Source of the DNA: Caecitellus pseudoparvulus
Lineage: Eukaryota > Protista > Bigyra: Bicosoecida
Direction of reading: 5' to 3'
DNA: 64,000 bases
Assembly (NCBI GenBank): GCA_965644315.1
Contig: CBFFRQ010000092.1
Coordinates: 62,001-126,000, forward strand
Shown here: positions 1-64,000 of the stretch, piece by piece
Layout: the number at the start of each line of letters is the position of its first letter
Numbering within the stretch: the stretch's first letter is position 1
Translations under genes and position numbers: made by a program
The notes under the pieces: model-generated
Told to the model about the DNA's origin: nothing
Database searches by the model: none
Seen by the model: only the letters and a program-made list of their open reading frames with translations

Positions 1-1221
1 GTTGAGGCAGAGGAGGAGGAGGATGTGCAGCTGGAGGATGCCTGCGGCGGCAGTCAGCGAGACGGCGATAGCGCGAGTGAGGGCGGCGCCAGCGAGGCAG
101 GCTCGGAGACGGGGGACTCCTCAGACGGCGAGGACGTAGACCCTGCTGCAGTGCAGGCCCTGGAGGCAGACATGGCGGCCCTGGCGGCCTTGGCAGACAC
201 AGTCGCTACCCGCCTGGACACCTACCGTACCGGCAAGCGCGACCTGCTGCAGCTACTGACGAACTTGTCTAAAGACGGCTCGGCCCGGGCAGAGCAAGAG
301 GCTGCAGCTGCCCTGGCCACCCCCACGCGCGCGACTCGTGAGAGCTCGGGCACCTCCTCTGGTCCCGCCGTCTCTGCAGCCCTGCCCACCAGCACACCGG
401 CGCCGGCGCCAGCCGCACCTTCCGCCACCACTCCCTCCACCACCTCCACCGCCGTGACCGAAGGCCGGAAATCCGCTGCCGCAGCTGCAGCTGCCGTGGC
501 GGCTCGCCTGGGTGCCAAGCTGCCGCCTCCCTCGGCACTTGGCTCGGGCAATGCGGCCCAGGACCAAGAGCTACCTGCCTCGCTGCCTGGAGACCTCCCT
601 GCCATCCCCATGCGGCGATCTGTGTCAGACCCAGGCGCCAGGCGCCCGTCCCAAAACCGTCCTCTGCACATGGGCCCAGGTCGAGGCCCAGGTCCGCGTA
701 TGGGGCCAGGATCAGGTCCGGGTTTGGGGCCAGGATCAGGTCCGGGTATGGGGCCAGGACCAGGACGAGGCCCGGGTCCGAACATGGGACGAGGCCCGGG
801 TCCAAGTCCGGATCGGGGTCCGGGTTCGGATTGGGGTCCAGATCGGGGTCCGGGTCCAGATCGGGGTCCAGGGCCAGATCAGGGCCCAGGTCGTGGCATG
901 GGCGGCGGACCAGGGTGGATGAGGCAGGATGGCCCTCCGCGGGGAGGGGGGTTCCCACCCCAGCGGTGGGGGGACGAAGGTGGACCGTTCCGGGGAGAGG
1001 GGTGGTCGCACCCGTCCCCTGGGCGGGGTCCGCGGGGGCCGCGAGGTGGGCCCTGGCGTGAGCACCAGGAAGGGGGGCGCTGGGGCGACATGCGGGGGGG
1101 GTGGGGTCCAGGGCCGGACTTCCCACCTCGTGGTGGGGGGTTCCACGGTGGACCCAGGGGGGGGCACGGGCGGCACGGCGGACGTGGTCGTGGACGCGGG
1201 CGGGGTCGAGGGGGGTATTGA
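1..1221 (+). CDS. 3' part of a gene for a low-complexity protein (acidic segment, short helical segment, Gly-Pro repeats, C-terminal RGG/RG tail); 5' end lies outside the window
   Basis: Frame is open from base 1 to TGA at 1219-1221 with GC-ending codon bias; ends GGRGRGRGRGRGGY. Confidence 0.75.
   Translation, partial: VEAEEEEDVQLEDACGGSQRDGDSASEGGASEAGSETGDSSDGEDVDPAAVQALEADMAALAALADTVATRLDTYRTGKRDLLQLLTNLSKDGSARAEQEAAAALATPTRATRESSGTSSGPAVSAALPTSTPAPAPAAPSATTPSTTSTAVTEGRKSAAAAAAAVAARLGAKLPPPSALGSGNAAQDQELPASLPGDLPAIPMRRSVSDPGARRPSQNRPLHMGPGRGPGPRMGPGSGPGLGPGSGPGMGPGPGRGPGPNMGRGPGPSPDRGPGSDWGPDRGPGPDRGPGPDQGPGRGMGGGPGWMRQDGPPRGGGFPPQRWGDEGGPFRGEGWSHPSPGRGPRGPRGGPWREHQEGGRWGDMRGGWGPGPDFPPRGGGFHGGPRGGHGRHGGRGRGRGRGRGGY
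672..915 (+). repeat. Coding tandem repeat (18-24 nt units) encoding GPGxGPG / GPDRGPG
   Basis: Repeated ggggccaggatcaggtccgggt and ccagatcggggtccggg units seen directly. Confidence 0.85.
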
Positions 1222-1277
1222 GCAGCCGCTGCAGGGGGGTGTGGGGCTATGGGGCTGTGCATTCGACTGCCGGCGCT

Positions 1278-2807
1278 TCATCGCTCCTCGTCGCGCAGCT
1301 TGAAGAGGGCGGAGATGCTCTTGTTGTCGTGCACGCACTCCATGGCGTCTGCCAGCAGCTGCGCCACTGAGATGTGCACCACCTTGGGGTTGCCGCTGTG
1401 AGGGGGGTGTGGGGGGTGTGGGGGGTGTGGCGTGTGCACAGAGTGGAGCTGGTGGTTCGTGCTGACGTACGCGATCTTGGCGTTGGCAGGCACTGTGTTC
1501 AGCACCACCACCTCCTCCAGGCAGCTCTTCTCGATGTTGGCCGAGGCGTTGCCGGAGAACAGCCCGTGGCTGGCCAGAGCGTACACTCGCCTGTGGGGGG
1601 GGGGTGACAGGCATGTGCCGAGCGGGGGCAGAATGCAAGCACAGGCGGCACCACACGCACTTTGCCCCACGGCGCTTCAGCTCGGCGGCTGCCTTGCACA
1701 GTGTGCCTGCAGTGTCGCTGTGCAGGGGGTGCGGCGGTGGCGGTGTGTCTCGTGCCCTGCACGGCGCAGCGCTGTTGGGCGTCGCGGGCTCACATCATGT
1801 CGTCGACGATGATGACGTCACAGCCGTCGACGGAGCCGACGAGGTCCATGGTGGCGATCTTGTTGGCGCCGGAGCGCTGCTTGATGATCATGGCCAGACC
1901 CGGCTCCTCGTCGGTGGGGGACACCTCCTTGAAGCGCTCACGGAACTGCTTGCAACGGTACACGCCGCCAGCGTCGGGGGACACGACGACGACGTTCTGC
2001 AGGTCCTTCTTGGCGAAGTAGTTCACGCCGACGATGCCGCCGTCCAGGTTGTCCACTGGTGTGCGTGGGGAGAAGAAACCCTGGATCTGGCCGCAGTGCA
2101 GGTCCACTGCCACCACGCGGTCCACGCCCATGCTCTCCAGGAGCACCGCGACGTCGGCGGCAGAAATGGGCACTCGGCTGATGAGCTTGCGGTCTTGACG
2201 GGCGTAGCCGTACTGTGGTGCGGGGCAGGCAGGGCCAGTTACGCGGGGGGGGCGGCGAGGAGCGTGCACACCTGCAGCACGCACGTAAGGAATCACAGCG
2301 GTAATCTTGTCCGCACTGGAGCGACGGGCGGTGCTGATGAGCAGCAGCAGCTCCATGAGATGCTTGTTCACATCGGGGCACGTGGGCTGCACAATGTACA
2401 CCTGGCGCCCGCGGACGTTCTCGCCAAGCTGTGGAGGCGCGGGGGCGTTTCCATGTGAAACGGCAGAAAACCCGCATCTCGCCTCGACGCACCCGAATGG
2501 AGACTTCTCCGTCAGCAAAGCGCTTGACACTAGCCGCGGCAAGGGGCTTGCCAAGCTTCTCAGCCACCTCCTGTGCCAGAGGCAGGTTGGCAGTGCCGGA
2601 AAAGATGACCATGTCCGAGTGGTCCTCCAGGCACCACGCCAAACTCCCGCCCGCCATCATGGCGGCAGCAGCTGCAGCAGCAGCAGCACCAAAGGCATAC
2701 CCCTGGGACCCAGCGCCAGCAGCAGCGGCCGCTGGCATGTGGCTTGCCGTCATTGCGACGGCAGAGGGTGCCAGGCGCCTCAGAGGCTTGACTGCAGCAG
2801 ACAGCAT
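1278..2807 (-). CDS. PRPS: Ribose-phosphate pyrophosphokinase (PRPP synthetase), 6 exons, with N-terminal targeting extension
   Basis: Motifs IFSGTANLPLA, RFADGE, VIPY-YGYARQDRK, DLHCGQIQGFF, VVSPDAGG, IIVDDMIDTAGTL, ALASHGLFS. GT-AG introns 2429-2492, 2213-2284, 1718-1793, 1591-1660, 1396-1470 join these in frame. Confidence 0.95.
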
Positions 2808-2920
2808 GTTGATGCAGGGGGGGGTCAAACTCAATCACGCAACACGCGCCGTGTGGGCGGGCAAAGCACAGAGTGTGCAGGGGTGGGCTGAGTGTAAGCA
2901 GGGTGTCGAAAGTGTCTACA

Positions 2921-4063
2921 TTACTGCATTGGGCGGGGGGCGTGGACGGAAGCGCCACTCCACTGCCACTTCACCTTGGCCCGCTCAGCTGGTTCTGGCA
3001 AAGTTGCCTCCCGCTGCCGCTTGCCCGACCTGTGGGTTGGATTGGCACTTCCCCCAATCACAGGGCCTGCTTCCCCTTGCGCTGGCGTGGGCGCAGTGCG
3101 CGGCGCAGGCGCCGGGTGGGTGAGTGCAGCTGCGTGCTGCACCGGCCATGCTGGGTGAAACTCGACCAGGTGAGGCAGGGTGGACTGGGGCCCTCTGCTG
3201 ATAGTCTGCTCAGGTTTGGAGTGGAGGGTGCAGCCAGTGATGTGGGCGACGCCGGGAACCCCTCGCACTGCCTCTTGAACGCTCTGCAGAACTGCACTTG
3301 CGTTGTGCATATCAGCGAGTACCTGCGGTAGTGGACAGGCGAGGGGAGAGTGTTTGAAGCGCACAGCACCGAACTGATCCCAGTGTTGCACTCACACTCT
3401 CTGCCGCTGCAGGGTTCAGGCCAACCAGGGTTTCAAACGCCGCTTCACTCAGGCTGCAGCGCAGCAACACGCCGTGCGGCTGCACCACCAGCTCCACGCT
3501 GTCAGAAGACTTAGATGCTCCAGAGGAGGCTCGCAAGTCCTTGGATTCCTTTGCCACTTTCACTTGCATGCTCTCCTGCGCACAGCGAGCGGTGAAGCGT
3601 CCGTGCGGCGTTTCATGCGCCGATTGCGCCGCTTCAACGCACTCTGGAGCCGGGCACAGCCACCCTCGACAGAGTGAGCTTGTGTGCAACTGCTCGCAAC
3701 CCGAGGCTGTGTGGGCCTAGGTTGGGCACAAGGAAGGCAAAGCCGAACCCACGGTGAGCCGCTGAGCCAGCTTTGCGCTGCAGGCGCACATGAGTGACGA
3801 CGGCGCGGTCGCCCACCGCAGCTTGTAAGGCTGTCTCCACACCACTTTCTTGCAAGGCTGCGGGGACTCCCCCCACAAACAGCTTCAGGGTGTGCGGGGA
3901 AGGGCTGCAGAGCCGGGCGTGCGGCAAGAGCGTGACGGCACGGCAAGTTCGCAGCAGTGTGGGAAGTCAGGGCAGCTCACTTGGCGTAGTCCAGTGAAGT
4001 CAGGTGTAGATCATGGACGATTACGTGGTATGCCTCCAGCTGTGACTCCTGGGCAGCCGCCAT
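2921..4063 (-). CDS. RRM-domain RNA-binding protein, 4 exons
   Basis: RNP2 KLFVGGV and RNP1 RGFGFAFL. ATG at 4063; introns 3905-3980, ~3575-3641 and 3323-3395 give a continuous frame ending at 2921. Confidence 0.75.
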
Positions 4064-4322
4064 TCACTGCCCGGGGTCAGAAGTGGCATGAGCAGCCCGC
4101 GTGCGGGATTTGAACCACACCAGCACGCGGGCGCACAATGCTCAGAGGCGCAACAATGCGCTGTGTGAACTAATTCACCCCGCCACGTTCCATGGTGCCT
4201 ATTCTCTGCACCGATGCAAGTCGTTTTGGGCTGCCTGAACCCTTCAATTGTGGCCGAGGCCGCTTCGTTTGGGCCCTCGGCGTGCGCCGGCGACACACCG
4301 CTGACACCAGCCGCAGCCTGCC

Positions 4323-7300
4323 ATGGTGAGTGGACTCTCCGCAGCACGGCGGAGCGAGGCCCTCTCCCCAGTGCCTGCATCCATGCAGCAACACCTCAGC
4401 GCCCCCCATCCGCGTGCGTCACCCCACCTCTCTCCCTGGCGGCCTGCAGGATTCACCTAGCTCCAGCTCCCGCCGAGGGCGGGGGCGTCGGTCAGAGGAA
4501 GACCTTCGCGGCAGCAGCTCGCGGCAGACGGAAAGCGAAGGCGAGGACCTCATCCACGATGACATGATGTGCGTCTGCGGCGCCGGAGCTGCGACGTGCC
4601 TCGCGTCAGGCGCGTCGCAAGGCGCTCGTCGCCGCGTGCGCGGGTGCGGTATTTGAGATGACCGCCGTGACACGCACAAGCGCCCCCCGCTTCCCAGGCG
4701 AGACTACCAGCGACATGACGTGCTGGACCAGTATGATGCAGGCATGCTGGATGATCGGCAGCAGCGTGTGCTGACGGCAGAGCAGCGCCTGCGTGCTGAG
4801 CGCGAGATGGAGGCACGTGACGCTGCTCGGACAGGCAGGGCGCTGCCAGGCATGGAGGATGTCGCAGACGCGGAAGGTGCGTGCAGGGCGCCGCAGTACA
4901 GGGTCGCCTGTCGCGTGGAAGACACTACCCAGCGTGCTACTCCCGCCGCCTCCACCACCTGCACTGTCGCCTCCTCTCCGCTGCCGCAGACGACACGGCG
5001 GACTTGCAGCAGCGCATGGAGCGCGGTGTTCTGGGTGAAGAGGAGCTGTTCCAGGACGTCGTGCACATCGACGACTACTCTGGGCCCCTGCGAGAGTGGT
5101 TGGCCCAGGAGCACGTGCAGCTGGAGGTGAAGCGGCGTTTCCGGCGTTTCCTGGTGTCCTTCCAAGACAGCGCCCAGCACGAAGTGTACCAGGCAGCCAT
5201 CGAGGCGCTGGCAGCCCACAACAGGCAGAGCCTGGAGGTGTCGTACCTGCACCTGTCCACAGACCAGCCCACGCTGGCCATTTGGCTGGCCGACGCGCCC
5301 AAGGAAATGCTCACGCTGATGGACGAAGTGGCGCGCACCATGGTGCTTAGTCTTTTTCCCGACTACTCCCAAGTGCACCAAGACATCCACGTTCGCATCT
5401 GCGACCTGCCCATCAAGGACAGCCTGCGCGAGCTGCGGCACCTGCACTTGAACGCACTCATCAAGGTGTCGGGTGTCGTCACCCGGCGCACGGGCGTGTT
5501 CCCCCAGCTCAAGGTGATGCGTTTCACGTGCATGAAGTGCGGCACAGTGACGGGCCCCATCACCCACTCCCACCAGGGCAAGGTGCAGGTGGGTGCCTGC
5601 GTGGCATGTCAGTCGGCTGGCCCCTTCTCCCTGAACACAGAACAGACAGTGTACCAGAACTACCAGAAGATCACACTGCAGGAGTCCCCTGGGTCGGTGC
5701 CTGCGGGGCGCGTGCCGCGTTACAAAGACGTCATCCTGCTGGCAGACCTCATCGACGCAGCACGGCCTGGGGAGGAAGTGGAGATCACAGGCGTGTACAC
5801 ACACACCTTCGACCCCGGCATGAACACGAAGCAGGGTTTCCCTGTCTTCTCCACGGTGCTGGAGGCGAACTACGTGCAGAAGAAGGCTGACGCGCTGGCC
5901 TCCACGACCCTCACCGAGGAGGAAAAGGCGGAAATTGAAGAGCTGAGCAAGGACCCGCGCATCGGCGAGCGCATCATCCAGAGCATCGCGCCGTCCATCT
6001 ACGGCAACACACACGTGAAGACGGCAGCGGCCCTGGCCATGTTCGGCGGCCGGGAGAAGAACGTTAACAACAAGCACCGCATTCGAGGCGACATCAACGT
6101 GCTGCTGCTGGGTGACCCCGGGACAGCCAAGTCCCAGGTGCTCAAGTACGTCGAAAAGACGGCTTCCCGAGCCGTGTACACGACTGGCAAGGGTGCGTCT
6201 GCCGTCGGTCTCACCGCCTCTGTGCACCGCGACCCCATCACGCGTGAATGGACCTTGGAGGGCGGTGCGCTTGTGCTGGCAGACAGGGGTGTCTGCCTCA
6301 TCGACGAGTTCGACAAGATGAACGACGCAGACCGCACCAGTATCCACGAGGCCATGGAGCAGCAGAGCATCTCCATCTCCAAGGCAGGCATCGTGACGAC
6401 GCTGCAGGCGCGCTGCTCCGTAATCGCCGCAGCCAACCCCATCGGCGGGCGGTACGACCCCTCCAAGACGTTCATTGAGAACGTGACTCTCACCGACCCC
6501 ATCCTGCAGCGTTTCGACATCCTCTGCGTGCTGCAGGACACCGTGGACCCCATTGCAGATGAGCGCCTGGCGTCCTTCGTCGTCAACTCTCACACCAAGG
6601 CCCACCCCGCGTACACGGGGGAGGAGACCACAGCGGACGGACAGGCGGCCGCGACAGGGGCAGGGGCTTCGGAGGATGCCCACGGAGCCTCCACACAGGA
6701 CTCTGGCGCAGTGGGCGGCTCGACACAGGACAGCACTCTGGGGTCACAGGCCTCTGTGGCGAGTGGGGGTGACTCCGGCCTCGCGCCCATCTCACAGGAC
6801 CTCCTGCGCAAGTACATCGTGTACGCCAAGCAGCACTGCAAGCCGGCGCTGACGGAGATCAACCAGGAGAAGATCGCGCAGTTGTACGCGGACCTGCGGC
6901 GAGAGAGCGAGGTGTCTAACGGCATCCCAATGGCTGTGCGGCACATCGAGAGCATGATGCGCATGTCAGAAAGCCACGCACGCATGCACCTGCGCAGCAT
7001 GGTCACGGACGAAGACGTGAACATGGCCATCCGCATGATGCTGGAGAGCTTCATCCAGGCGCAGAAATTCGCAGTCATGCGCACCCTGCGCCGGCAGTTT
7101 GCCAAGTACATGGACCACGGGCGCGACTTCAACCAGCTGCTCATGTTCAAGCTGCAGGAACTCGTGCGCCACGCCCACGCGAAGGACAAGCTGGGCCTGG
7201 CCTCTGGCGTCGGCTCAGGCGGCGCAGAGGTCGTGCACGAGGATGGCGGCAGCCTGGTAGTGGTGCCCATCAAGGACCTGCAGGAGCGCGCCCGGCGCCA

Positions 7301-7412
7301 CGGCATCCAGGACCTGGCCTCTTTCCTGCGAAGCAGGGAGTTCACGTCCTACGGCTTCAAGCACAACCCGACGGCTGAGCGCGTGGAGCTGCGCTTGACC
7401 CAGCGCCTGTGA
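4323..7412 (+). CDS. MCM2: DNA replication licensing factor MCM2, 4 exons (first coding exon is the ATG alone)
   Basis: N-terminal EGEDLIHDDMMRDY...LDQYD histone-binding region, C4 zinc finger, Walker A GDPGTAKSQ, IDEFDKM, MCM2-type VRHIESM. Introns 4326-4449, 4569-4697, 4877-4989. Confidence 0.96.
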
Positions 7413-7480
7413 TGCCACCTGCCGGCTGGCGCGTGGAACTGAAGCGAAGCGAAATGCAGAGTGCATTGTCAGCCCTGGCA

Positions 7481-8422
7481 CTAGCCCTGCGCTGCACCTG
7501 AAGCTGCCGCAGCGCTGGCTGCAGCGCTGGCCGCGACGGCCTCCTGGCCACCTTCCGGGATCTTGTCGGTCAGGTCCACTGTTGGCTGGGTGACTTCCTC
7601 GGTGACGCCCTCAGCTGTGACGATGGACACCTTCCACTTGGGCTGGTTGATGAGGAAGCGCGTGGCCACCTCGTTGATGCAGGTCTGGATCAGCTCCTTG
7701 CCCTGCTCCAAGGTCATGTCCTCCTGCACGCAGTGCCCGGCAACGCAGGTGAAACGCTGGCATTGCGCGAGGCTCTGGCCGCCGCCGCCCGGCACTCACC
7801 TTGTAGTACCTGTCCAGAGTGGAGAGGATGAAGTAGCCCGCATAGCCGTGGGCGCTGTACTTCGTCTCTTGCATCGTTGCCAAGTAATCCATCCAGTACA
7901 GGTGCCCACTGCCGTCAGCATCCACACCGCCGAGGAGGCAGTTCACCTGGTATGGCGCCTTGCGCAGGGCGTCCGCGAGCTGCAACACGGGAGGTAGTGC
8001 CAAGTATCGTGCTGCATGTCATGCACCGCGGGCCCGTGCGGGAGGCCAGCGACACTCACCTCACGACGGACGTAGTGAGCTGTGCCGTGGCAAGAAGCGG
8101 TTAGGCCTGTCCTCAGCGCATTCAGCTTCACGTTCTTCTCAATGTACTCCAAGAAGCGCACCCGGTCAGCCTGGGGACCAGCTCCACCCAGCACCTTGCT
8201 GTCATCCAGTTGCAAGATCTGCACCGGCGCGGGGTGGCCCGTGCCGCGCCGCTTGCCGTGCCGTCAGTGCCTGGCGGCGTGAAACGCCACCACGCCGCAG
8301 CGTCCGTCCCCCGCACGTACCTTGTGGTCACTGTACTGGTACGCCATGATGGACCGGGCAGCAGACATGTCTGCCGCCACAATCACAAAACCCTTGCCAG
8401 AGACGCCGATGAGGCTGTCCAT
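7481..8422 (-). CDS. PSMB2: Proteasome subunit beta type-2 (beta4/PRE1), 4 exons
   Basis: MDSLIGVSGKGFVIVAAD, PYQVNCLLGG, LYWMDYLA, AHGYAGYFILSTLDRYY. Introns 8219-8320, 7980-8059, 7724-7799. Confidence 0.95.
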
Positions 8423-8732
8423 GACTCTTCCGAAAGCAGCTCAAAGTCTCCACAGCCGGCGCCTGGCGCTGGCAACGTGGTGGGGGGTGCAGCTGGCGAT
8501 TCCTGCGGACCGAACAAAACAAATCGGCCACGAAAAAATTACGCTGCATGCTCCACTAGACAGGCATCTTTGACGTAACTCGCTCATTGCCTCGCCACGC
8601 CAAGCTTGTCTCGCGTTTCATCTGAAACACCGGGAGCTTTCGCCACCTGCAAAGCCTTTCCGGCCGCTTGAAGCACGCCCCGGAGCTGCCGGGGCTGCCC
8701 GAAGTTGCTGCCTCTGCAAAACACCCGCCACC

Positions 8733-11700
8733 ATGCTGAAGGGCCTCCTGGCTCAGGTGTGTGCATGGCTGCGCTGAGCGCAGACCAGACATTCGAAGGC
8801 CACACCACGCTGCCCATGCCACGCAGGTGCTGGTGGGCGCGCTGGGAGACTACGTGGAAGGGATCTCCGCATCTGAGATCGATCTGAGTCTCATGGGCGG
8901 GACAGTGGACTTGCACGACCTCAGGGTCAAGGAGGAGGTGAGCTGCGGCGCGCTTCCGCGCTTCGCCCATGCGGTTGAAGCAAGCTCGCTGCGCCACCCG
9001 ACCACAGGCCTTGGACGGCATGGAGGTGCCGTTCCGCGTGAAGCGGGGAGTCATTGGGCACGTTCGCTTGTTTGTCCCTTCCTACAACCCTTACGAGCTG
9101 AAGAAGCAGCCGCTGGACCTGCACTTGGAGGACGTGTACTTGCTGGTGGGCAAGGCCACTCAGACGCCAGAGGAAATCGAACGCCGCCGCCAGACAGCAG
9201 AGGCCAGCGCCCTCACCTCTGCAGACCTCACCCGGACGCGCATTGCAGGCGAGGAGTTGGCACCGAAAACCGACGAAGGTGACACCGCCACCCTCGTGGG
9301 GGCCATCGTGAACAACATCCGCATCAGCGTGTCCCGCGTGCACCTGCGCTTCGAAGACTCCACCTCCCACGCCAACCACCCCTTTGCCGTGGGCCTGACC
9401 TTCTCCTCCTTCACAACGGAAAACGCCCGGGGTGCAGCAGCAGTCTTCAAGTCCGGCGAGGCGCCTTCCCTGCGCAAAGCGCAGCTGAAAGACCTGGCCG
9501 TGTACTGGGACCCCATGCGGCAGTTGGCAGCAGACGCTGATGAGAGCGCCATGCCCCGGGCGCCGAGGAACCCAGACCACTTCAAGGCGTTCATGAAGGA
9601 GGGTGTGGCGCAAGGCACCACCCTGCCACACCACCACTACACCCTCCCGCCAACGTCCCCCGCAGCCATGCTGGCAAAGGCGCCAGCTGGCCTCGCCGGC
9701 ATCCCCGCACTGTTCGCAAGCCTGTCCTTGCAGGGGGTGCACTTCCAGCTGGACCGCCGGCAGTTTGTCTCGGCCACCTTCCTCCAACTATGGCTTGAGC
9801 TGCACCAGTTCCGCCCGCTGCACCGCCTGCCCTACTCTGACTCCCGCCGCCGCTGCTCTGCTCCAGATGGCACGTTGGCTCCGTCCTCTGAAGGGCGCCG
9901 AGCCCTCCGACGACAGTGGTGGTTTTACTTTGGGCAGTGTGCCATGGCCATGGCCTCTGACGCTTCAGCGCCTGCAGCGGAGGAGGGCCAGGGCGAGGAG
10001 GAGGCTGCGTCGGGGTCGGCAGCGGCTGCTCCAGAGCCCCAGGCGGCGGCGGCCGCACTGAAACCAGCAGGCGGCGCTGCTGCTGCCAAGCCCAAAAGCC
10101 CGAATCGTTTCCGGTCGTACATTGACGCGTTCAAAGGAGTGGTGGTGGCCGAGCGCGCAGCACTGCGCAAGGGCAAGTCCGTGCTGGAAGCCAGAACAGC
10201 TGGCGACGAGGCTCTGGGCAAAGCAGGAAAAGTCGCCCTCCTGGCACAGGAGACGCAGTTCTCCCTCAAGCAACGCCTCTTCCTTCGGTGGATGGCAGAG
10301 CAGGAAGTGCGCCAGGAGGAGAAGAAAGCTGCCGCTGAAGCTGCTGCCAAGCAGCCGACGCAGAAGCGGAGCTGGCTTGCGTGGGCTGGACTTTCCAGCT
10401 CAGACGCGCCTGCTCCGACGTCTGCGACGCTGTCTCCGGAAGAGATGCGGGCCATGTTCAGCGTCCTGGAACCTGACGAGGCCGGAGAGGCCTCTGGAGC
10501 AGGGGATGGCAGAGAAACCCTGCGCCTGCAGCTGCGCCTGCAAGATGCTGAAGTGCACTTGCTGCAGCACGACCGCTCACCAGCAGCCGTGGCCCACATC
10601 GAAGGGCAGGCTGCCCTCTCGTACGCGAAGTTCAAGACGGCCTTTGCGCTGGAACTCACCGACCTGTTCGTGCAGGACCACGTCGCGGAAGGCAGCCAGT
10701 TTCCCCGGCTCCTGCAGGTGGCTCGGGCTGACCGGGCGCCGACGCTGGCAGAGGAGGCGCTCGCCTCCCAGATGAGCGAGGTGACGCACCCTCCCTCAGG
10801 CTTGCTTCCCGCCTTGCAGGCTGTGGGTGCCGCAGACCCATCCGCACCGAGCACCCCGGCCAGCGGCCTTGCCAGCCGAGCAGCGGCGATGCTGATGCTG
10901 ACACTGCAGTCCAAGGCAGCCCCCGGAGCACAGCCCGGGTCCACCGTGTCCAAACTGCAAAAGATTCACTTGCAAGGGCGGCTGCGCCCGCTCCAGGCTG
11001 TCGTCGCGCCAGCTTCGCTGTCCGCCTTGGCCACGATGTTCGCCTTCCCAGCCTCTGGCGCTCTGCGTGACCAGTTGGTGGGCCGTCTCATGGCGCTCTC
11101 AGCCCCGAGCCAAAGTGAAGTGTGGGACATGCTGAAGGATCGCCCCCAGCTGGACGTGGACGTGCAGCTGGCCGCGCCTGTGGTGCAGTTGCCCACGGAT
11201 GTGCGGGAGCCCTCGGCAGGCATGCTCACGCTGCACGTGGGGAAAGTGGGCATCACCAGCAGTGGGGCGGACCTGGAGGCCTTGAGCAGGCTCCTGCCAG
11301 AGGAGGCAGGTGCCGAGGCTGGCGCCGCCTCCTCCTTCCAGCACATGTACGACTGCATTGGGTTCAGGTGGGAAGCAGTGCACGCCGAGGTCCTTGCGCC
11401 ACACGCCTCGCAGCCGGCCCCTGTGCTTTCTCCCACTTCCTTCACCAGCTCATTCGGCATGCGTGCTGTGCCCGCCAGCATCGCACCACATGCGCCGGAT
11501 GCACTGGTGAAGGCAGAGGTGCCTGCTGTGCAAGTGGACTTGTCAGCTGCGCTGCTGCAGCAGTTGCAGCAGCTCTCTCGCCATGCAGCTGATCTCACTG
11601 CAGAGCTTGCCGCCGCAGAGGCCGCTGCAGCGGAGGAAGCGGCTGCAATGACCGACATTCCGTCCGAGGCTGTGTCGTCCCGCATCGCGGCAGGGGCCGA

Positions 11701-14700
11701 GGCTGCGGGGGGCGACGCTGCAGGCGACGCCCAGCAGCTCACCCCCAGTGCAGACGCATCGACGCAGTCGAAGGCTGGCCACACCCTTGCCATTGTGCAG
11801 GCAAGCTTGGGCCACGTGCACCTGAGCGTCTCCGGGGTGAGCAAAATTATCAATGCGGAGGCAGAGGCCGTGCCTGCGGAGCCCTGGATGCGCGGTGCCG
11901 TCCCCGACTGCATTGCGCTGCACGTTGGTCGCCTGTCCACGCATGCTGAGGTGAACGTTGGCAGTGCAGCCGTGCAGTCCAAGCTGCGGTCTCTGCATGT
12001 CGTGGACACGCTGACGGGCACAGCGGAAGAGCAAGCAGTTATGCTCACATCCACTCCAGAGTGGACTGCGAGCAAGACGCTGGACTGGCTCGCGGGTGGA
12101 GCTGGTGACGAGGAAGGCGTACAGGAGCTGATTTCTGTGAACGCCACGCTGCCACTTGGCGCCAAGCCTTCGCAGAGCGAGGTGCTCAGCCAAGTGCTGG
12201 CTGCGGATGTGCGAGCAACTTGCCTTCACTTCCTGTTCAACCCCCACTCTCTGCAAGCGCTGGCCCAGGTGCTGGGGGAGGTGAAGGGAGTGCGGAAGGC
12301 GCAGGGCTCCCTGGTGGAGTCTCCAGCGCCCCTGGACAGCGACCTGCTCCAGACGCCCAGCACCGTGTGGACTGAGCACTCTGATGGCTGCACCTCGGCA
12401 GAGCCGAGAGCCCCTGCATTTGACTGGGCCACAGCTGTGCAGAGCATGCAGCTGAAACTACACCTGGACACGATGTCCGTTTCCCTGTGGCGTCCTGAGA
12501 CGAAGTACACACCCGCAACCATTTCTGCGAGGGGGCTGGGGGTAAGCGTCGACTCTTTCGAGGCCACAGGCGGAGGCGCGCCTTCCGGGCGCATCCAAGG
12601 CAGTCTGAGTGATCTCGAGGTGACGGAGGGGAGCCCCCTGCCGTCAGCCTACCCTACACTGCTGCGCAGACAGAGCAGTGAAGAGACGGACGTCCTGCTC
12701 TCCTTTGACATCATCACCTGCTCCAACGACGCTGATGCAGAACTTGCGGCGCACGATGCTCGCGTGTCCGCCACGCTGCACCCGCTTCAGGTTGTGTACG
12801 TGCATGAAGCCTGGATGGACGTCGTGCAGTATGCGACGTCGACAATGCTCCCCACGATTAACTCGCTGACCGCTGCAGCCCCAATCAGCGAGCTGGGCAC
12901 GGACCCCGTGGCTGCCTTCTACAAAGGCCAGCAAGGTGGAAGCCACGTGGTTCGCACAGGCCCTGCCCAGCGCAGCGTCCTGGACATCCAAGTGGAGGCG
13001 CCAGTCATCGTCGTCCCACAGGGCAGGCAGGACGCCCCTGCCCTCGTCATCAGCCTTGAGAGCGTAAGTGTTTCCACGGCAGAGTTTCGACGCCAGGCTC
13101 TCGTCGGCGCAGGCAGCGGTTCGTGCGTCGTGGACAAGGAGGTCTTGCGAGTGTCCCTGCACGAGGTGCGCCTGGCGCAGACCTTCATGCCAGGCTCACC
13201 AACCACTGGCCCAGTGCCTTGGGCAGCGCTGACCACCTCCGCTGCATCAGCCACGCCCCTGGGGGAGCCCATGGAGGTTGTCAACGTGCAAGTTGAGCGC
13301 CCGCTTGTGGAGGCGCTCTTCCCTGCACTGCCCGCACTGGACGTGCAGGTGGACCTGTCGGCAGCCCGCCTTGCGCTGGACAAGCCCCAATTTGATAGCA
13401 TTAACCTCCTTCTGAAGCGAAACCTGGGCGACACAGCACGCTCAGCATCCCAGCTGTTGCGGGAGGCAGACTTCGAGAGCTGGGAAGCAGCGCGCCTTCG
13501 TGCGCAGGAGCGAGCAGGGCAAGGCAGGGACTCCCTTCGCATCCGCCTTCGAGCCGACGCTGGCATTTGCTTGGAGTTGAGGGATGACAGGGTTGGTTTT
13601 GCCCGCGTGGAGCTGCCGAGCTTGAAGCTTGGCATGCTGTCCTTGCCGGCACGGTTCGCAGGCGAGGCCGCAGCAGACTTCGGGGATGGCGCATTGACTT
13701 GCATGGCAGTGACGCTGGGAGAGCTGCAACTGGTGGACCCGAGTCTGCCTGCTGATGGCGCTTTCCAGCGTGTAGCTGCGCTGCAAGGGTCGGCATCCCG
13801 CCAGCCCGCCCACTCGATCCAGGCTCTGGCAGAAGAGAGCATACTGGGGGAAGATGATCCCATTCACATCACCTTGCAGCAGGGCAGTTGTGGTATGCAG
13901 TTGGGGGTGCAAGTTGCCGATGTAGCGGTGGCGTTGCTGCCCGCCTTCCTCAGCAAACTCGCCGCATTCGTCGCCCCTCCGGACACAGGAGCTCCAAGCC
14001 CGGGCAAAGATCAGAAGCCTGCCACTGACACGTTCATGCGTGTGAATGTCGATTTGGGGGCCGCGAACGCCATTCTCCCGTCTTGGGCGAATCGCCCAGA
14101 CATGGACACGGACACCCTCTCGCGGGTGCTGCAGGATACGTGGGACATGCACATTGCTACCCAGGGTTCCTTGCAGCTGCGTGCCGAAGGGAGCACGACT
14201 GATTTGAGTGTGATGCTGGATCCCACTGGGGCATGGTGTGTTCCAAGGCACGCCTCGCACTACATCATGAAGCATACGCAAGAGACTGATGGAGCCAGCA
14301 CGGCACCCATTGAGGTGCTGCATCCGACTCGACTTGCCGTGCAGCTGAGCATGGTGGCGGGGAGTGCCACAGGCCCTGCGCAGCACAGCCTGGATCTCGA
14401 CCTTGGCCGGCTTCACTTGACAGCCTCACCCATTGTGGCGCACGTGCTGCGCCTCTCCTCGGTCTTCGTTTTGAACTCGTCCACTTTAGAATCCCCTGCC
14501 GATGCGAAGGAGTCGGTAGCAGACGAAGTATCCTGGAGCATCAAGGCTAAGTGGCCCGGCGCCCAGCTGGATGCAGTTGCATGGGAACCGTCAGATGGGG
14601 AGGACTTTGCTGCGTCAGCTGAGTTGCCCCAAGTGGCTCAGGCCGCCATTCTGCCCAGCTCGTGCCGCCCGGGTACCAAGGCTTTCCCCGTGGGTCAGGT

Positions 14701-17700
14701 GCTGCTGGCGCCAGATCAAAGCGGCGAGGCCGCTGAAGGGCACTGCTTGTCCCTGAAGTACAACACGGGCACGGGGGCTGTTGAGTTCGCGACTGGAGTT
14801 CGGCTGGATGTGAAAGCAGCACTCGCGTCCGGGGTCATCGAGTCCGTGCTGCTTGAACCTTGGCACTTTGAGGCCGATGTATCCAGCACTCTGTCTGACG
14901 GCGAAGCACACACCACCGCTCAGCTGAAAGCGCTGAACGCTTTGAAAGTGCAGGTGGACAACCAGCACGCCACGCAAGCGGGGCGCGCGAGCGTGCTTTG
15001 GGGAGCCTTTTCGGAGCACTGGAATGGCAAGTTGCCTGCTGCAGCAGCAAAGGGCGCTGCCACGACACCCGCTGAGGAAGGCGAGGCCCCCACCATGCGC
15101 GGGTCAACCAGCGCTACTTTCCACATGCCCGGCATTGAGGCGAAGCTTCTGAGTCGGTTCCTCGTGAACGAGTACGAAGTCAGCACACTGAGCTCGCCAG
15201 TGGCTATCGCCAGCGTGGCGGTTCCTGAAGTCAGCGCAAACATGCAAGTCAGCGCATCCGGCACCGAGTTTTCACTTGAAGCCGGGGGCGTCCAAGTTCA
15301 AGGCCAGGGTGCTGGGGCAGGAGGGGAGGACGTACTGTTCAGCAGCGTTCCCAGCACTGTGCATGACTGGATGGGTGCGTGGCTGCCCGCGCCGGCCCTC
15401 GGAAGCGCACATGGCGTGTCGGCCAAGTACTCTGCGCCAGCCCAGGGTCCAGCTCGAACATCCGTTCAGTTGCCGGCTGCGGTGGTGAATTGGTCCCCCG
15501 TCCTGGTGGACAACGTCCGCTTCTTCGTCGTGCAGGCGCTGAAACAAGGCCTAGAAGCCTCCCTTGGTCCAGGAACGGCGCAGGGAGGCACCTCTGAGCA
15601 CCTTGCACTGGACGACGCAGAACAAGTAGTCCATGCGGTGCACGCCGGTGAGAGCTCCTCTTCCAATCCCATCTTGCGGCTGGCTGGGTTGCCGGAGCAG
15701 TTGCGCAGCTTCCAAGCCAAGCAGCCAAAGCAGGGCGCTCCGGCGACCGACACCTCGTCCATGCCGGGTCTCTCTGAGGCAGACGTCAAGGAGCGCATTC
15801 TGTCTGCTATGCACCATGCCTACGAGCTGCTGGGTGGTGCCAGCGACCTGCTGAGTGTCTCTCTGCCGGCGCTGCAGGTTGCTATGCTTCGGGCAGGCGT
15901 GGACACGGACAGTGCCGCAGCAGACGAGTCACAACGCTTCCCAGCGTGCGAAGCAGTGCTCCGTATCAATGGAACTGACGTCTCTGTCGGTACAGCTGCA
16001 GATGGCAGGGGAATCATGCACGCAAGGGTGTCAGAGGTGTCGCTTTGGGACACCAGCGGCGTGTTCCACGCGGGAACGACTCCCCTGCTGCACTCGGACG
16101 CGGTGCACAGCGACGGTGACGTCATCTGCATCTGCACCGAAAGCTTCCCCCAATCTCACCCTGAATTCGTCAGTGCATCGTCACGCGTGTGGATTGCCGT
16201 GGCGCCGATGCCGATCGTGTTCACGCAAGGCGCCTTCATGCGCGTGTTGCAGTACGCAACGGAAGGGGTGTTGCCAGCCCTCTCACTGGACCTTGCACTT
16301 GAAGTGGACGACTCCAGCGCAGCATCCTTGAAGTCTGCCGTGTTCAGCCGCACCCTGCTGAACATCCACGTGGCCTCTCCGCGGCTGCTCCTGCCCCTGC
16401 ACCCAGACCGCATCGGCGGGGAGGTGCCTGTGGAGAATCACCCCCACCTCTCCGTGACTCTGGGTGGTATCGTAGTTCGCAACTCCCTTGCAGCCATGAA
16501 TGCCTCCCGAGCCACCTCTGATTGCCTCGTTGACACGATGCACGTCAGCGTTAGCGGATTGTCCTTGGAGCAGAGCACCGGACAGCAGATCCTGCAACTG
16601 CCGCAGCTGGACTTGTCCATGGACCGCATGGCTGGATCACTCAGCCCTGAGCTGGATGCCCATGGTGCCTGCGCGTCCACTGATACGTTGCCAAGCATTC
16701 TGAGCGCGCTGCCGCAGTTTGAAGGCGACTGGGGCACCGGGTTTGACGTGCAGCTTGCAGCCGCACTGCCGGAAGCAGTGGCAGTGCACGTAACTCCTGG
16801 GGCAGTCGCGAACCTGCTCCTCCTCGTGACAAACAATCTTGGGAACAGTGGTGCAGCCCAAGCTTCAAGTCGCCAGGAGGTGGCGCTTGCACAGGGCGGA
16901 ACGTTGGTCCCCCACCCGCACAGCGGCGCTTTGCCAGGTTCCACCCGCATTTCCTTCTCTGCAGCAGGGCTGTCTCTGTCCCTGGCCCGGGATACACCGG
17001 ATTCCCTGTGCAGCCAAGTGGAGGTGAAGCAGTTGCTGCTGCAACTATGCACGGCAGCCGTGGAGGCAGCTGGGCCAACCCCGAGGCTGTCCCTACTCTC
17101 ACTGCGGTCCAGCATCCGCACCGTGGAAGTGGGGAGTGCTGCAGTGGCAGGTGGGGTCCTGCACAAGGTGCTGTATGGCTCGAGTAGCAAGGCAGACGCC
17201 GCGCACCAAGCCATGCTCGCCGCCGACCTGGATGTGGTGTCCGGTCTGAGCGCCGGGAGCGGCAAGTACGTGTCCCTGTCCAGCAGCCTGCAGGACTTGG
17301 CCGTCGTGGCAGCAATGCGGTGCTGGGCCAACGCCCTGAACGTCGTCGTGGACGGCATGGGGGACCAGAGTGTCACGGAGAGCCTGCCTCGCTTCATCTC
17401 CGTCGCCCCCTCCCAAGCCGAACCCCTGCACACCACCGCAGCCATCGCCCTCTCCGCCGCCCTCCTCGTACCTTTCAAGCAAGTCGACGAAGGCGAGGAC
17501 GTCAGCTGGACTGCCAGCCAGCGTGACAACCTCTCCTTGCAAGTGGACGCCAGTGCAACTGCCGACATCGCGCTGCACCTCCGTGGCATGAGCATGCGCA
17601 CCTTCCCCCTCCTGAGCACCATGCGCAGTGCCTCTGTCGGGCAGCAGGCAGCAGTGGCTAGGGCAAACGCAGCAGGTCTCCCTGTGCCCTCCCTGCTTCC

Positions 17701-20700
17701 TGACTATGTCATCTTGCAGCACAGGCAGTCCACCGTGCAAAGCGATGGAGTGCAAGTTTCAGCGTTCATGCAGCGTGTGGGAGGCACAGCTGTTCCCTTG
17801 CTGCACCCTACACGGTTCAGAGCCGAGGTTGGCGCTGACAGCTGGCTCTTTGCGCCGGCACAGCACAGGCTTGAGGCCCAGCGCGTGTACGGCCCACCCC
17901 CGTCCACGATTGTTCGAAGGCGCCGAGAAGCTGGCGCGCAGGCGCGTGGTCTGCGCCAGCACGAGTGGAAGCGCTGGGCGCAGGGGCTCACGCACAGCTC
18001 GGGCGTGGCAGCCAGCGAGGCAGCGGTCTCCTCTGCGGCGGCCATGACGTCCTGGCTTAGTGCCTCTCGCCTGCCTTCCGCTCGCACGACGTTTACGCTG
18101 GCAGCCCAGGAAGGCAGTGCCGTGGTGCAGATTGGCTTCCGTGACATTGTGAGCCTGACAGATGCAGCAGGTTCCCTGTCTGAGAGCATGGCCGCATTTC
18201 AGCGCGGAGCTGCGGAGGCAGGAGCGGAGGTGCAAGCGTCGCCCACCAGCGCGGACAGCCCGGGGCCCGAGTCTCCCGGCCAGCTTGCCATTCCTCCAGA
18301 AATGGCGTTTGGTTCTGTGCCGGCGCACATTGATGATTACAGCCTGCACGTGCAGCACGATGCTTTTGATGAGCTGCGTGTGCGAGCAGTGCCGCACCTC
18401 GCCGAGGTGGGGGTGCTGGAGCATGCAAGCTCACGCACGGCGCCACGTGATGGGCTGCTTGGCCTCATGGGCCTGGTGGCTGAGTCTGACTACGTCGTGG
18501 CTGTGGACGAAGCAGCCCCGGCGTTCGACATGGCGCCCCCTGACGCGGCAGTGCACACCATCCACCTTCGCAGTCAGCCGATGACCGGGCACGTCTCCTT
18601 TGGACAGGGTCTGAGACTGCTCCTAGTCAACGATGTCGGGGGCGGCAATGGCTTCTTGATGGGCGTGACGCTGCCTGTGCTGTCAGCGGACGTGCACGGG
18701 AACCTGGCAACGCTGCCGGCTTCGGCTTCAGGCACGGCGCTGTCCCTGCTTGACACGGACAGCCTCTTGCTGGGCCAGCCTGTCGGCGCTGGCTTCGCAG
18801 CGGGGACAGTGGGTTTCGCCGTGCCTCCCGGCTCGCTGCTTCCCGCTCCCCAAATTCGCCCTGGCTTGCTGTCCATCTTCTGCTCGGCAGATTTGGAAGT
18901 TGCGGTGGACGTCTTCAACGCCGCCTCGGGTGCATGGGAGCCTTTCCTGCAATGCCTCGGCCTGCACGCTCAGTTCTCAGCGCTGGATCTGTTCGTGCCG
19001 GGTGGCACTGCAGGCGAGGATCACCTGGGGAGGCGGGCGCCGCTTCGCCAGGCTTTCCTGGAGAGTCGCCAGCCGGGCGATGTGGGCATCACCCGTGGCT
19101 TCGTGCCTGTGGGATTCGGGCCCGGATCAGGCAGGCTGGAGATCACGGCTTCCTTTTCCACGTTTGAGCGCTGCCTGGGAGTCATGCATGCGTGGGAGGC
19201 GGCACAGGCGCAACGGGCACAGCAGGGGGCCGCATCCGGCCCAGGTGGGGGCTCCACAGCCCTTCGCTTTGCATCCCAGTTCGTCATTCGTAACGACTGC
19301 GGTGCCGCCGTCAAGTTCGTGCCGTCTCACCTTCAAGATGCGCTGGTGGCGGAAATCGCCGACCCAGATGCGGCGTGGGACAGGGCGGCTGGCAGGGGTG
19401 GTGGCGGGTTTGACGCTGCAGCTGGCATTCTCCTGCTCCCAGGCCAAGAGGCACCTCTCTCTTTCCCTGTGCCAGAAGGCATGCTGGACGCAAGGCGCGC
19501 CCTGTCCAGCCACGACGCAAGCAGGGAGAGTCCAAAGCACGTGCAAGTGTGGGTGCAGGGCTGTGCGTTGCCGCTGCAGCCTGCCGACGTGCAGCGAGCT
19601 GGTGTCCTGCGCAACTCAATGCGCCTTACAGCCAGCCGGTCTGGTGAGAGCGCAGCTGCCGTTCCACTGTCCACTCAGGTGAAGGTTGTGGATGGCACGA
19701 CGGTGCTGACGGTGCGTTCCCGGGTTGCGGTGCACAACCACACCCATTTGGAGTGCGAGGTGCTGGTGCCTGGGCGTGCAGTGGGAGACGACCCAGTGTT
19801 GGTGGGGGTGGTGCAGGCACACGCTGCGTTTGCCTTGCCGCCAGAACACAGCACAGCCAGTGTGCTGCACCTGCGCCCAGTGCGCTACCGCACCGACGAC
19901 GATGAGGAGCTCCCCCTGCGCCACACTGCGTTTGACAGCATTAGCCTCCGCACCAACCAAGAACATGAAGTGCTCGCCCGTTGCCAGGGTGGGGACGGCG
20001 CCAACGCGCTGCCCTACAATCTTGTGTTGTGGTCTCGGCTGTACACGCGTCTGGACGGCGCGTACAAAGTGCTGTCCTTGAGGCCCCCCGCTGAAGTCAC
20101 CAATGGCTTGCCTCGCAGCGTGGCTGTGCGAGTGGTTCAGGGAGGGCACCCTGTCGCGCTGCCGTTGGAGCCGGGCGCCTCCTGCCCCGTGTACGCTGCC
20201 AGCTGCCTCATGGACACGGCCATGTCCGTGGAGCTGGAAGGGTACGCGCCCAGCGCCCTGCCATCGCTGAAGGCCTTCATTTCGGAGGCCAAGTCTGACG
20301 GGGGCAAGTCCATGTCTGAGACGCGACTTCGCCTCGCACAGCAACTGGCGGATGGGCGCTCCAGCTCCACGCGGGACGGTGCGCTGTACTGCTCTGTGGA
20401 GTACTCGGCCCACTTCGCTGTGCAGGCTGCCGGGCAGAAGGCCAGCAACCGCACCTCTCTTCCCCGTGTCTCCATGGTGCTCTTTGCCTCTCACTGGCTG
20501 GTGGACAACAGTGGTTTTGGGCTGTCGTACGGGCTGGCGGGTGCGACAGGTAAAGTGAAGGCAGCGGAGACTGGGCAGGTGGTGGAGGAGCTGTTTGAGC
20601 AGCAGCGCTGCTTCAACTTTTTCTCTGGCAAGTACGAGACCCAGCACTGGCTTGCCCCCCACGGGCAGCCCAGCAGCAAGGCCGAGGTTGAGGCGAGGCT

Positions 20701-23700
20701 GCCAGCTGGGTGGAGCTGGACTGGGCCGTGGGTCGTGCACGTGGGAGAGGGGCTGGGGCCTGAAGGCTTCGACTATGCCTTCGACTACCCTGAGTTCAAG
20801 CGAACTGGCCGCACGCCCCAAGGTAAGAAGGGCGCGAATTCCTGGGTGCGCCAGCGCAAGTGGCTGCGCACGAGAGTCAAGACAGCGCCCGCCGCTCCCG
20901 CCACGCCGGGGGTGGATGACTTGGGCACTGCCAGCTCCGATCCAGATGCCGTGACCATGGTGCATCTGACTGACAAGTACAGCGCGCTGCAAGTGCGGCA
21001 TGGCACGGGCACGTGGTGCACAGGGACGGACCTGACCAGCCTCATGGGCGCTGCCAACCTGGTCGTGCCAGTCGACAGCGGCATGCTGGCCCAGCTGTCT
21101 TCCCCGGGCCAAACCCGCCGTGGGCGCTCAGGCACGCTGCAGCCTGCGTCGGCCGGGCAGTCCACTGCATCGCTGTCCGCAGAGGGCCAACTGCCCCATG
21201 CGCTAAACTTGGTCTCCTGGCAACGCCCGGCAGCGGCCCCATTCCATCGCAGCAAGGTGGTCACCATCTCCCCTGCGCTGTGGATTGTGAACGCATGCCC
21301 GTCCCATCTGAAGTGGTGCTACACGCCCATCAAGCGCCGCAGCAAGCCCGAGCGCATTTTCGACGTCAACCCAGGGGAAGCGGTCCCCATGCACATGGAC
21401 ATTTCGGACCGCCTGGCCTCCGACTGCCTGCCGTACATTTCTGTGTGCCCGGACATTGCCATGGGCAGCTGGTCCTGCCCCTTCCCAGTGGGCATGCAGG
21501 AGGAGTTGCCCATCACCGTGCCCATCGTGGACGCGGGGTCCACGCGCACCCCCGCAGGGGTGCTGCCTGCCGGCCACATTGTGCTGGGGGCCTCCTGTAA
21601 GCCACACGACACCATCCCTAACTCGTACGTCCTGGTCATCACGCAGTGCACGCAGTTCCCTCAGTGTGCCGCGCCGAACAGCACCGCCCAAGCCCGCCCC
21701 ACGTCCACTGTGCCCCCCCTGAGCCAAGAGGAGGCGGATGCGGCGCTGGAGGAGGGCGTGCCCGCTGTCGTCCCTGCCACAATGACCATTCGCAACACGA
21801 CTGATGCGGTGCTCTTGTACAAGCAAGTGGGTGCCGTGCGGGTCTCTGACGAAGGCCGCAGGGTGCCAGCGGCGTATTACGCGGCGTTGCCAGGGGAGGT
21901 CGCCGCCGTCGGCTGGGAGCAGCTGCACAGTGAAGCTACACAGGAGTTCGGCATGCGCTTCGTGTCTGCAGAAGCCTGGGACGCCGCTGGAGCGCAGAGC
22001 CCGTGTGCCGAGCTGCCCCCCCGTGCCCTGTCGGCTGAGATGCAAGTCGCGCCTGACCGCCTCGGGCAGCGCGCCGTCGTGACGGTGCCTGGCGCCACCC
22101 GTTCTTCGCCTGCCCAGCGCCTCGCAGTGTCTGTGAAGGTGGCAGCCCGCACCGTGGAGTTGCTGGCGCATGATGCAGATGAGACTGCACTTGCAGTCGG
22201 CAGTGGCGCGGCGACGGGCAGCGGTGCGGCGGCGTCTGTGGACTCGGCGGCTTCAGGCAGCCAAGATGTGCTGGAGAATGCCTATGAGCGTGACGGTGCC
22301 AGCTTGCTGGGGCAGGCAGCCTTCGCGCATGCGGTGATGCACGGACAGTGGGGTGCACTGGCTGCGGACCAGATGTGGGATGATGTGCACTCGCTGTCCC
22401 TGGCTGGGCTCGGGTTGTCCCTCGTGGACTACCGCCCCTCTGAGACGCTGTACCTGTCCATGGACCACGTGCAGCTGCTGAGCAGCAAGGACCGAACAGC
22501 GTACCGGCTGTCCCTGAAGGTGCTGCACCTGCAGTTGGATGACATGGCCGCTGACTCATCGTACCCGTCTGTCGTGACCTCCCTCACAGCCGCGTCAGCT
22601 GCCATTCGTGAGCATGCCCAGTGCCAGAGCCTGGGGCGGGACACGTCCCCCTCACCGCAGGCGCTCGCAGAGACCATGGCCACGGCACTTAAGGCCGGGC
22701 TGTCCAGGGCCGCGTTGGAGCTCAGCGTCGTGCGTGTGCGACACCCACGCAAGATGCTGCTGAAGGGAGTCGCACTGCAGATCGCGCCCCTGCGCGTGGC
22801 TGCCTCGTACGCGCTGATCCTCTCCTCGCTCCTGCAGGGCGTGGTCGTGCAGCACTCGGTGCAGTCTGCAGCCATGGCGGCGGAGCTGCAAGCCAAGTTG
22901 CGGGGGGGTGCCGACCGCGTCGTGGCGGACTCCGTTGCCCGGGCGGTGCCGGCTGCCACGCTGGGCGACGCTGCCGGCACCGGCGGCACCGGCGCGGTAC
23001 CCCTCCGCCGCACCCTGGAGCTGCTGTTTCCCTCCAGCTCCCACCTGGACAGCATCCGAGACTCCACGCGAGCCTGGATGCTGGGTGGGGATGTGGACAT
23101 GCTGCAAGATGGGACGAGCGAGCCACCTGGAGCCCTGACCAGTGCCGGGGCGACCCTGTCCCACCTGGAGGTCGCAGAGGCCCTCGCCACCGCCCCCATC
23201 CTCGCAGCTGTTTCGGCCCTGTCCACTCGCCGAGGCACAGACCCTGCTGCGGTGCTGGCAGGGCTGCACGCAGCGTCGGCGGCAGCAGGCGGCACGCAGC
23301 CCATGGCGGCACTGGGCGTGCGCCTGGACCACTTGCTCAGTGGTGGGTCGGAGGGCAGCGTGCTTTCCGCAGTGCTGGCAGGCCGCATGCCCCTCTTCAT
23401 CGAGCGCCTGTCCATCCTGCCAGTGCAACTGCTCCTGTCGTACAAGTACGCTGGGCTGGGTGAGGGCATGTCGGCGCCACAGGAGGCGGTGCAGTCTGTG
23501 GATGCTGCGTTTCACCACACCGTCGGGCGGTATCTGCGCACGTCCCTGACGCTGAACGACGCACCAGTGGGCGTGCCTGCCTTCCAAGAAAACCACACGC
23601 TTCGCACACTTGGCGCGACGATGGGCAGGTGGGTGGAATTTGCGCGCGGTCACTCCATGTCCCCCGCTGCTCTGGCCGGCATCATCACTTCCAGCAACGC

Positions 23701-24673
23701 CTTTGGTCGCACTGGGGAGTACTTCCGACGTGCCACGAGTAACTTGGCCTCGGGGGATGCCCGCCTCTCCCACACACTGCGTCTGCTGAGCTTGGGTGCA
23801 GACGTTGCGGGGGGCACGCTGGACGTGGTGTCACGCGGCATCGCCTCCGCGACGGGGGACACCGCCTCCCTCGCAGCGACAGAGGCTGACCGCCAGCGCT
23901 TTGAGCAGGAAAACACAGGCGTGGGGGTGGTGAAAGACCTGGGCATGGGCATTTTCCGAGGCGTGGCAGGCGTGTTCACCAAGCCTGCCGAGGGGGCGGC
24001 ATCCGGGGGTGTGGCTGGCTTTGCGAAGGGTCTGGGGCAGGGGGTCCTGGGCCTGGCTGCCAGCCCACTCATGGGCATCAGCACAGCCACACGGCGCATC
24101 GCGTCCGGCGTCAACCGTGGCGTGGCCACTGACGCTGAGAAGATGACGATCTTCGCCCCCCTTGTGCGGCGGCGGGCCCGTCACGCGCCTTTGGGACCCC
24201 AGCGCCTACTGCGGCCGTACAACGCTCAGCAGGCGCTGATGGTGCAGGTGGCGCTGGGCATGCATGCCAAGGCCGGCACGGGGGACTTGCTGGTGGACTG
24301 CGCAGAGCTGTCCATTGAGCGAGACGGCAGCTCCACCCTGCTGCTCGTCACGACCTTGGGCATTGGCCTGGTCAAGCTGCAGCGGCAGGAGACGGGCGCC
24401 GCTCACCGCATGCTGCAGACCCTGGCGGGGCCCGCCTTCCCAGGCGACGTGCTCACCTTCCAGCGCTGGGAGCCTGGTGCGCAAGCCTTTGAGTGGGACA
24501 TTGCCCAGCCGTCGATGCTGATCCTGCACAGCCATGGTCAGGCTATGGCGCTGCAGATTGGAGATGCTGGCCTTGCAGAGTCTCTGCTGCCACGGGTTCA
24601 GGCTGCGCAGCTGCAGTCTGCAGCCTTTGTCTCCACTGTGCAGCTGGCAACCGGAGCGGGGGAGGCTGTGTAG
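8733..24673 (+). CDS. VPS13: VPS13-family bridge-like lipid transfer protein (~5270 aa), 3 exons
   Basis: Chorein_N start MLKGLLAQ|VLVGALGDYVEG..GTVDLHDLRVKEE|ALDGMEVPFRVKRGVIG (introns 8757-8826, 8938-9007); IVNNIRISVSRVHLRFED; VFNAASGAWEPFL; GLGLSLVD..ETLYLS; ATG2_C-like GVAGVFTKPAEGAASGGVAGFAKGLGQG. Confidence 0.93.
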
Positions 24674-25083
24674 AGATGGCTTAGAGGCGTCGCCCAGCTG
24701 GCAATGTCGGGGAGGCACCATTCAGGGATCTCAGGGATGTCCAGAAAGCGATTTCAGCACCCTCTTTGCTGAGATGCCAGACATCCGGTCGAGCGGAGCG
24801 GGGCAACATTGACATGCCTGACACCAAAATGCACCATAAGTGTTTCCCATGCACACCTGTGGCGTCACTGCACATCTGCGCATCAGTGTGCCTGGGGCCT
24901 TGTCTCCACTCCTGGCCGCCACAGGTGAGCATGCACCAGTGCAAGTGCGGAACTTGCACCCTCACACGTCAAGTGCGACAGCGCCTCCCCGCCACACCAA
25001 TGCACCTGCCCACTGCCACCATCCTGCAGTAGCCAGGAACACATCACTGACACCCCTGACCAGACCCCCTGTCACCCATCGCC

Positions 25084-27540
25084 ATGGTGCGTGGGCGTTG
25101 GCATGGCGCCTCGCTTTCGCCAGCACTTGCGCCAGAGCATGTCGCCCACACACCACAGCACACAGCGCCCTGCTCCTCTTCTACACGGCAGGCAGCAGCA
25201 ACAGGCCAAGCCTTGGAGGGCATTGCAGATCCTACTGCAGTCATCGACGACATACAGGCTGAGGTGGTGGCGGCATGCTTGGGCAAGTTGAAGTGCTTGC
25301 CGGGCAGCGTCATGGCACACGGCCCTGCACTGCGAGGACTGGCAGCCATTGGGCGTGGCCAAGCGCCGGCTGCAGATGACGCCCCAACGGCCATGAGCCT
25401 GGTGGAGCTGGAGGCTGCACTGCGTGACGCGGGGAGTGCGCTGTTGGAGCAGGCTGGGCTGTTGGCGGGGCAGCATGAGCGAGGTGGTGTGTGTGCTGCG
25501 CTGCACTACCTGTCCTTCCGGTGCTTCTGCGCGGTGGATGTGCTGCATCAGGCAGCATCTGGTGTGGGTGTCGATGCAGTGCCGGAGGGTGAGGCACTGT
25601 GGGGCGCCATTGTGCGTGCTTGGGGCAGTGTGCGGGCCGGTGTGAATGTGGAGGGTGCGCTGGCTGACCTGACGCGATGGTGGCAAGGCTTTGAGGGGGC
25701 AGATGTGGATGTGGCTGGTGGGGGTGGCCCGCTCACACATGATGCTGGTGGCGAGGCAGCGGCGGATGCGGCTCTGACTGGCATGCGGCAGCAGGCTGAG
25801 TGGCTGCGAGGTGAAGCGGCAGGCGAGCTGAGAAGTGAGAGTGCTGCGAAGCACTTGGAGAGTGCTGCGCAAGCTGCGGAGGAGATGCGTGGGCTGTTGG
25901 AGTGTGCACCGGTGATGAGTGGTCGGAAGGTGAAGGCTGTGGGTGGGTTGGACTTGTCGGACGGCTTAGAGTGCCTGAATGGCAAAGATGTGAGTGTGTA
26001 CAGTGGACGGGTTGAGATCGTGGATGAAGATGTTGATGGAGCTGGGGATGTGGAGCAGTGGTCAGCAAGTGTGGACGCGGGTGCGACAGCGCTTGCTGCA
26101 AGTGTTGGCGCTGTGAAGCGTGTCGAAGCGACTCGCATCGCCCATGGACTGCCGCGCATGGCGCAGACTCCACACAGAGCAGCACTGGCTCACAGTACTT
26201 CAGCTGGCCGAGCAGATGAGCCGATTGGGGTGAGGAGCAGTGTCATGGTGCAGGTGCAGTGTGAGGCGGGGTGGCCGTTGAGTGCGTTCTTAGAGGATGA
26301 AGCGTGGGGCGATGTTGGGCAGGATGTGAAGCAGCGCGTGGCTGTGAGGGTGTTGGGTGTGTGTGCTGTGGCGGAGGCGTGTGGAGTGAGTCTGAGTGGT
26401 GTGGGTGTGGGGAGCTTTGTGGTGGTGGGCGTCGGGAGTGGCAGTGTGGGGGATTTGCTGGGGGCATTGGATGGGGGTGGGTGTGAGGTGGTGTTGAGTG
26501 CATGTGGCGGTGTGTGGGGTACAGGTGGATCTGGTGGCGGAAGTGGTGACGGTAGTGGTGTGTCGAGTGTGCTGCGTGAGATACTTGGTGTGGGAAGTGG
26601 TTCAATGGGTGGCGGATCTGGGGTTGTTTCAAGCTTCGTGGGCAGCGGTGAAGGTGGCGAGCATGCACTGTCGAGCGCGTTGGAGGTGTTTGGGCGGGGA
26701 GGGAGTGGTTGCTGCATGGGTGCATATGCGATGGCGTGTGGGGCAAGCGGGGGAGAGGCGGGGTGTCTGTCAGATGTGGAGAGTGCGGTGCGGGGTGTGC
26801 TTGATCGAGAGCAGAAAGCTGGAGAAGAAGGTCAGGCAACCAGCGCCGAAGCTGAGGTTTCATCAGCTGGACAATCGGAGCCAGCGACTGAGCAAGTTAG
26901 ATTCAGTGTAGAGAACACTGCTGAGCTTGTGGAAGCGTGTACGCAGGGCAAACTTGCGAGGGTGCGTGAGCTGCTTTCATTGACGGGGGATAAGGCGGTG
27001 GATGTTCACGCGGCGGGGATGGTTAAGGTGGCCCTATTTAGCAGAAGTGATGGACCCGAGGCTGCCTTCCGATGGGCCTGCGCCAATGGCCACACAGACA
27101 TCGTGCGTGAGCTGCTGGGCCTGACTGGTGCGCGGGCAGTGGATGTGCACGCGGCGGATGGGTATGGACCTGAGGCGGCCTTCCGATGGGCATGCTACAT
27201 GGGCCGCACAGACATCGTGCGTGAGCTGTTAGCCCTGACTGGAGCGCGGGCAGTGGATGTGCATGCTGCGGATGGGGATGGACCTGAGGCCGCCTTCCGA
27301 AAGGCATGTCGTTATGGCCACACAGACATCGTGCGTGAGCTGCTGGGCCTCACTGGGGCGCGGGAAGTGGATGTGCATGCGGCGGATGATGACGGACCTG
27401 AGGCCGCCTTCCGACGGGCATGCGCCAATGGCCGCACAGGCATCGTGCGTGAGCTGCTGGGCCTCACTGGTGATCGCAGGATCCCAGTCTCCGTGCGACA
27501 GGAAGCAGCCAAGTTTGAGAGCTTGAAAGAATTGATTTGA
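25084..27540 (+). CDS. Intronless 818-aa protein: degenerate kinase-like middle region plus C-terminal 38-aa ankyrin-like repeats
   Basis: Uninterrupted ORF with repeats EAAFRxACxxGHTDIVRELL. The start codon and the kinase-like call are uncertain. Confidence 0.7.
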   Translation: MVRGRWHGASLSPALAPEHVAHTPQHTAPCSSSTRQAAATGQALEGIADPTAVIDDIQAEVVAACLGKLKCLPGSVMAHGPALRGLAAIGRGQAPAADDAPTAMSLVELEAALRDAGSALLEQAGLLAGQHERGGVCAALHYLSFRCFCAVDVLHQAASGVGVDAVPEGEALWGAIVRAWGSVRAGVNVEGALADLTRWWQGFEGADVDVAGGGGPLTHDAGGEAAADAALTGMRQQAEWLRGEAAGELRSESAAKHLESAAQAAEEMRGLLECAPVMSGRKVKAVGGLDLSDGLECLNGKDVSVYSGRVEIVDEDVDGAGDVEQWSASVDAGATALAASVGAVKRVEATRIAHGLPRMAQTPHRAALAHSTSAGRADEPIGVRSSVMVQVQCEAGWPLSAFLEDEAWGDVGQDVKQRVAVRVLGVCAVAEACGVSLSGVGVGSFVVVGVGSGSVGDLLGALDGGGCEVVLSACGGVWGTGGSGGGSGDGSGVSSVLREILGVGSGSMGGGSGVVSSFVGSGEGGEHALSSALEVFGRGGSGCCMGAYAMACGASGGEAGCLSDVESAVRGVLDREQKAGEEGQATSAEAEVSSAGQSEPATEQVRFSVENTAELVEACTQGKLARVRELLSLTGDKAVDVHAAGMVKVALFSRSDGPEAAFRWACANGHTDIVRELLGLTGARAVDVHAADGYGPEAAFRWACYMGRTDIVRELLALTGARAVDVHAADGDGPEAAFRKACRYGHTDIVRELLGLTGAREVDVHAADDDGPEAAFRRACANGRTGIVRELLGLTGDRRIPVSVRQEAAKFESLKELI
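27052..27480 (+). repeat. Four tandem 114-nt ankyrin-coding units (last one partial)
   Basis: GGACC(C/T)GAG unit starts at 27052, 27166, 27280, 27394. Confidence 0.9.
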
Positions 27541-27717
27541 TTCCAGGCTTTCTGTACAGGCCAATGCAACATGTGGCAAAACCTGACACCTACCTCTGGC
27601 CAACACACCCGCCCCACTTCCAACAAGCACACAACTCACCTCACCTCACAACCACCCCTATATCCCTCGCTCACACATCCACAGTGTCCACCCATCTAAG
27701 CCGTACACCAAAGCCTC

Positions 27718-29328
27718 TCACTCCCTCGCACGCTTTCTGCCCTTTCCACCACCCCCTCGCAGCACCTTCAGCTTGTCCATGCGCTTCGCCACGTGGCGCT
27801 TCTTTGCCTGTGCCTTCCGACTCCGGCGTGATGCAGCTGCTGCCGGGTTCACCACCGCCTCCTGCGCCACCTGCCTCGTCCGCCGCTCCTTCGCCGCCGC
27901 CCTCGCTCGCCGCTCGCCGTTGTACGCCATCAGGAACACATCTGCGCCCATGGCACCCTGCACCGCCTCCATGACCTCCGACGCCAAGGCGCCTGCCTCT
28001 GCTGCAGCGGCCGCCTGCTGTGCTTGCTCGGACCAGGATGGCGCATCGGTCAAGACAGGGGTCACTGGCCACGTGCTCTGCCGCCTGCACAGTGCGGAAC
28101 ACTGCCCGTGCCACCGGCGCCACGTACCGCTGCAGGTTTGCCTGCGGCACCTGACCAGCCATGGACACGAACACGTTCAGCGCCGTGGTGGCCGCTGGCC
28201 CGCCCTGCTGCACTGCCGTGTTGCTGAGGCGCTGCAGCGGCCAGAACAGCGGGTCCCGCGCACTGCCGCCGTCGTCGTGGGCGGTGTGTGCAGAGGGCGG
28301 GCTGTCCCGCTGCACCACCTTGCCTCCCACCACCTCCACGCCACCCACGAGCAGGGTGCACTTGCCGGCCAAGAGAGCAGTGCGCTGGGCGAGGTGGGGC
28401 GGGATGATGTTGCGGGAGCTGGGCGGGGGCGTGGCGTGCAGCCCCACCGCCGTGAACAGCAGCACCGGCCCTAGAGCCGTGCCCTGCTCTCTGCTCAGCG
28501 TCTCGTCCGCCAGCTGCACACAGGCTGCCCGGGCCAAGGCGAACGAGCGCTCATCCCCAGCCATGCCGCCACGCCAGGTGGTGGAGGGCAGCTCCCCACG
28601 CTCGCCACTGCCACGGTGTTCAGGACGGCGCCCAGCCACCTGGCAGCTGCAGCCCGCACCCACGCGTGAGGGAACACCGTGATGTCGGTCAGGGCATCCA
28701 GAGATGTCCACAGTGCACTGTACACCGTGGTGGCAGCAGTAGTGGCGTCTGACTCTTGCGCCTTCCCTGCCTTGCGCCACCGCTTCGTGCCACTGGCAGG
28801 CGTACCACCACCACTTCTACCAACAGCGCCCACCGCTGCTTCGCTCAGCACACGGGGATGTGCCTCCTACAGGCGCTGCAGGAGGGTGCAGGCGTAGTAC
28901 GCCGTGTCCCACGGCAGGGCTGCGGCAGCCTTGCGGGCCTGCGCCTGAGCCGCACGCCGCGCAGCCACGGCAGGCGTCACGACACGCCCCCACCTGTCCA
29001 CATCCCCGTCACCGCTGGCATCACTGTCTTCGCCCTCCAGCTCCCCGCCGCCACCCGCCACTCCACTCGGCACGGTACGTGCAGTGTCAGGCGCACTGGT
29101 CTGCCCTGACCCACTCGCCGCACCCAGCAACGCCAGACTGCCCCCCACTAACGCTTCATCCTCCACGTCACTCCCATCACCATCACCATCATCCGCCGCT
29201 GCGGCATCCTCCTCCAAGTGCTGGGCGTGCCGCATGGCTGCCGAGGCAGCGCCACTCGCCTGCGCCTCCTGCACGCCCTCCGGTTCAGGCGCCAGGGCTG
29301 ACTCATCACCTCTTCCCTCATGAGTCAT
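27718..29328 (-). pseudogene. UTP20: 5'-truncated, disrupted copy of the UTP20 (SSU processome HEAT protein) C-terminus
   Basis: UTP20-like motifs WDTAYYACTLLQRL, FPHAWVRAAAARWLG, ALARAACVQL, LFWPLQRLS, ASEVMEAVQGAMGADVFLMAYN..EAVVNPAAAASRRSRK. In-frame TAG at 28867-28869 and frameshifts near 28557 and 28058; only ~530 codons of a normally >2000-aa protein. Confidence 0.75.
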
Positions 29329-29339
29329 GTAGCCATTGA

Positions 29340-29610
29340 TATTGGGTGGACGCCGTGAGGAAGACCTTGTCCACCTTGGGGATCCTCCCGAATTCACGCT
29401 GATCCTCTGTGCTTTGACCCAACGAGTTAGCTCTTCCCCTACAAAGCACTTGGAGTGGACCAGACGATGTCAATTCTTGAGGCCCTCGAAGGGTGGGCAA
29501 GAACTGGCCGAAGACCACGTCCCAGACATCATGGTGTCTGGATGGGAGGGGCCGAATGCCCTCTCCAGCCAGACAGCCCCGTGAATCGGAGCCGAAATCC
29601 TTTCAGATAC
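29340..29610. other. Hairpin-rich non-coding element (candidate structured RNA or mobile-element end)
   Basis: Several nested 7-12 bp inverted repeats in ~270 nt; I could not match it to a known RNA family. Confidence 0.4.
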
Positions 29611-29771
29611 CTGCCGCAATTCACACACCACACGCATACCACTGTTGCCCCTCCCTCGCGACAGCCAGCCCTCTGCTTGTGCTGCTATCCCGTGGTTTGC
29701 CCAACAGCACTAAGCTCCGCTTGTGTGCTCCAACCTTCAGCGCCTGCACACTCCACCACTGGGAAGGAGTC

Positions 29772-30888
29772 ATGGTGGTCATCCACATCAAGCGTTCTGA
29801 TACGGAGCAGTTCCTGTTCGAGACCACCTGCGCCACGTCAAACGATGAACTCATTCGGCACCTTGTGAGGCGCCTGGCGTTTCGGCCCACACACGTGCGA
29901 CTCTTTCGCACTCCTGCACCCCAACGACGCAGGTTCAAGTGTGGAATGCCCGCATTCGCATTGCAGCCCTGGCTGCTGCGTGTGAGGAGCTGAGCAAATA
30001 CGGGCCAGCCAAGCCTGAGGACTTGCGAGGCCTCGACGACGTACGCAGCCTTCCGTTGGAAACGCCATCAATTTCCGCGAGCAGCACACGGGCTTTCTTC
30101 ACGCCATACACCTCACAGGACACCCCTCTACTGGAAGGGCAGGGACAAGGAGCAACTGCGGGGGCAGCCGCAGCAACGGCAGCTGGCGTCGCTCTGGGAA
30201 CGACCGTGAAGGATCCTTCAGGTCAACGATGCGGAGCAGCACCTGACGCCAAGGCTGCCGAGACGCTGCAGGCTTGTGCACGAGACGCGTCGGCATACAT
30301 CAGCAAGGTGTGTGGCAGACTCCCCTCTCCGAGTTTGTTGCCTGTGTGCGTGGGCGGTGGCGCACCTCACCCGTTCCCACCCCGCAGCGCCAAGTGGAGA
30401 CCAAGCAAGCCTTGAGCGTGGCAGGCTGCAAAGAGGTGGTGGACAACTGCCGAGGCGCGGTCATGATCGCATACCCCATGGGCCTGCCGGAGTACGACCC
30501 CATCACCCTGCTCATGGACTTCGACACGGACCTGTCTGCCACCGCCATTGGGCAGGGCATGCTGGATGCCGACACTGCGACGCTGTGGTGGGCTGGCAAG
30601 GAGTTCCACCGCGACCAGACCGTGGGCGACCGCGTGGGGCGCAACGAGAAAACCAAGATCGTCGCCCGTCTGCAGAAGCAGGGAGGCGGCGCCCCAGCCC
30701 GAGAGCCAGGCATCTCCGAGGCGGAGCGCAAGGCCATGATGGCGCACTACTTCAAGAAGCAGGAGGAGGCCAAGGCGCTGGCGGAAGCGGACGAGGACGA
30801 CTACCTGAACAGCAGCTGGGCCAACCCGCGGGCGATGAAGGAGAGCTTGCACGGCATCGGGGGCGTGTCGTGGAAGGCGCGGCGGTGA
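29772..30888 (+). CDS. CFAP298: Cilia- and flagella-associated protein 298 (C21orf59/FBB18), 4 exons
   Basis: MVVIHIKRSDTEQFLFET, RGAVMIAYPMGLPEYDP, LWWAGKE, GRNEKTKIVARLQKQGGGAPAREP, DDYLNSSWANP. Introns 29865-29932, 30041-30118, 30308-30387. Confidence 0.93.
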
Positions 30889-30922
30889 TGGGCAATGCAT
30901 TGGGCGCTGGAGCTTCGCACAG

Positions 30923-32141
30923 CTACACACAGCTTTGCACGTCCAAGGCAGCTTCCAGGCCGAAGCCGACGAGGTAGGCGGCCGCTGCGGCGAGGGAGCC
31001 GTTGAGCATCATGAGGGCGCCGGAGCGCAGGGAGTTGCCCATGCGGGTGATGGCGGCCTTGACGTAGCCGAGGGCGAAGAGAGTCAGGGCGGTGACGGCA
31101 CACGCGATGCCGAATCGTGCGTCGTCGTCGTCCCGGTCGTCCCACCCAGCGGCGTAGAAGATGACGTACAGCCACATGGGCACCGAGCCGAAGGCGATGA
31201 AGGAGCAGAACGTCACGAAGCCGTCCCAGGCGGGGTTCTCGTCGTCGCTGGGCGGCATGAACTCCAACTCCACAGTGCACATGTGGTCCACAAACGCGTC
31301 CGCGTACTCTGGCTTGGACGTGTAGATGGCCATGACAGCTTCCGCGTCCTCACGAGAAAACCCCAGCTTGTCCACGTACAACTGCACCATCTCCTCAGTC
31401 TCCATCTCCGGCGCGTTGGTGTACTCCCACATCTCCTTCGCACGCTCCTTGCGCTGGTACTCCAGCTCTGCCGCAGAGGACAGGTAGTCACCGAGGCCCA
31501 TGCTCAACGCATCAGCCAGCAGGTTGGAGAAGCCCATCAAGATGATCACGCGCATGTCCAGCCGGGCACCTGCCACGGCGGCTACGATGGCGAAGGTGGT
31601 GATGATGCCGTCCAGCCCGCCAAACACGACAGACTTGATCACGTCCGAGCCAGCCCTGGTCAAAGCCGAGAAGCGCTGGGTGCACCCTTTCACCGGCCCG
31701 CTCACGTGCCTGCACTCACCCTCCATGCACCTCCACGTGGTTACGTTTCTGCTGTTCAAGGTGCACCATTTTCGTGAACGTCTTGTTCTTGTGGTGATCT
31801 GGGCGCGGTATGACAGCGTGTGGTGCTGGGGGGACGCGTGCGGAATATGAACTCTCGCACCACGCACATGCCGTGTGCGTGAGCCGCTTGAGTTCCTCGT
31901 CGCTGAGTTTCTCCAATTCCTCCTGGCTCATCACTGGAACGTCTTCGTCTGGGTTTGCGGGCACGACGGCGCCGTCCTCGTCCACAGCCTTGCCTTCGCT
32001 GTCCTCAGCTGATTCCTCCACAGCTTCGCCCACTTCCACGACAACCTGGTCAGAGGAAGACTCTGCCGGGACATCATCAGCCTGAGTCGGTGCGGGAGGT
32101 ATCTCTCCATCAGCTGGAGCAGGTGCTGCTGGCTCTGCCAT
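30923..32141 (-). CDS. VIT1: VIT1/CCC1-family vacuolar iron/manganese transporter with acidic N-terminal extension, 3 exons
   Basis: IKSVVFGGLDGIITTFAIV, GFSNLLADALSMGLGDYLSS, ERAKEMWE, FVDHMCTVEL. Introns 31799-31867, 31656-31719. Confidence 0.92.
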
Positions 32142-32549
32142 GACTGAGTGCAAAGCGAAGCAATGACGTGGGCGGCCGGCGTTTCACGTTCAGGCGTATC
32201 TTTCCTTTGGCTCGAATAGCCAGCGAAGCTAAGCCTGCAAATCAAGCAGCTCGCGAACGTGTCAACCCAACGAAATCTTTTATTTGAAACTTGTTCACTT
32301 CCGAATCGGCAACTCCCAACTGTAGTACAAGGCCGCTGACACGTTCCGTCTGTCGAAAAATGATAGGATTGCTACGGTCGATGTTGAGATTGTCGCCTGT
32401 GCACATCCAAATCCGACAAATGATACACTTCTTGCACAAAACAAGGGCTCCATGTCCACCCCCACACAGACGGCGAGTGGGCTGTAGCGTCCGTGGCAGC
32501 CTGTTTACACATCATCCACACATGAGACGGGTTGTGCCAGCTCCCGTGC

Positions 32550-33519
32550 ATGGCTGCCGAAGCTGAGGGCTCAGACTGCTCAGCCCAGGACGGGCAGGTT
32601 GGTGCGGGGGGCCACGATGCAGTCAACGCAGAGCTTTCAAGATTGGCTGCTCCTCACGTCGCGGAATTCTTGCCTGGCGTGAAGCTCCTACAGGTACGCA
32701 GCAGTCCTGCGACGTGTCTGAAACGGCAGGCGAAACTCCACACGCTTTCGCTGTCACAGGTACCAGAGCCAACGCACGTGGGCCAGGAAGTCTGGAGCAG
32801 CGGACAAGTATTTGCTGCATTTGCGGCTAGTTGCTTCGAGGCAGGGTACTGGAACGGCAAGCGCGTGCTGGAGGTCGGTGCGGGGCTGGGTGGCGTGTCC
32901 CTGGCGCTGGCTGGCTTGGGCGCAACGGTCTTGGCCACGGACGCTGCAGAACCGGCGAGTGTCCTTGAGGGCCTGCGAAGAAATGTTGAGAGTGAAGAGC
33001 GGGTGATGGTGGTGCGTGCTTGCTGTGCTGGCCGTTTGCCTTCTCAGGGTGCTGCTCGTGGCCTCAACTCAAACACTGCTGCGCGCCGCTTTCACACAGC
33101 GTCCACTGTCCTGGCTTCGAGAGGCCGCGCACGTCCCGGACACGAGCCCTTGCGAACCCTGCCCTGAAGTTGTGCTACAGGACATTGGAGGCTCCGTGCA
33201 CCACATCGTCATGTGCGACGTGCTGTACGACAGCCGCGACACGGCGGCGGTGCTTTGCACGGCGGCCACCCTGATGCGCGCCAGCGCAGGTGCAGGTCAG
33301 GAGCCATCCACCTTCCTGGCAGTGGAGGTGCGGTCTTCCAACAGGTGCCTGGCCACGCAGCTGGAAGCTGCTGGCCTGCAGGGCACCGTGCTGCCGCTGC
33401 CGCCTGACCCAGTGCTGGGCGAGCTGCCAAGCTCGTCAGCGCCGACGCTGGTGCAGCATGTGGGCCTGGTGCTCCTCCAGCTGCGCCCGGAACCAGGTGC
33501 TGCGGAGGGTGGATGTTAG
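32550..33519 (+). CDS. Seven-beta-strand protein-lysine methyltransferase (METTL21/METTL23-like), 3 exons
   Basis: GQEVWSSG, VLEVGAGLG, LATD, RVMV|RPLSW, CDVLY. Introns 32694-32759, 33012-33099. Confidence 0.85.
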
Positions 33520-33901
33520 AAGTTCTGGCTCTCGGCCTCTGTCAGGGCCCGGGGGAGGGGCTCGGGCACGGAACATGTGTGTGCTTCCTTGCCATGCGCT
33601 GAGGGAGCTCCGTGCGAGCAAATGCGCACGCCAGTGCACTGGTCACAACAAAATTCATGTCATGTACAGCCCACTTGCATGAAGCATGGTTGCTTTACAT
33701 GCGTTTCCACGCATCAGTCTGTCTCTGCGCCCGCTCGTGCTTCAGCACTCGCCGCAGCGCTTTTCCAGCGCGGCCGTCCAAAGAGCTGCTCCGGCTCCGC
33801 TCGCCTCAGCGCCCCGCTTACTCCGCCAACGCTGCTTCTCAGGCAGCGATCCCGCCCAGAGATAGTGTAGCGAATTACTTGAAGTTGAACAGCAGTACTT
33901 C

Positions 33902-35868
33902 ATGACTTGCTCCTGCTCGCATTGGTGTGTGCGGCCGTCCCGGCCAAAAGGGCTGGAAGCCACAGTTCTCCAGCCCAAGACTGGGGAAGAGTCCCTGCTG
34001 GACGAGCCGGAATTTAAACAAGTCAAGTTCAGCTGGTGGAAACTGTGGCTGTATATGGGCCCTGGGTGGCTCATGAGCATCGCCTTCCTCGACCCGGGCA
34101 ACATTGAAGGTGCGTCTCCTGACGTGTTTCGTCCGCCTGCGGAAATCGCTTCACCCGCATCCTGACCCAATTCGCAGGGGATCTCCAGCAAGGCATTGCA
34201 GGAGGGTACAAACTCAAGTGAGTACACAGCACTGCAGTTGTTCATGAGGGTTTCGGCTTCAGAACGCTTGTGCAACCCGTTTCCCTGGTGCACAGCTGGG
34301 TTCTGCTGTGGAGCACCGCGCTGGGATGGCTTCTGCAGATCCTGGCCGCCCGAGTGGGCGTCGTGACTGGCAAGCAGCTGGCGCGCATCTGCCGCGAGGA
34401 GTACCCTTGGTACCTGCGCTTCATCACCTGGCTGGCCATGGAGATCGCCATCATCGGCTCCGACGTCCAAGTGCTGCTGGGCTCGTCCATTGCCATATCG
34501 CTGCTGTCACACGGGGTCATCCCGCTGTGGGGTGGCGTGCTCATCACAGGCGTGGACTCCTTCTTCCTCATGCTGCTGGACCGCATTGGCGTGCGCAAGT
34601 TCGAGGCAGTTTTCGCCGGGCTGCTCTTCACCATGCTGGTGTGCTTCGCCACGGTGTGGGGCATTGCCGGCCCGCACATTGGGGAGATGGCGCTGGGACT
34701 GGCCATTCCACAGGTCCCGCCGCACACTGTGCAGCAGGCCGTGGGCACAGTGGGCGCAGTCATCATGCCCCACAACATATTCCTGCACAGTGCGCTGGTG
34801 CGCTCCCGCAAGGTGAACCGTGCCTCCAAGGCCGCCATTGACGAAGCCAACTACTTCAACGCAATCGAATCCGGCTTGGCGCTGCTGCTGTCCCTGTTCA
34901 TCAACCTCTTCGTCGTGGCGGTGTTCGCTCACAACTTCTACGACCCCACTGGCACTCGACTGTGCCCGACGACGGACAACCCGTCCTTCCTGTGCCGGAA
35001 CGTCGGGCTGCTGGAGGCAGGCAGCGTGCTGACAGCTGGACTCGGCGCCGTCGCTGGTCGGTACGTCTGGAGCATTGGCCTGCTGGCGTCGGGGCAGAGC
35101 AGCGTGCTGACGACGACGTACGCGGGGCAGTTTGTCATGAGCGGCTTCTGGAACATCAAGGTGCCCAAGTGGAAGCGCGCGCTGATCACACGCATGGTGG
35201 CGCTGGTGCCCGGCATTATCGTCGCCATCACGGCACAGAACGAGTTCGACGAGGCTGACGAGTTCCTGAACATCCTGCAGAGCATCGCCCTGCCCTTTGC
35301 CCTGCTGCCCTTGCTGCGTGTGACCATGTCCTGGCAGCTCATGGGCCCCTACGCGAATTCCCCCGCCATGAACGTGTTCGCGTGGACGGCCACTGTGGCC
35401 AGCGTGGCCATCAACGTGTACACCTTCGTGGAGGTAATTGAGGGGGACCCCTCCCAGCCGAAGTGGCTGTACGCCATCCTCGCCGTGGTCAGCCTGCTGT
35501 ACGCCACCCTGCTCTTCCTCCTCGTGCGTTGGGAGGTGGGTGACCACCGGGGCGAGTGGGACCCGCACGCCGTGGAGGACGCGGATGATGAGGATGCCAA
35601 GGATGGGGCGCTGGACGTGGACACGCCGCAGGCCAGTCTCCTGGGTGAGTCCACGGATGGCGCACGCACGGACAGCTTGGATGTGGAGCTCCTCACCCCC
35701 AACGCCCAGTCCCCAGCCCTGAACGCGCCGACGCCGGCGGCAACGCGGCTTTGGTGGGAGGACCCCAGTCTGTACCTTGTGCCATCTTCTGAGAACCCTG
35801 GTGCGGGTGGCAAGGGAGTGGCCCCTCGAGCCGCCATGTCCACTCTGTCGGACCCTGCGCTGCTGTAG
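33902..35868 (+). CDS. NRAMP: NRAMP/SLC11 divalent metal transporter, 3 exons
   Basis: [56 protein letters not shown]. Introns 34110-34177, 34218-34295. Confidence 0.95.
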
Positions 35869-36098
35869 GCTTGCAGGGCCGGCTGTGTCGCGCACCAGCA
35901 CTTTGCTGGATTCTTCGTGTGTGAGCCATCAGCGGTTGCAGCGGTGGCACGCGGTCAATTCACCCTCGCCGCGCCATGGGCCACGCTAAGCACTTCCAAA
36001 TGATCTCATTTGTGTTGCCTGGACCATTGCAGCTCCCCTGCGGGTTCTAGCAGTGTCTCTTGCCTTGACTGCGTGTGCGGTAATTGCTCCGCAACACA

Positions 36099-37863
36099 AT
36101 GCAAGCTTGCCTCTCCCGTTCGGCGGGATTCGTGTCCAGGCGGTGGCAGCAAGTGCCGAAGCTTGCATTGGCACACTTAGCTAGGCTGCTCTCCACTTCT
36201 GACTTTGATGCCGGCCTCCAGGCCCTCCTGGGCGGAGTACCTGGTGCTGTAGATGAGCAGGCGAGTCCAGCCGCCGCCGAGGAGAAGTCTGTGGACTTGC
36301 TGGTCATTGGCGGAGGCTCAGGTGAGCAGGGAGCCCCGAGAACCCGTTTTCGTTAGACTTCACATGCACTCCCTTGCCCTCTTTTCCACAGGTGGCTTGG
36401 CTGCGGCGCGGGTTGCGGCGGAGCTCGGTGCCTCCGTGGCGCTGGCGGATGCCGTGCCCCCCAGCCCTCGAGGCTCCACGTGGGGCCTGGGCGGCACCTG
36501 TGTGAATGTCGGCTGCATACCCAAGAAACTCATGCACCACGCTGCGCTGCTGGGGGAGACGGTGCGGGACGCAGGGGCGTTTGGGTGGGATGTGCCGCCC
36601 AGCGTGCAGCACAACTGGGAGGCGCTGCGTGGTGCAGTGAGCGACGTGCGGAAGAGCAGCAATTTCATGTACCAGAGTGCCATGTGGAGTGCCGGAGTGG
36701 ACTACGTCAACGACTGGGCCCAGTTCGCCCCTGATGGGCAGGTGCAGGTGGGGAGCAGGCAGGTGCAGGCTGAACACGTACTTCTGGCGCCAGGGACACG
36801 CCCGAGCAGCTTGTTGGGCACCCAGCAGCAGCCCTTGGATGCGAAAGTCGTGACGTCGGATGACATATTCACCCTGCAAGAGTTCCCTACCAGGGTGGTC
36901 ATTGTGGGGGCTGGCTACGTCGCCCTGGAGTGTGCGGGTTTCTTGCTGGGGCTGGGCGCGCAAGTGACGGTTCTGGTGCGTGGGCAGATCTTGCGGGGGT
37001 TCGACCGGGACTTTGCGAGCAAAGTGCACTCCGACCTGGTGGAGCGTGGGGCGGCGTTCCATGTTGGCGTCGTGGATGACATTCTGGACGCCGATGGCGG
37101 CGGTGTTGTCGTGTGTACATCCGAAGGCGAGCAGCTGCCTGCGAACGCCGTACTGAATGCGACAGGGCGCTCAGCCCAGACCCTGGGCATGGGGCTACAC
37201 TTCAGGGGGTACGATGCAGCGGCGCTGGAAGCAGACAGGGGCTTTGTGCGTGTGGACGAGGGGGGACTGTGTCAAGTGCAGGGAGCGGCGGGAGTGTTCG
37301 CCGTGGGCGACGCGGTGCTGTCCAACCCCCAGCTGACACCGTTCGCGATTAAAGAGGGCGAGATGCTGTCTCGCCGCCTCTTCGCGGGGGCTACCGCGAC
37401 CCTCTCAAGGTCTGCCGTTCCGACAGCGATTTTTACCCCCACGGAATACGCGTGTGTGGGCCTGAGTGAGGAAGAGGCGAGGGAGAGGCACCCACAAGTG
37501 GAGGTGTACCACACGAACATGACCCCCACCGAGTGGGCACCTCCAGCTCTGAAGAAGCCTAAGAACAAGTGCTCTGCGAAGGTCATCGTCGTGCCGTCGC
37601 CCGGCTCTGCCGCTCCGCCGGGCGACGGCTGGGCAGCAGAACACCCGCCGAGCCACCAGCAGGTGGTGGGTGTGCATTTCTTCGGGCCACATGCGGGTGA
37701 AGTCATGCAGGGCTTCGGCGTGGCGCTGAACACGGGGCACCTGACGCTGGAGACGCTGCAGCAGAGCACGGGCATACACCCCACCCTTGCTGAGGAATTC
37801 GTGAACCTCTCCGTGACCAAGTCCAGCGGCGTGTCCCCAGACAAGCAGCTGTGCTGTGGCTGA
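36099..37863 (+). CDS. TXNRD: High-Mr thioredoxin reductase, probably mitochondrial, with C-terminal Cys-Cys-Gly
   Basis: LLVIGGGSG|GLAAA (intron 36322-36391), GGTCVNVGCIPKK, GAGYVALECAGFL, GIHPTLAEE, ends QLCCG*. Arg-rich, acid-free first ~33 aa. Confidence 0.92.
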
Positions 37864-37874
37864 CGCGCCACTGC

Positions 37875-40196
37875 CTACTTCTGGCCCTGGGCTGCCTTCC
37901 GGGCCATGGCTGCATACGAGTTGCCTGCCGGCTGTGCCTGGTTGTGTTGTGCCTTGGGTGCTGCTGCCAGGGCCGACGGGTCAATGCGCGTGGCTGTGCG
38001 GCTTTTGCGGCCGCTGGGCTGCTGCTTCGCCACACCGCGGCCCGCGCCCCGCTTCTGCCCGGGCAGCGCAGACGGCACCGCCTTCACGGCAGCCATCCTG
38101 CCCTGCAGCAGGTGCAGCGCTGCCGCTGCAGACTTGCTGTGCTTCTGCTCCACGGCGACGGGGGAGGCAGGGGGTCGCGGCGCCACAGCCGGCGGCGCCG
38201 CCTGCTGAGCGGCAACGGCATGGACAGGTGCAGGCAGGCCTGGCATCCGGCGTTGGAGCGCGGGATCCATGGGCAGGGCCAGGACGGCTTGCTGGCCCTT
38301 CAGCAGAGTGTTGAACCACGTCACAAAGGGCGCCAGCACTGCAGCAGGCAGCCGGCGCTGTGCCGAGGTGGGCGCTGTGTCACGCACTGGGTCTTGCAGG
38401 CGGGGGCAGTCCACGACGAAGTCCGAGCGTGCACGTGCGCCTTGCACCAGGAGCGCCGCGAGGGCGGAGTGACGGGCGTCCACAGCGGCTGCTGCCGGCG
38501 TGATGAGGAAGTCATCTGCTGCGTTCAAGAGCGCCTCTCGCACACTGGGCGTGCCCAGGAGACGCTGCACGATGCTGACGACGCCAGCCCGCGCCGCTGC
38601 GCCCAGGAGCGTCTGCCCGAACACGCTGGAGCGGCACTTGAGCGCCTCTTGGCAGGCCAGACTGCCTTGCACGAATGCAGCGTTCAGCAGGGCTGTGGCG
38701 GGCTGCGCACCAGCTGGGCCGTGAGCGTTCAGGGAAGTCACTGCCGTGTCCAGCATGGCGCCGGCGTCGCCGTCAGCACGCAGAGGTGCGCGGGAGTCGA
38801 ACAGTGCCTGCAGTGTGGCCTGCGGCACGTCCGCTGGTTTCTCTGGTGCTGGCGCCGTGCCCCATGCATCTGGCTGTGCGGGTGGTGGGTTGGCGGGCAC
38901 TGGCTGAGTCTTCTGGCGCCGAGCTGGCTTGGGCGCCCTGGGCTGCTTGCGCTCCTCCGCAGCCAGCGCGGCGCTCTCCCGCTGTAAGACGGCAGAGAAG
39001 TTAGCCTTGGTGCTCTCAGGCACTGGTTCAGGCTGGGCTGGTTGTGGAGCCTTCGCTGCTTGGGCACTGGCGGTCTGTGCGGGCACTGGCTCTGCCACGG
39101 GCTCTGCCTCGGGTGCTTGCTCATGGGCTTCAGCCTCCTGCGCTTCCTCCTCCTCCAGTTGCGCCATGAGGCTGGCTACGCTGAAGTCTGATGTCTGCAG
39201 CTTGAGTGGGGGGGGAGCCGGGCAGTCGCCCTCTGCAGGCTCTGCCGTCCACTGCCCGGGAGCACCCTTCACGCCGTACCCAGCTGCATGCACCTTGGCC
39301 CACCACTCTTGCAGAGACTCAGCAACCTGGGAAGCACGGTCACTCACCACCTCCTCCAGCAGGCCCACCTGGCAGTGCAGTCCATTCAACAGGGCCGCCG
39401 CTGCGCAAGCCCCAGCGTCAGAGGCCGCCGCATCGCCCTCATGCGCTGCCTCCCACCAAGGCACGTGGCACTGGGCATGCGCAGTCTGCAGCGTTTCAAT
39501 GCACTGCCGCGTTTCGCCTTGTCCCTGCAGCAGCGACAGGCGTGCTGCATACAGCTCAGCGCGCACTGGGTGTGCCTCTGCCACGTTGCTGGGCAGCAGG
39601 GCAAGGCCCTCGTCAACCAGCCTCAGCGCAGTGTCAGTATCCAGAGTGGCGCCAGCGTCGCCCAGTGACCGGGCCCGAGCCAGCTTGCTCTGGGCCTGAG
39701 CAACTGCTGCAGCCTGCACTTCAGCCAGAGCCGTGGCTGCGCTGACGCTGGTGCCGGCTGCTTGCGGGGCAGCCCCCGGCACGATGCGCACGTCCACGTG
39801 CACTTCGCCGCGGCAAATGCGCGTGCGCTGCGAAGAGGAGGCAGCAGCACGCTCCCGCGCCGCTGCTGCCGCCTGCAGGGCCTGCTGTGTCCTGGTCTGT
39901 GTCTCCTGCATCAGCGCCGTGTGGGCCAGGGCGCGCGTTGCAGGGTTGCCCTGCATGGCGCGCTCAAGGACCTCCTCCTGCGTCAGCTTCCGGTTCATGT
40001 GCGAGTCTTCCTCTGGCTCCTTGCGCACACGCCCTCCTCGCTTCTTCGCACGGCGCTTTGACTTTGCGGCTGCGGACATTGACGGGGCGGGCGCTGGAGC
40101 AGGTGCCGGCAGCTCAGCCACTGCTGCCTTGATCGTGTTTGAGTGCCCGCCAAACACATAGGCGGGGTCTTGCAGGAGCTGCTGTCGAGCCGCCAT
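37875..40196 (-). CDS. Intronless 773-aa protein with a TPR-like helical pair and about two ankyrin-like repeats; function unknown
   Basis: Long ORF with coding bias; LVDEGLALLP..RAELYAARL; GQTLLGAAARAGVVSIVQRLL; TPAAAAVDARHSALAALL; basic NLS-like KSKRRAKKR. Confidence 0.7.
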   Translation of the reverse strand: MAARQQLLQDPAYVFGGHSNTIKAAVAELPAPAPAPAPSMSAAAKSKRRAKKRGGRVRKEPEEDSHMNRKLTQEEVLERAMQGNPATRALAHTALMQETQTRTQQALQAAAAARERAAASSSQRTRICRGEVHVDVRIVPGAAPQAAGTSVSAATALAEVQAAAVAQAQSKLARARSLGDAGATLDTDTALRLVDEGLALLPSNVAEAHPVRAELYAARLSLLQGQGETRQCIETLQTAHAQCHVPWWEAAHEGDAAASDAGACAAAALLNGLHCQVGLLEEVVSDRASQVAESLQEWWAKVHAAGYGVKGAPGQWTAEPAEGDCPAPPPLKLQTSDFSVASLMAQLEEEEAQEAEAHEQAPEAEPVAEPVPAQTASAQAAKAPQPAQPEPVPESTKANFSAVLQRESAALAAEERKQPRAPKPARRQKTQPVPANPPPAQPDAWGTAPAPEKPADVPQATLQALFDSRAPLRADGDAGAMLDTAVTSLNAHGPAGAQPATALLNAAFVQGSLACQEALKCRSSVFGQTLLGAAARAGVVSIVQRLLGTPSVREALLNAADDFLITPAAAAVDARHSALAALLVQGARARSDFVVDCPRLQDPVRDTAPTSAQRRLPAAVLAPFVTWFNTLLKGQQAVLALPMDPALQRRMPGLPAPVHAVAAQQAAPPAVAPRPPASPVAVEQKHSKSAAAALHLLQGRMAAVKAVPSALPGQKRGAGRGVAKQQPSGRKSRTATRIDPSALAAAPKAQHNQAQPAGNSYAAMARKAAQGQK

Positions 40197-40382
40197 GGTG
40201 GGAGTGGCGCGCTTGGCGTGCAGTGGCCGGCGCCGCCGACGGCGTGCTGCGAAACGCTGGTGCCGCCTGAAACGCCGGTGGATTCAAGCGTGTGCAAAGC
40301 GAGCAGCTCGTGAGCCGCCACGTGGTTCATGCGACGGTGTGTGAATGTGGCATGAGAGAGCTATTGGTTGTGCATGCTGCTT

Positions 40383-42193
40383 TCAGGGGGCAGGCGGCGC
40401 GGCCGCCCCGGCTTCAGCTGCTGGCTCACCCTCGCTCCCATCCACGATTTCAACCAGCCCTGCCCGTCGCAGCAACGGCAGCGCCAGGCCCACCCCCAGC
40501 AGCTTGGCATACCTGGCAGCATCACGCCCCGCTCCAAAGAACAGCAGCTCCCCAGCGAAGCGCTTGAGCATGTCCTGAGGCGGGTTCAGCTGCATGCTTG
40601 CTTTGAGCGCGCTGAACAACGGCGCCGTCGGCTGACCGCTGGAGTCATCCACAGTGCTGTCGTACAGCAGAGGCACGCTGGCAGCCTCCCCTGCGGCAGT
40701 GGAGGCCATGGAGGAGGGCGCCGCGACAGCCTTGAAGCCGCTGCCTTGCATGATGGTGGGGAGCACTGCGGCGCGCACCGGCAACTCCGCAGCACACAGA
40801 CGGTGCAGGAGCATGACGGAGGGAAACGCAGCACTGGGCGTGACGGACATGAAGGAGGGGTCAAATGGCACGCTGGGCGCCTCGCGTGTACTGCTCTCCG
40901 GGATGCCGTCACTCAGGAATTGCCGTGCCACTTGGGGCTGGGCGTTGGCGATGGCGAGGAGGCTGTGGTGGGTGAAACGCAGCAGGGCGCCCAGCCCACC
41001 TGCGTGCTGCACGTGCAGGGCCAGCGACCACTCCGCCTCCACGCCGGGCTCCAGAGGCCGCATGGACGCTTGCAGTGGGATTTGAGACAGCACCTTCACG
41101 GCCTCTTGCTGGGTCGGCAGCACCCAGGCGTGCGAAGCGGTGGACAGGCGCAGGATGCGAACGAGGGTGGTGACAAAGTCACTGATGTCCTGCATCCACT
41201 GCTGGCGCTGGGCGTCGGGCACGTCTGCGGTGGCCACGGCACGCTCCGCCCCTCGAGCCAGTGCAAAAGCTGCCTGAAGTGCGCCCTTGCACTGTGCTTG
41301 CATGTCGGCATCGGCCAAGGGCGCTGCAGCAGCGCCGCCCTCCCAGCCGTCGAGACGGGCGACCAGCAGCTGGTCCAGCACACGCACAGCTGAGTGGGCC
41401 TTGCCGTCTGGCGTGGGCACAGTGGCGATGAAGGCTGCTTGGAGGAAGGCTGGGTTGGTGGCGGTCAGGCGCATGAGTAGGGCCAGCACACGAGAGAGCA
41501 GGGCGTGGGGGACATGGGGAGCCTGCAAGGGAGGAGGGTGTCAGGCGGCCCGTGGGCGAGCAGCGCGTTGGCCTCAGCATCTGGCTGACGCACCACCAGG
41601 CCGAGCAAGGCTGCGTGCCCTGCCAGCGACTCCACGAACTCCGTCTGGGCAGCGGGGTTGGCCACTAGGCCGTTGTTAAGCAGCTTTAAGGCGCGCAGGG
41701 CAACATCTTGAGCCGGATCCTCCGTCACAATTGCAAGGCAAGCTTCGAGCACCTGTGCAGGGGACGCCAGGGGAAGCGGGCGTGGTGGGCACTGCGACAG
41801 CGCCGAGTCGCCACTGCAGCTTGCGCGGACCTCTCGCGTTCCGAACGGCTCGTACTCCTCCTTTGAGCGGAGGCAGCTGACGATGCGCTGCAGCATTTGC
41901 GCCGCGCAGTCAAGCTTTCCCTCTGTGGCAAGGGGCAGCCGGGTGAAGGTGGCTGCACGCTCTGCGGTATTTGAAGCGCCCGCCGCACCCTTCGAGGCAG
42001 GCTCCGCGAGCCGGGAGTTCCACAGACTGAGGGCTGCATCCAAGAGCGCCTTGCACGTGCTGACCCGATCGGGTGCATGTGCTGGAATGCCATCACTGGA
42101 GGCCAAGTACACAGCCCAGGCGTCCAGCCCTGCGTCTGGCGGTGGCAATGCTGCCTCTGCTGCACGTGCAGCTTCTGCCTCAAACGCTGCCAT
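40383..42193 (-). CDS. RIC8: RIC8/synembryn-like G-alpha chaperone/GEF, 3 exons
   Basis: C-terminal KRFAGELLFFGAGRDAARYAKLLGVGLALPLLRRAGL resembles the Ric8 KxxAAEFLFxLCxExxxRFIKYTGYGNAAGLL motif; ARM-like ALRALKLLNN. Introns 41753-41830, 41523-41593. Confidence 0.72.
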
Positions 42194-42336
42194 GCCAGCT
42201 CGGACGTATCCACTGGAAAGCTGGAGCGTGCATGCTCCTCCATCTGGGTCGCGTGCATTGGATGGGATTTGTGTGTCGCTGCCACACGCCCTCTTCCCAG
42301 AGTTGCTGCCTGTTTTGCCCAGCGCAGAGGGCCACA

Positions 42337-43254
42337 TCACTTGGCTGCAGCTGCCCGCAGCAGCAGCATGGTCTTCCGGCCCCGCCGAGTGCTGGTGCCA
42401 CCCCACACAGCGTCTTTGGCCGGCTGTACAGCACTTTCACCAGCTTTCCGTCTGTAGCGAGCGGACACGGCTCGATGGCCGGTCAGGCCCAGCAGCTCAC
42501 GCATGACGCCCAGGTGGCTACCCAGGAGTGCCCCTCTGAAGCCGGCTTCAGGCCCAGAGATGCTTCTTGCATGCACATCCACCATGCGCTCTCCCGTGAG
42601 GGCCAGCAGTTGCTGCACTATGTCCACGCGGCCGTGCCCGCAAGCTTCGCGGAAGGGAGCCTCAGGGCCTTTCCTGTCGCAAGCGTGCACATCCACGGCA
42701 CGGTCGCCACTCAGCGCGAGCAACTCCCGAACCACGTCAGCATGCCCCAGGCGACATGCCTCACAAAAAGCGACTTCGCGCCCATACTCATCAGCAGCAT
42801 GCACATCCACCTGCCGGTCGCCGCTCAAGCTCAGAAGCTCCCGCACCACGTCTAAGTGTCCATGGTTGCATGCCAGTCGGAAGGCTGCCTCAGGGCCATC
42901 CCCAGGATCGCCGTGGACATTCACAGTTTGTGGTCCACTCACTGCCAGCAGCTCGCGCACGATGTCGATGTGCCCTCCACTACATGCCTCTCTGAATGCA
43001 ATGTCGAACGCGCCGCGCATGTCGGCGCTTCGTGCTTTCGCCAGTCTGATCAGCTCCCTCAACAAAGGAAGGTGACCTTTGCCTGCAGCTGCGGCAGCTC
43101 CAATTGATACGTTCCCCACCGAAAGCGTAGCCATGCAGCTCTTGGCGGCGTCAGAATCCTCCCCTAGCAACGCAACCAATGCGCTTGCATGCAGGCTCAA
43201 GCATGCCCTCCTCCATCGACGCAGCCAGTCGTCAGCGCTGCCCTGGTCGTCCAT
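42337..43254 (-). CDS. Intronless 38-aa ankyrin-like repeat protein, copy 1 (305 aa)
   Basis: Repeats GPEAAFRLACNHGHLDVVRELLSLSGDRQVDVHA; intact ORF. Confidence 0.85.
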   Translation of the reverse strand: MDDQGSADDWLRRWRRACLSLHASALVALLGEDSDAAKSCMATLSVGNVSIGAAAAAGKGHLPLLRELIRLAKARSADMRGAFDIAFREACSGGHIDIVRELLAVSGPQTVNVHGDPGDGPEAAFRLACNHGHLDVVRELLSLSGDRQVDVHAADEYGREVAFCEACRLGHADVVRELLALSGDRAVDVHACDRKGPEAPFREACGHGRVDIVQQLLALTGERMVDVHARSISGPEAGFRGALLGSHLGVMRELLGLTGHRAVSARYRRKAGESAVQPAKDAVWGGTSTRRGRKTMLLLRAAAAK

Positions 43255-43718
43255 GGCGTGGTGGCTTCAAGTTCCGCACCCGTCGGGCCCACTTGAAGCC
43301 CCAGAAAACCTTCGTTTTGCGTCGTTTTCGTTGGCATGGAAGGTGTGATTATGGCTATGCATTTCCACCCAGTGTGGGGAGGCGCACTTTTGAGTGTTGC
43401 AGCGCCGTGATTTGCCTTGTCCTTCCGTGCGCCCTTGAGCTTGTTGACTGCAGGTTCACGAAGTTCCCTAACACTTCATCCTCCACATGCGCCGAGGTGC
43501 CGGTGGACAGCCCTGCGTCTGGCGGTGGCAATGCTGCCTCTGCTGCACGTGCAGCTTCTGCCTCAAACGCTGCCATGCCAGCTCGGACGTGTCCACTGGA
43601 AAGCTGGAGCGTGCATGCTCCTCCATCTGGGTCGCGTGCATTGGATGGGATTTGTGTGTCGCTGCCACACGCCCTCTCCTGAGGTCTGCTGCCTGGTTGC
43701 CCAGCGCAGAGGGCCACA

Positions 43719-44738
43719 TCACCTGGCTGCAGCTGCCCGCAGCAGCAGCATGGTCTTCCGGCCCCGCCGAGTGCTTGTGCCACCCCACACAGCGTCTTTG
43801 GCCGGCCGCACTGCCGCCTGTCCAGCTTCGAGTCGTGCGTGAAGGGGGATGGCTCGATGGCCGGTCAGGCCCAGCAGCTCACGCAACACGCCCGGCATGT
43901 TATGCAGAAGTGCCTCCTTGAAGGCGGCGTCAGGCCCATGAGATCCTTCTGCATGCACATCTACTGCACGCTCTCCCGTGAGGGCCAGCAGTTGCTGCAC
44001 TATGTCCACATGGCCATGCGTACAAGCGTTGCGGAAGGCCAGCTCCGGGCCATGCTTGCCAGCGGCGTGCACGTCCACTGCACGGGCGCCACTCAGTGCG
44101 AGTAGCTCGCGCACCACACTTGCATGACCGTTTACACATGCCCACTTGAAGGCGGCCTCGCCTTGGCTGTTCACATCCACTGCACGGTCGCCGCTCAGTG
44201 CCAGCAGCTCCCGAACCACGCCAACATGCCCCAGGCGACAGGCCTCACGAAAGCCGGCTTCGCGCCCATACTCATCTGCGGCGTGCACATCCACCTGCCG
44301 ATCACCGCTCAAGCTCAGAAGCTCCCGCACCACGTCTAAGTGTCCATGGTTGCATGCCCGTCGGAAGGCTGCCTCAGGGCCATCCCCATCGTCGCCGTGG
44401 ACATTCACTGCTAGGGGCTCATCCAGCGCCAGCAGCTCGCGCACGATGTCGAGGTGCCCTCCACTACATGCCTCTATCAGTGCGACATCGAATGCACCGC
44501 GCATGTCGGCGCTTCGTGCTTCAGCTAGACTGATCAGCTCCCTCAACAACGCAAGGTGGCCCTCCCCTCCAGCGACGGCAGCTCCAATTGATACGTTCTC
44601 CACCGAAAGCGAAGCCATGCAGCTCTTGGCGGCGTCAGAATCCTCCCCTAGCAACGCGACCAATGCGCTTACACGCTGGTCCCAGCATGCTCTCCTCCAT
44701 CGACGCAGCCAGTCGCCGCCGCCGCCCTGGTCGTCCAT
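43719..44738 (-). CDS. Intronless 38-aa ankyrin-like repeat protein, copy 2 (339 aa, one extra repeat)
   Basis: Paralog of 42337-43254 with a 34-aa insertion NSQGEAAFKWACVNGHASVVRELLALSGARAVDV. Confidence 0.85.
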   Translation of the reverse strand: MDDQGGGGDWLRRWRRACWDQRVSALVALLGEDSDAAKSCMASLSVENVSIGAAVAGGEGHLALLRELISLAEARSADMRGAFDVALIEACSGGHLDIVRELLALDEPLAVNVHGDDGDGPEAAFRRACNHGHLDVVRELLSLSGDRQVDVHAADEYGREAGFREACRLGHVGVVRELLALSGDRAVDVNSQGEAAFKWACVNGHASVVRELLALSGARAVDVHAAGKHGPELAFRNACTHGHVDIVQQLLALTGERAVDVHAEGSHGPDAAFKEALLHNMPGVLRELLGLTGHRAIPLHARLEAGQAAVRPAKDAVWGGTSTRRGRKTMLLLRAAAAR

Positions 44739-45143
44739 GGCGTGGTGGCTTCAAGTTCCGCACCCGTCGGGCGCACCTGAACCCCAAGAATACCTGCAAC
44801 TTGCATCAGTTTCGTTGGCGTGGGGTAAGTCTTGGTAGTGCATTTCCACCCAGTGTGGGGAGGCGCACTTTTGAGTGTTGCCTCGTCCCCTTCGTGCACG
44901 TCGAGGTGCACAGGCAATTTACATGTGACGGGAGGGGCTGGGTCTTGCACGTCATTGCATTTTCACCGGGAGGTGCGATGGACACGCGTTAGCAGTGACT
45001 CCCTGTGGAGGATTTGGGCTTGCTGTGCCGAGACAAGCGGGAGAACAGTGGCAGCTGCCTCCCGGCCTGCCCGGCTCAGCACACCCAAGCTCCGCAAGGA
45101 CAAGCTGCAGCGGTGTTCAGGTGGTGAAGGCAGGTTGACCGCC

Positions 45144-48100
45144 TTAGTCAAAGAGGCCGCCAAGCCCCTCACTGCTGTCTGTCTCGGATCCGGTGTAGTC
45201 TGACTCGGAAACCTCGGAGTCGGAGCTGCCAAAGAGGTCATGACTGTGGTCGGGCGCAGCAGCTGCGCGTGCGGAGCCCTTGCTGCCAGAGATCTTGGCG
45301 CCCAGGGACTCCATGGCGGTCTTGCGCACGGCAGCGGGGAGGGCAGAGGCGGAGGCGATGGGGTGCACGGCGCGCATGGAGGCGTTCTTGCCGTACATGT
45401 TCACCACGAGGTGGATGCCGCTGCGCTTGGGCTCCTTGATGGCGGGCTCCGCGGCGGCCGCACCACCGGCCTCCTCCTCCTCACCTTCGCCCTCCTTGGC
45501 GGACGAGCTGCGGCCGAAGAGGGAGGAGAACCAGGACTTGCCCTTGCGAGAGGACTCGGTGGACTCTGACGCGTCACTGCGGCTGGAGCGTCGTGCCCGG
45601 CCACCTCGCCCGCGGCCGCGCCGGCCACGCGGTGGCGCAGTGCCGCCAGTGCTGCTGGCATCCTTGGGGGGGCGGCCTGGATCCTCGATGCGCACGCCGT
45701 TGATGTACAGGTATGCCTTGCCTGCCTCGAACAGGACGCCGATGCGGTCCCCCATGCCCGGCTTGAAGGAATCGGATGAGCCAGGCAGCTTGGTGCCCTC
45801 GATCTTCCAGTACTGGGCGCCGATGCTGGACATGTTGGTGCTGCCGTCATGCGTGCCGCGCTCGCCCCGGCCCTTGAAGATACCCACCTCCAAGTACCCT
45901 GACCAGGTCGTCTCCATGCGGTTGATCTCGAACTCCATGTACCCGGGGTCAGTGAAGTCGGTCTCGGAGAAGACGTGCGCGTGGTAGGAGGAGGTGCGGT
46001 TGGCCACTGCACCCGGCATGCTCACGCCACCACCTGGGATGGAGATGGTGGCACCACTGGCGGTGTCGCGCTCCTCCGTCAATTCGTGGTCGCGAATGTC
46101 CATGCGGGAGGACGCCGTGCCGCGGTGCCAGGACAGCAGCTGGTGGTACTTGGCGCACTTCTTCATGGCCAGGCGCTTGCGCACAGCCTCCCGGCGAGTC
46201 ACCATGGCAGAGGCAGCCAGCTCGCGCTCACGGTCACTGAGGGCCACTGCCGCGGCATCTCGCGCCACGCCCTGCACGATGGCCAGCTGGCGCTGCAGCA
46301 GGGGCACGAGGGCGTCACGGTAGGCACGTCGCAGTGCGACGCTGCGGGCGGAGCCCGCCGAGGCGAAGTAGCCGTTGGGGCCGACAGGCGCGGCATCCTC
46401 CTCGTCGTCGTCGTCATCCACATCGGCTTCAGGGTTGGTCCACTCCCACTCCCTGTCCGTGTCGTAGCCCGTGGTGGCCTGCACCACCTCCTCCAGCTCC
46501 ACCACATGCTCGGCCACCAGCGGCTTCAGCACATCCCGGTCGTACGCCGTCACCGATGCGACCAGGCGGGCCAGGGAGTGCAGCTGCGACACGGCAGCCT
46601 TGAGCTGGGCGCGCTTGCCCTCCTCCTTCAAGCTCATGGCCAGGATGGCGCAGTTCTGCACGACGCGGTACGCCGCGAAGGCAACAGAGGCGGCTGTGAT
46701 CTCGCTCTCCACCTCTGCCAGCACAGCCGAGTCACGCGCCAGCAGGGCCGTGGCGGTGAGCTTGGGCAGCGCAGCGCGCATGGAGCGTGCTGCGACAGAC
46801 AGGGACTTGACTCGGCGTGACACGAGGTCGAACTCTGCCGCGGAGCCCTTGCCAGTCTCGATCTTGACCAGTTCCCGCGTGCAGGTGCCGGAGGTGTGGT
46901 AAGGGCCGTTGCAGCCCCAGCACCACTCGTGGCTGCACTTGCGGCAGGTCATGTGCGGGCAGCCCTTGTTCTTCTCGATGCGCACGCCGCACTTGGGGCA
47001 GGGCTTGGTCATGCTGAGCATGAGGGAGAGGCTCTCCATCTCAGACGCGGACAGCTCCAGGAAGCCGCGCTTGCCGCGCCAGTCCTCCATGAAGGAGCAG
47101 GGCACTGGTGCGTGGGCAGGCAGCCCGCAGTTGACGCACTTGACCAGCCCGGAGCCTGGTGGGCCCATCTCGGCGGGGAAGTGCTTCAGGCGTGCAGCGG
47201 CACGGTCCTCCTTCGTCATGCCTGCCTTTGACTTGGGCTTGCTTTCCTTGCTCTCGGCCGCAGCGCCGCCGCTGCTGGAGGCAGTGGGCGCGGGGCGCTT
47301 GGCACCTGCGTCCGTCACCTTCACCACAGTGGGCAGGGGAGGGAAGAACAGGCGGAAGTCCAGGGAGTCGGTGGCGGCACTGGCGGGCGCGGGGCGCTCC
47401 GCCGTCACGCCTGAAGACGGCACCAGGCTCTTGGCGAGGCCCCACAGCGAAGCAGTGGGGGGACGGTACAGTGCTGAGGGCGTGTAGGGGGACGCCGTCG
47501 GGTTGGACAGCGCCGTCAGCGGCGCGTCGCCGGAAGAGCCCATGGTGGCCGACACCGCCAGCATGGCAGAAATGGCGATGCCCTCCAGGGAGGAGTCGGC
47601 GCGGTACAGGGAGCGCCCGGCAGCGCTGGGCTCGTCGCCCGCCGTGGCGCCAGAGCTGGTGGCCACAGCAGGCCCTGACGCGAACTCGTCTGCCAGGACA
47701 GTCTCCCGGAAGTGCTTCACGTCCTCCTCAGCGATGCCGGCGCCCTCGAAGTCGTAGGAGGCCAGGGCGGCACTGCACTTGGAGGCCCAGCACTTGATGT
47801 GGGCGTCTCCTTGGCGCACCTTGCCGACTACGTGGGCGCGCCAGCAGCCGGCGCAGGAGCGGTGCCCACACCAAGCGGCAAAGGTGGAGGAGAAGGGCAC
47901 GTCGTCCAGGCACACGGGGCACTCGAACTCCACGCGGCTGCCGAGGTCAGCCAGGGTGCTGCGCAGCTCAGCAAGGCTGGGGGCGGGGCCGGACCAGCCC
48001 GAGGCTGCCGCGTCTGCAACGGCCGCCTTGAACGCGGCGCCACCCTCCAGCAGGCCCGCGTGCTGGTGCTTGTGCCCGGTGCACACGGGCACTGCCTCCA

Positions 48101-51100
48101 TGGGGGACAGGGGGTGTGTGGAGGGCGCCGCGTCGCCCAGGTGGCGGGGCAGCGGCCACAGGAAGGGGTTGGCTGCCCCCAGAGCCTGCAGCGTCTCCTC
48201 CGTGAAGCCGGAGGAGACGTCCACGCCGGCCTCTGCCAGGGCAGCCGCCAGGATGGACGCGGAGCTGGGCACAGCAGAGGTGTCCTCTCCCGCATCCTCC
48301 ATGGCGGTGACGAGGGAGGCAGCCTGCAGCAGCAGGCCCACGGCCGTGCCGGCGGGCTCTGCAGTTCGGCCGGCCTGGGCGCGCAGGTTGGCCTGGGCCA
48401 CCAGCCAGCGCTCCAGCAGCACATCCACGCGCCAAGAGCAAGCTCGCAAGAGGACCTCTGCGTCAGCCAGGGAGACGGTGAGGGCGTCGGCAACTGCCTT
48501 GCACAGCTGCATGACCTTGGCTGCGAGGCCAGAGGCGGGGGATGCCCCCGCGCCCTCAGTCAGCAGCGCCTTGGACTGGGCCCCGCCGGCAAGGGAGGAG
48601 CCATGGGCGGCAGCCGAGGCACCAGAGGGGGCGGCCAGGCCGTGGTCCGTGGAGAACTGGCGCGTGAGGGCGCCCAATCCAGCAGGAGGGCCGGGGGGCG
48701 GCGGGATGTCATCGTCGCCCATCGGCACGCCTGTGCCGGGCAGCTGGCTGGCATCCACCGAGCAGATGGCCGCCAGGGCTCGCTGCGCAGCAGACAGCGC
48801 CTGGCGCTGGGCGGCAGAGGTGTCCGCAGCCGGCTCGGCGTGCTTGCTCTCGGCAACGCCGCCCATGTAGTCCTCCTCTTTGCCCTCGCCCGCCTCCATG
48901 GGCGGGCGGCTGCTCAGCACCGCCGTGCCTTCGCAGACGTCGGGCACAGAGGAGAAGGTCGCGAGGCCGGCCAGGTCCTCCGCCGTCTCGTCCGGGACGT
49001 AGGCCAGGGCGGGCTCGGAGCCCATGAAGCGCTGCTCGCCGCCCAGCGCCTCTTCATCCTGCTCCATGGCAGTGCTCAGGGCAGCCAGCAGGGCTGCGAC
49101 GAAGTTGGGCGTCTCCATGGACTTGTCCTCGTTGCCACCTGGCGTGGTGGTGGCGGGTGCCTCCTCAGGCTCCTCCTCCTGCAGCTCAGACTCGGCCTGG
49201 GCGTCGGCCAGGGCGCCCATGAAGGACGACAGCGTCTCTTCATCGATGTCGTCCCCTGACAAGTCCACGACGGCCGTCGTGCCTTCCTCGATGGCTGCCA
49301 GCAGGGGCGCCAGCTTGGGGTCGGCGTCCTCCTCCGAGCTGGAGGACAGCAGGAGGTTCTTCAGCAGGCTGGTGTTCACGGTGACCTTGGAGGAGCCCTC
49401 CAGCTCTGTCACATCCAGGTCCCCTGACCGGGCGCTCTCTTCCTTCGGCGTCCCCTTCACCTGCTCATACGCGTCCAGGAGGCGCTTGAAGAAGGCCAGC
49501 AGCTGCAGGGCACCTTCCCGGGACCACACGCGCACGCTGGCTTGGCGCAGGTACCCTGCCGTGACCAGGGACGTCACGCAGCTGGAGAAGTCGTCCCACG
49601 TGACTGGGAAGCGCCCAGCGACGTCCTCCACCACGCGCGCGTGCACGGTGCGCAGCGGCAGCATGGCCATGCCCTTGCAGGCCGAGACGATGGCGGCCTT
49701 GAGCACGACGCGGCGCCAGGTGCGCACCGAGGCGCGAGCCAGGGCCTTGTCGCTCTCCGACTCGCCGCCGTCCTGCTCAAGAGCGGACAGGGTCACGCGG
49801 TGCACTGTAATGCTGCTGCGCTGGGAGGCGAAGGCCGTGTTCAGCACGAACAGCGTGCCAGCGGGGAAGGCGTTCTGCACCGTGCCGGCCAGTGTCACGC
49901 CGTGGCCTGGGGCCTCCAGCGCATCCGGCGGCAGCTGCGCCGTGAGCAGGTCCTGCCCAGGGGCGGTGAGGGCGAGCAGTGCCGCCTCCACGTCCACACG
50001 CAGCGTGCGGGCCTTAGCTTCGCAGTCGCTGTCGGAGTGCCCTAGAAGGTGCAGGGGGGGCATGAGGGCAGCGTGGATGTGCTCCACAGGCACCTGGATG
50101 TCGTCCCCCGCCCCTGCCGTATCAGAGTTGAACAGCTCCAGGATGGAGCCCTGCAGGGTGGTCAGCGTCACCTCCCCGTGCCAGCGGGGCAGCTTCACGC
50201 TGAGCGTGATGGGGGACACATGCAGGGCCCAGTGCAGCTGCCGGTTCCCCACCGCCGCCTTGATGCCGGAGTGCCCGCTCTTCACCAGCCCGCTCGTGCG
50301 GGCGGTCGCAGCCGAGGAAGACTTGGCGAAGGGGGAGGTGAGGGGTGCTGCCGAGGGACCAGACACGCTGCCGCCAGAGGCCAGTGCCACCAGCTTGGGC
50401 GCGTCGGGGATGCTGCCCACCTGCGCGTCCTCCAGGTTGCCGAACAGGTGCGCCGTCACGAAGTGTGGGTACACGCTGCGGGCCAGGGTGGAGGCCTCTG
50501 CGGGGGACAGCTGCGCCAGCGCCTGCATGAAGCCGGGCGGCGTGGCGGTGAGCGTGCTGTCGCTGGCGGGGTGGTACCCGTCGCCGTGGAAGACGCTCTC
50601 GTACGTGTGCAGGACGGCGGCCCATGCAGGGGGCAGGGAGAAGGTCGCCCCGAAGCCCTGCAGGGGGCCGTGCCAGCGGTGTCCGCAGCCGACGAAGGCG
50701 CTGATGTCGCCGTGCATGACAGCTTGGGACAGGGAGGCGGGCAGGGAGGGCACTGCGCCCAGGCCCAGGGACACTGCCAGGGAGGTGGGCACGATGGAGG
50801 TCGTGGGCGCGGTGGGGGCAGTGGGTGCCGCAGCAGGCACAGCCACCGCCTCGCCGCCGTCCTTGGACTCGAGGGACCCGGACAGCAGCGCCGACAGGTC
50901 AGCCGCCTGGTCCGCGGGCATGCTGCCCAGCAGCTCCGCCACCTCGCCCGCTGCATCGCCGTCCGCGGCGCCGGTCTTGGACTCGGCAGCTGTGCGCGCC
51001 GCGACGGCAGAGGCGACGGCCTGGGCCTGCAGGCGGCGCTGCAGGGGCGTGTTCAGCGCCGAGGCGGTGTGTGCGTCCACCAGCAGCTCGCAGGCGCGGA

Positions 51101-54100
51101 ACCAGTGCTCTGCAGTGGCCTGCAGCACGAAGCCGGACGTCGCGTCGCCAGGCTGTGCGCCCAGCTGCGTGGCGCCGGCCGCGGCGGGGGTCCATGCGGC
51201 GGGCATGGAGGCGACAGAGAGGGGGGCAGGCATGCCCAGGGGGGGCGCGCCTGCTCCGCCCAGCGCCTGCACGCTGTTTCCGCCCGCTGGCATGGCGCCC
51301 AGGCGAGCAGACATCATGGCGGGGTCGGTGCCGGCGGCTTCACGAGCCTCGGCAAGGCCCGCGTCCTCCTCATCGCCGCCCTGGCCGCCGCCTCCGCCCC
51401 CAATGAGCATGTCCTCCACCTCGGAGTCAGTGTCTACGTCGGCCATGCCCCCTCCATCTCGGCGGGAGGAGCGGATCTTGCTGGTCTGCCCCGCCAACCA
51501 CGCAGAGCGCTTGCGGTAGGAGGCAGAGCCTGCCGTCAGCACGGCCGACTTGGAGGCAGGCTCCGCGAGCGTGTTGCCACCACCCAGCGCCTTGAGCACA
51601 GACGCCTCGGCAGCGAGGCCGATGGAGCGCTGTGCGACGAGGCGGCGAGCCAGGTGCTGGGTGTAGACGGGGGCGGTGTCGGCGCCGGAGCCCAGCGCGA
51701 CGACCAGCTGGGACACCTGGCGGCACATGTCCACACGGGAGGCGACGGAGGTGGAGCCGCCCACGGCGACGTCCGCGACGCTGTCGTTGATGACGGCCTG
51801 GATCTCAGCCATGAGTGCCTCTGGGCTGGCTTCGCTGTCCAGCAACACGTGCAGGGCACGGCAGACGGCAGCGGCGATGTCCCCTGCCGCAGACGGCGCG
51901 AGGGCGGAGTACGCTGACCGCAGGATGGACGGCACACGGGCTGCGAACTCTGGGAAGCGCCCGAAGACCTCGGCAGACGCAACGTCCTGCAGGCGGCGCA
52001 TGTGGTGCAGGAGAATGCCCACGGTCTTGGCAGGGGTGGGGGCGGTGGACGCCTCCCCCAGCATGGACACGGTGGCGGCGTGGGCAGCATCGCACCAGAC
52101 GGCGAGGAGGGACAAGTACTGAGGCCCACGCTCGAAGGCGACGAAGTCACCGGAGGGCAGCACCACGGGTGCAGGCTCAGGCTCGCGTTCGTCCTCGCTG
52201 TCCGTCTCAAACGCGGCACCCTTGGGGCGGGGGTTGCCACCCTCCTCGTACCACTGGATGCGCTCCATCTCAGGCAGCTCGCCAGACCAGCCAGAGCCGC
52301 CCTGGCCGGAGTCCCACGTGATAGTGCAGTTGGAGCCGCTGATGTTGGTGATGACACCCTTGCTGGCTGCCGTCGCGCTGCCCCACCCATGGGCCACGGA
52401 GGTCAAGCCAGGCTTCACACGCACGCGGTCACCCACCTTGAGCGGGCTGGTGTCAGGCTTCTTGCGAGTGCGGCGGCGGCGGCGGCGGCGGCGTGCCGGC
52501 ACAGCCACGGAGGAGCTCTTGCTGGCCATGCCCTCCACGCTGAGGGGGTCGTGGCGCGCCACCAACACAGTGAGCTGGGCCGCCACCTCCTCTGGCAGCT
52601 TGGAGGCCCAGTCGCCCGCCAGGCCCAAGTCGTGGTGGCTGCCTGCTTCCGCCTCGGTGGGCGGCGGCATCAACACGCCCGTCGCGCCGTCGGTGTGCAG
52701 GCCGGCAGTGGAGGCCCCTGCCGAGACGGCGGCAGCGCCTGCCACCACCCCTGGCGGGGGCAGGGAGAAGAACATGGCAGAGGTGCCCGTGGCGGTGCCA
52801 GCGGCGGTGATGAGGCTGCCAACGTGGGCCTCGATGCCGTCCGCGGCACCCTGCATGGAGTCCTTTGCAGACACGGTGGCAAGGCCTGGCCCAGTGGGCG
52901 CCACGGCCTCTGCTACGGCCGGAGCATCCTCCATGATGGGCATCTTGCTGGTGGGGGACTGCAGCGTCACCTTGGCGCTGGCCAGGGTGCTGGCTGCCGC
53001 CGCGTACAGGGGCGTCTTGCCGTCCCAGCTCTTGGCGATGCTCCACTTGAGGATGAGCCCCGTCGTGCCACCCGAGTCGCGGTGCAGCTCCACGAGCTTC
53101 TTGTCGCAGTCTAGCACCCACCGGTACACGTGCCCGGAGCTCATGCCGAGGGAGGAGCCAGCTGGACCCTTGGTGGCCTTCTGGAAGCCCGATCCAGAGG
53201 GGGACGAGGAGGACATGTCCAGCTTGTTGCCGTTGTAGTACAGGCCGTTGGAGTCACCGTGGCGCAGGCACCAGGAGTTGGGGCACTCGGACGAGCCCAG
53301 CAGCTGCGTGTAGCGGTCCACATGCAGCTTGCTGCTCTTGGGCACGATGCCGATCTCGGTGGAGGTGCCGCCGGTGGAGCCGATGAGGCACTTCCACGTG
53401 TGCTTGCCCTTGGTCCAACCCTTGGAGCTGCGCACACCCGCCGTGCAGGATGGCGCGGAGTTCGTGCGGAAGGACGCCATCATGTCGCCGTCCGTCAGCT
53501 TCGTGTGGGGGCTCTTGGTTGCGGAGTCCCACTTCCAGCCCTTGGCGGACTTGTACTTGCCAGAGGGCCTGGCCTTCTTCGCCTTCACAGCTGGCGCAGT
53601 GACGACGTGCAGGGAGCTGGACTTGGCGGCAGCTGCCAGCACGAGGCCGTCCAGGTACGAGTGCACGAGGGTGCGGAAGCCGAGGCCCTCTGTGACGCCG
53701 GGGCCAGAGGCGGTGGGATCCAGGGGGGAGGAGCCCTTGATGTACTTCATCAGCCCGCCGGACATGTGCTGCAGCTGCTCCCCCTGCAGAGGTGCCTGGG
53801 CCATGCTGGCTGCCAGCGCCACCTGGGCCACCAGGGGCTTGGAGATGGGGCTGGGCAGCAGCAGGCTGCAGAAGAGGTCAGGTGTCCAGTTGCAGCTCAG
53901 CACGGCGGCGCCACGCGGCTTGGTCAGGGCCGCCACGATGGCGTCCTTGGTCAGGGAGATGGCTTGCAGCGCCGCGACGGCGGGGCTCTGCACGGGCCCC
54001 ACGTCCAGTGCTCCGCGCGCGATGGCCGAGTCCGCCGCCTCCTTGGCCTGCACAGCCTTCACCCGGGCGGCGTGCATGGCAGCCTGGAAGTGCAGTGCAG

Positions 54101-57100
54101 ACAGCATGAGCAGGCGGGGGCGCAGGAAGGACGCGTAGCGCGCCACAAGGGGCAGGCACACCAGAGGGCTCAGCACGGAGAAGGCGGTGGGGTTCAGGTC
54201 CAGGGCGGGGGACGCCTCCTTGCTCTCTGCAGCCGCTTCCGGGGCGGCGGCGCCCTGCGTCAGCACAGGCTGTGCCGCGGCAGCACTGGCCGCAGCGCAG
54301 ATGGCGGCGGGGGCCCGACCGTACATGAACCCGGAGAAGGCAGCCAGGGTGTGCAGGGAGATGTGCCCGGACCAGATGGCCTTGCGCACGGCTCCCTTGG
54401 CCTTGCCCACGTCCATCCAGAACGCCACACCCTCGTTCACCTCCAGCTCGGCAGCGCTCATGCCCTTGGTCATGGCTGAGTCGCCGCCTGCTGCGGAGCG
54501 TGCTGGTGCAGGCAGTGTCGCGCCTGGCACAGCAGGCTCACGCCCATGCACCTCCTGGTACAGCTGAGCCAGGCTCTGGTGCATGAGGACGAAGCCCGGC
54601 GCAGAGCCTGGGCGCACGTCCGCCAGGCCGGCGCAGGACTCGAAGCAGGACACGCCGGAGGCCAGGGCGACGTCCAGGATGCCCACTGCGAACTGCACCA
54701 GGATGCGCTCGCGCGCCTGGTCAGCCTTGCTGCAGCCCGGCTTGGAGGACGGCAGCAGGCAGTCCCACAGCGTGCCTGCGACAGAGCCCACTGCCGCGCC
54801 GCGCAGGGCAGAGTCCAGCAGGGCGGAAATGCTGGCGGGGGGCGACGGGCCGGTCGGCTTGTCGGACTCTGAGCGTTCGGCAAGCCACGCCTTGTACGCC
54901 TTGATGACGTGGACCTTGTCCTCTTCGGGGAACTCTTGCTGCATCTCGGAGATGGCGGCACTCCAGCCTGACTGGGAGGGGAAGTCCACCTTCATCTTGG
55001 TGTCCGAGGTGATGCTGACGACAGTGCCCACCTCGCCGTGCTTCACGCTGCCCCAGCCGTACTGGGGCTTGCTGCAGCTGCGCTTGACAGAGCACTTGTC
55101 GCCGGGCGAGAAGGTGGTGGCTGTCGCCTTCTTCAGCACCTTGATGGCCTTGGAGCGGTGGGAGCCCGCGAGGCTCTTGGCGATCTTGGGCATCGCCACG
55201 ATGGTGTCCCACTCGGACAAGGCGGGCTTGGGCATGCCGCGAGGTCGCGAGGCGGAGGACACCTCGTCTTCCTCGGAGGAGGCGAACTCGTCCTCGTCGT
55301 CGGAGTGTGCGAAGAAAGACCCAATGTCCCAGGACTTGGGGCCCTTGCTGCCCTTGCTGGCCTTGCTGCTCTTGGAGGCGGAGGACTTGGTGCCGCCCTT
55401 GACGATGACGGCCAGGGTGGCGGGGTTGGACACGAGCGTCTCGCCTGCCAGCGCCACGCTGCGAGTGGCCAGCGCGTTCATGGCTCGCAGCAACTGCCAG
55501 CGCGTGACGGCCAGGCCCAGGTTCAGGCCCGCCAGCGCCTCCTCGGTGCTGCTCACGGAGCCCATGCCAGAGGCGGAAACATCACGCAGCTGCTGCTGCA
55601 GGGCCAGCGCGCGGGAGGCCAGCGTCATGACCGTGGGCAGGGAAGCCACGTCCAGGTCGCCCAGCGACCCCTCCTTGCGAGCCTTCTGGTCGCTCTGCAG
55701 GCGCGCACCTGCCGCGCTGATGGGCCCGGGGCCCCAGATCAGCAGGCGGGCCACACGGGCGTACAGTGGCGGCGCCTGGGCCCAAGCAGCCAGTGTCTCC
55801 GTCGCAGTGGTGGTGCCAGCTGCAGGGTCAGAGGGCGTCGCGGGCGTGCCGGCGGCAGCTCCGCCGGGCGCCGCGGACGTCGGGCGGGCGGCGGTGGGGG
55901 TGGGCTCTGCGTTCAGAGCGGCGTACTGGGAAGCCAGCTGGGACGCCAGTACACGGGCCATGGTGGCAACGGAGGAGGCCAAGGCTCGCTCGGCGGCGGC
56001 GGGCAGGGCACCCTCCCCTGTGCTGCTCGCCACGGCAGGCATGGCCAGCAGCGCTTGTGCCACCCGGAGAGCGAGAGTGGGGTGCAGGCCAGCGGCGGCC
56101 ATGAGCAGCTGAGAGGACACTTCCGACAGGGGCGGCAGGGCAGCTGCCTTGCCGCTGGCGGCGCCAGCTGTGAGCTCCTGGGCCGCGGCGGCCTCGGAGG
56201 CGGCTGCCTCGGCAGCTCCGCCGACGTCCACGCCGCCAAAGACGGGGTCGGCAGTGGCCAGGGATGCGGGGTCCACCTTGGGCGCAGGGGGCGCTTCCTT
56301 GGCGGCCTTCTTGCCCTTTCTCTTGCGCTTGGAGCGCGTGCGCTCCACGGAGGAGTCACTGTCAGAGTCAGCCGAGTCAGCGTCAGAGTCACTGCCGGAA
56401 CCCGCCTCCGAGTCAGAGCTGGCCTTGGCCTTGGCCTTGCGCTCAGCACGCTTGCGGGCCACCATCTGCTCGTGGGTTTCCTTGGGGGCCGTGTCTGCTG
56501 CGGCTTCCTCAGCTGCAGCCGCTGCCGCTGCCTCGGCGTCGACGGCAGCCTGGCTCATGCTGAGCGTGAGCAAGCCGTGTTCGGGGTGCGTGCAGATGTC
56601 CAAGATGGTCTTGCCCAGGGACATGATGGCAGGCGGCACCTCGCCCGACTCGTCACCGTCCCCCAAGTGCTCGGAGGCCTCCTGGATCAGGCTGCTGCGC
56701 ATGACGGGGTCAGACAAGTATGCCACGACGGCCTGCAGGAGGGGCACCTTCATGCTGATGCTGTCCATGCCGAGGGCAGCGCCTGCCATGGGCGCAGGGG
56801 CCCGCACGAGGCTCAGCAGGCCCTGCACTTGGGTGAGGATGGCCCCCGCTGGAGGCGAGCTGCTCTCGCGACCGGCCATATCTGGCACCGGCGCGAAGTC
56901 GCCGGGGTTTACCTCGGCAGAGGCAGCGGGGACGGGCAGCGCGCCGTCGCCCCGGGAGGCGACGTCCTCCAAGTCGGCCTTGATGCCGTCCACGACAGCC
57001 TGGGGCAGGCTGCCCTTGGCCACATACAGGTCCAGGAGGGGGGAGAGATGGCGCCAGGACAGCACGGCTCCAGCCAGCGCCGGCGCGTCGCCCAGCGCCT

Positions 57101-58415
57101 CGTACGTTGGGATGACGCTCTGCACCGTGCCCAGGCTGAGTGCGGGAGCAGGCCCGCCCAGGGCAGCCACCAACAGATTCGCTGCGTCCTGAGCAGACTG
57201 CCCAGTGCCAGCAAGCGCTTGGGCCAGGGACAGGGTGTCGGCAGAGGAGACGCCCTCCGCCTCCTCCTCAGACTCCTCGCCACCCTTGCCGGTGATGGAG
57301 ACCCAGGAGACGGGGTCCAGGACGTGCAGGGGCACGAAATGCTTGTACCCAGGGGGAGGTGACTCCGCCAAGCCCCACGTCAAGGGTTCCAGGTCTATGA
57401 CGCTGGTGCCGCTGGAGAACTTCACCTTGGCGGTGGCGCCGCTGATGCTCTTGATCGTGCCGCGCTGCCAGTACTTCTTGGCGTGCCCTGGGCGGGCCAT
57501 CTCCTGCGACGTCCCGGAGGGCAGCCACGCGCAGCCGGCGAGGTCGCTGGGAGAGCCACTGTGACCCCACTTGATCAGGTCATGACCGCGCTCGTCACTT
57601 GGGCAGTTGTTGCCTGAATGGTTGCCGTAGCGCCGGCCACAGACGGAGCAGATCTCGTCCATGTTGCTGGGGGCCGACGGGTACAGCGTCTTGGCCTTCT
57701 GCGTGAAGCGAGACCACACCGTCGCACCCACCAGCTTCTTGGAGCCTGCTGACACCAATTTGCGGAGCGCGGCCGCCTTCTTCTTGTCGGGGCGCCCGAA
57801 GAGGTCGGTGCGGTTGGAGGCAGGGAAGAGGGTGATGGGTTCACCAGGACAGTTGTCCTTGTCCACAACCTTGATGAAGCCGTCCGGGCCGCCGCCTGAC
57901 GCGTGGATGCTGCGAAGCACGCGGAGGTGAGGGGATTGCCACCACGCCAAGCTCAGGCACACGCGCGGGGGGAAGCGGCGAGAGGCACCGCCAGCTGGCA
58001 GCCTGCGGCAGGAGCACGTACCACATGGCAGGCAGGGGGACATGGAAAAACCTGGGCAGTGGGCGAGGAAGGTGGGCAGGTACCGTGCAGGGAGCGACCC
58101 GGTTCCGCATGCCAGGGTTGACGCCGCTCACTTCATGCCGTCGTGCGTGATGACCTTGTCCACGCGCACATTGCCACCCCTGCGTGGGCAGAAGCAAGCT
58201 CAAGGGAGTCGTGCAGGAGTCGTTTAGGTAAGGGCAGGGGCAGCTGCGGCGCACATGTCTTGTTGGTAGCCTCCCCTGCCAGAATGGCTGTGGGGCGCGC
58301 TGGACGATCCCTTGTGCAGGTGGGATTGGGAGACGCGCACGATGAAGAAACGCGTGTCCAGCTCGCTGGCTGAAGTGGGCTGCTTCTTAGGCAGGGCCAG
58401 CTTCTTCCGAGGCAT
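45144..58415 (-). CDS. Giant (~4300 aa) cullin-RBR fusion E3 ubiquitin ligase: SH3(HERC2/KEG-like), SPRY, SH3, cullin CTD/WHB, UBA-like, RING1, partial IBR, RING2, helical region, neuralized domain
   Basis: 12.9-kb open frame 45144-58043 plus probable 5' exons 58415-58255 and 58179-58132 (the next acceptor is ambiguous). Motifs are listed in the findings. Confidence 0.88.
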
Positions 58416-58877
58416 GGTGGAAAGGGCGTGAAAGCGGCGAGAGACTGGCGGGGGAATGGGCCACCACGCCAATCAGCGTGGGGTTGGTGTCCTGAGTCGC
58501 ACGAGCAGCTGCTGCCACAACTACACGCACAGCGTCAGGAAAGGCAAGTGGTGCTGAGGATGGTGTGGGCACAAGATGTGTGGCACCTGCGGCTGTGCTC
58601 GGCGTTCGTCGGAGCGTGCGGTGCTTGTCAGCTGTGGCGTGAGGGGGCGTCTGCCTCGTCCCGGCGAGATCGCTGGCCCGCGGCACACAGCTCAGTACAT
58701 ATACCAACACCGTCAGAACACCATCTGCTCAAGTCCCAGTGCTGCTCATTCAGTGCCTTCCAGCAGGCTTCCACCTACCTTCGACACAGGTTCGTGAAGC
58801 GTGCGAAGCTGTGCGATGCAGTGCCGGCCGTTGGCACGCGTCATGCAGCCGCACACAGCCTTCGGCTGATGCTCCAT

Positions 58878-59215
58878 CGCAGAATCGCCACCATGATCTA
58901 CCTCGTCACGTCTCAGCTGTACGTGCAGTTCCTGCGCGCAAGCAGCAAGGGGTACGTCTTCGAAGAGTTTCAGCGTGAAACGCAGGCTGCCGCACACGTC
59001 CGCCCCCCTCCCCCCGTCGACTCAGCCGCATCTCCTCCAAGGAGTTCGCGGAGATGCAGTTCGCAGCTGGCTCCCTGTCAGCGTGAGCGGCCAGCGTGCA
59101 GGAGGAGGGCGCGCTGGCCGGTTGCTAAAGGAAGGGTGGCGTGCATGTTCTGTGGTTGCTGTCTGGCCACTCGCAATGCATTCCCACACGCCCTCGCGTG
59201 TCAGTGCTGGCCACT
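58878..59215 (+). CDS. Possible small gene or terminal exon (IATMIYLVTSQLYVQFLRASSKGYVFEEFQRE); boundaries unresolved
   Basis: Strong GC-ending codon bias at 58893-59000 after a candidate acceptor ccatcgcag; no confident gene model. Confidence 0.25.
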
Positions 59216-62200
59216 CACCGATGCACGCCAAACACCATGCCTGTGCGCGCCGAAAAGGCGTTGCCCTGACCACCCCACGCTGACCGGCTCTCGCCTGTGC
59301 GCTGTGTCGCTGGGTACCGTCCATACGGATCACGAGCCGAGTGCACGCGAATGCCAGGCACATGCCCTGCTGCGCCACTGCGTCCACCAGGGCCAGCGGA
59401 AGCGACACGGGCCCCTCGCACACCCGCCACGGCTGCTGCATGGGCCTCTGCCCACGCTGTGGCTCGTGGCGACACGGACCGCACACCAGACACAGTGGCG
59501 TGTGCGGGGTGTGCGGAGGCGGGGCGTGCAGACCGCGCCGCCTGTGCCTCCCGCATACGAGCCAGGGCCAGAGGCGGCACGACAACGCCGCCCACGGCGC
59601 CAGCAGGCGTGCCGCCTGTCCCTGCGCCGCCGAAGCCGTACGCTGTGCCGCTAGGTGCCACCCCCCGATGGGTGCCTGCGAAGTACCTGCCTCGGATGGG
59701 GGGTGCAGTGTGGGAGGCAGGGGTGTTGCCAGAGGAGGTGGCACCTGGCTTGAGGCTCCAGACCTGGGTGCGCCGACCACGGTTGGGCGCCGCAGCAATG
59801 CGCGCTGAGGCAGCAGCAGTGGGGGGAGCTGCCACAGTGCTGGCCTTGGCGGTGGGCGGGTGGGAGGTGGGGTCCACACTGCCTGGTGCAGGCTTGCGCT
59901 GGTACGAGTACAGTGGCGCTGTCGGCGCGGCAGCGGCTGAGCCTGGGCGTGGTGACTTGGACCTGAAGCGGCGGGGGGCGGTGCTGGGGCGCACACCCCC
60001 ACCCTGGCCATACCCGCTGCTCTGTACGTGGTCGTAATTCGCGCGGGGACCAGGTGCCTCACGGCCTGCGTACACCGCCGCCGCCGCCTGGCGCCGACTG
60101 GCGGACCGGGCAGATGATGGGCGCCCGCCGCCACTGCCTGAGCTGCCACTGCCCAGTGTGGAGTAGGGGCCAGCTGTGGCGGAGGGGGGTCGGGAGCGAC
60201 CTCGCCGCGCACTGCCAGGTCGGCGTGAAGAGGTGGACCGACGCGCTTTGCGAGAGGCAGAGGCTGGGCGGCTGCGGCGGGCACTGGTGGGGCGGGGGCT
60301 GCGGCTGCGTGTGGTGGCACTGGTGCCGGTACTGATGGAGTCCTTGTCGTCACCCCCCCCTCCGTCGGGGTCCGAGGGGGCGTGGCGCCCCCGCCCAGCA
60401 CCCCCCTCCTCTCGCTCGCCCGCGGAGGCGACAGGCAGGTCTGGGACAGGGGCAGGGGCTGTCTCAGGCACAGGAGAGGGAACGGAGGGCGTGGCAGCGG
60501 CTGGTGCGGGGGCTGCCTCCTCCACCACCGCCTCCTCAGCGGCACTGGTTGGGCGGGGGCTGGTGGAGCGGGGACGAGGGGAGGTTCGTCCCTCGCCGGC
60601 GGAGCGCATGGAGGCCATGCGCACCGACACGGCCTCTGCCGCCAGCTCCGCGCCAGTTTTCGGGGGTGCTTCCCGCTGTGCGTTGCGGGGGTGTGACTCG
60701 ATCTGCATGCCCGTCGACACACGCGACACGCCGAAGCCAGGCGCATCACCCTCCGCCGCCTCCTCAGGCGTCGCAGGCAGCTGCTCCACAGGCGAATCCA
60801 GGTCCACCACGTGCACTGGCCCGGCTCCACCCCGTGCCACAGCCAGCATGTCAGCTGCGCCACGGGCTGTGCCTGGGCGATCGCGCCCCCCTCCCAGGCC
60901 GCCGTCACCCGGCCCACGCCGTGTGACGGGGCGTGCCGAGGCGGCAGCTGCTGTGGTCGACGGAGGCGACTGCCCCCCTTGCTCCCTGGACGCTGCCGCC
61001 GCACGGGCCTGCTGTGTGCTGTACGCGGACCCCGTGCCGCCGCTGGTGCGGCCCAGGCGCTCGCCAGTGCTGGAGGGAGATGCCTCGCTGTCAGCTCCTG
61101 TGGCGGTGTGTGTGGTGATGGGATCAGGGGAGGTGGGCGCGTCCGTGCTATCCCTCGCGGCCGCTGTGGCAGTAGACGTGGCGGCTTCCTTGGCAGCGGC
61201 GGCGGCTGCCGCCTCCCTGGCTGTACGCAAGGCTCCCAGGGCTGTGGCGGGACGACGGGGGGCGACGCTGGAGCTGCGTGTGGTGGTCTTGTCGCCGCCA
61301 CTGCTGTGGTCACGCTGGGCGGGGCCGGATGCTGGGCGGGAGGGGCGGGCAGAGGAGGCCCGTGTGGGCTTGGCTGCCTCAGGCGCCGTGGCTGAAGCAG
61401 GTTCCTCCCCGCTCAGCTCCTGGTCCGACGCAGGGTGGTGCAGCGTGGAGGCGGGGCGGGTGGAGGCCAGGGAGTCTGTGCCCGAGGTGCCACTGGCACG
61501 AGTGGAGGGCAGGGCGCTGGCTGGGCGTGCAGGGCGCGTGGTGCGTGGTGTGTCGTCTGAGGGGGGTGCAGCGGAGGCGGGGCGCTGTGCGGGCGTGGGG
61601 GTGGCGTCCGGTGTGGCAGAGAAGGGGCGGGTGGAGGTGAAGGCGGGGACAGGGGCGGAGCCCAGCTCCCCCTTGGCCTCCATGCGCAGGGCCACGAGGT
61701 AGTAGGTGGTGGTGGCGTGGTTGTGGCTGGCCCGCTCCACGCTCTGCCGCAGTGTGCCCAGGTCGATGCCTAGGTCCGTCACCCGGCGCACGACACGGTC
61801 GTCCAGCTGGTCCAGGGAGGCGGGGAAGGGCGTCACGCCAGGGGGGATGGTGGATACTTGCGAGTACCAGGCGTGGCGTCGGATGTCGCCGGCTGTGAAG
61901 CGGGCTTTGGGGTCCGTGTTCAGCATGCGGCTGATGAGGTCCTTGCACGGCGCTGAGAGCCAGGTGGGGAACGTGTACCGCGCGTGCAGGATCTTGTCGT
62001 ACAGGGCGGAGGTGTTGGCGTCTTCAAAGGGCAGGTACCCCGCCACCATGGCGAACAGGACGACGCCCAGGCTCCACCAGTCCGACCGCGTGCCGTCGTA
62101 CCGATAGCCCTTGATCATTTCCGGGGCGGCGTAGCACGGCGAGCCACACGCCGTCTTCAGCACCTTGCCGGGGTCCTGGATGTTGGACAGCCCGAAGTCG

Positions 62201-63182
62201 ATGACCTTGATGCGGTACCGCCCATCCTTCGTCCGGCGCATGAGCAGGTTCTCGGGCTTCAAGTCTCGGTGGATGACGCCGACGGAGTGCAGGTAGTCCA
62301 CGCCGTCCACGATGTCGTGGAACAACCGACATGCGTCCGCCTCTCGCAGACGGCGTTTGCGCACAATGTACTTGAACAGCTGCGGGGGGGGGGGGACGGC
62401 GCGAGGGGGGTGCAGGGGGGGCACGCGGCTGCAGGAAACGCTTGGCGCCGTCGCGGGCGACCCGCCCATCGCCCCACCCTTGTCGGGGCGTCCTGACACA
62501 CACAGCGCACCAGCGCTGCTGAGTGACACGTCACAACGCACCTCTCCGCCATCTGTCAGTTCCATGACCAGGAAGATCTGCGGAAGGCGTCACGGGCGGC
62601 GGGGAGTGCCTGCACGCTGCCAACGCAAGTGGCAGAGGCACGGCCCGTTCGCACCTGTTTGGGGGCGTCGATGACCTCGAACAGCTGAATGACGTTGTCG
62701 TGCCGCACTCGCTTGAGGATCTTGATCTCCCTGGAGACCCGCTTCACGTCAGCAATCTGCAGAGGCAGCGGGGAGCAGCGGGCTGTGTCGGGGCGGCCAA
62801 CTGCACTGCGGCAGGCAGCGGCACTAGCCTCTCTGATTTTGTCCTTCTCCAGGATCTTCACGGCCACCTGCTCGTTCGTCAGGACGTGTGTGGCGATCTT
62901 CACCTTCCCGAACGTCCCCTGCCCCAGCGTGCTGCCCAGGACGTAGCTAGACAGCGGCCCAGACCGCTGCCGGCTTGGCGTTGTGCCGGCTGAGGCGCTG
63001 GCTGGCGCCGTGCTGGACGTGCCGCCTGTCGCGCCGCTGCTGACAGCGCCTGCTCGGGGAGTGCTGGAGCGCCCCCCGTACACAGCACTGGCTCGCATGG
63101 CAGAGGTGGGCCTGTGCCGTGCGCTGGCGGGGCGGCTGTGGCCCGCGGCGCTGCCTGGCCGGCTCGCGTACGTGCTCGACAT
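59215..63182 (-). CDS. SNF1/AMPK-related (CAMK group) Ser/Thr kinase with UBA domain and long Ser/Arg/Pro-rich tail
   Basis: LGQGTFGKVK, VAVKILEK, HRDLKPEN, DFGLSN, LKTACGSPCYAAPE, UBA-like HNHATTTYYLV. Introns 62757-62828 (GC-AG), 62578-62654, 62380-62541. The 3' end may be extended by a further intron (CG|GTGAGT at ~59218). Confidence 0.92.
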
Positions 63183-63343
63183 GCCGGGGTGGTCAGGGAC
63201 CGGTCATGAATTGGGCAGTGTGCTGCACAGCGCTCACCTGTAGGACATGCGTGCACGGGGCAAGGCTGCGCTTGCCACTGCTCTCCCGCTGCACTTGGGT
63301 GGCGGTTTTGATTTGTGCTGCGCTGCGCGATGTGGCGGCACCC

Positions 63344-63957
63344 TCACTCCTCCGCCGACTCCAACTGCTCCGCCTTGGACTGCAGCGGCGCCAGCAGCTC
63401 TTGCAGCTGCGGCACAGCATCCAACATGAGTCCGACATTGGCGTCTTCCTCCCCCACCAGGCACAGGATGACGGGGTACAGCGCTGCCTGCACCACCGCC
63501 ATGCCGTCCAGAAACGTCACGACGCTGCGGGCCTTGCCGAACTGCAACTTCTCAGCCTGGGTCGCACAAGGCAGGGGCAAGCGTGCAGGCGGGCGCGCCC
63601 GGCACAGGTCTGGCAGCACCTCGCACCTTGCTGGCACACAGCGCAAACACCGACGCCATCAGCGTCTCCACACCCTCCATCTCAGTCTTGGGCGCGTCCT
63701 TCGTCGTGACTGCAGGGCGGGCAGGGAGGGAAATGTGTGGACATGCAGCTCCTGGGCTGGTCACTGCGCCCTCTGTGCCGCACCTTTCAAGACAGACAGT
63801 CCGTACGGGTTGGACACTGCGATGCCCAGCAAGCCAGGCGTGCTGCGCAGGGGGGGCGTGGGGTGGCGCATGCAGGTGCGTGGCGCAGGCCTGGTGAGGG
63901 ACAAGGGACAACGCACCGCTCCATGACTTGTGCGAGGCTGGAAGTGATGGTCTTGTC
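63344..63957 (-). CDS. LAMTOR3: Ragulator subunit LAMTOR3 (MP1); first exon lies beyond the window
   Basis: Spliced: DKTITSSLAQVMER|TPGLLGIAVSNPYGLSVLK|VTTKDAP..ASVFALCASK|AEKLQFGKARSVVTF..VVQAALYPVILCLVGEEDANVGLM, matching the MP1 roadblock pattern. Confidence 0.85.
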
Positions 63958-64000
63958 CTGTGCTTTGGGGAGAGGGCGGCGTGGTGCAGGGCCTTGGCCA

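Follow-up and report, generated by a model that had tools for sequence, protein, structure and literature searches.

Human CUL9/PARC, whose mechanism has been published (PMC11257990), binds RBX1, is neddylated by UBE2F and forms a hexamer. It has been described as a vertebrate-specific and late-evolving protein that arose from a CUL7 duplicate by fusion with an ARIH gene (PMC11257990, PMC3817463), and an analysis that recognised three ancestral cullins placed CUL7/PARC in chordates only (PMC2785787). In the accessible literature we found no paper on CUL9 in stramenopiles or on a cullin combined with an IBR in protists or oomycetes; closed literature and database annotation may differ.

The window analysed here (the whole stretch of 64,000 nucleotides from Caecitellus pseudoparvulus, a marine organism with a 30.6 Mb genome of about 65% GC and an 18S of 1,697 nt) contains a gene for a predicted CUL9-family cullin-RBR E3 ligase (45144-58415, minus strand; four exons, about 4334 aa). 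We consider it probable that this gene is orthologous, though diverged, to animal CUL9/PARC and that the cullin-Ariadne fusion family is older than the split between stramenopiles and animals. If stramenopile CUL9 orthologs are real, the published history of CUL9 is reversed and an ancient cullin class is added.

Domain anatomy and putative mechanism

Domain searches used the long exon 4 rather than the joined spliced model, and all features below are on the minus strand. The cullin, UBA and RING motifs quoted in the first-pass annotation all fall in one minus-strand frame, within a codon or two of where it had placed them, and its position for the catalytic Cys (46959-46961) was exact. The cullin that it proposed at 49.5-51.7 kb is corroborated by Pfam matches to Cullin (E 5.7e-5) and Cullin_Nedd8 (E 1.8e-3 to 1.8e-4), both under the curated cut-offs, by a cullin family profile that includes this protein and matches CUL3 (E 2e-43), and by an AlphaFold model for which Foldseek gives cullin-complex entries as every one of its first 50 matches (best E 8e-6, with low TM-scores). 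The four-helix bundle and the start of the alpha/beta domain lie at 51585-52034 (Pfam Cullin 404-431, E 0.06; helical, pLDDT 85-95; also aligned), followed by a predicted RBX1-pairing strand and the next helix of the C/R domain at 50590-50702 (aligned to the canonical VLTxGxWP block but diverged, the strand having low pLDDT), the alpha/beta sheet with WH-A at 49900-50249 (Pfam Cullin 521-570; AlphaFold model) and the WHB at 49545-49715 (Cullin_Nedd8, E 1.8e-4). Long inserts split the C-terminal region of the cullin; the neddylation-site Lys (49676-49674, equivalent to K1881 of CUL9) is kept and is invariant in 18 fusion cullins. The protein is not a canonical CUL1-5: its IVRIMK motif is diverged, an RBR is fused to it and it is placed outside the canonical clade.

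The RBR half follows the Ariadne-type order, with a UBA-like domain before RING1 and an Ariadne bundle after Rcat. The UBA-like domain (48393-48524; Pfam UBA_ARI1 E 5e-3, pLDDT >90) precedes the E2-binding RING1 (47775-47921; Pfam RING E 3e-4, aligned with RING1 of ARIH2), which retains its zinc ligands. An insert of about 170 residues (47157-47672; pLDDT <50), with blocks conserved in the ortholog P0002, occupies the place of IBR zinc site 1, a feature absent from the first-pass annotation; alignment places IBR zinc site 2 and a 32-residue CUL9-type linker at 47010-47156, with W..RGF.E at 47081-47055. Rcat/RING2 (46881-47009; Pfam IBR_1 E 4e-14; PDB ARIH2/ARIH1/CUL9 E 7e-14 to 5e-12) keeps both the Cys (46961-46959) and the His two residues on (46955-46953), and is followed by the Ariadne helical bundle with one acidic insert (46161-46838; AlphaFold helices; Foldseek ARIH1/ARIH2 E 2e-6; profile alignment to CUL9). 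A complete two-zinc IBR was not found in this gene, P0002 or the paralog in this genome, all of which have site 2 alone; the close relative P0053 has both sites. The paralog carries Tudor-like modules where this gene has the IBR insert, and it has no Rcat His.

Upstream of the cullin region are two Mind-bomb SH3 repeats (SH3_15; 54939-55112, Pfam E 3e-7, above cut-off; 52257-52442, Pfam E 0.07, conserved in P0002) and an SPRY/B30.2-like domain (52959-53537) that resembles SPRY clusters in the ESM Atlas (0.96) and has no Pfam SPRY match. A Neuralized (NHR) domain lies C-terminal to the Ariadne domain (45687-46139; Pfam E 2.5e-6, above cut-off). Nearer the N-terminus, a small CxxC..H..C motif conserved in P0002 and without a Pfam match may be a zinc knuckle (57603-57650). 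A segment at 56700-56831 is a possible remnant of the ARM1 of CUL7/CUL9, being the best-placed match of the ARM1 profile in this protein and P0002; it is not significant, scoring below shuffled controls, and the profile matched nothing in PDB. The first-pass annotation had seen no DOC domain and had regarded the other modules as different from those of CUL9; the Pfam search agrees on both points, detecting neither DOC nor CPH in this protein.

By analogy to human CUL9, the C-terminal region of the cullin may bind RBX1 and the WHB Lys may become neddylated. NEDD8 would then contact the built-in UBA-like domain and the RING of RBX1 the Ariadne domain, freeing Rcat. RING1 would take E2~ubiquitin, and the ubiquitin would pass to the Rcat Cys and then to substrates, which the SH3_15, SPRY and Neuralized domains of the chain itself might capture in place of the CPH and DOC of CUL9. 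The anatomy is in keeping with a CUL9-like architecture and with the self-contained E3-E3 ligase envisaged in the first-pass annotation. Genes for RBX1 (G000:C41, about 60.3 kb), UBA3 and DCN1, four canonical cullins and a stand-alone Ariadne are present in this genome. Repeated searches of it turned up no NEDD8 gene, which could be hidden because numerous introns interrupt the small genes of this genome. The candidates set aside were SUMO, a Ubl-PABP fusion, a UBQLN-like gene and further ubiquitin-like proteins.

An altered mechanism on the same ancestry, which is compatible with orthology, appears rather unlikely: the cullin could serve as a scaffold that NEDD8 no longer switches, with the RBR working differently or weakly because of its broken IBR. 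Such a change would fit a cullin split by long inserts and scoring under the Pfam cut-offs, the diverged RBX1 strand and WHB motifs, the loss of IBR site 1, the paralog's missing Rcat His and the failure to find NEDD8, whereas the neddylation Lys persists in this gene and in both its ortholog and its paralog, as it does throughout the 18 aligned members, the UBA-like domain is retained, UBA3, RBX1, DCN1 and four canonical cullins are present, and the many introns of small genes can conceal NEDD8. Read as diverged CUL9 orthologs, these genes provide natural variants (without DOC/CPH, with half an IBR, or without the Rcat His) that probe what the CUL9 mechanism needs, and culturable protists such as Ochromonas are a possible simple system for its poorly understood core function.

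Relatives outside animals and origin of the fusion

The first-pass annotation knew the cullin-RBR architecture from animals only. It is more widespread: a profile search brought out at least 16 cullin+RBR proteins outside named animals, in Mallomonas annulata, Ochromonas danica, metagenomes and a second copy in this genome, where word-based searches with the protein and its paralog had given near copies only. In an amoebozoan sequence no cullin was seen, and the members nearest CUL9 (P0031, P0154 and P0203) carry no taxonomy. An IBR-Rcat linker of 32-35 residues with W..G[YF] is found in every cullin-bearing RBR with a readable linker, as in animal CUL9 (26/26), and in none of 37 stand-alone Ariadnes. 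IBR site 1 takes the form C-x-N-P-x(1,2)-C in 18 of 23 protist members, 3/3 animal CUL9 and 1/37 Ariadnes; a looser pattern, which also matched 10/37 Ariadnes, was dropped in favour of this stricter one. The neddylation Lys is kept throughout the aligned members. DOC occurs in P0154, the ARM1 profile, which gave 13.2 bits on Clavelina CUL9 against 3.5 for shuffles, matches P0154, P0031 and L153 significantly, and a CPH-like segment is present, as a weak match, in P0203/L153. Judged by its sequence, this gene is by ancestry best classed as a CUL9 variant rather than canonical CUL9, because it has neither DOC nor CPH while DOC (P0154) and a weak CPH-like part (P0203) exist in its family.

Trees were unrooted and contained no named human ARIH1/2, P0150 serving as a proxy for the ARIH1 type; seven members were fragments picked by signature. 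With signature columns removed, the RBR tree separates the fusions and CUL9 from the Ariadnes (99/94), with animal CUL9 on a long separate branch, sister to the protist RBRs and not nested within them, and joining CUL9 to the ARIH1-type clade was rejected (p-AU 0.009). A protist-only RBR profile scores human CUL9 (262 bits) above ARIH1 (235) and ARIH2 (228), and this gene, with its own group left out of the profile, reaches 207 bits with the fusion profile and 150 with the Ariadne profile. In the cullin tree the fusions and CUL9 separate from canonical cullins (100/100) and CUL9 nests with P0031 (97/91). Since every fusion cullin lies on a long branch, this clade could be partly long-branch attraction. 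The cullin profile ranks CUL3/4 (152 bits) above CUL7 (97) and CUL9 (73). Neither placing the gene's own group with this genome's stand-alone Ariadne (lnL 29.9 lower, p-AU 0.079) nor placing it on the central branch (p 0.39) was rejected. CUL9 fell into an unresolved polytomy in a larger, quickly built tree to which further long rows had been added.

The best reading of these data is that CUL9 is an ancient family and not a late vertebrate fusion of CUL7 and ARIH. We also favour, with less assurance, a broader view in which the single-chain cullin-RBR E3-E3 is a further ancient cullin class that goes back to the last eukaryotic common ancestor or close to it, CUL7 is CUL9 minus the RBR, and substrate-binding modules (DOC, CPH, SPRY, Tudor, SH3, NHR and EF-hand) were exchanged around a fixed core, of which even the IBR is broken here. 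On that broader view, the class would have been overlooked because its cullin scores under HMM cut-offs and it is apparently absent from model fungi, plants and invertebrates.

A single protist origin followed by lateral entry into chordates or spread among protists is improbable. It would account for CUL7/PARC occurring, among animals, in chordates only (Marin 2009, PMC2785787), for all animal members seen being chordates (in a survey that among holozoans was limited to chordates) and for the nesting of the CUL9 cullin inside the protist set. Against this, protists hold a deep and diverse set of members, and the RBR branch of animal CUL9 is long and separate. Giant fast-evolving genes are, moreover, commonly lost.

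An independent joining of cullin and Ariadne genes in protists, as the first-pass annotation proposed, is very unlikely and at the family level largely refuted. It draws on the accessory domains unlike CUL9, the sister rather than nested position of animal CUL9, the p-AU of 0.079 and the preference of the cullin profile for canonical cullins, but it needs a linker insertion of 6-9 residues, the IBR motif and ARM1/DOC/CPH-like parts to have arisen twice. That annotation had called for separate cullin and RBR phylogenies and had noted that grouping of both halves with animal CUL9 would point to ancient orthology; this is what the two trees give (99/94 for the RBR; 100/100 for the cullin, with all fusion members on long branches), together with the common linker and IBR characters.

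Integrity of the gene model

The first-pass annotation treated 45144-58415 as one ORF. It is not a single open frame, being interrupted by three stops near its 5' end with an open frame of 4327 codons; however, the ATG at 58415 is plausible as the start of a spliced gene, because removal of three short GT-AG introns, recognised in the sequence, restores the frame (13005 nt when the exons are joined) and the same short coding blocks lie upstream of the ortholog. Exon 1 (58255-58415, 161 nt) starts at this ATG and ends at a GT donor, a similar block lying upstream of the ortholog (pairwise E 1e-7); exon 2 (58132-58179, 48 nt) has AG/GT ends and a block conserved at the ortholog locus L015; exon 3 (58022-58051, 30 nt) has AG/GT ends and an ortholog block 71% identical. 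Exon 4 (45144-57909, 12.8 kb) is a single open frame in which every recognised domain lies, and contigs aligned to 46500-52300 show no splice joints.

P0002 is 41% identical along its full length, and 37 of the 40 strain differences listed are at third codon positions, including those in the cullin-RBR linker; the region is one reading frame under purifying selection. That assembly or annotation merged two adjacent genes is scarcely credible. In its favour, no contig from confirmed RNA runs bridges the WHB-to-UBA stretch (X13 gap at 49242-49459); against it, a single open frame runs through cullin and RBR, the fusion recurs in independent assemblies (99.4% and 41% identity) and in many species, a single contig covers 46500-52164 with a 6-nt indel as its only difference, and the third-position bias continues across the linker.

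Comparison with known systems

The same promiscuous SPRY, MIB-SH3 and Neuralized modules occur in the giant HECT/RING E3s HERC2, HECTD1, MIB1 and NEURL4, which have another catalytic core and no cullin. ARIH1 and ARIH2 acting with neddylated CUL1-5 (PMC3817463, PMC7904520) share their catalytic parts with this protein, and presumably also the NEDD8-UBAL and RING-Ariadne mode of activation, and they are the best Foldseek matches of the C-terminal model. In those systems cullin and Ariadne are different proteins and the substrate receptors can be exchanged. The Ariadne linker is 26 residues long, the IBR of Ariadnes starts with CP-x-x-x-C and they carry an LERYLHY motif, none of these features being found in this protein. 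CUL7, an atypical cullin of the same lineage, has ARM1 and DOC in common with some protist members and lacks an RBR; we infer that it is a CUL9 duplicate minus the RBR, the opposite of the published account.

The closest counterpart is human CUL9/PARC (PDB 8Q7E/8Q7H; PMC11257990), which likewise combines the 4HB-C/R-WHB with its neddylation Lys, UBA-like domain, RING1, IBR, Rcat and Ariadne domain in one chain. In both, no canonical receptor-binding N-terminus is detected, the IBR-Rcat linker agrees in length and motif, and in the trees each half of this protein clusters with that of CUL9, the cullin half on long branches. Unlike human CUL9 (2517 aa), the 4334-aa protein described here has two SH3_15 repeats, an SPRY and a C-terminal Neuralized domain, with DOC, CPH and SBD undetected, an insert in place of IBR zinc site 1 and long low-complexity inserts in its cullin.

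Gene structure and domain order of the fusion protein

The cullin-RBR gene lies on the minus strand, where an open frame of 4327 codons with its 3' end at 45144 contains all of the motifs quoted in the first-pass annotation, at most one or two codons from the positions assigned to them. The interval 45144-58415, which had been described as one ORF, is plausible as the start-to-end span of a spliced gene but is not continuous, with three stops inside. Three short GT-AG introns are visible in the sequence toward 58415, and a four-exon model built by hand from the genomic sequence comprises exons 1 (58415-58255), 2 (58179-58132) and 3 (58051-58022), all minus strand with GT-AG intron boundaries, and exon 4 (57909-45144, minus strand), in which an AG acceptor is followed by an open frame to the stop. 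These exons sum to 13005 nt with the frame kept, giving a product of ~4334 aa. The short coding blocks of exons 1-3 recur upstream of the full-length ortholog from another species (P0002, 41% identity; locus L015), and the product from an independent assembly (P0001) is 99.4% identical. Third codon positions take 37 of the 40 differences listed among public contigs, the cullin-RBR linker included. Contigs from RNA libraries together account, in pieces, for the greater part of 46.5-52.3 kb, and none of them from a confirmed RNA run joins the cullin and RBR halves.

The CUL9-like architecture proposed for this protist is real: ordered cullin blocks are followed in one frame by a UBA-like domain, RING1, a broken IBR, Rcat, an Ariadne bundle and Neuralized. 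The chain starts with a small zinc-knuckle-like motif, and a SPRY domain sits between two Mind-bomb SH3 repeats N-terminal to the cullin, whose C-terminal region is interrupted by low-complexity inserts. Pfam cullin scores are under the cut-off, yet three cullin blocks match in the correct order; the family profile retrieves CUL3 at E 2e-43, and the top 50 structural matches of the AlphaFold cullin model (mean pLDDT 63, high within conserved blocks) are cullin-complex entries only. Three columns are invariant in an alignment of 18 fusion cullins, the WHB lysine among them, and the Rcat Cys and His are both retained. IBR zinc site 1 is replaced by ~170 low-confidence residues; since it is also missing from P0002 and from a paralogous fusion on another contig (C31) but kept in the close relative P0053, the loss is lineage-specific.

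Neighboring loci in the window (4881-7412, 8969-24673, 25084-27540, 36253-37863, 43719-44738, and 59215-62565) are unremarkable for a eukaryote, encoding an MCM helicase, VPS13, two ankyrin proteins, a pyridine-nucleotide oxidoreductase, and a Ser/Thr kinase, and no functional link between them and the cullin-RBR gene was seen.

Proposed mechanism and ubiquitin-related loci

By analogy with human CUL9 (PMC11257990) and ARIH-cullin pairs (PMC3817463), RBX1 would bind the cullin part. NEDD8 carried on the WHB lysine would contact the UBA-like domain, the Ariadne domain would set the Rcat free, and ubiquitin would pass from a RING1-bound E2 to the Rcat cysteine and on to the substrate. CUL9 recruits separate substrates through CPH and DOC (PMC11257990); here, substrates may be held by the protein's own modules, with SH3_15, SPRY, and NHR as candidates. 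An altered mechanism in this lineage is given a low but appreciable probability, because donor ubiquitin may be handled differently by an RBR whose IBR is broken.

Genes for RBX1, UBA3, and DCN1 are present in the genome, and a search of it for a NEDD8 gene found none, perhaps because its many introns cut small genes. The same genome holds a ubiquitin copy (C8:22903-23118, minus strand; 79% identical) within a 2814-codon frame, whose flanks may resemble an alpha-2-macroglobulin bait region; an intron-split ubiquitin-like domain (C56:48700-49800, minus strand), apparently N-terminal to a poly(A)-binding-protein-like RRM in one fusion; and several clustered polyubiquitin genes (C64, ~355-364 kb), including one diverged copy with drifted repeats.

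Probable common descent with animal CUL9

Independent evolution, as first suggested, is probably wrong, and the window protein probably belongs to the CUL9 lineage by descent. In unrooted trees built without named human ARIH sequences, fusions and CUL9 split together from Ariadnes at 99/94 in the RBR tree (two signatures, the IBR-Rcat linker and IBR site 1 motif, removed; bootstrap short of full convergence) and from canonical cullins at 100/100 in the cullin tree, where long branches dominate and CUL9 adjoins P0031, a family member (97/91). Placing CUL9 with the ARIH1-type clade was rejected (p-AU 0.009). For the window gene's group, alternative positions (p 0.39 and 0.079) were not rejected by AU tests; in a larger, quickly built tree CUL9 was part of a polytomy, and the cullin profile ranks CUL3/4 above CUL7/9.

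All cullin-bearing RBRs with a readable linker and 3/3 animal CUL9s have an IBR-Rcat linker that is 32-35 residues long and contains W..G[YF], against 0/37 stand-alone Ariadnes in the tree set. C-x-N-P at IBR site 1 occurs in 18/23 protist members, 3/3 CUL9, and 1/37 Ariadnes. An RBR profile from non-animal sequences only places human CUL9 top in PDB (262 bits vs 235 and 228), and in a leave-out test the window gene scores 207 bits with the fusion profile vs 150 with the Ariadne profile. Among members nearest CUL9, P0154 has a DOC domain and P0203 a weakly matching CPH-like segment; an ARM1 profile built on three members not labelled as animal matches Clavelina CUL9 (13.2 bits vs 3.5 for shuffles). 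Upstream of P0203, an in-frame stop within the CPH-like segment (L153:945-950) may reflect a very short intron, a misassembly, or a disrupted gene. The animal references were Acipenser CUL9, Clavelina CUL9, and one chordate-like protein; Clavelina CUL9-like P0204 has Arg aligned at the WHB neddylation position, where chordate-like P0050 has Lys.

Family distribution and comparison with known systems

Besides fusions, the window genome encodes four canonical cullins and one stand-alone Ariadne. The paralog (C31, ~696.7-704.6 kb; L017:730-8646, plus strand; 2639 codons) retains the WHB Lys, lacks the Rcat His, and has Tudor-like domains inserted in its IBR; in its 90% cluster, one fragment is attributed to Symbiodinium sp. 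KB8 and may be contamination in that assembly. Two large ankyrin-RBR proteins, on C30 (L018/L019, 3128 codons) and C13 (L020, 1719 codons, with C2-like and SPRY-like parts by eye), have neither a cullin nor the CUL9 linker.

Searching 1.84 billion representatives with a profile, followed by a further search and screening for cullin homology, yielded at least 16 cullin + RBR proteins outside named animals. Mallomonas annulata and Ochromonas danica are named carriers, in which Pfam confirms both parts; Ochromonadaceae CCMP2298 has an RBR fragment, and other members lie on gene-dense eukaryotic metagenome contigs without taxonomy. A transcript product of Clastostelium recurvatum (Amoebozoa) carries the family RBR, with no cullin visible within the available stretch. 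Chrysophyte-type members and the amoebozoan sequence (together P0029, P0014, P0200, P0032, and P0013) have an EF-hand-like motif between the WHB and UBA-like domains, a possible calcium input. Judging from sequences of stramenopiles, chordates, and this one amoebozoan, the family may have originated near the eukaryote root; a single origin of the fusion followed by spread through horizontal transfer appears improbable.

The unexpected part is the family's age and spread. CUL9 has been held to be vertebrate-specific, derived from CUL7 and an Ariadne gene (PMC11257990, PMC3817463), and CUL7/PARC to be chordate-restricted (PMC2785787). The accessible portions of eukaryote-wide surveys list no protist cullin-RBR, and targeted literature searches for CUL9-type or cullin-RBR proteins in protists found nothing. 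Unlike Ariadne-type RBRs, the window protein has no complete IBR; it differs from CUL9 in that neither DOC nor CPH was detected in it, but by analogy would presumably work alike.
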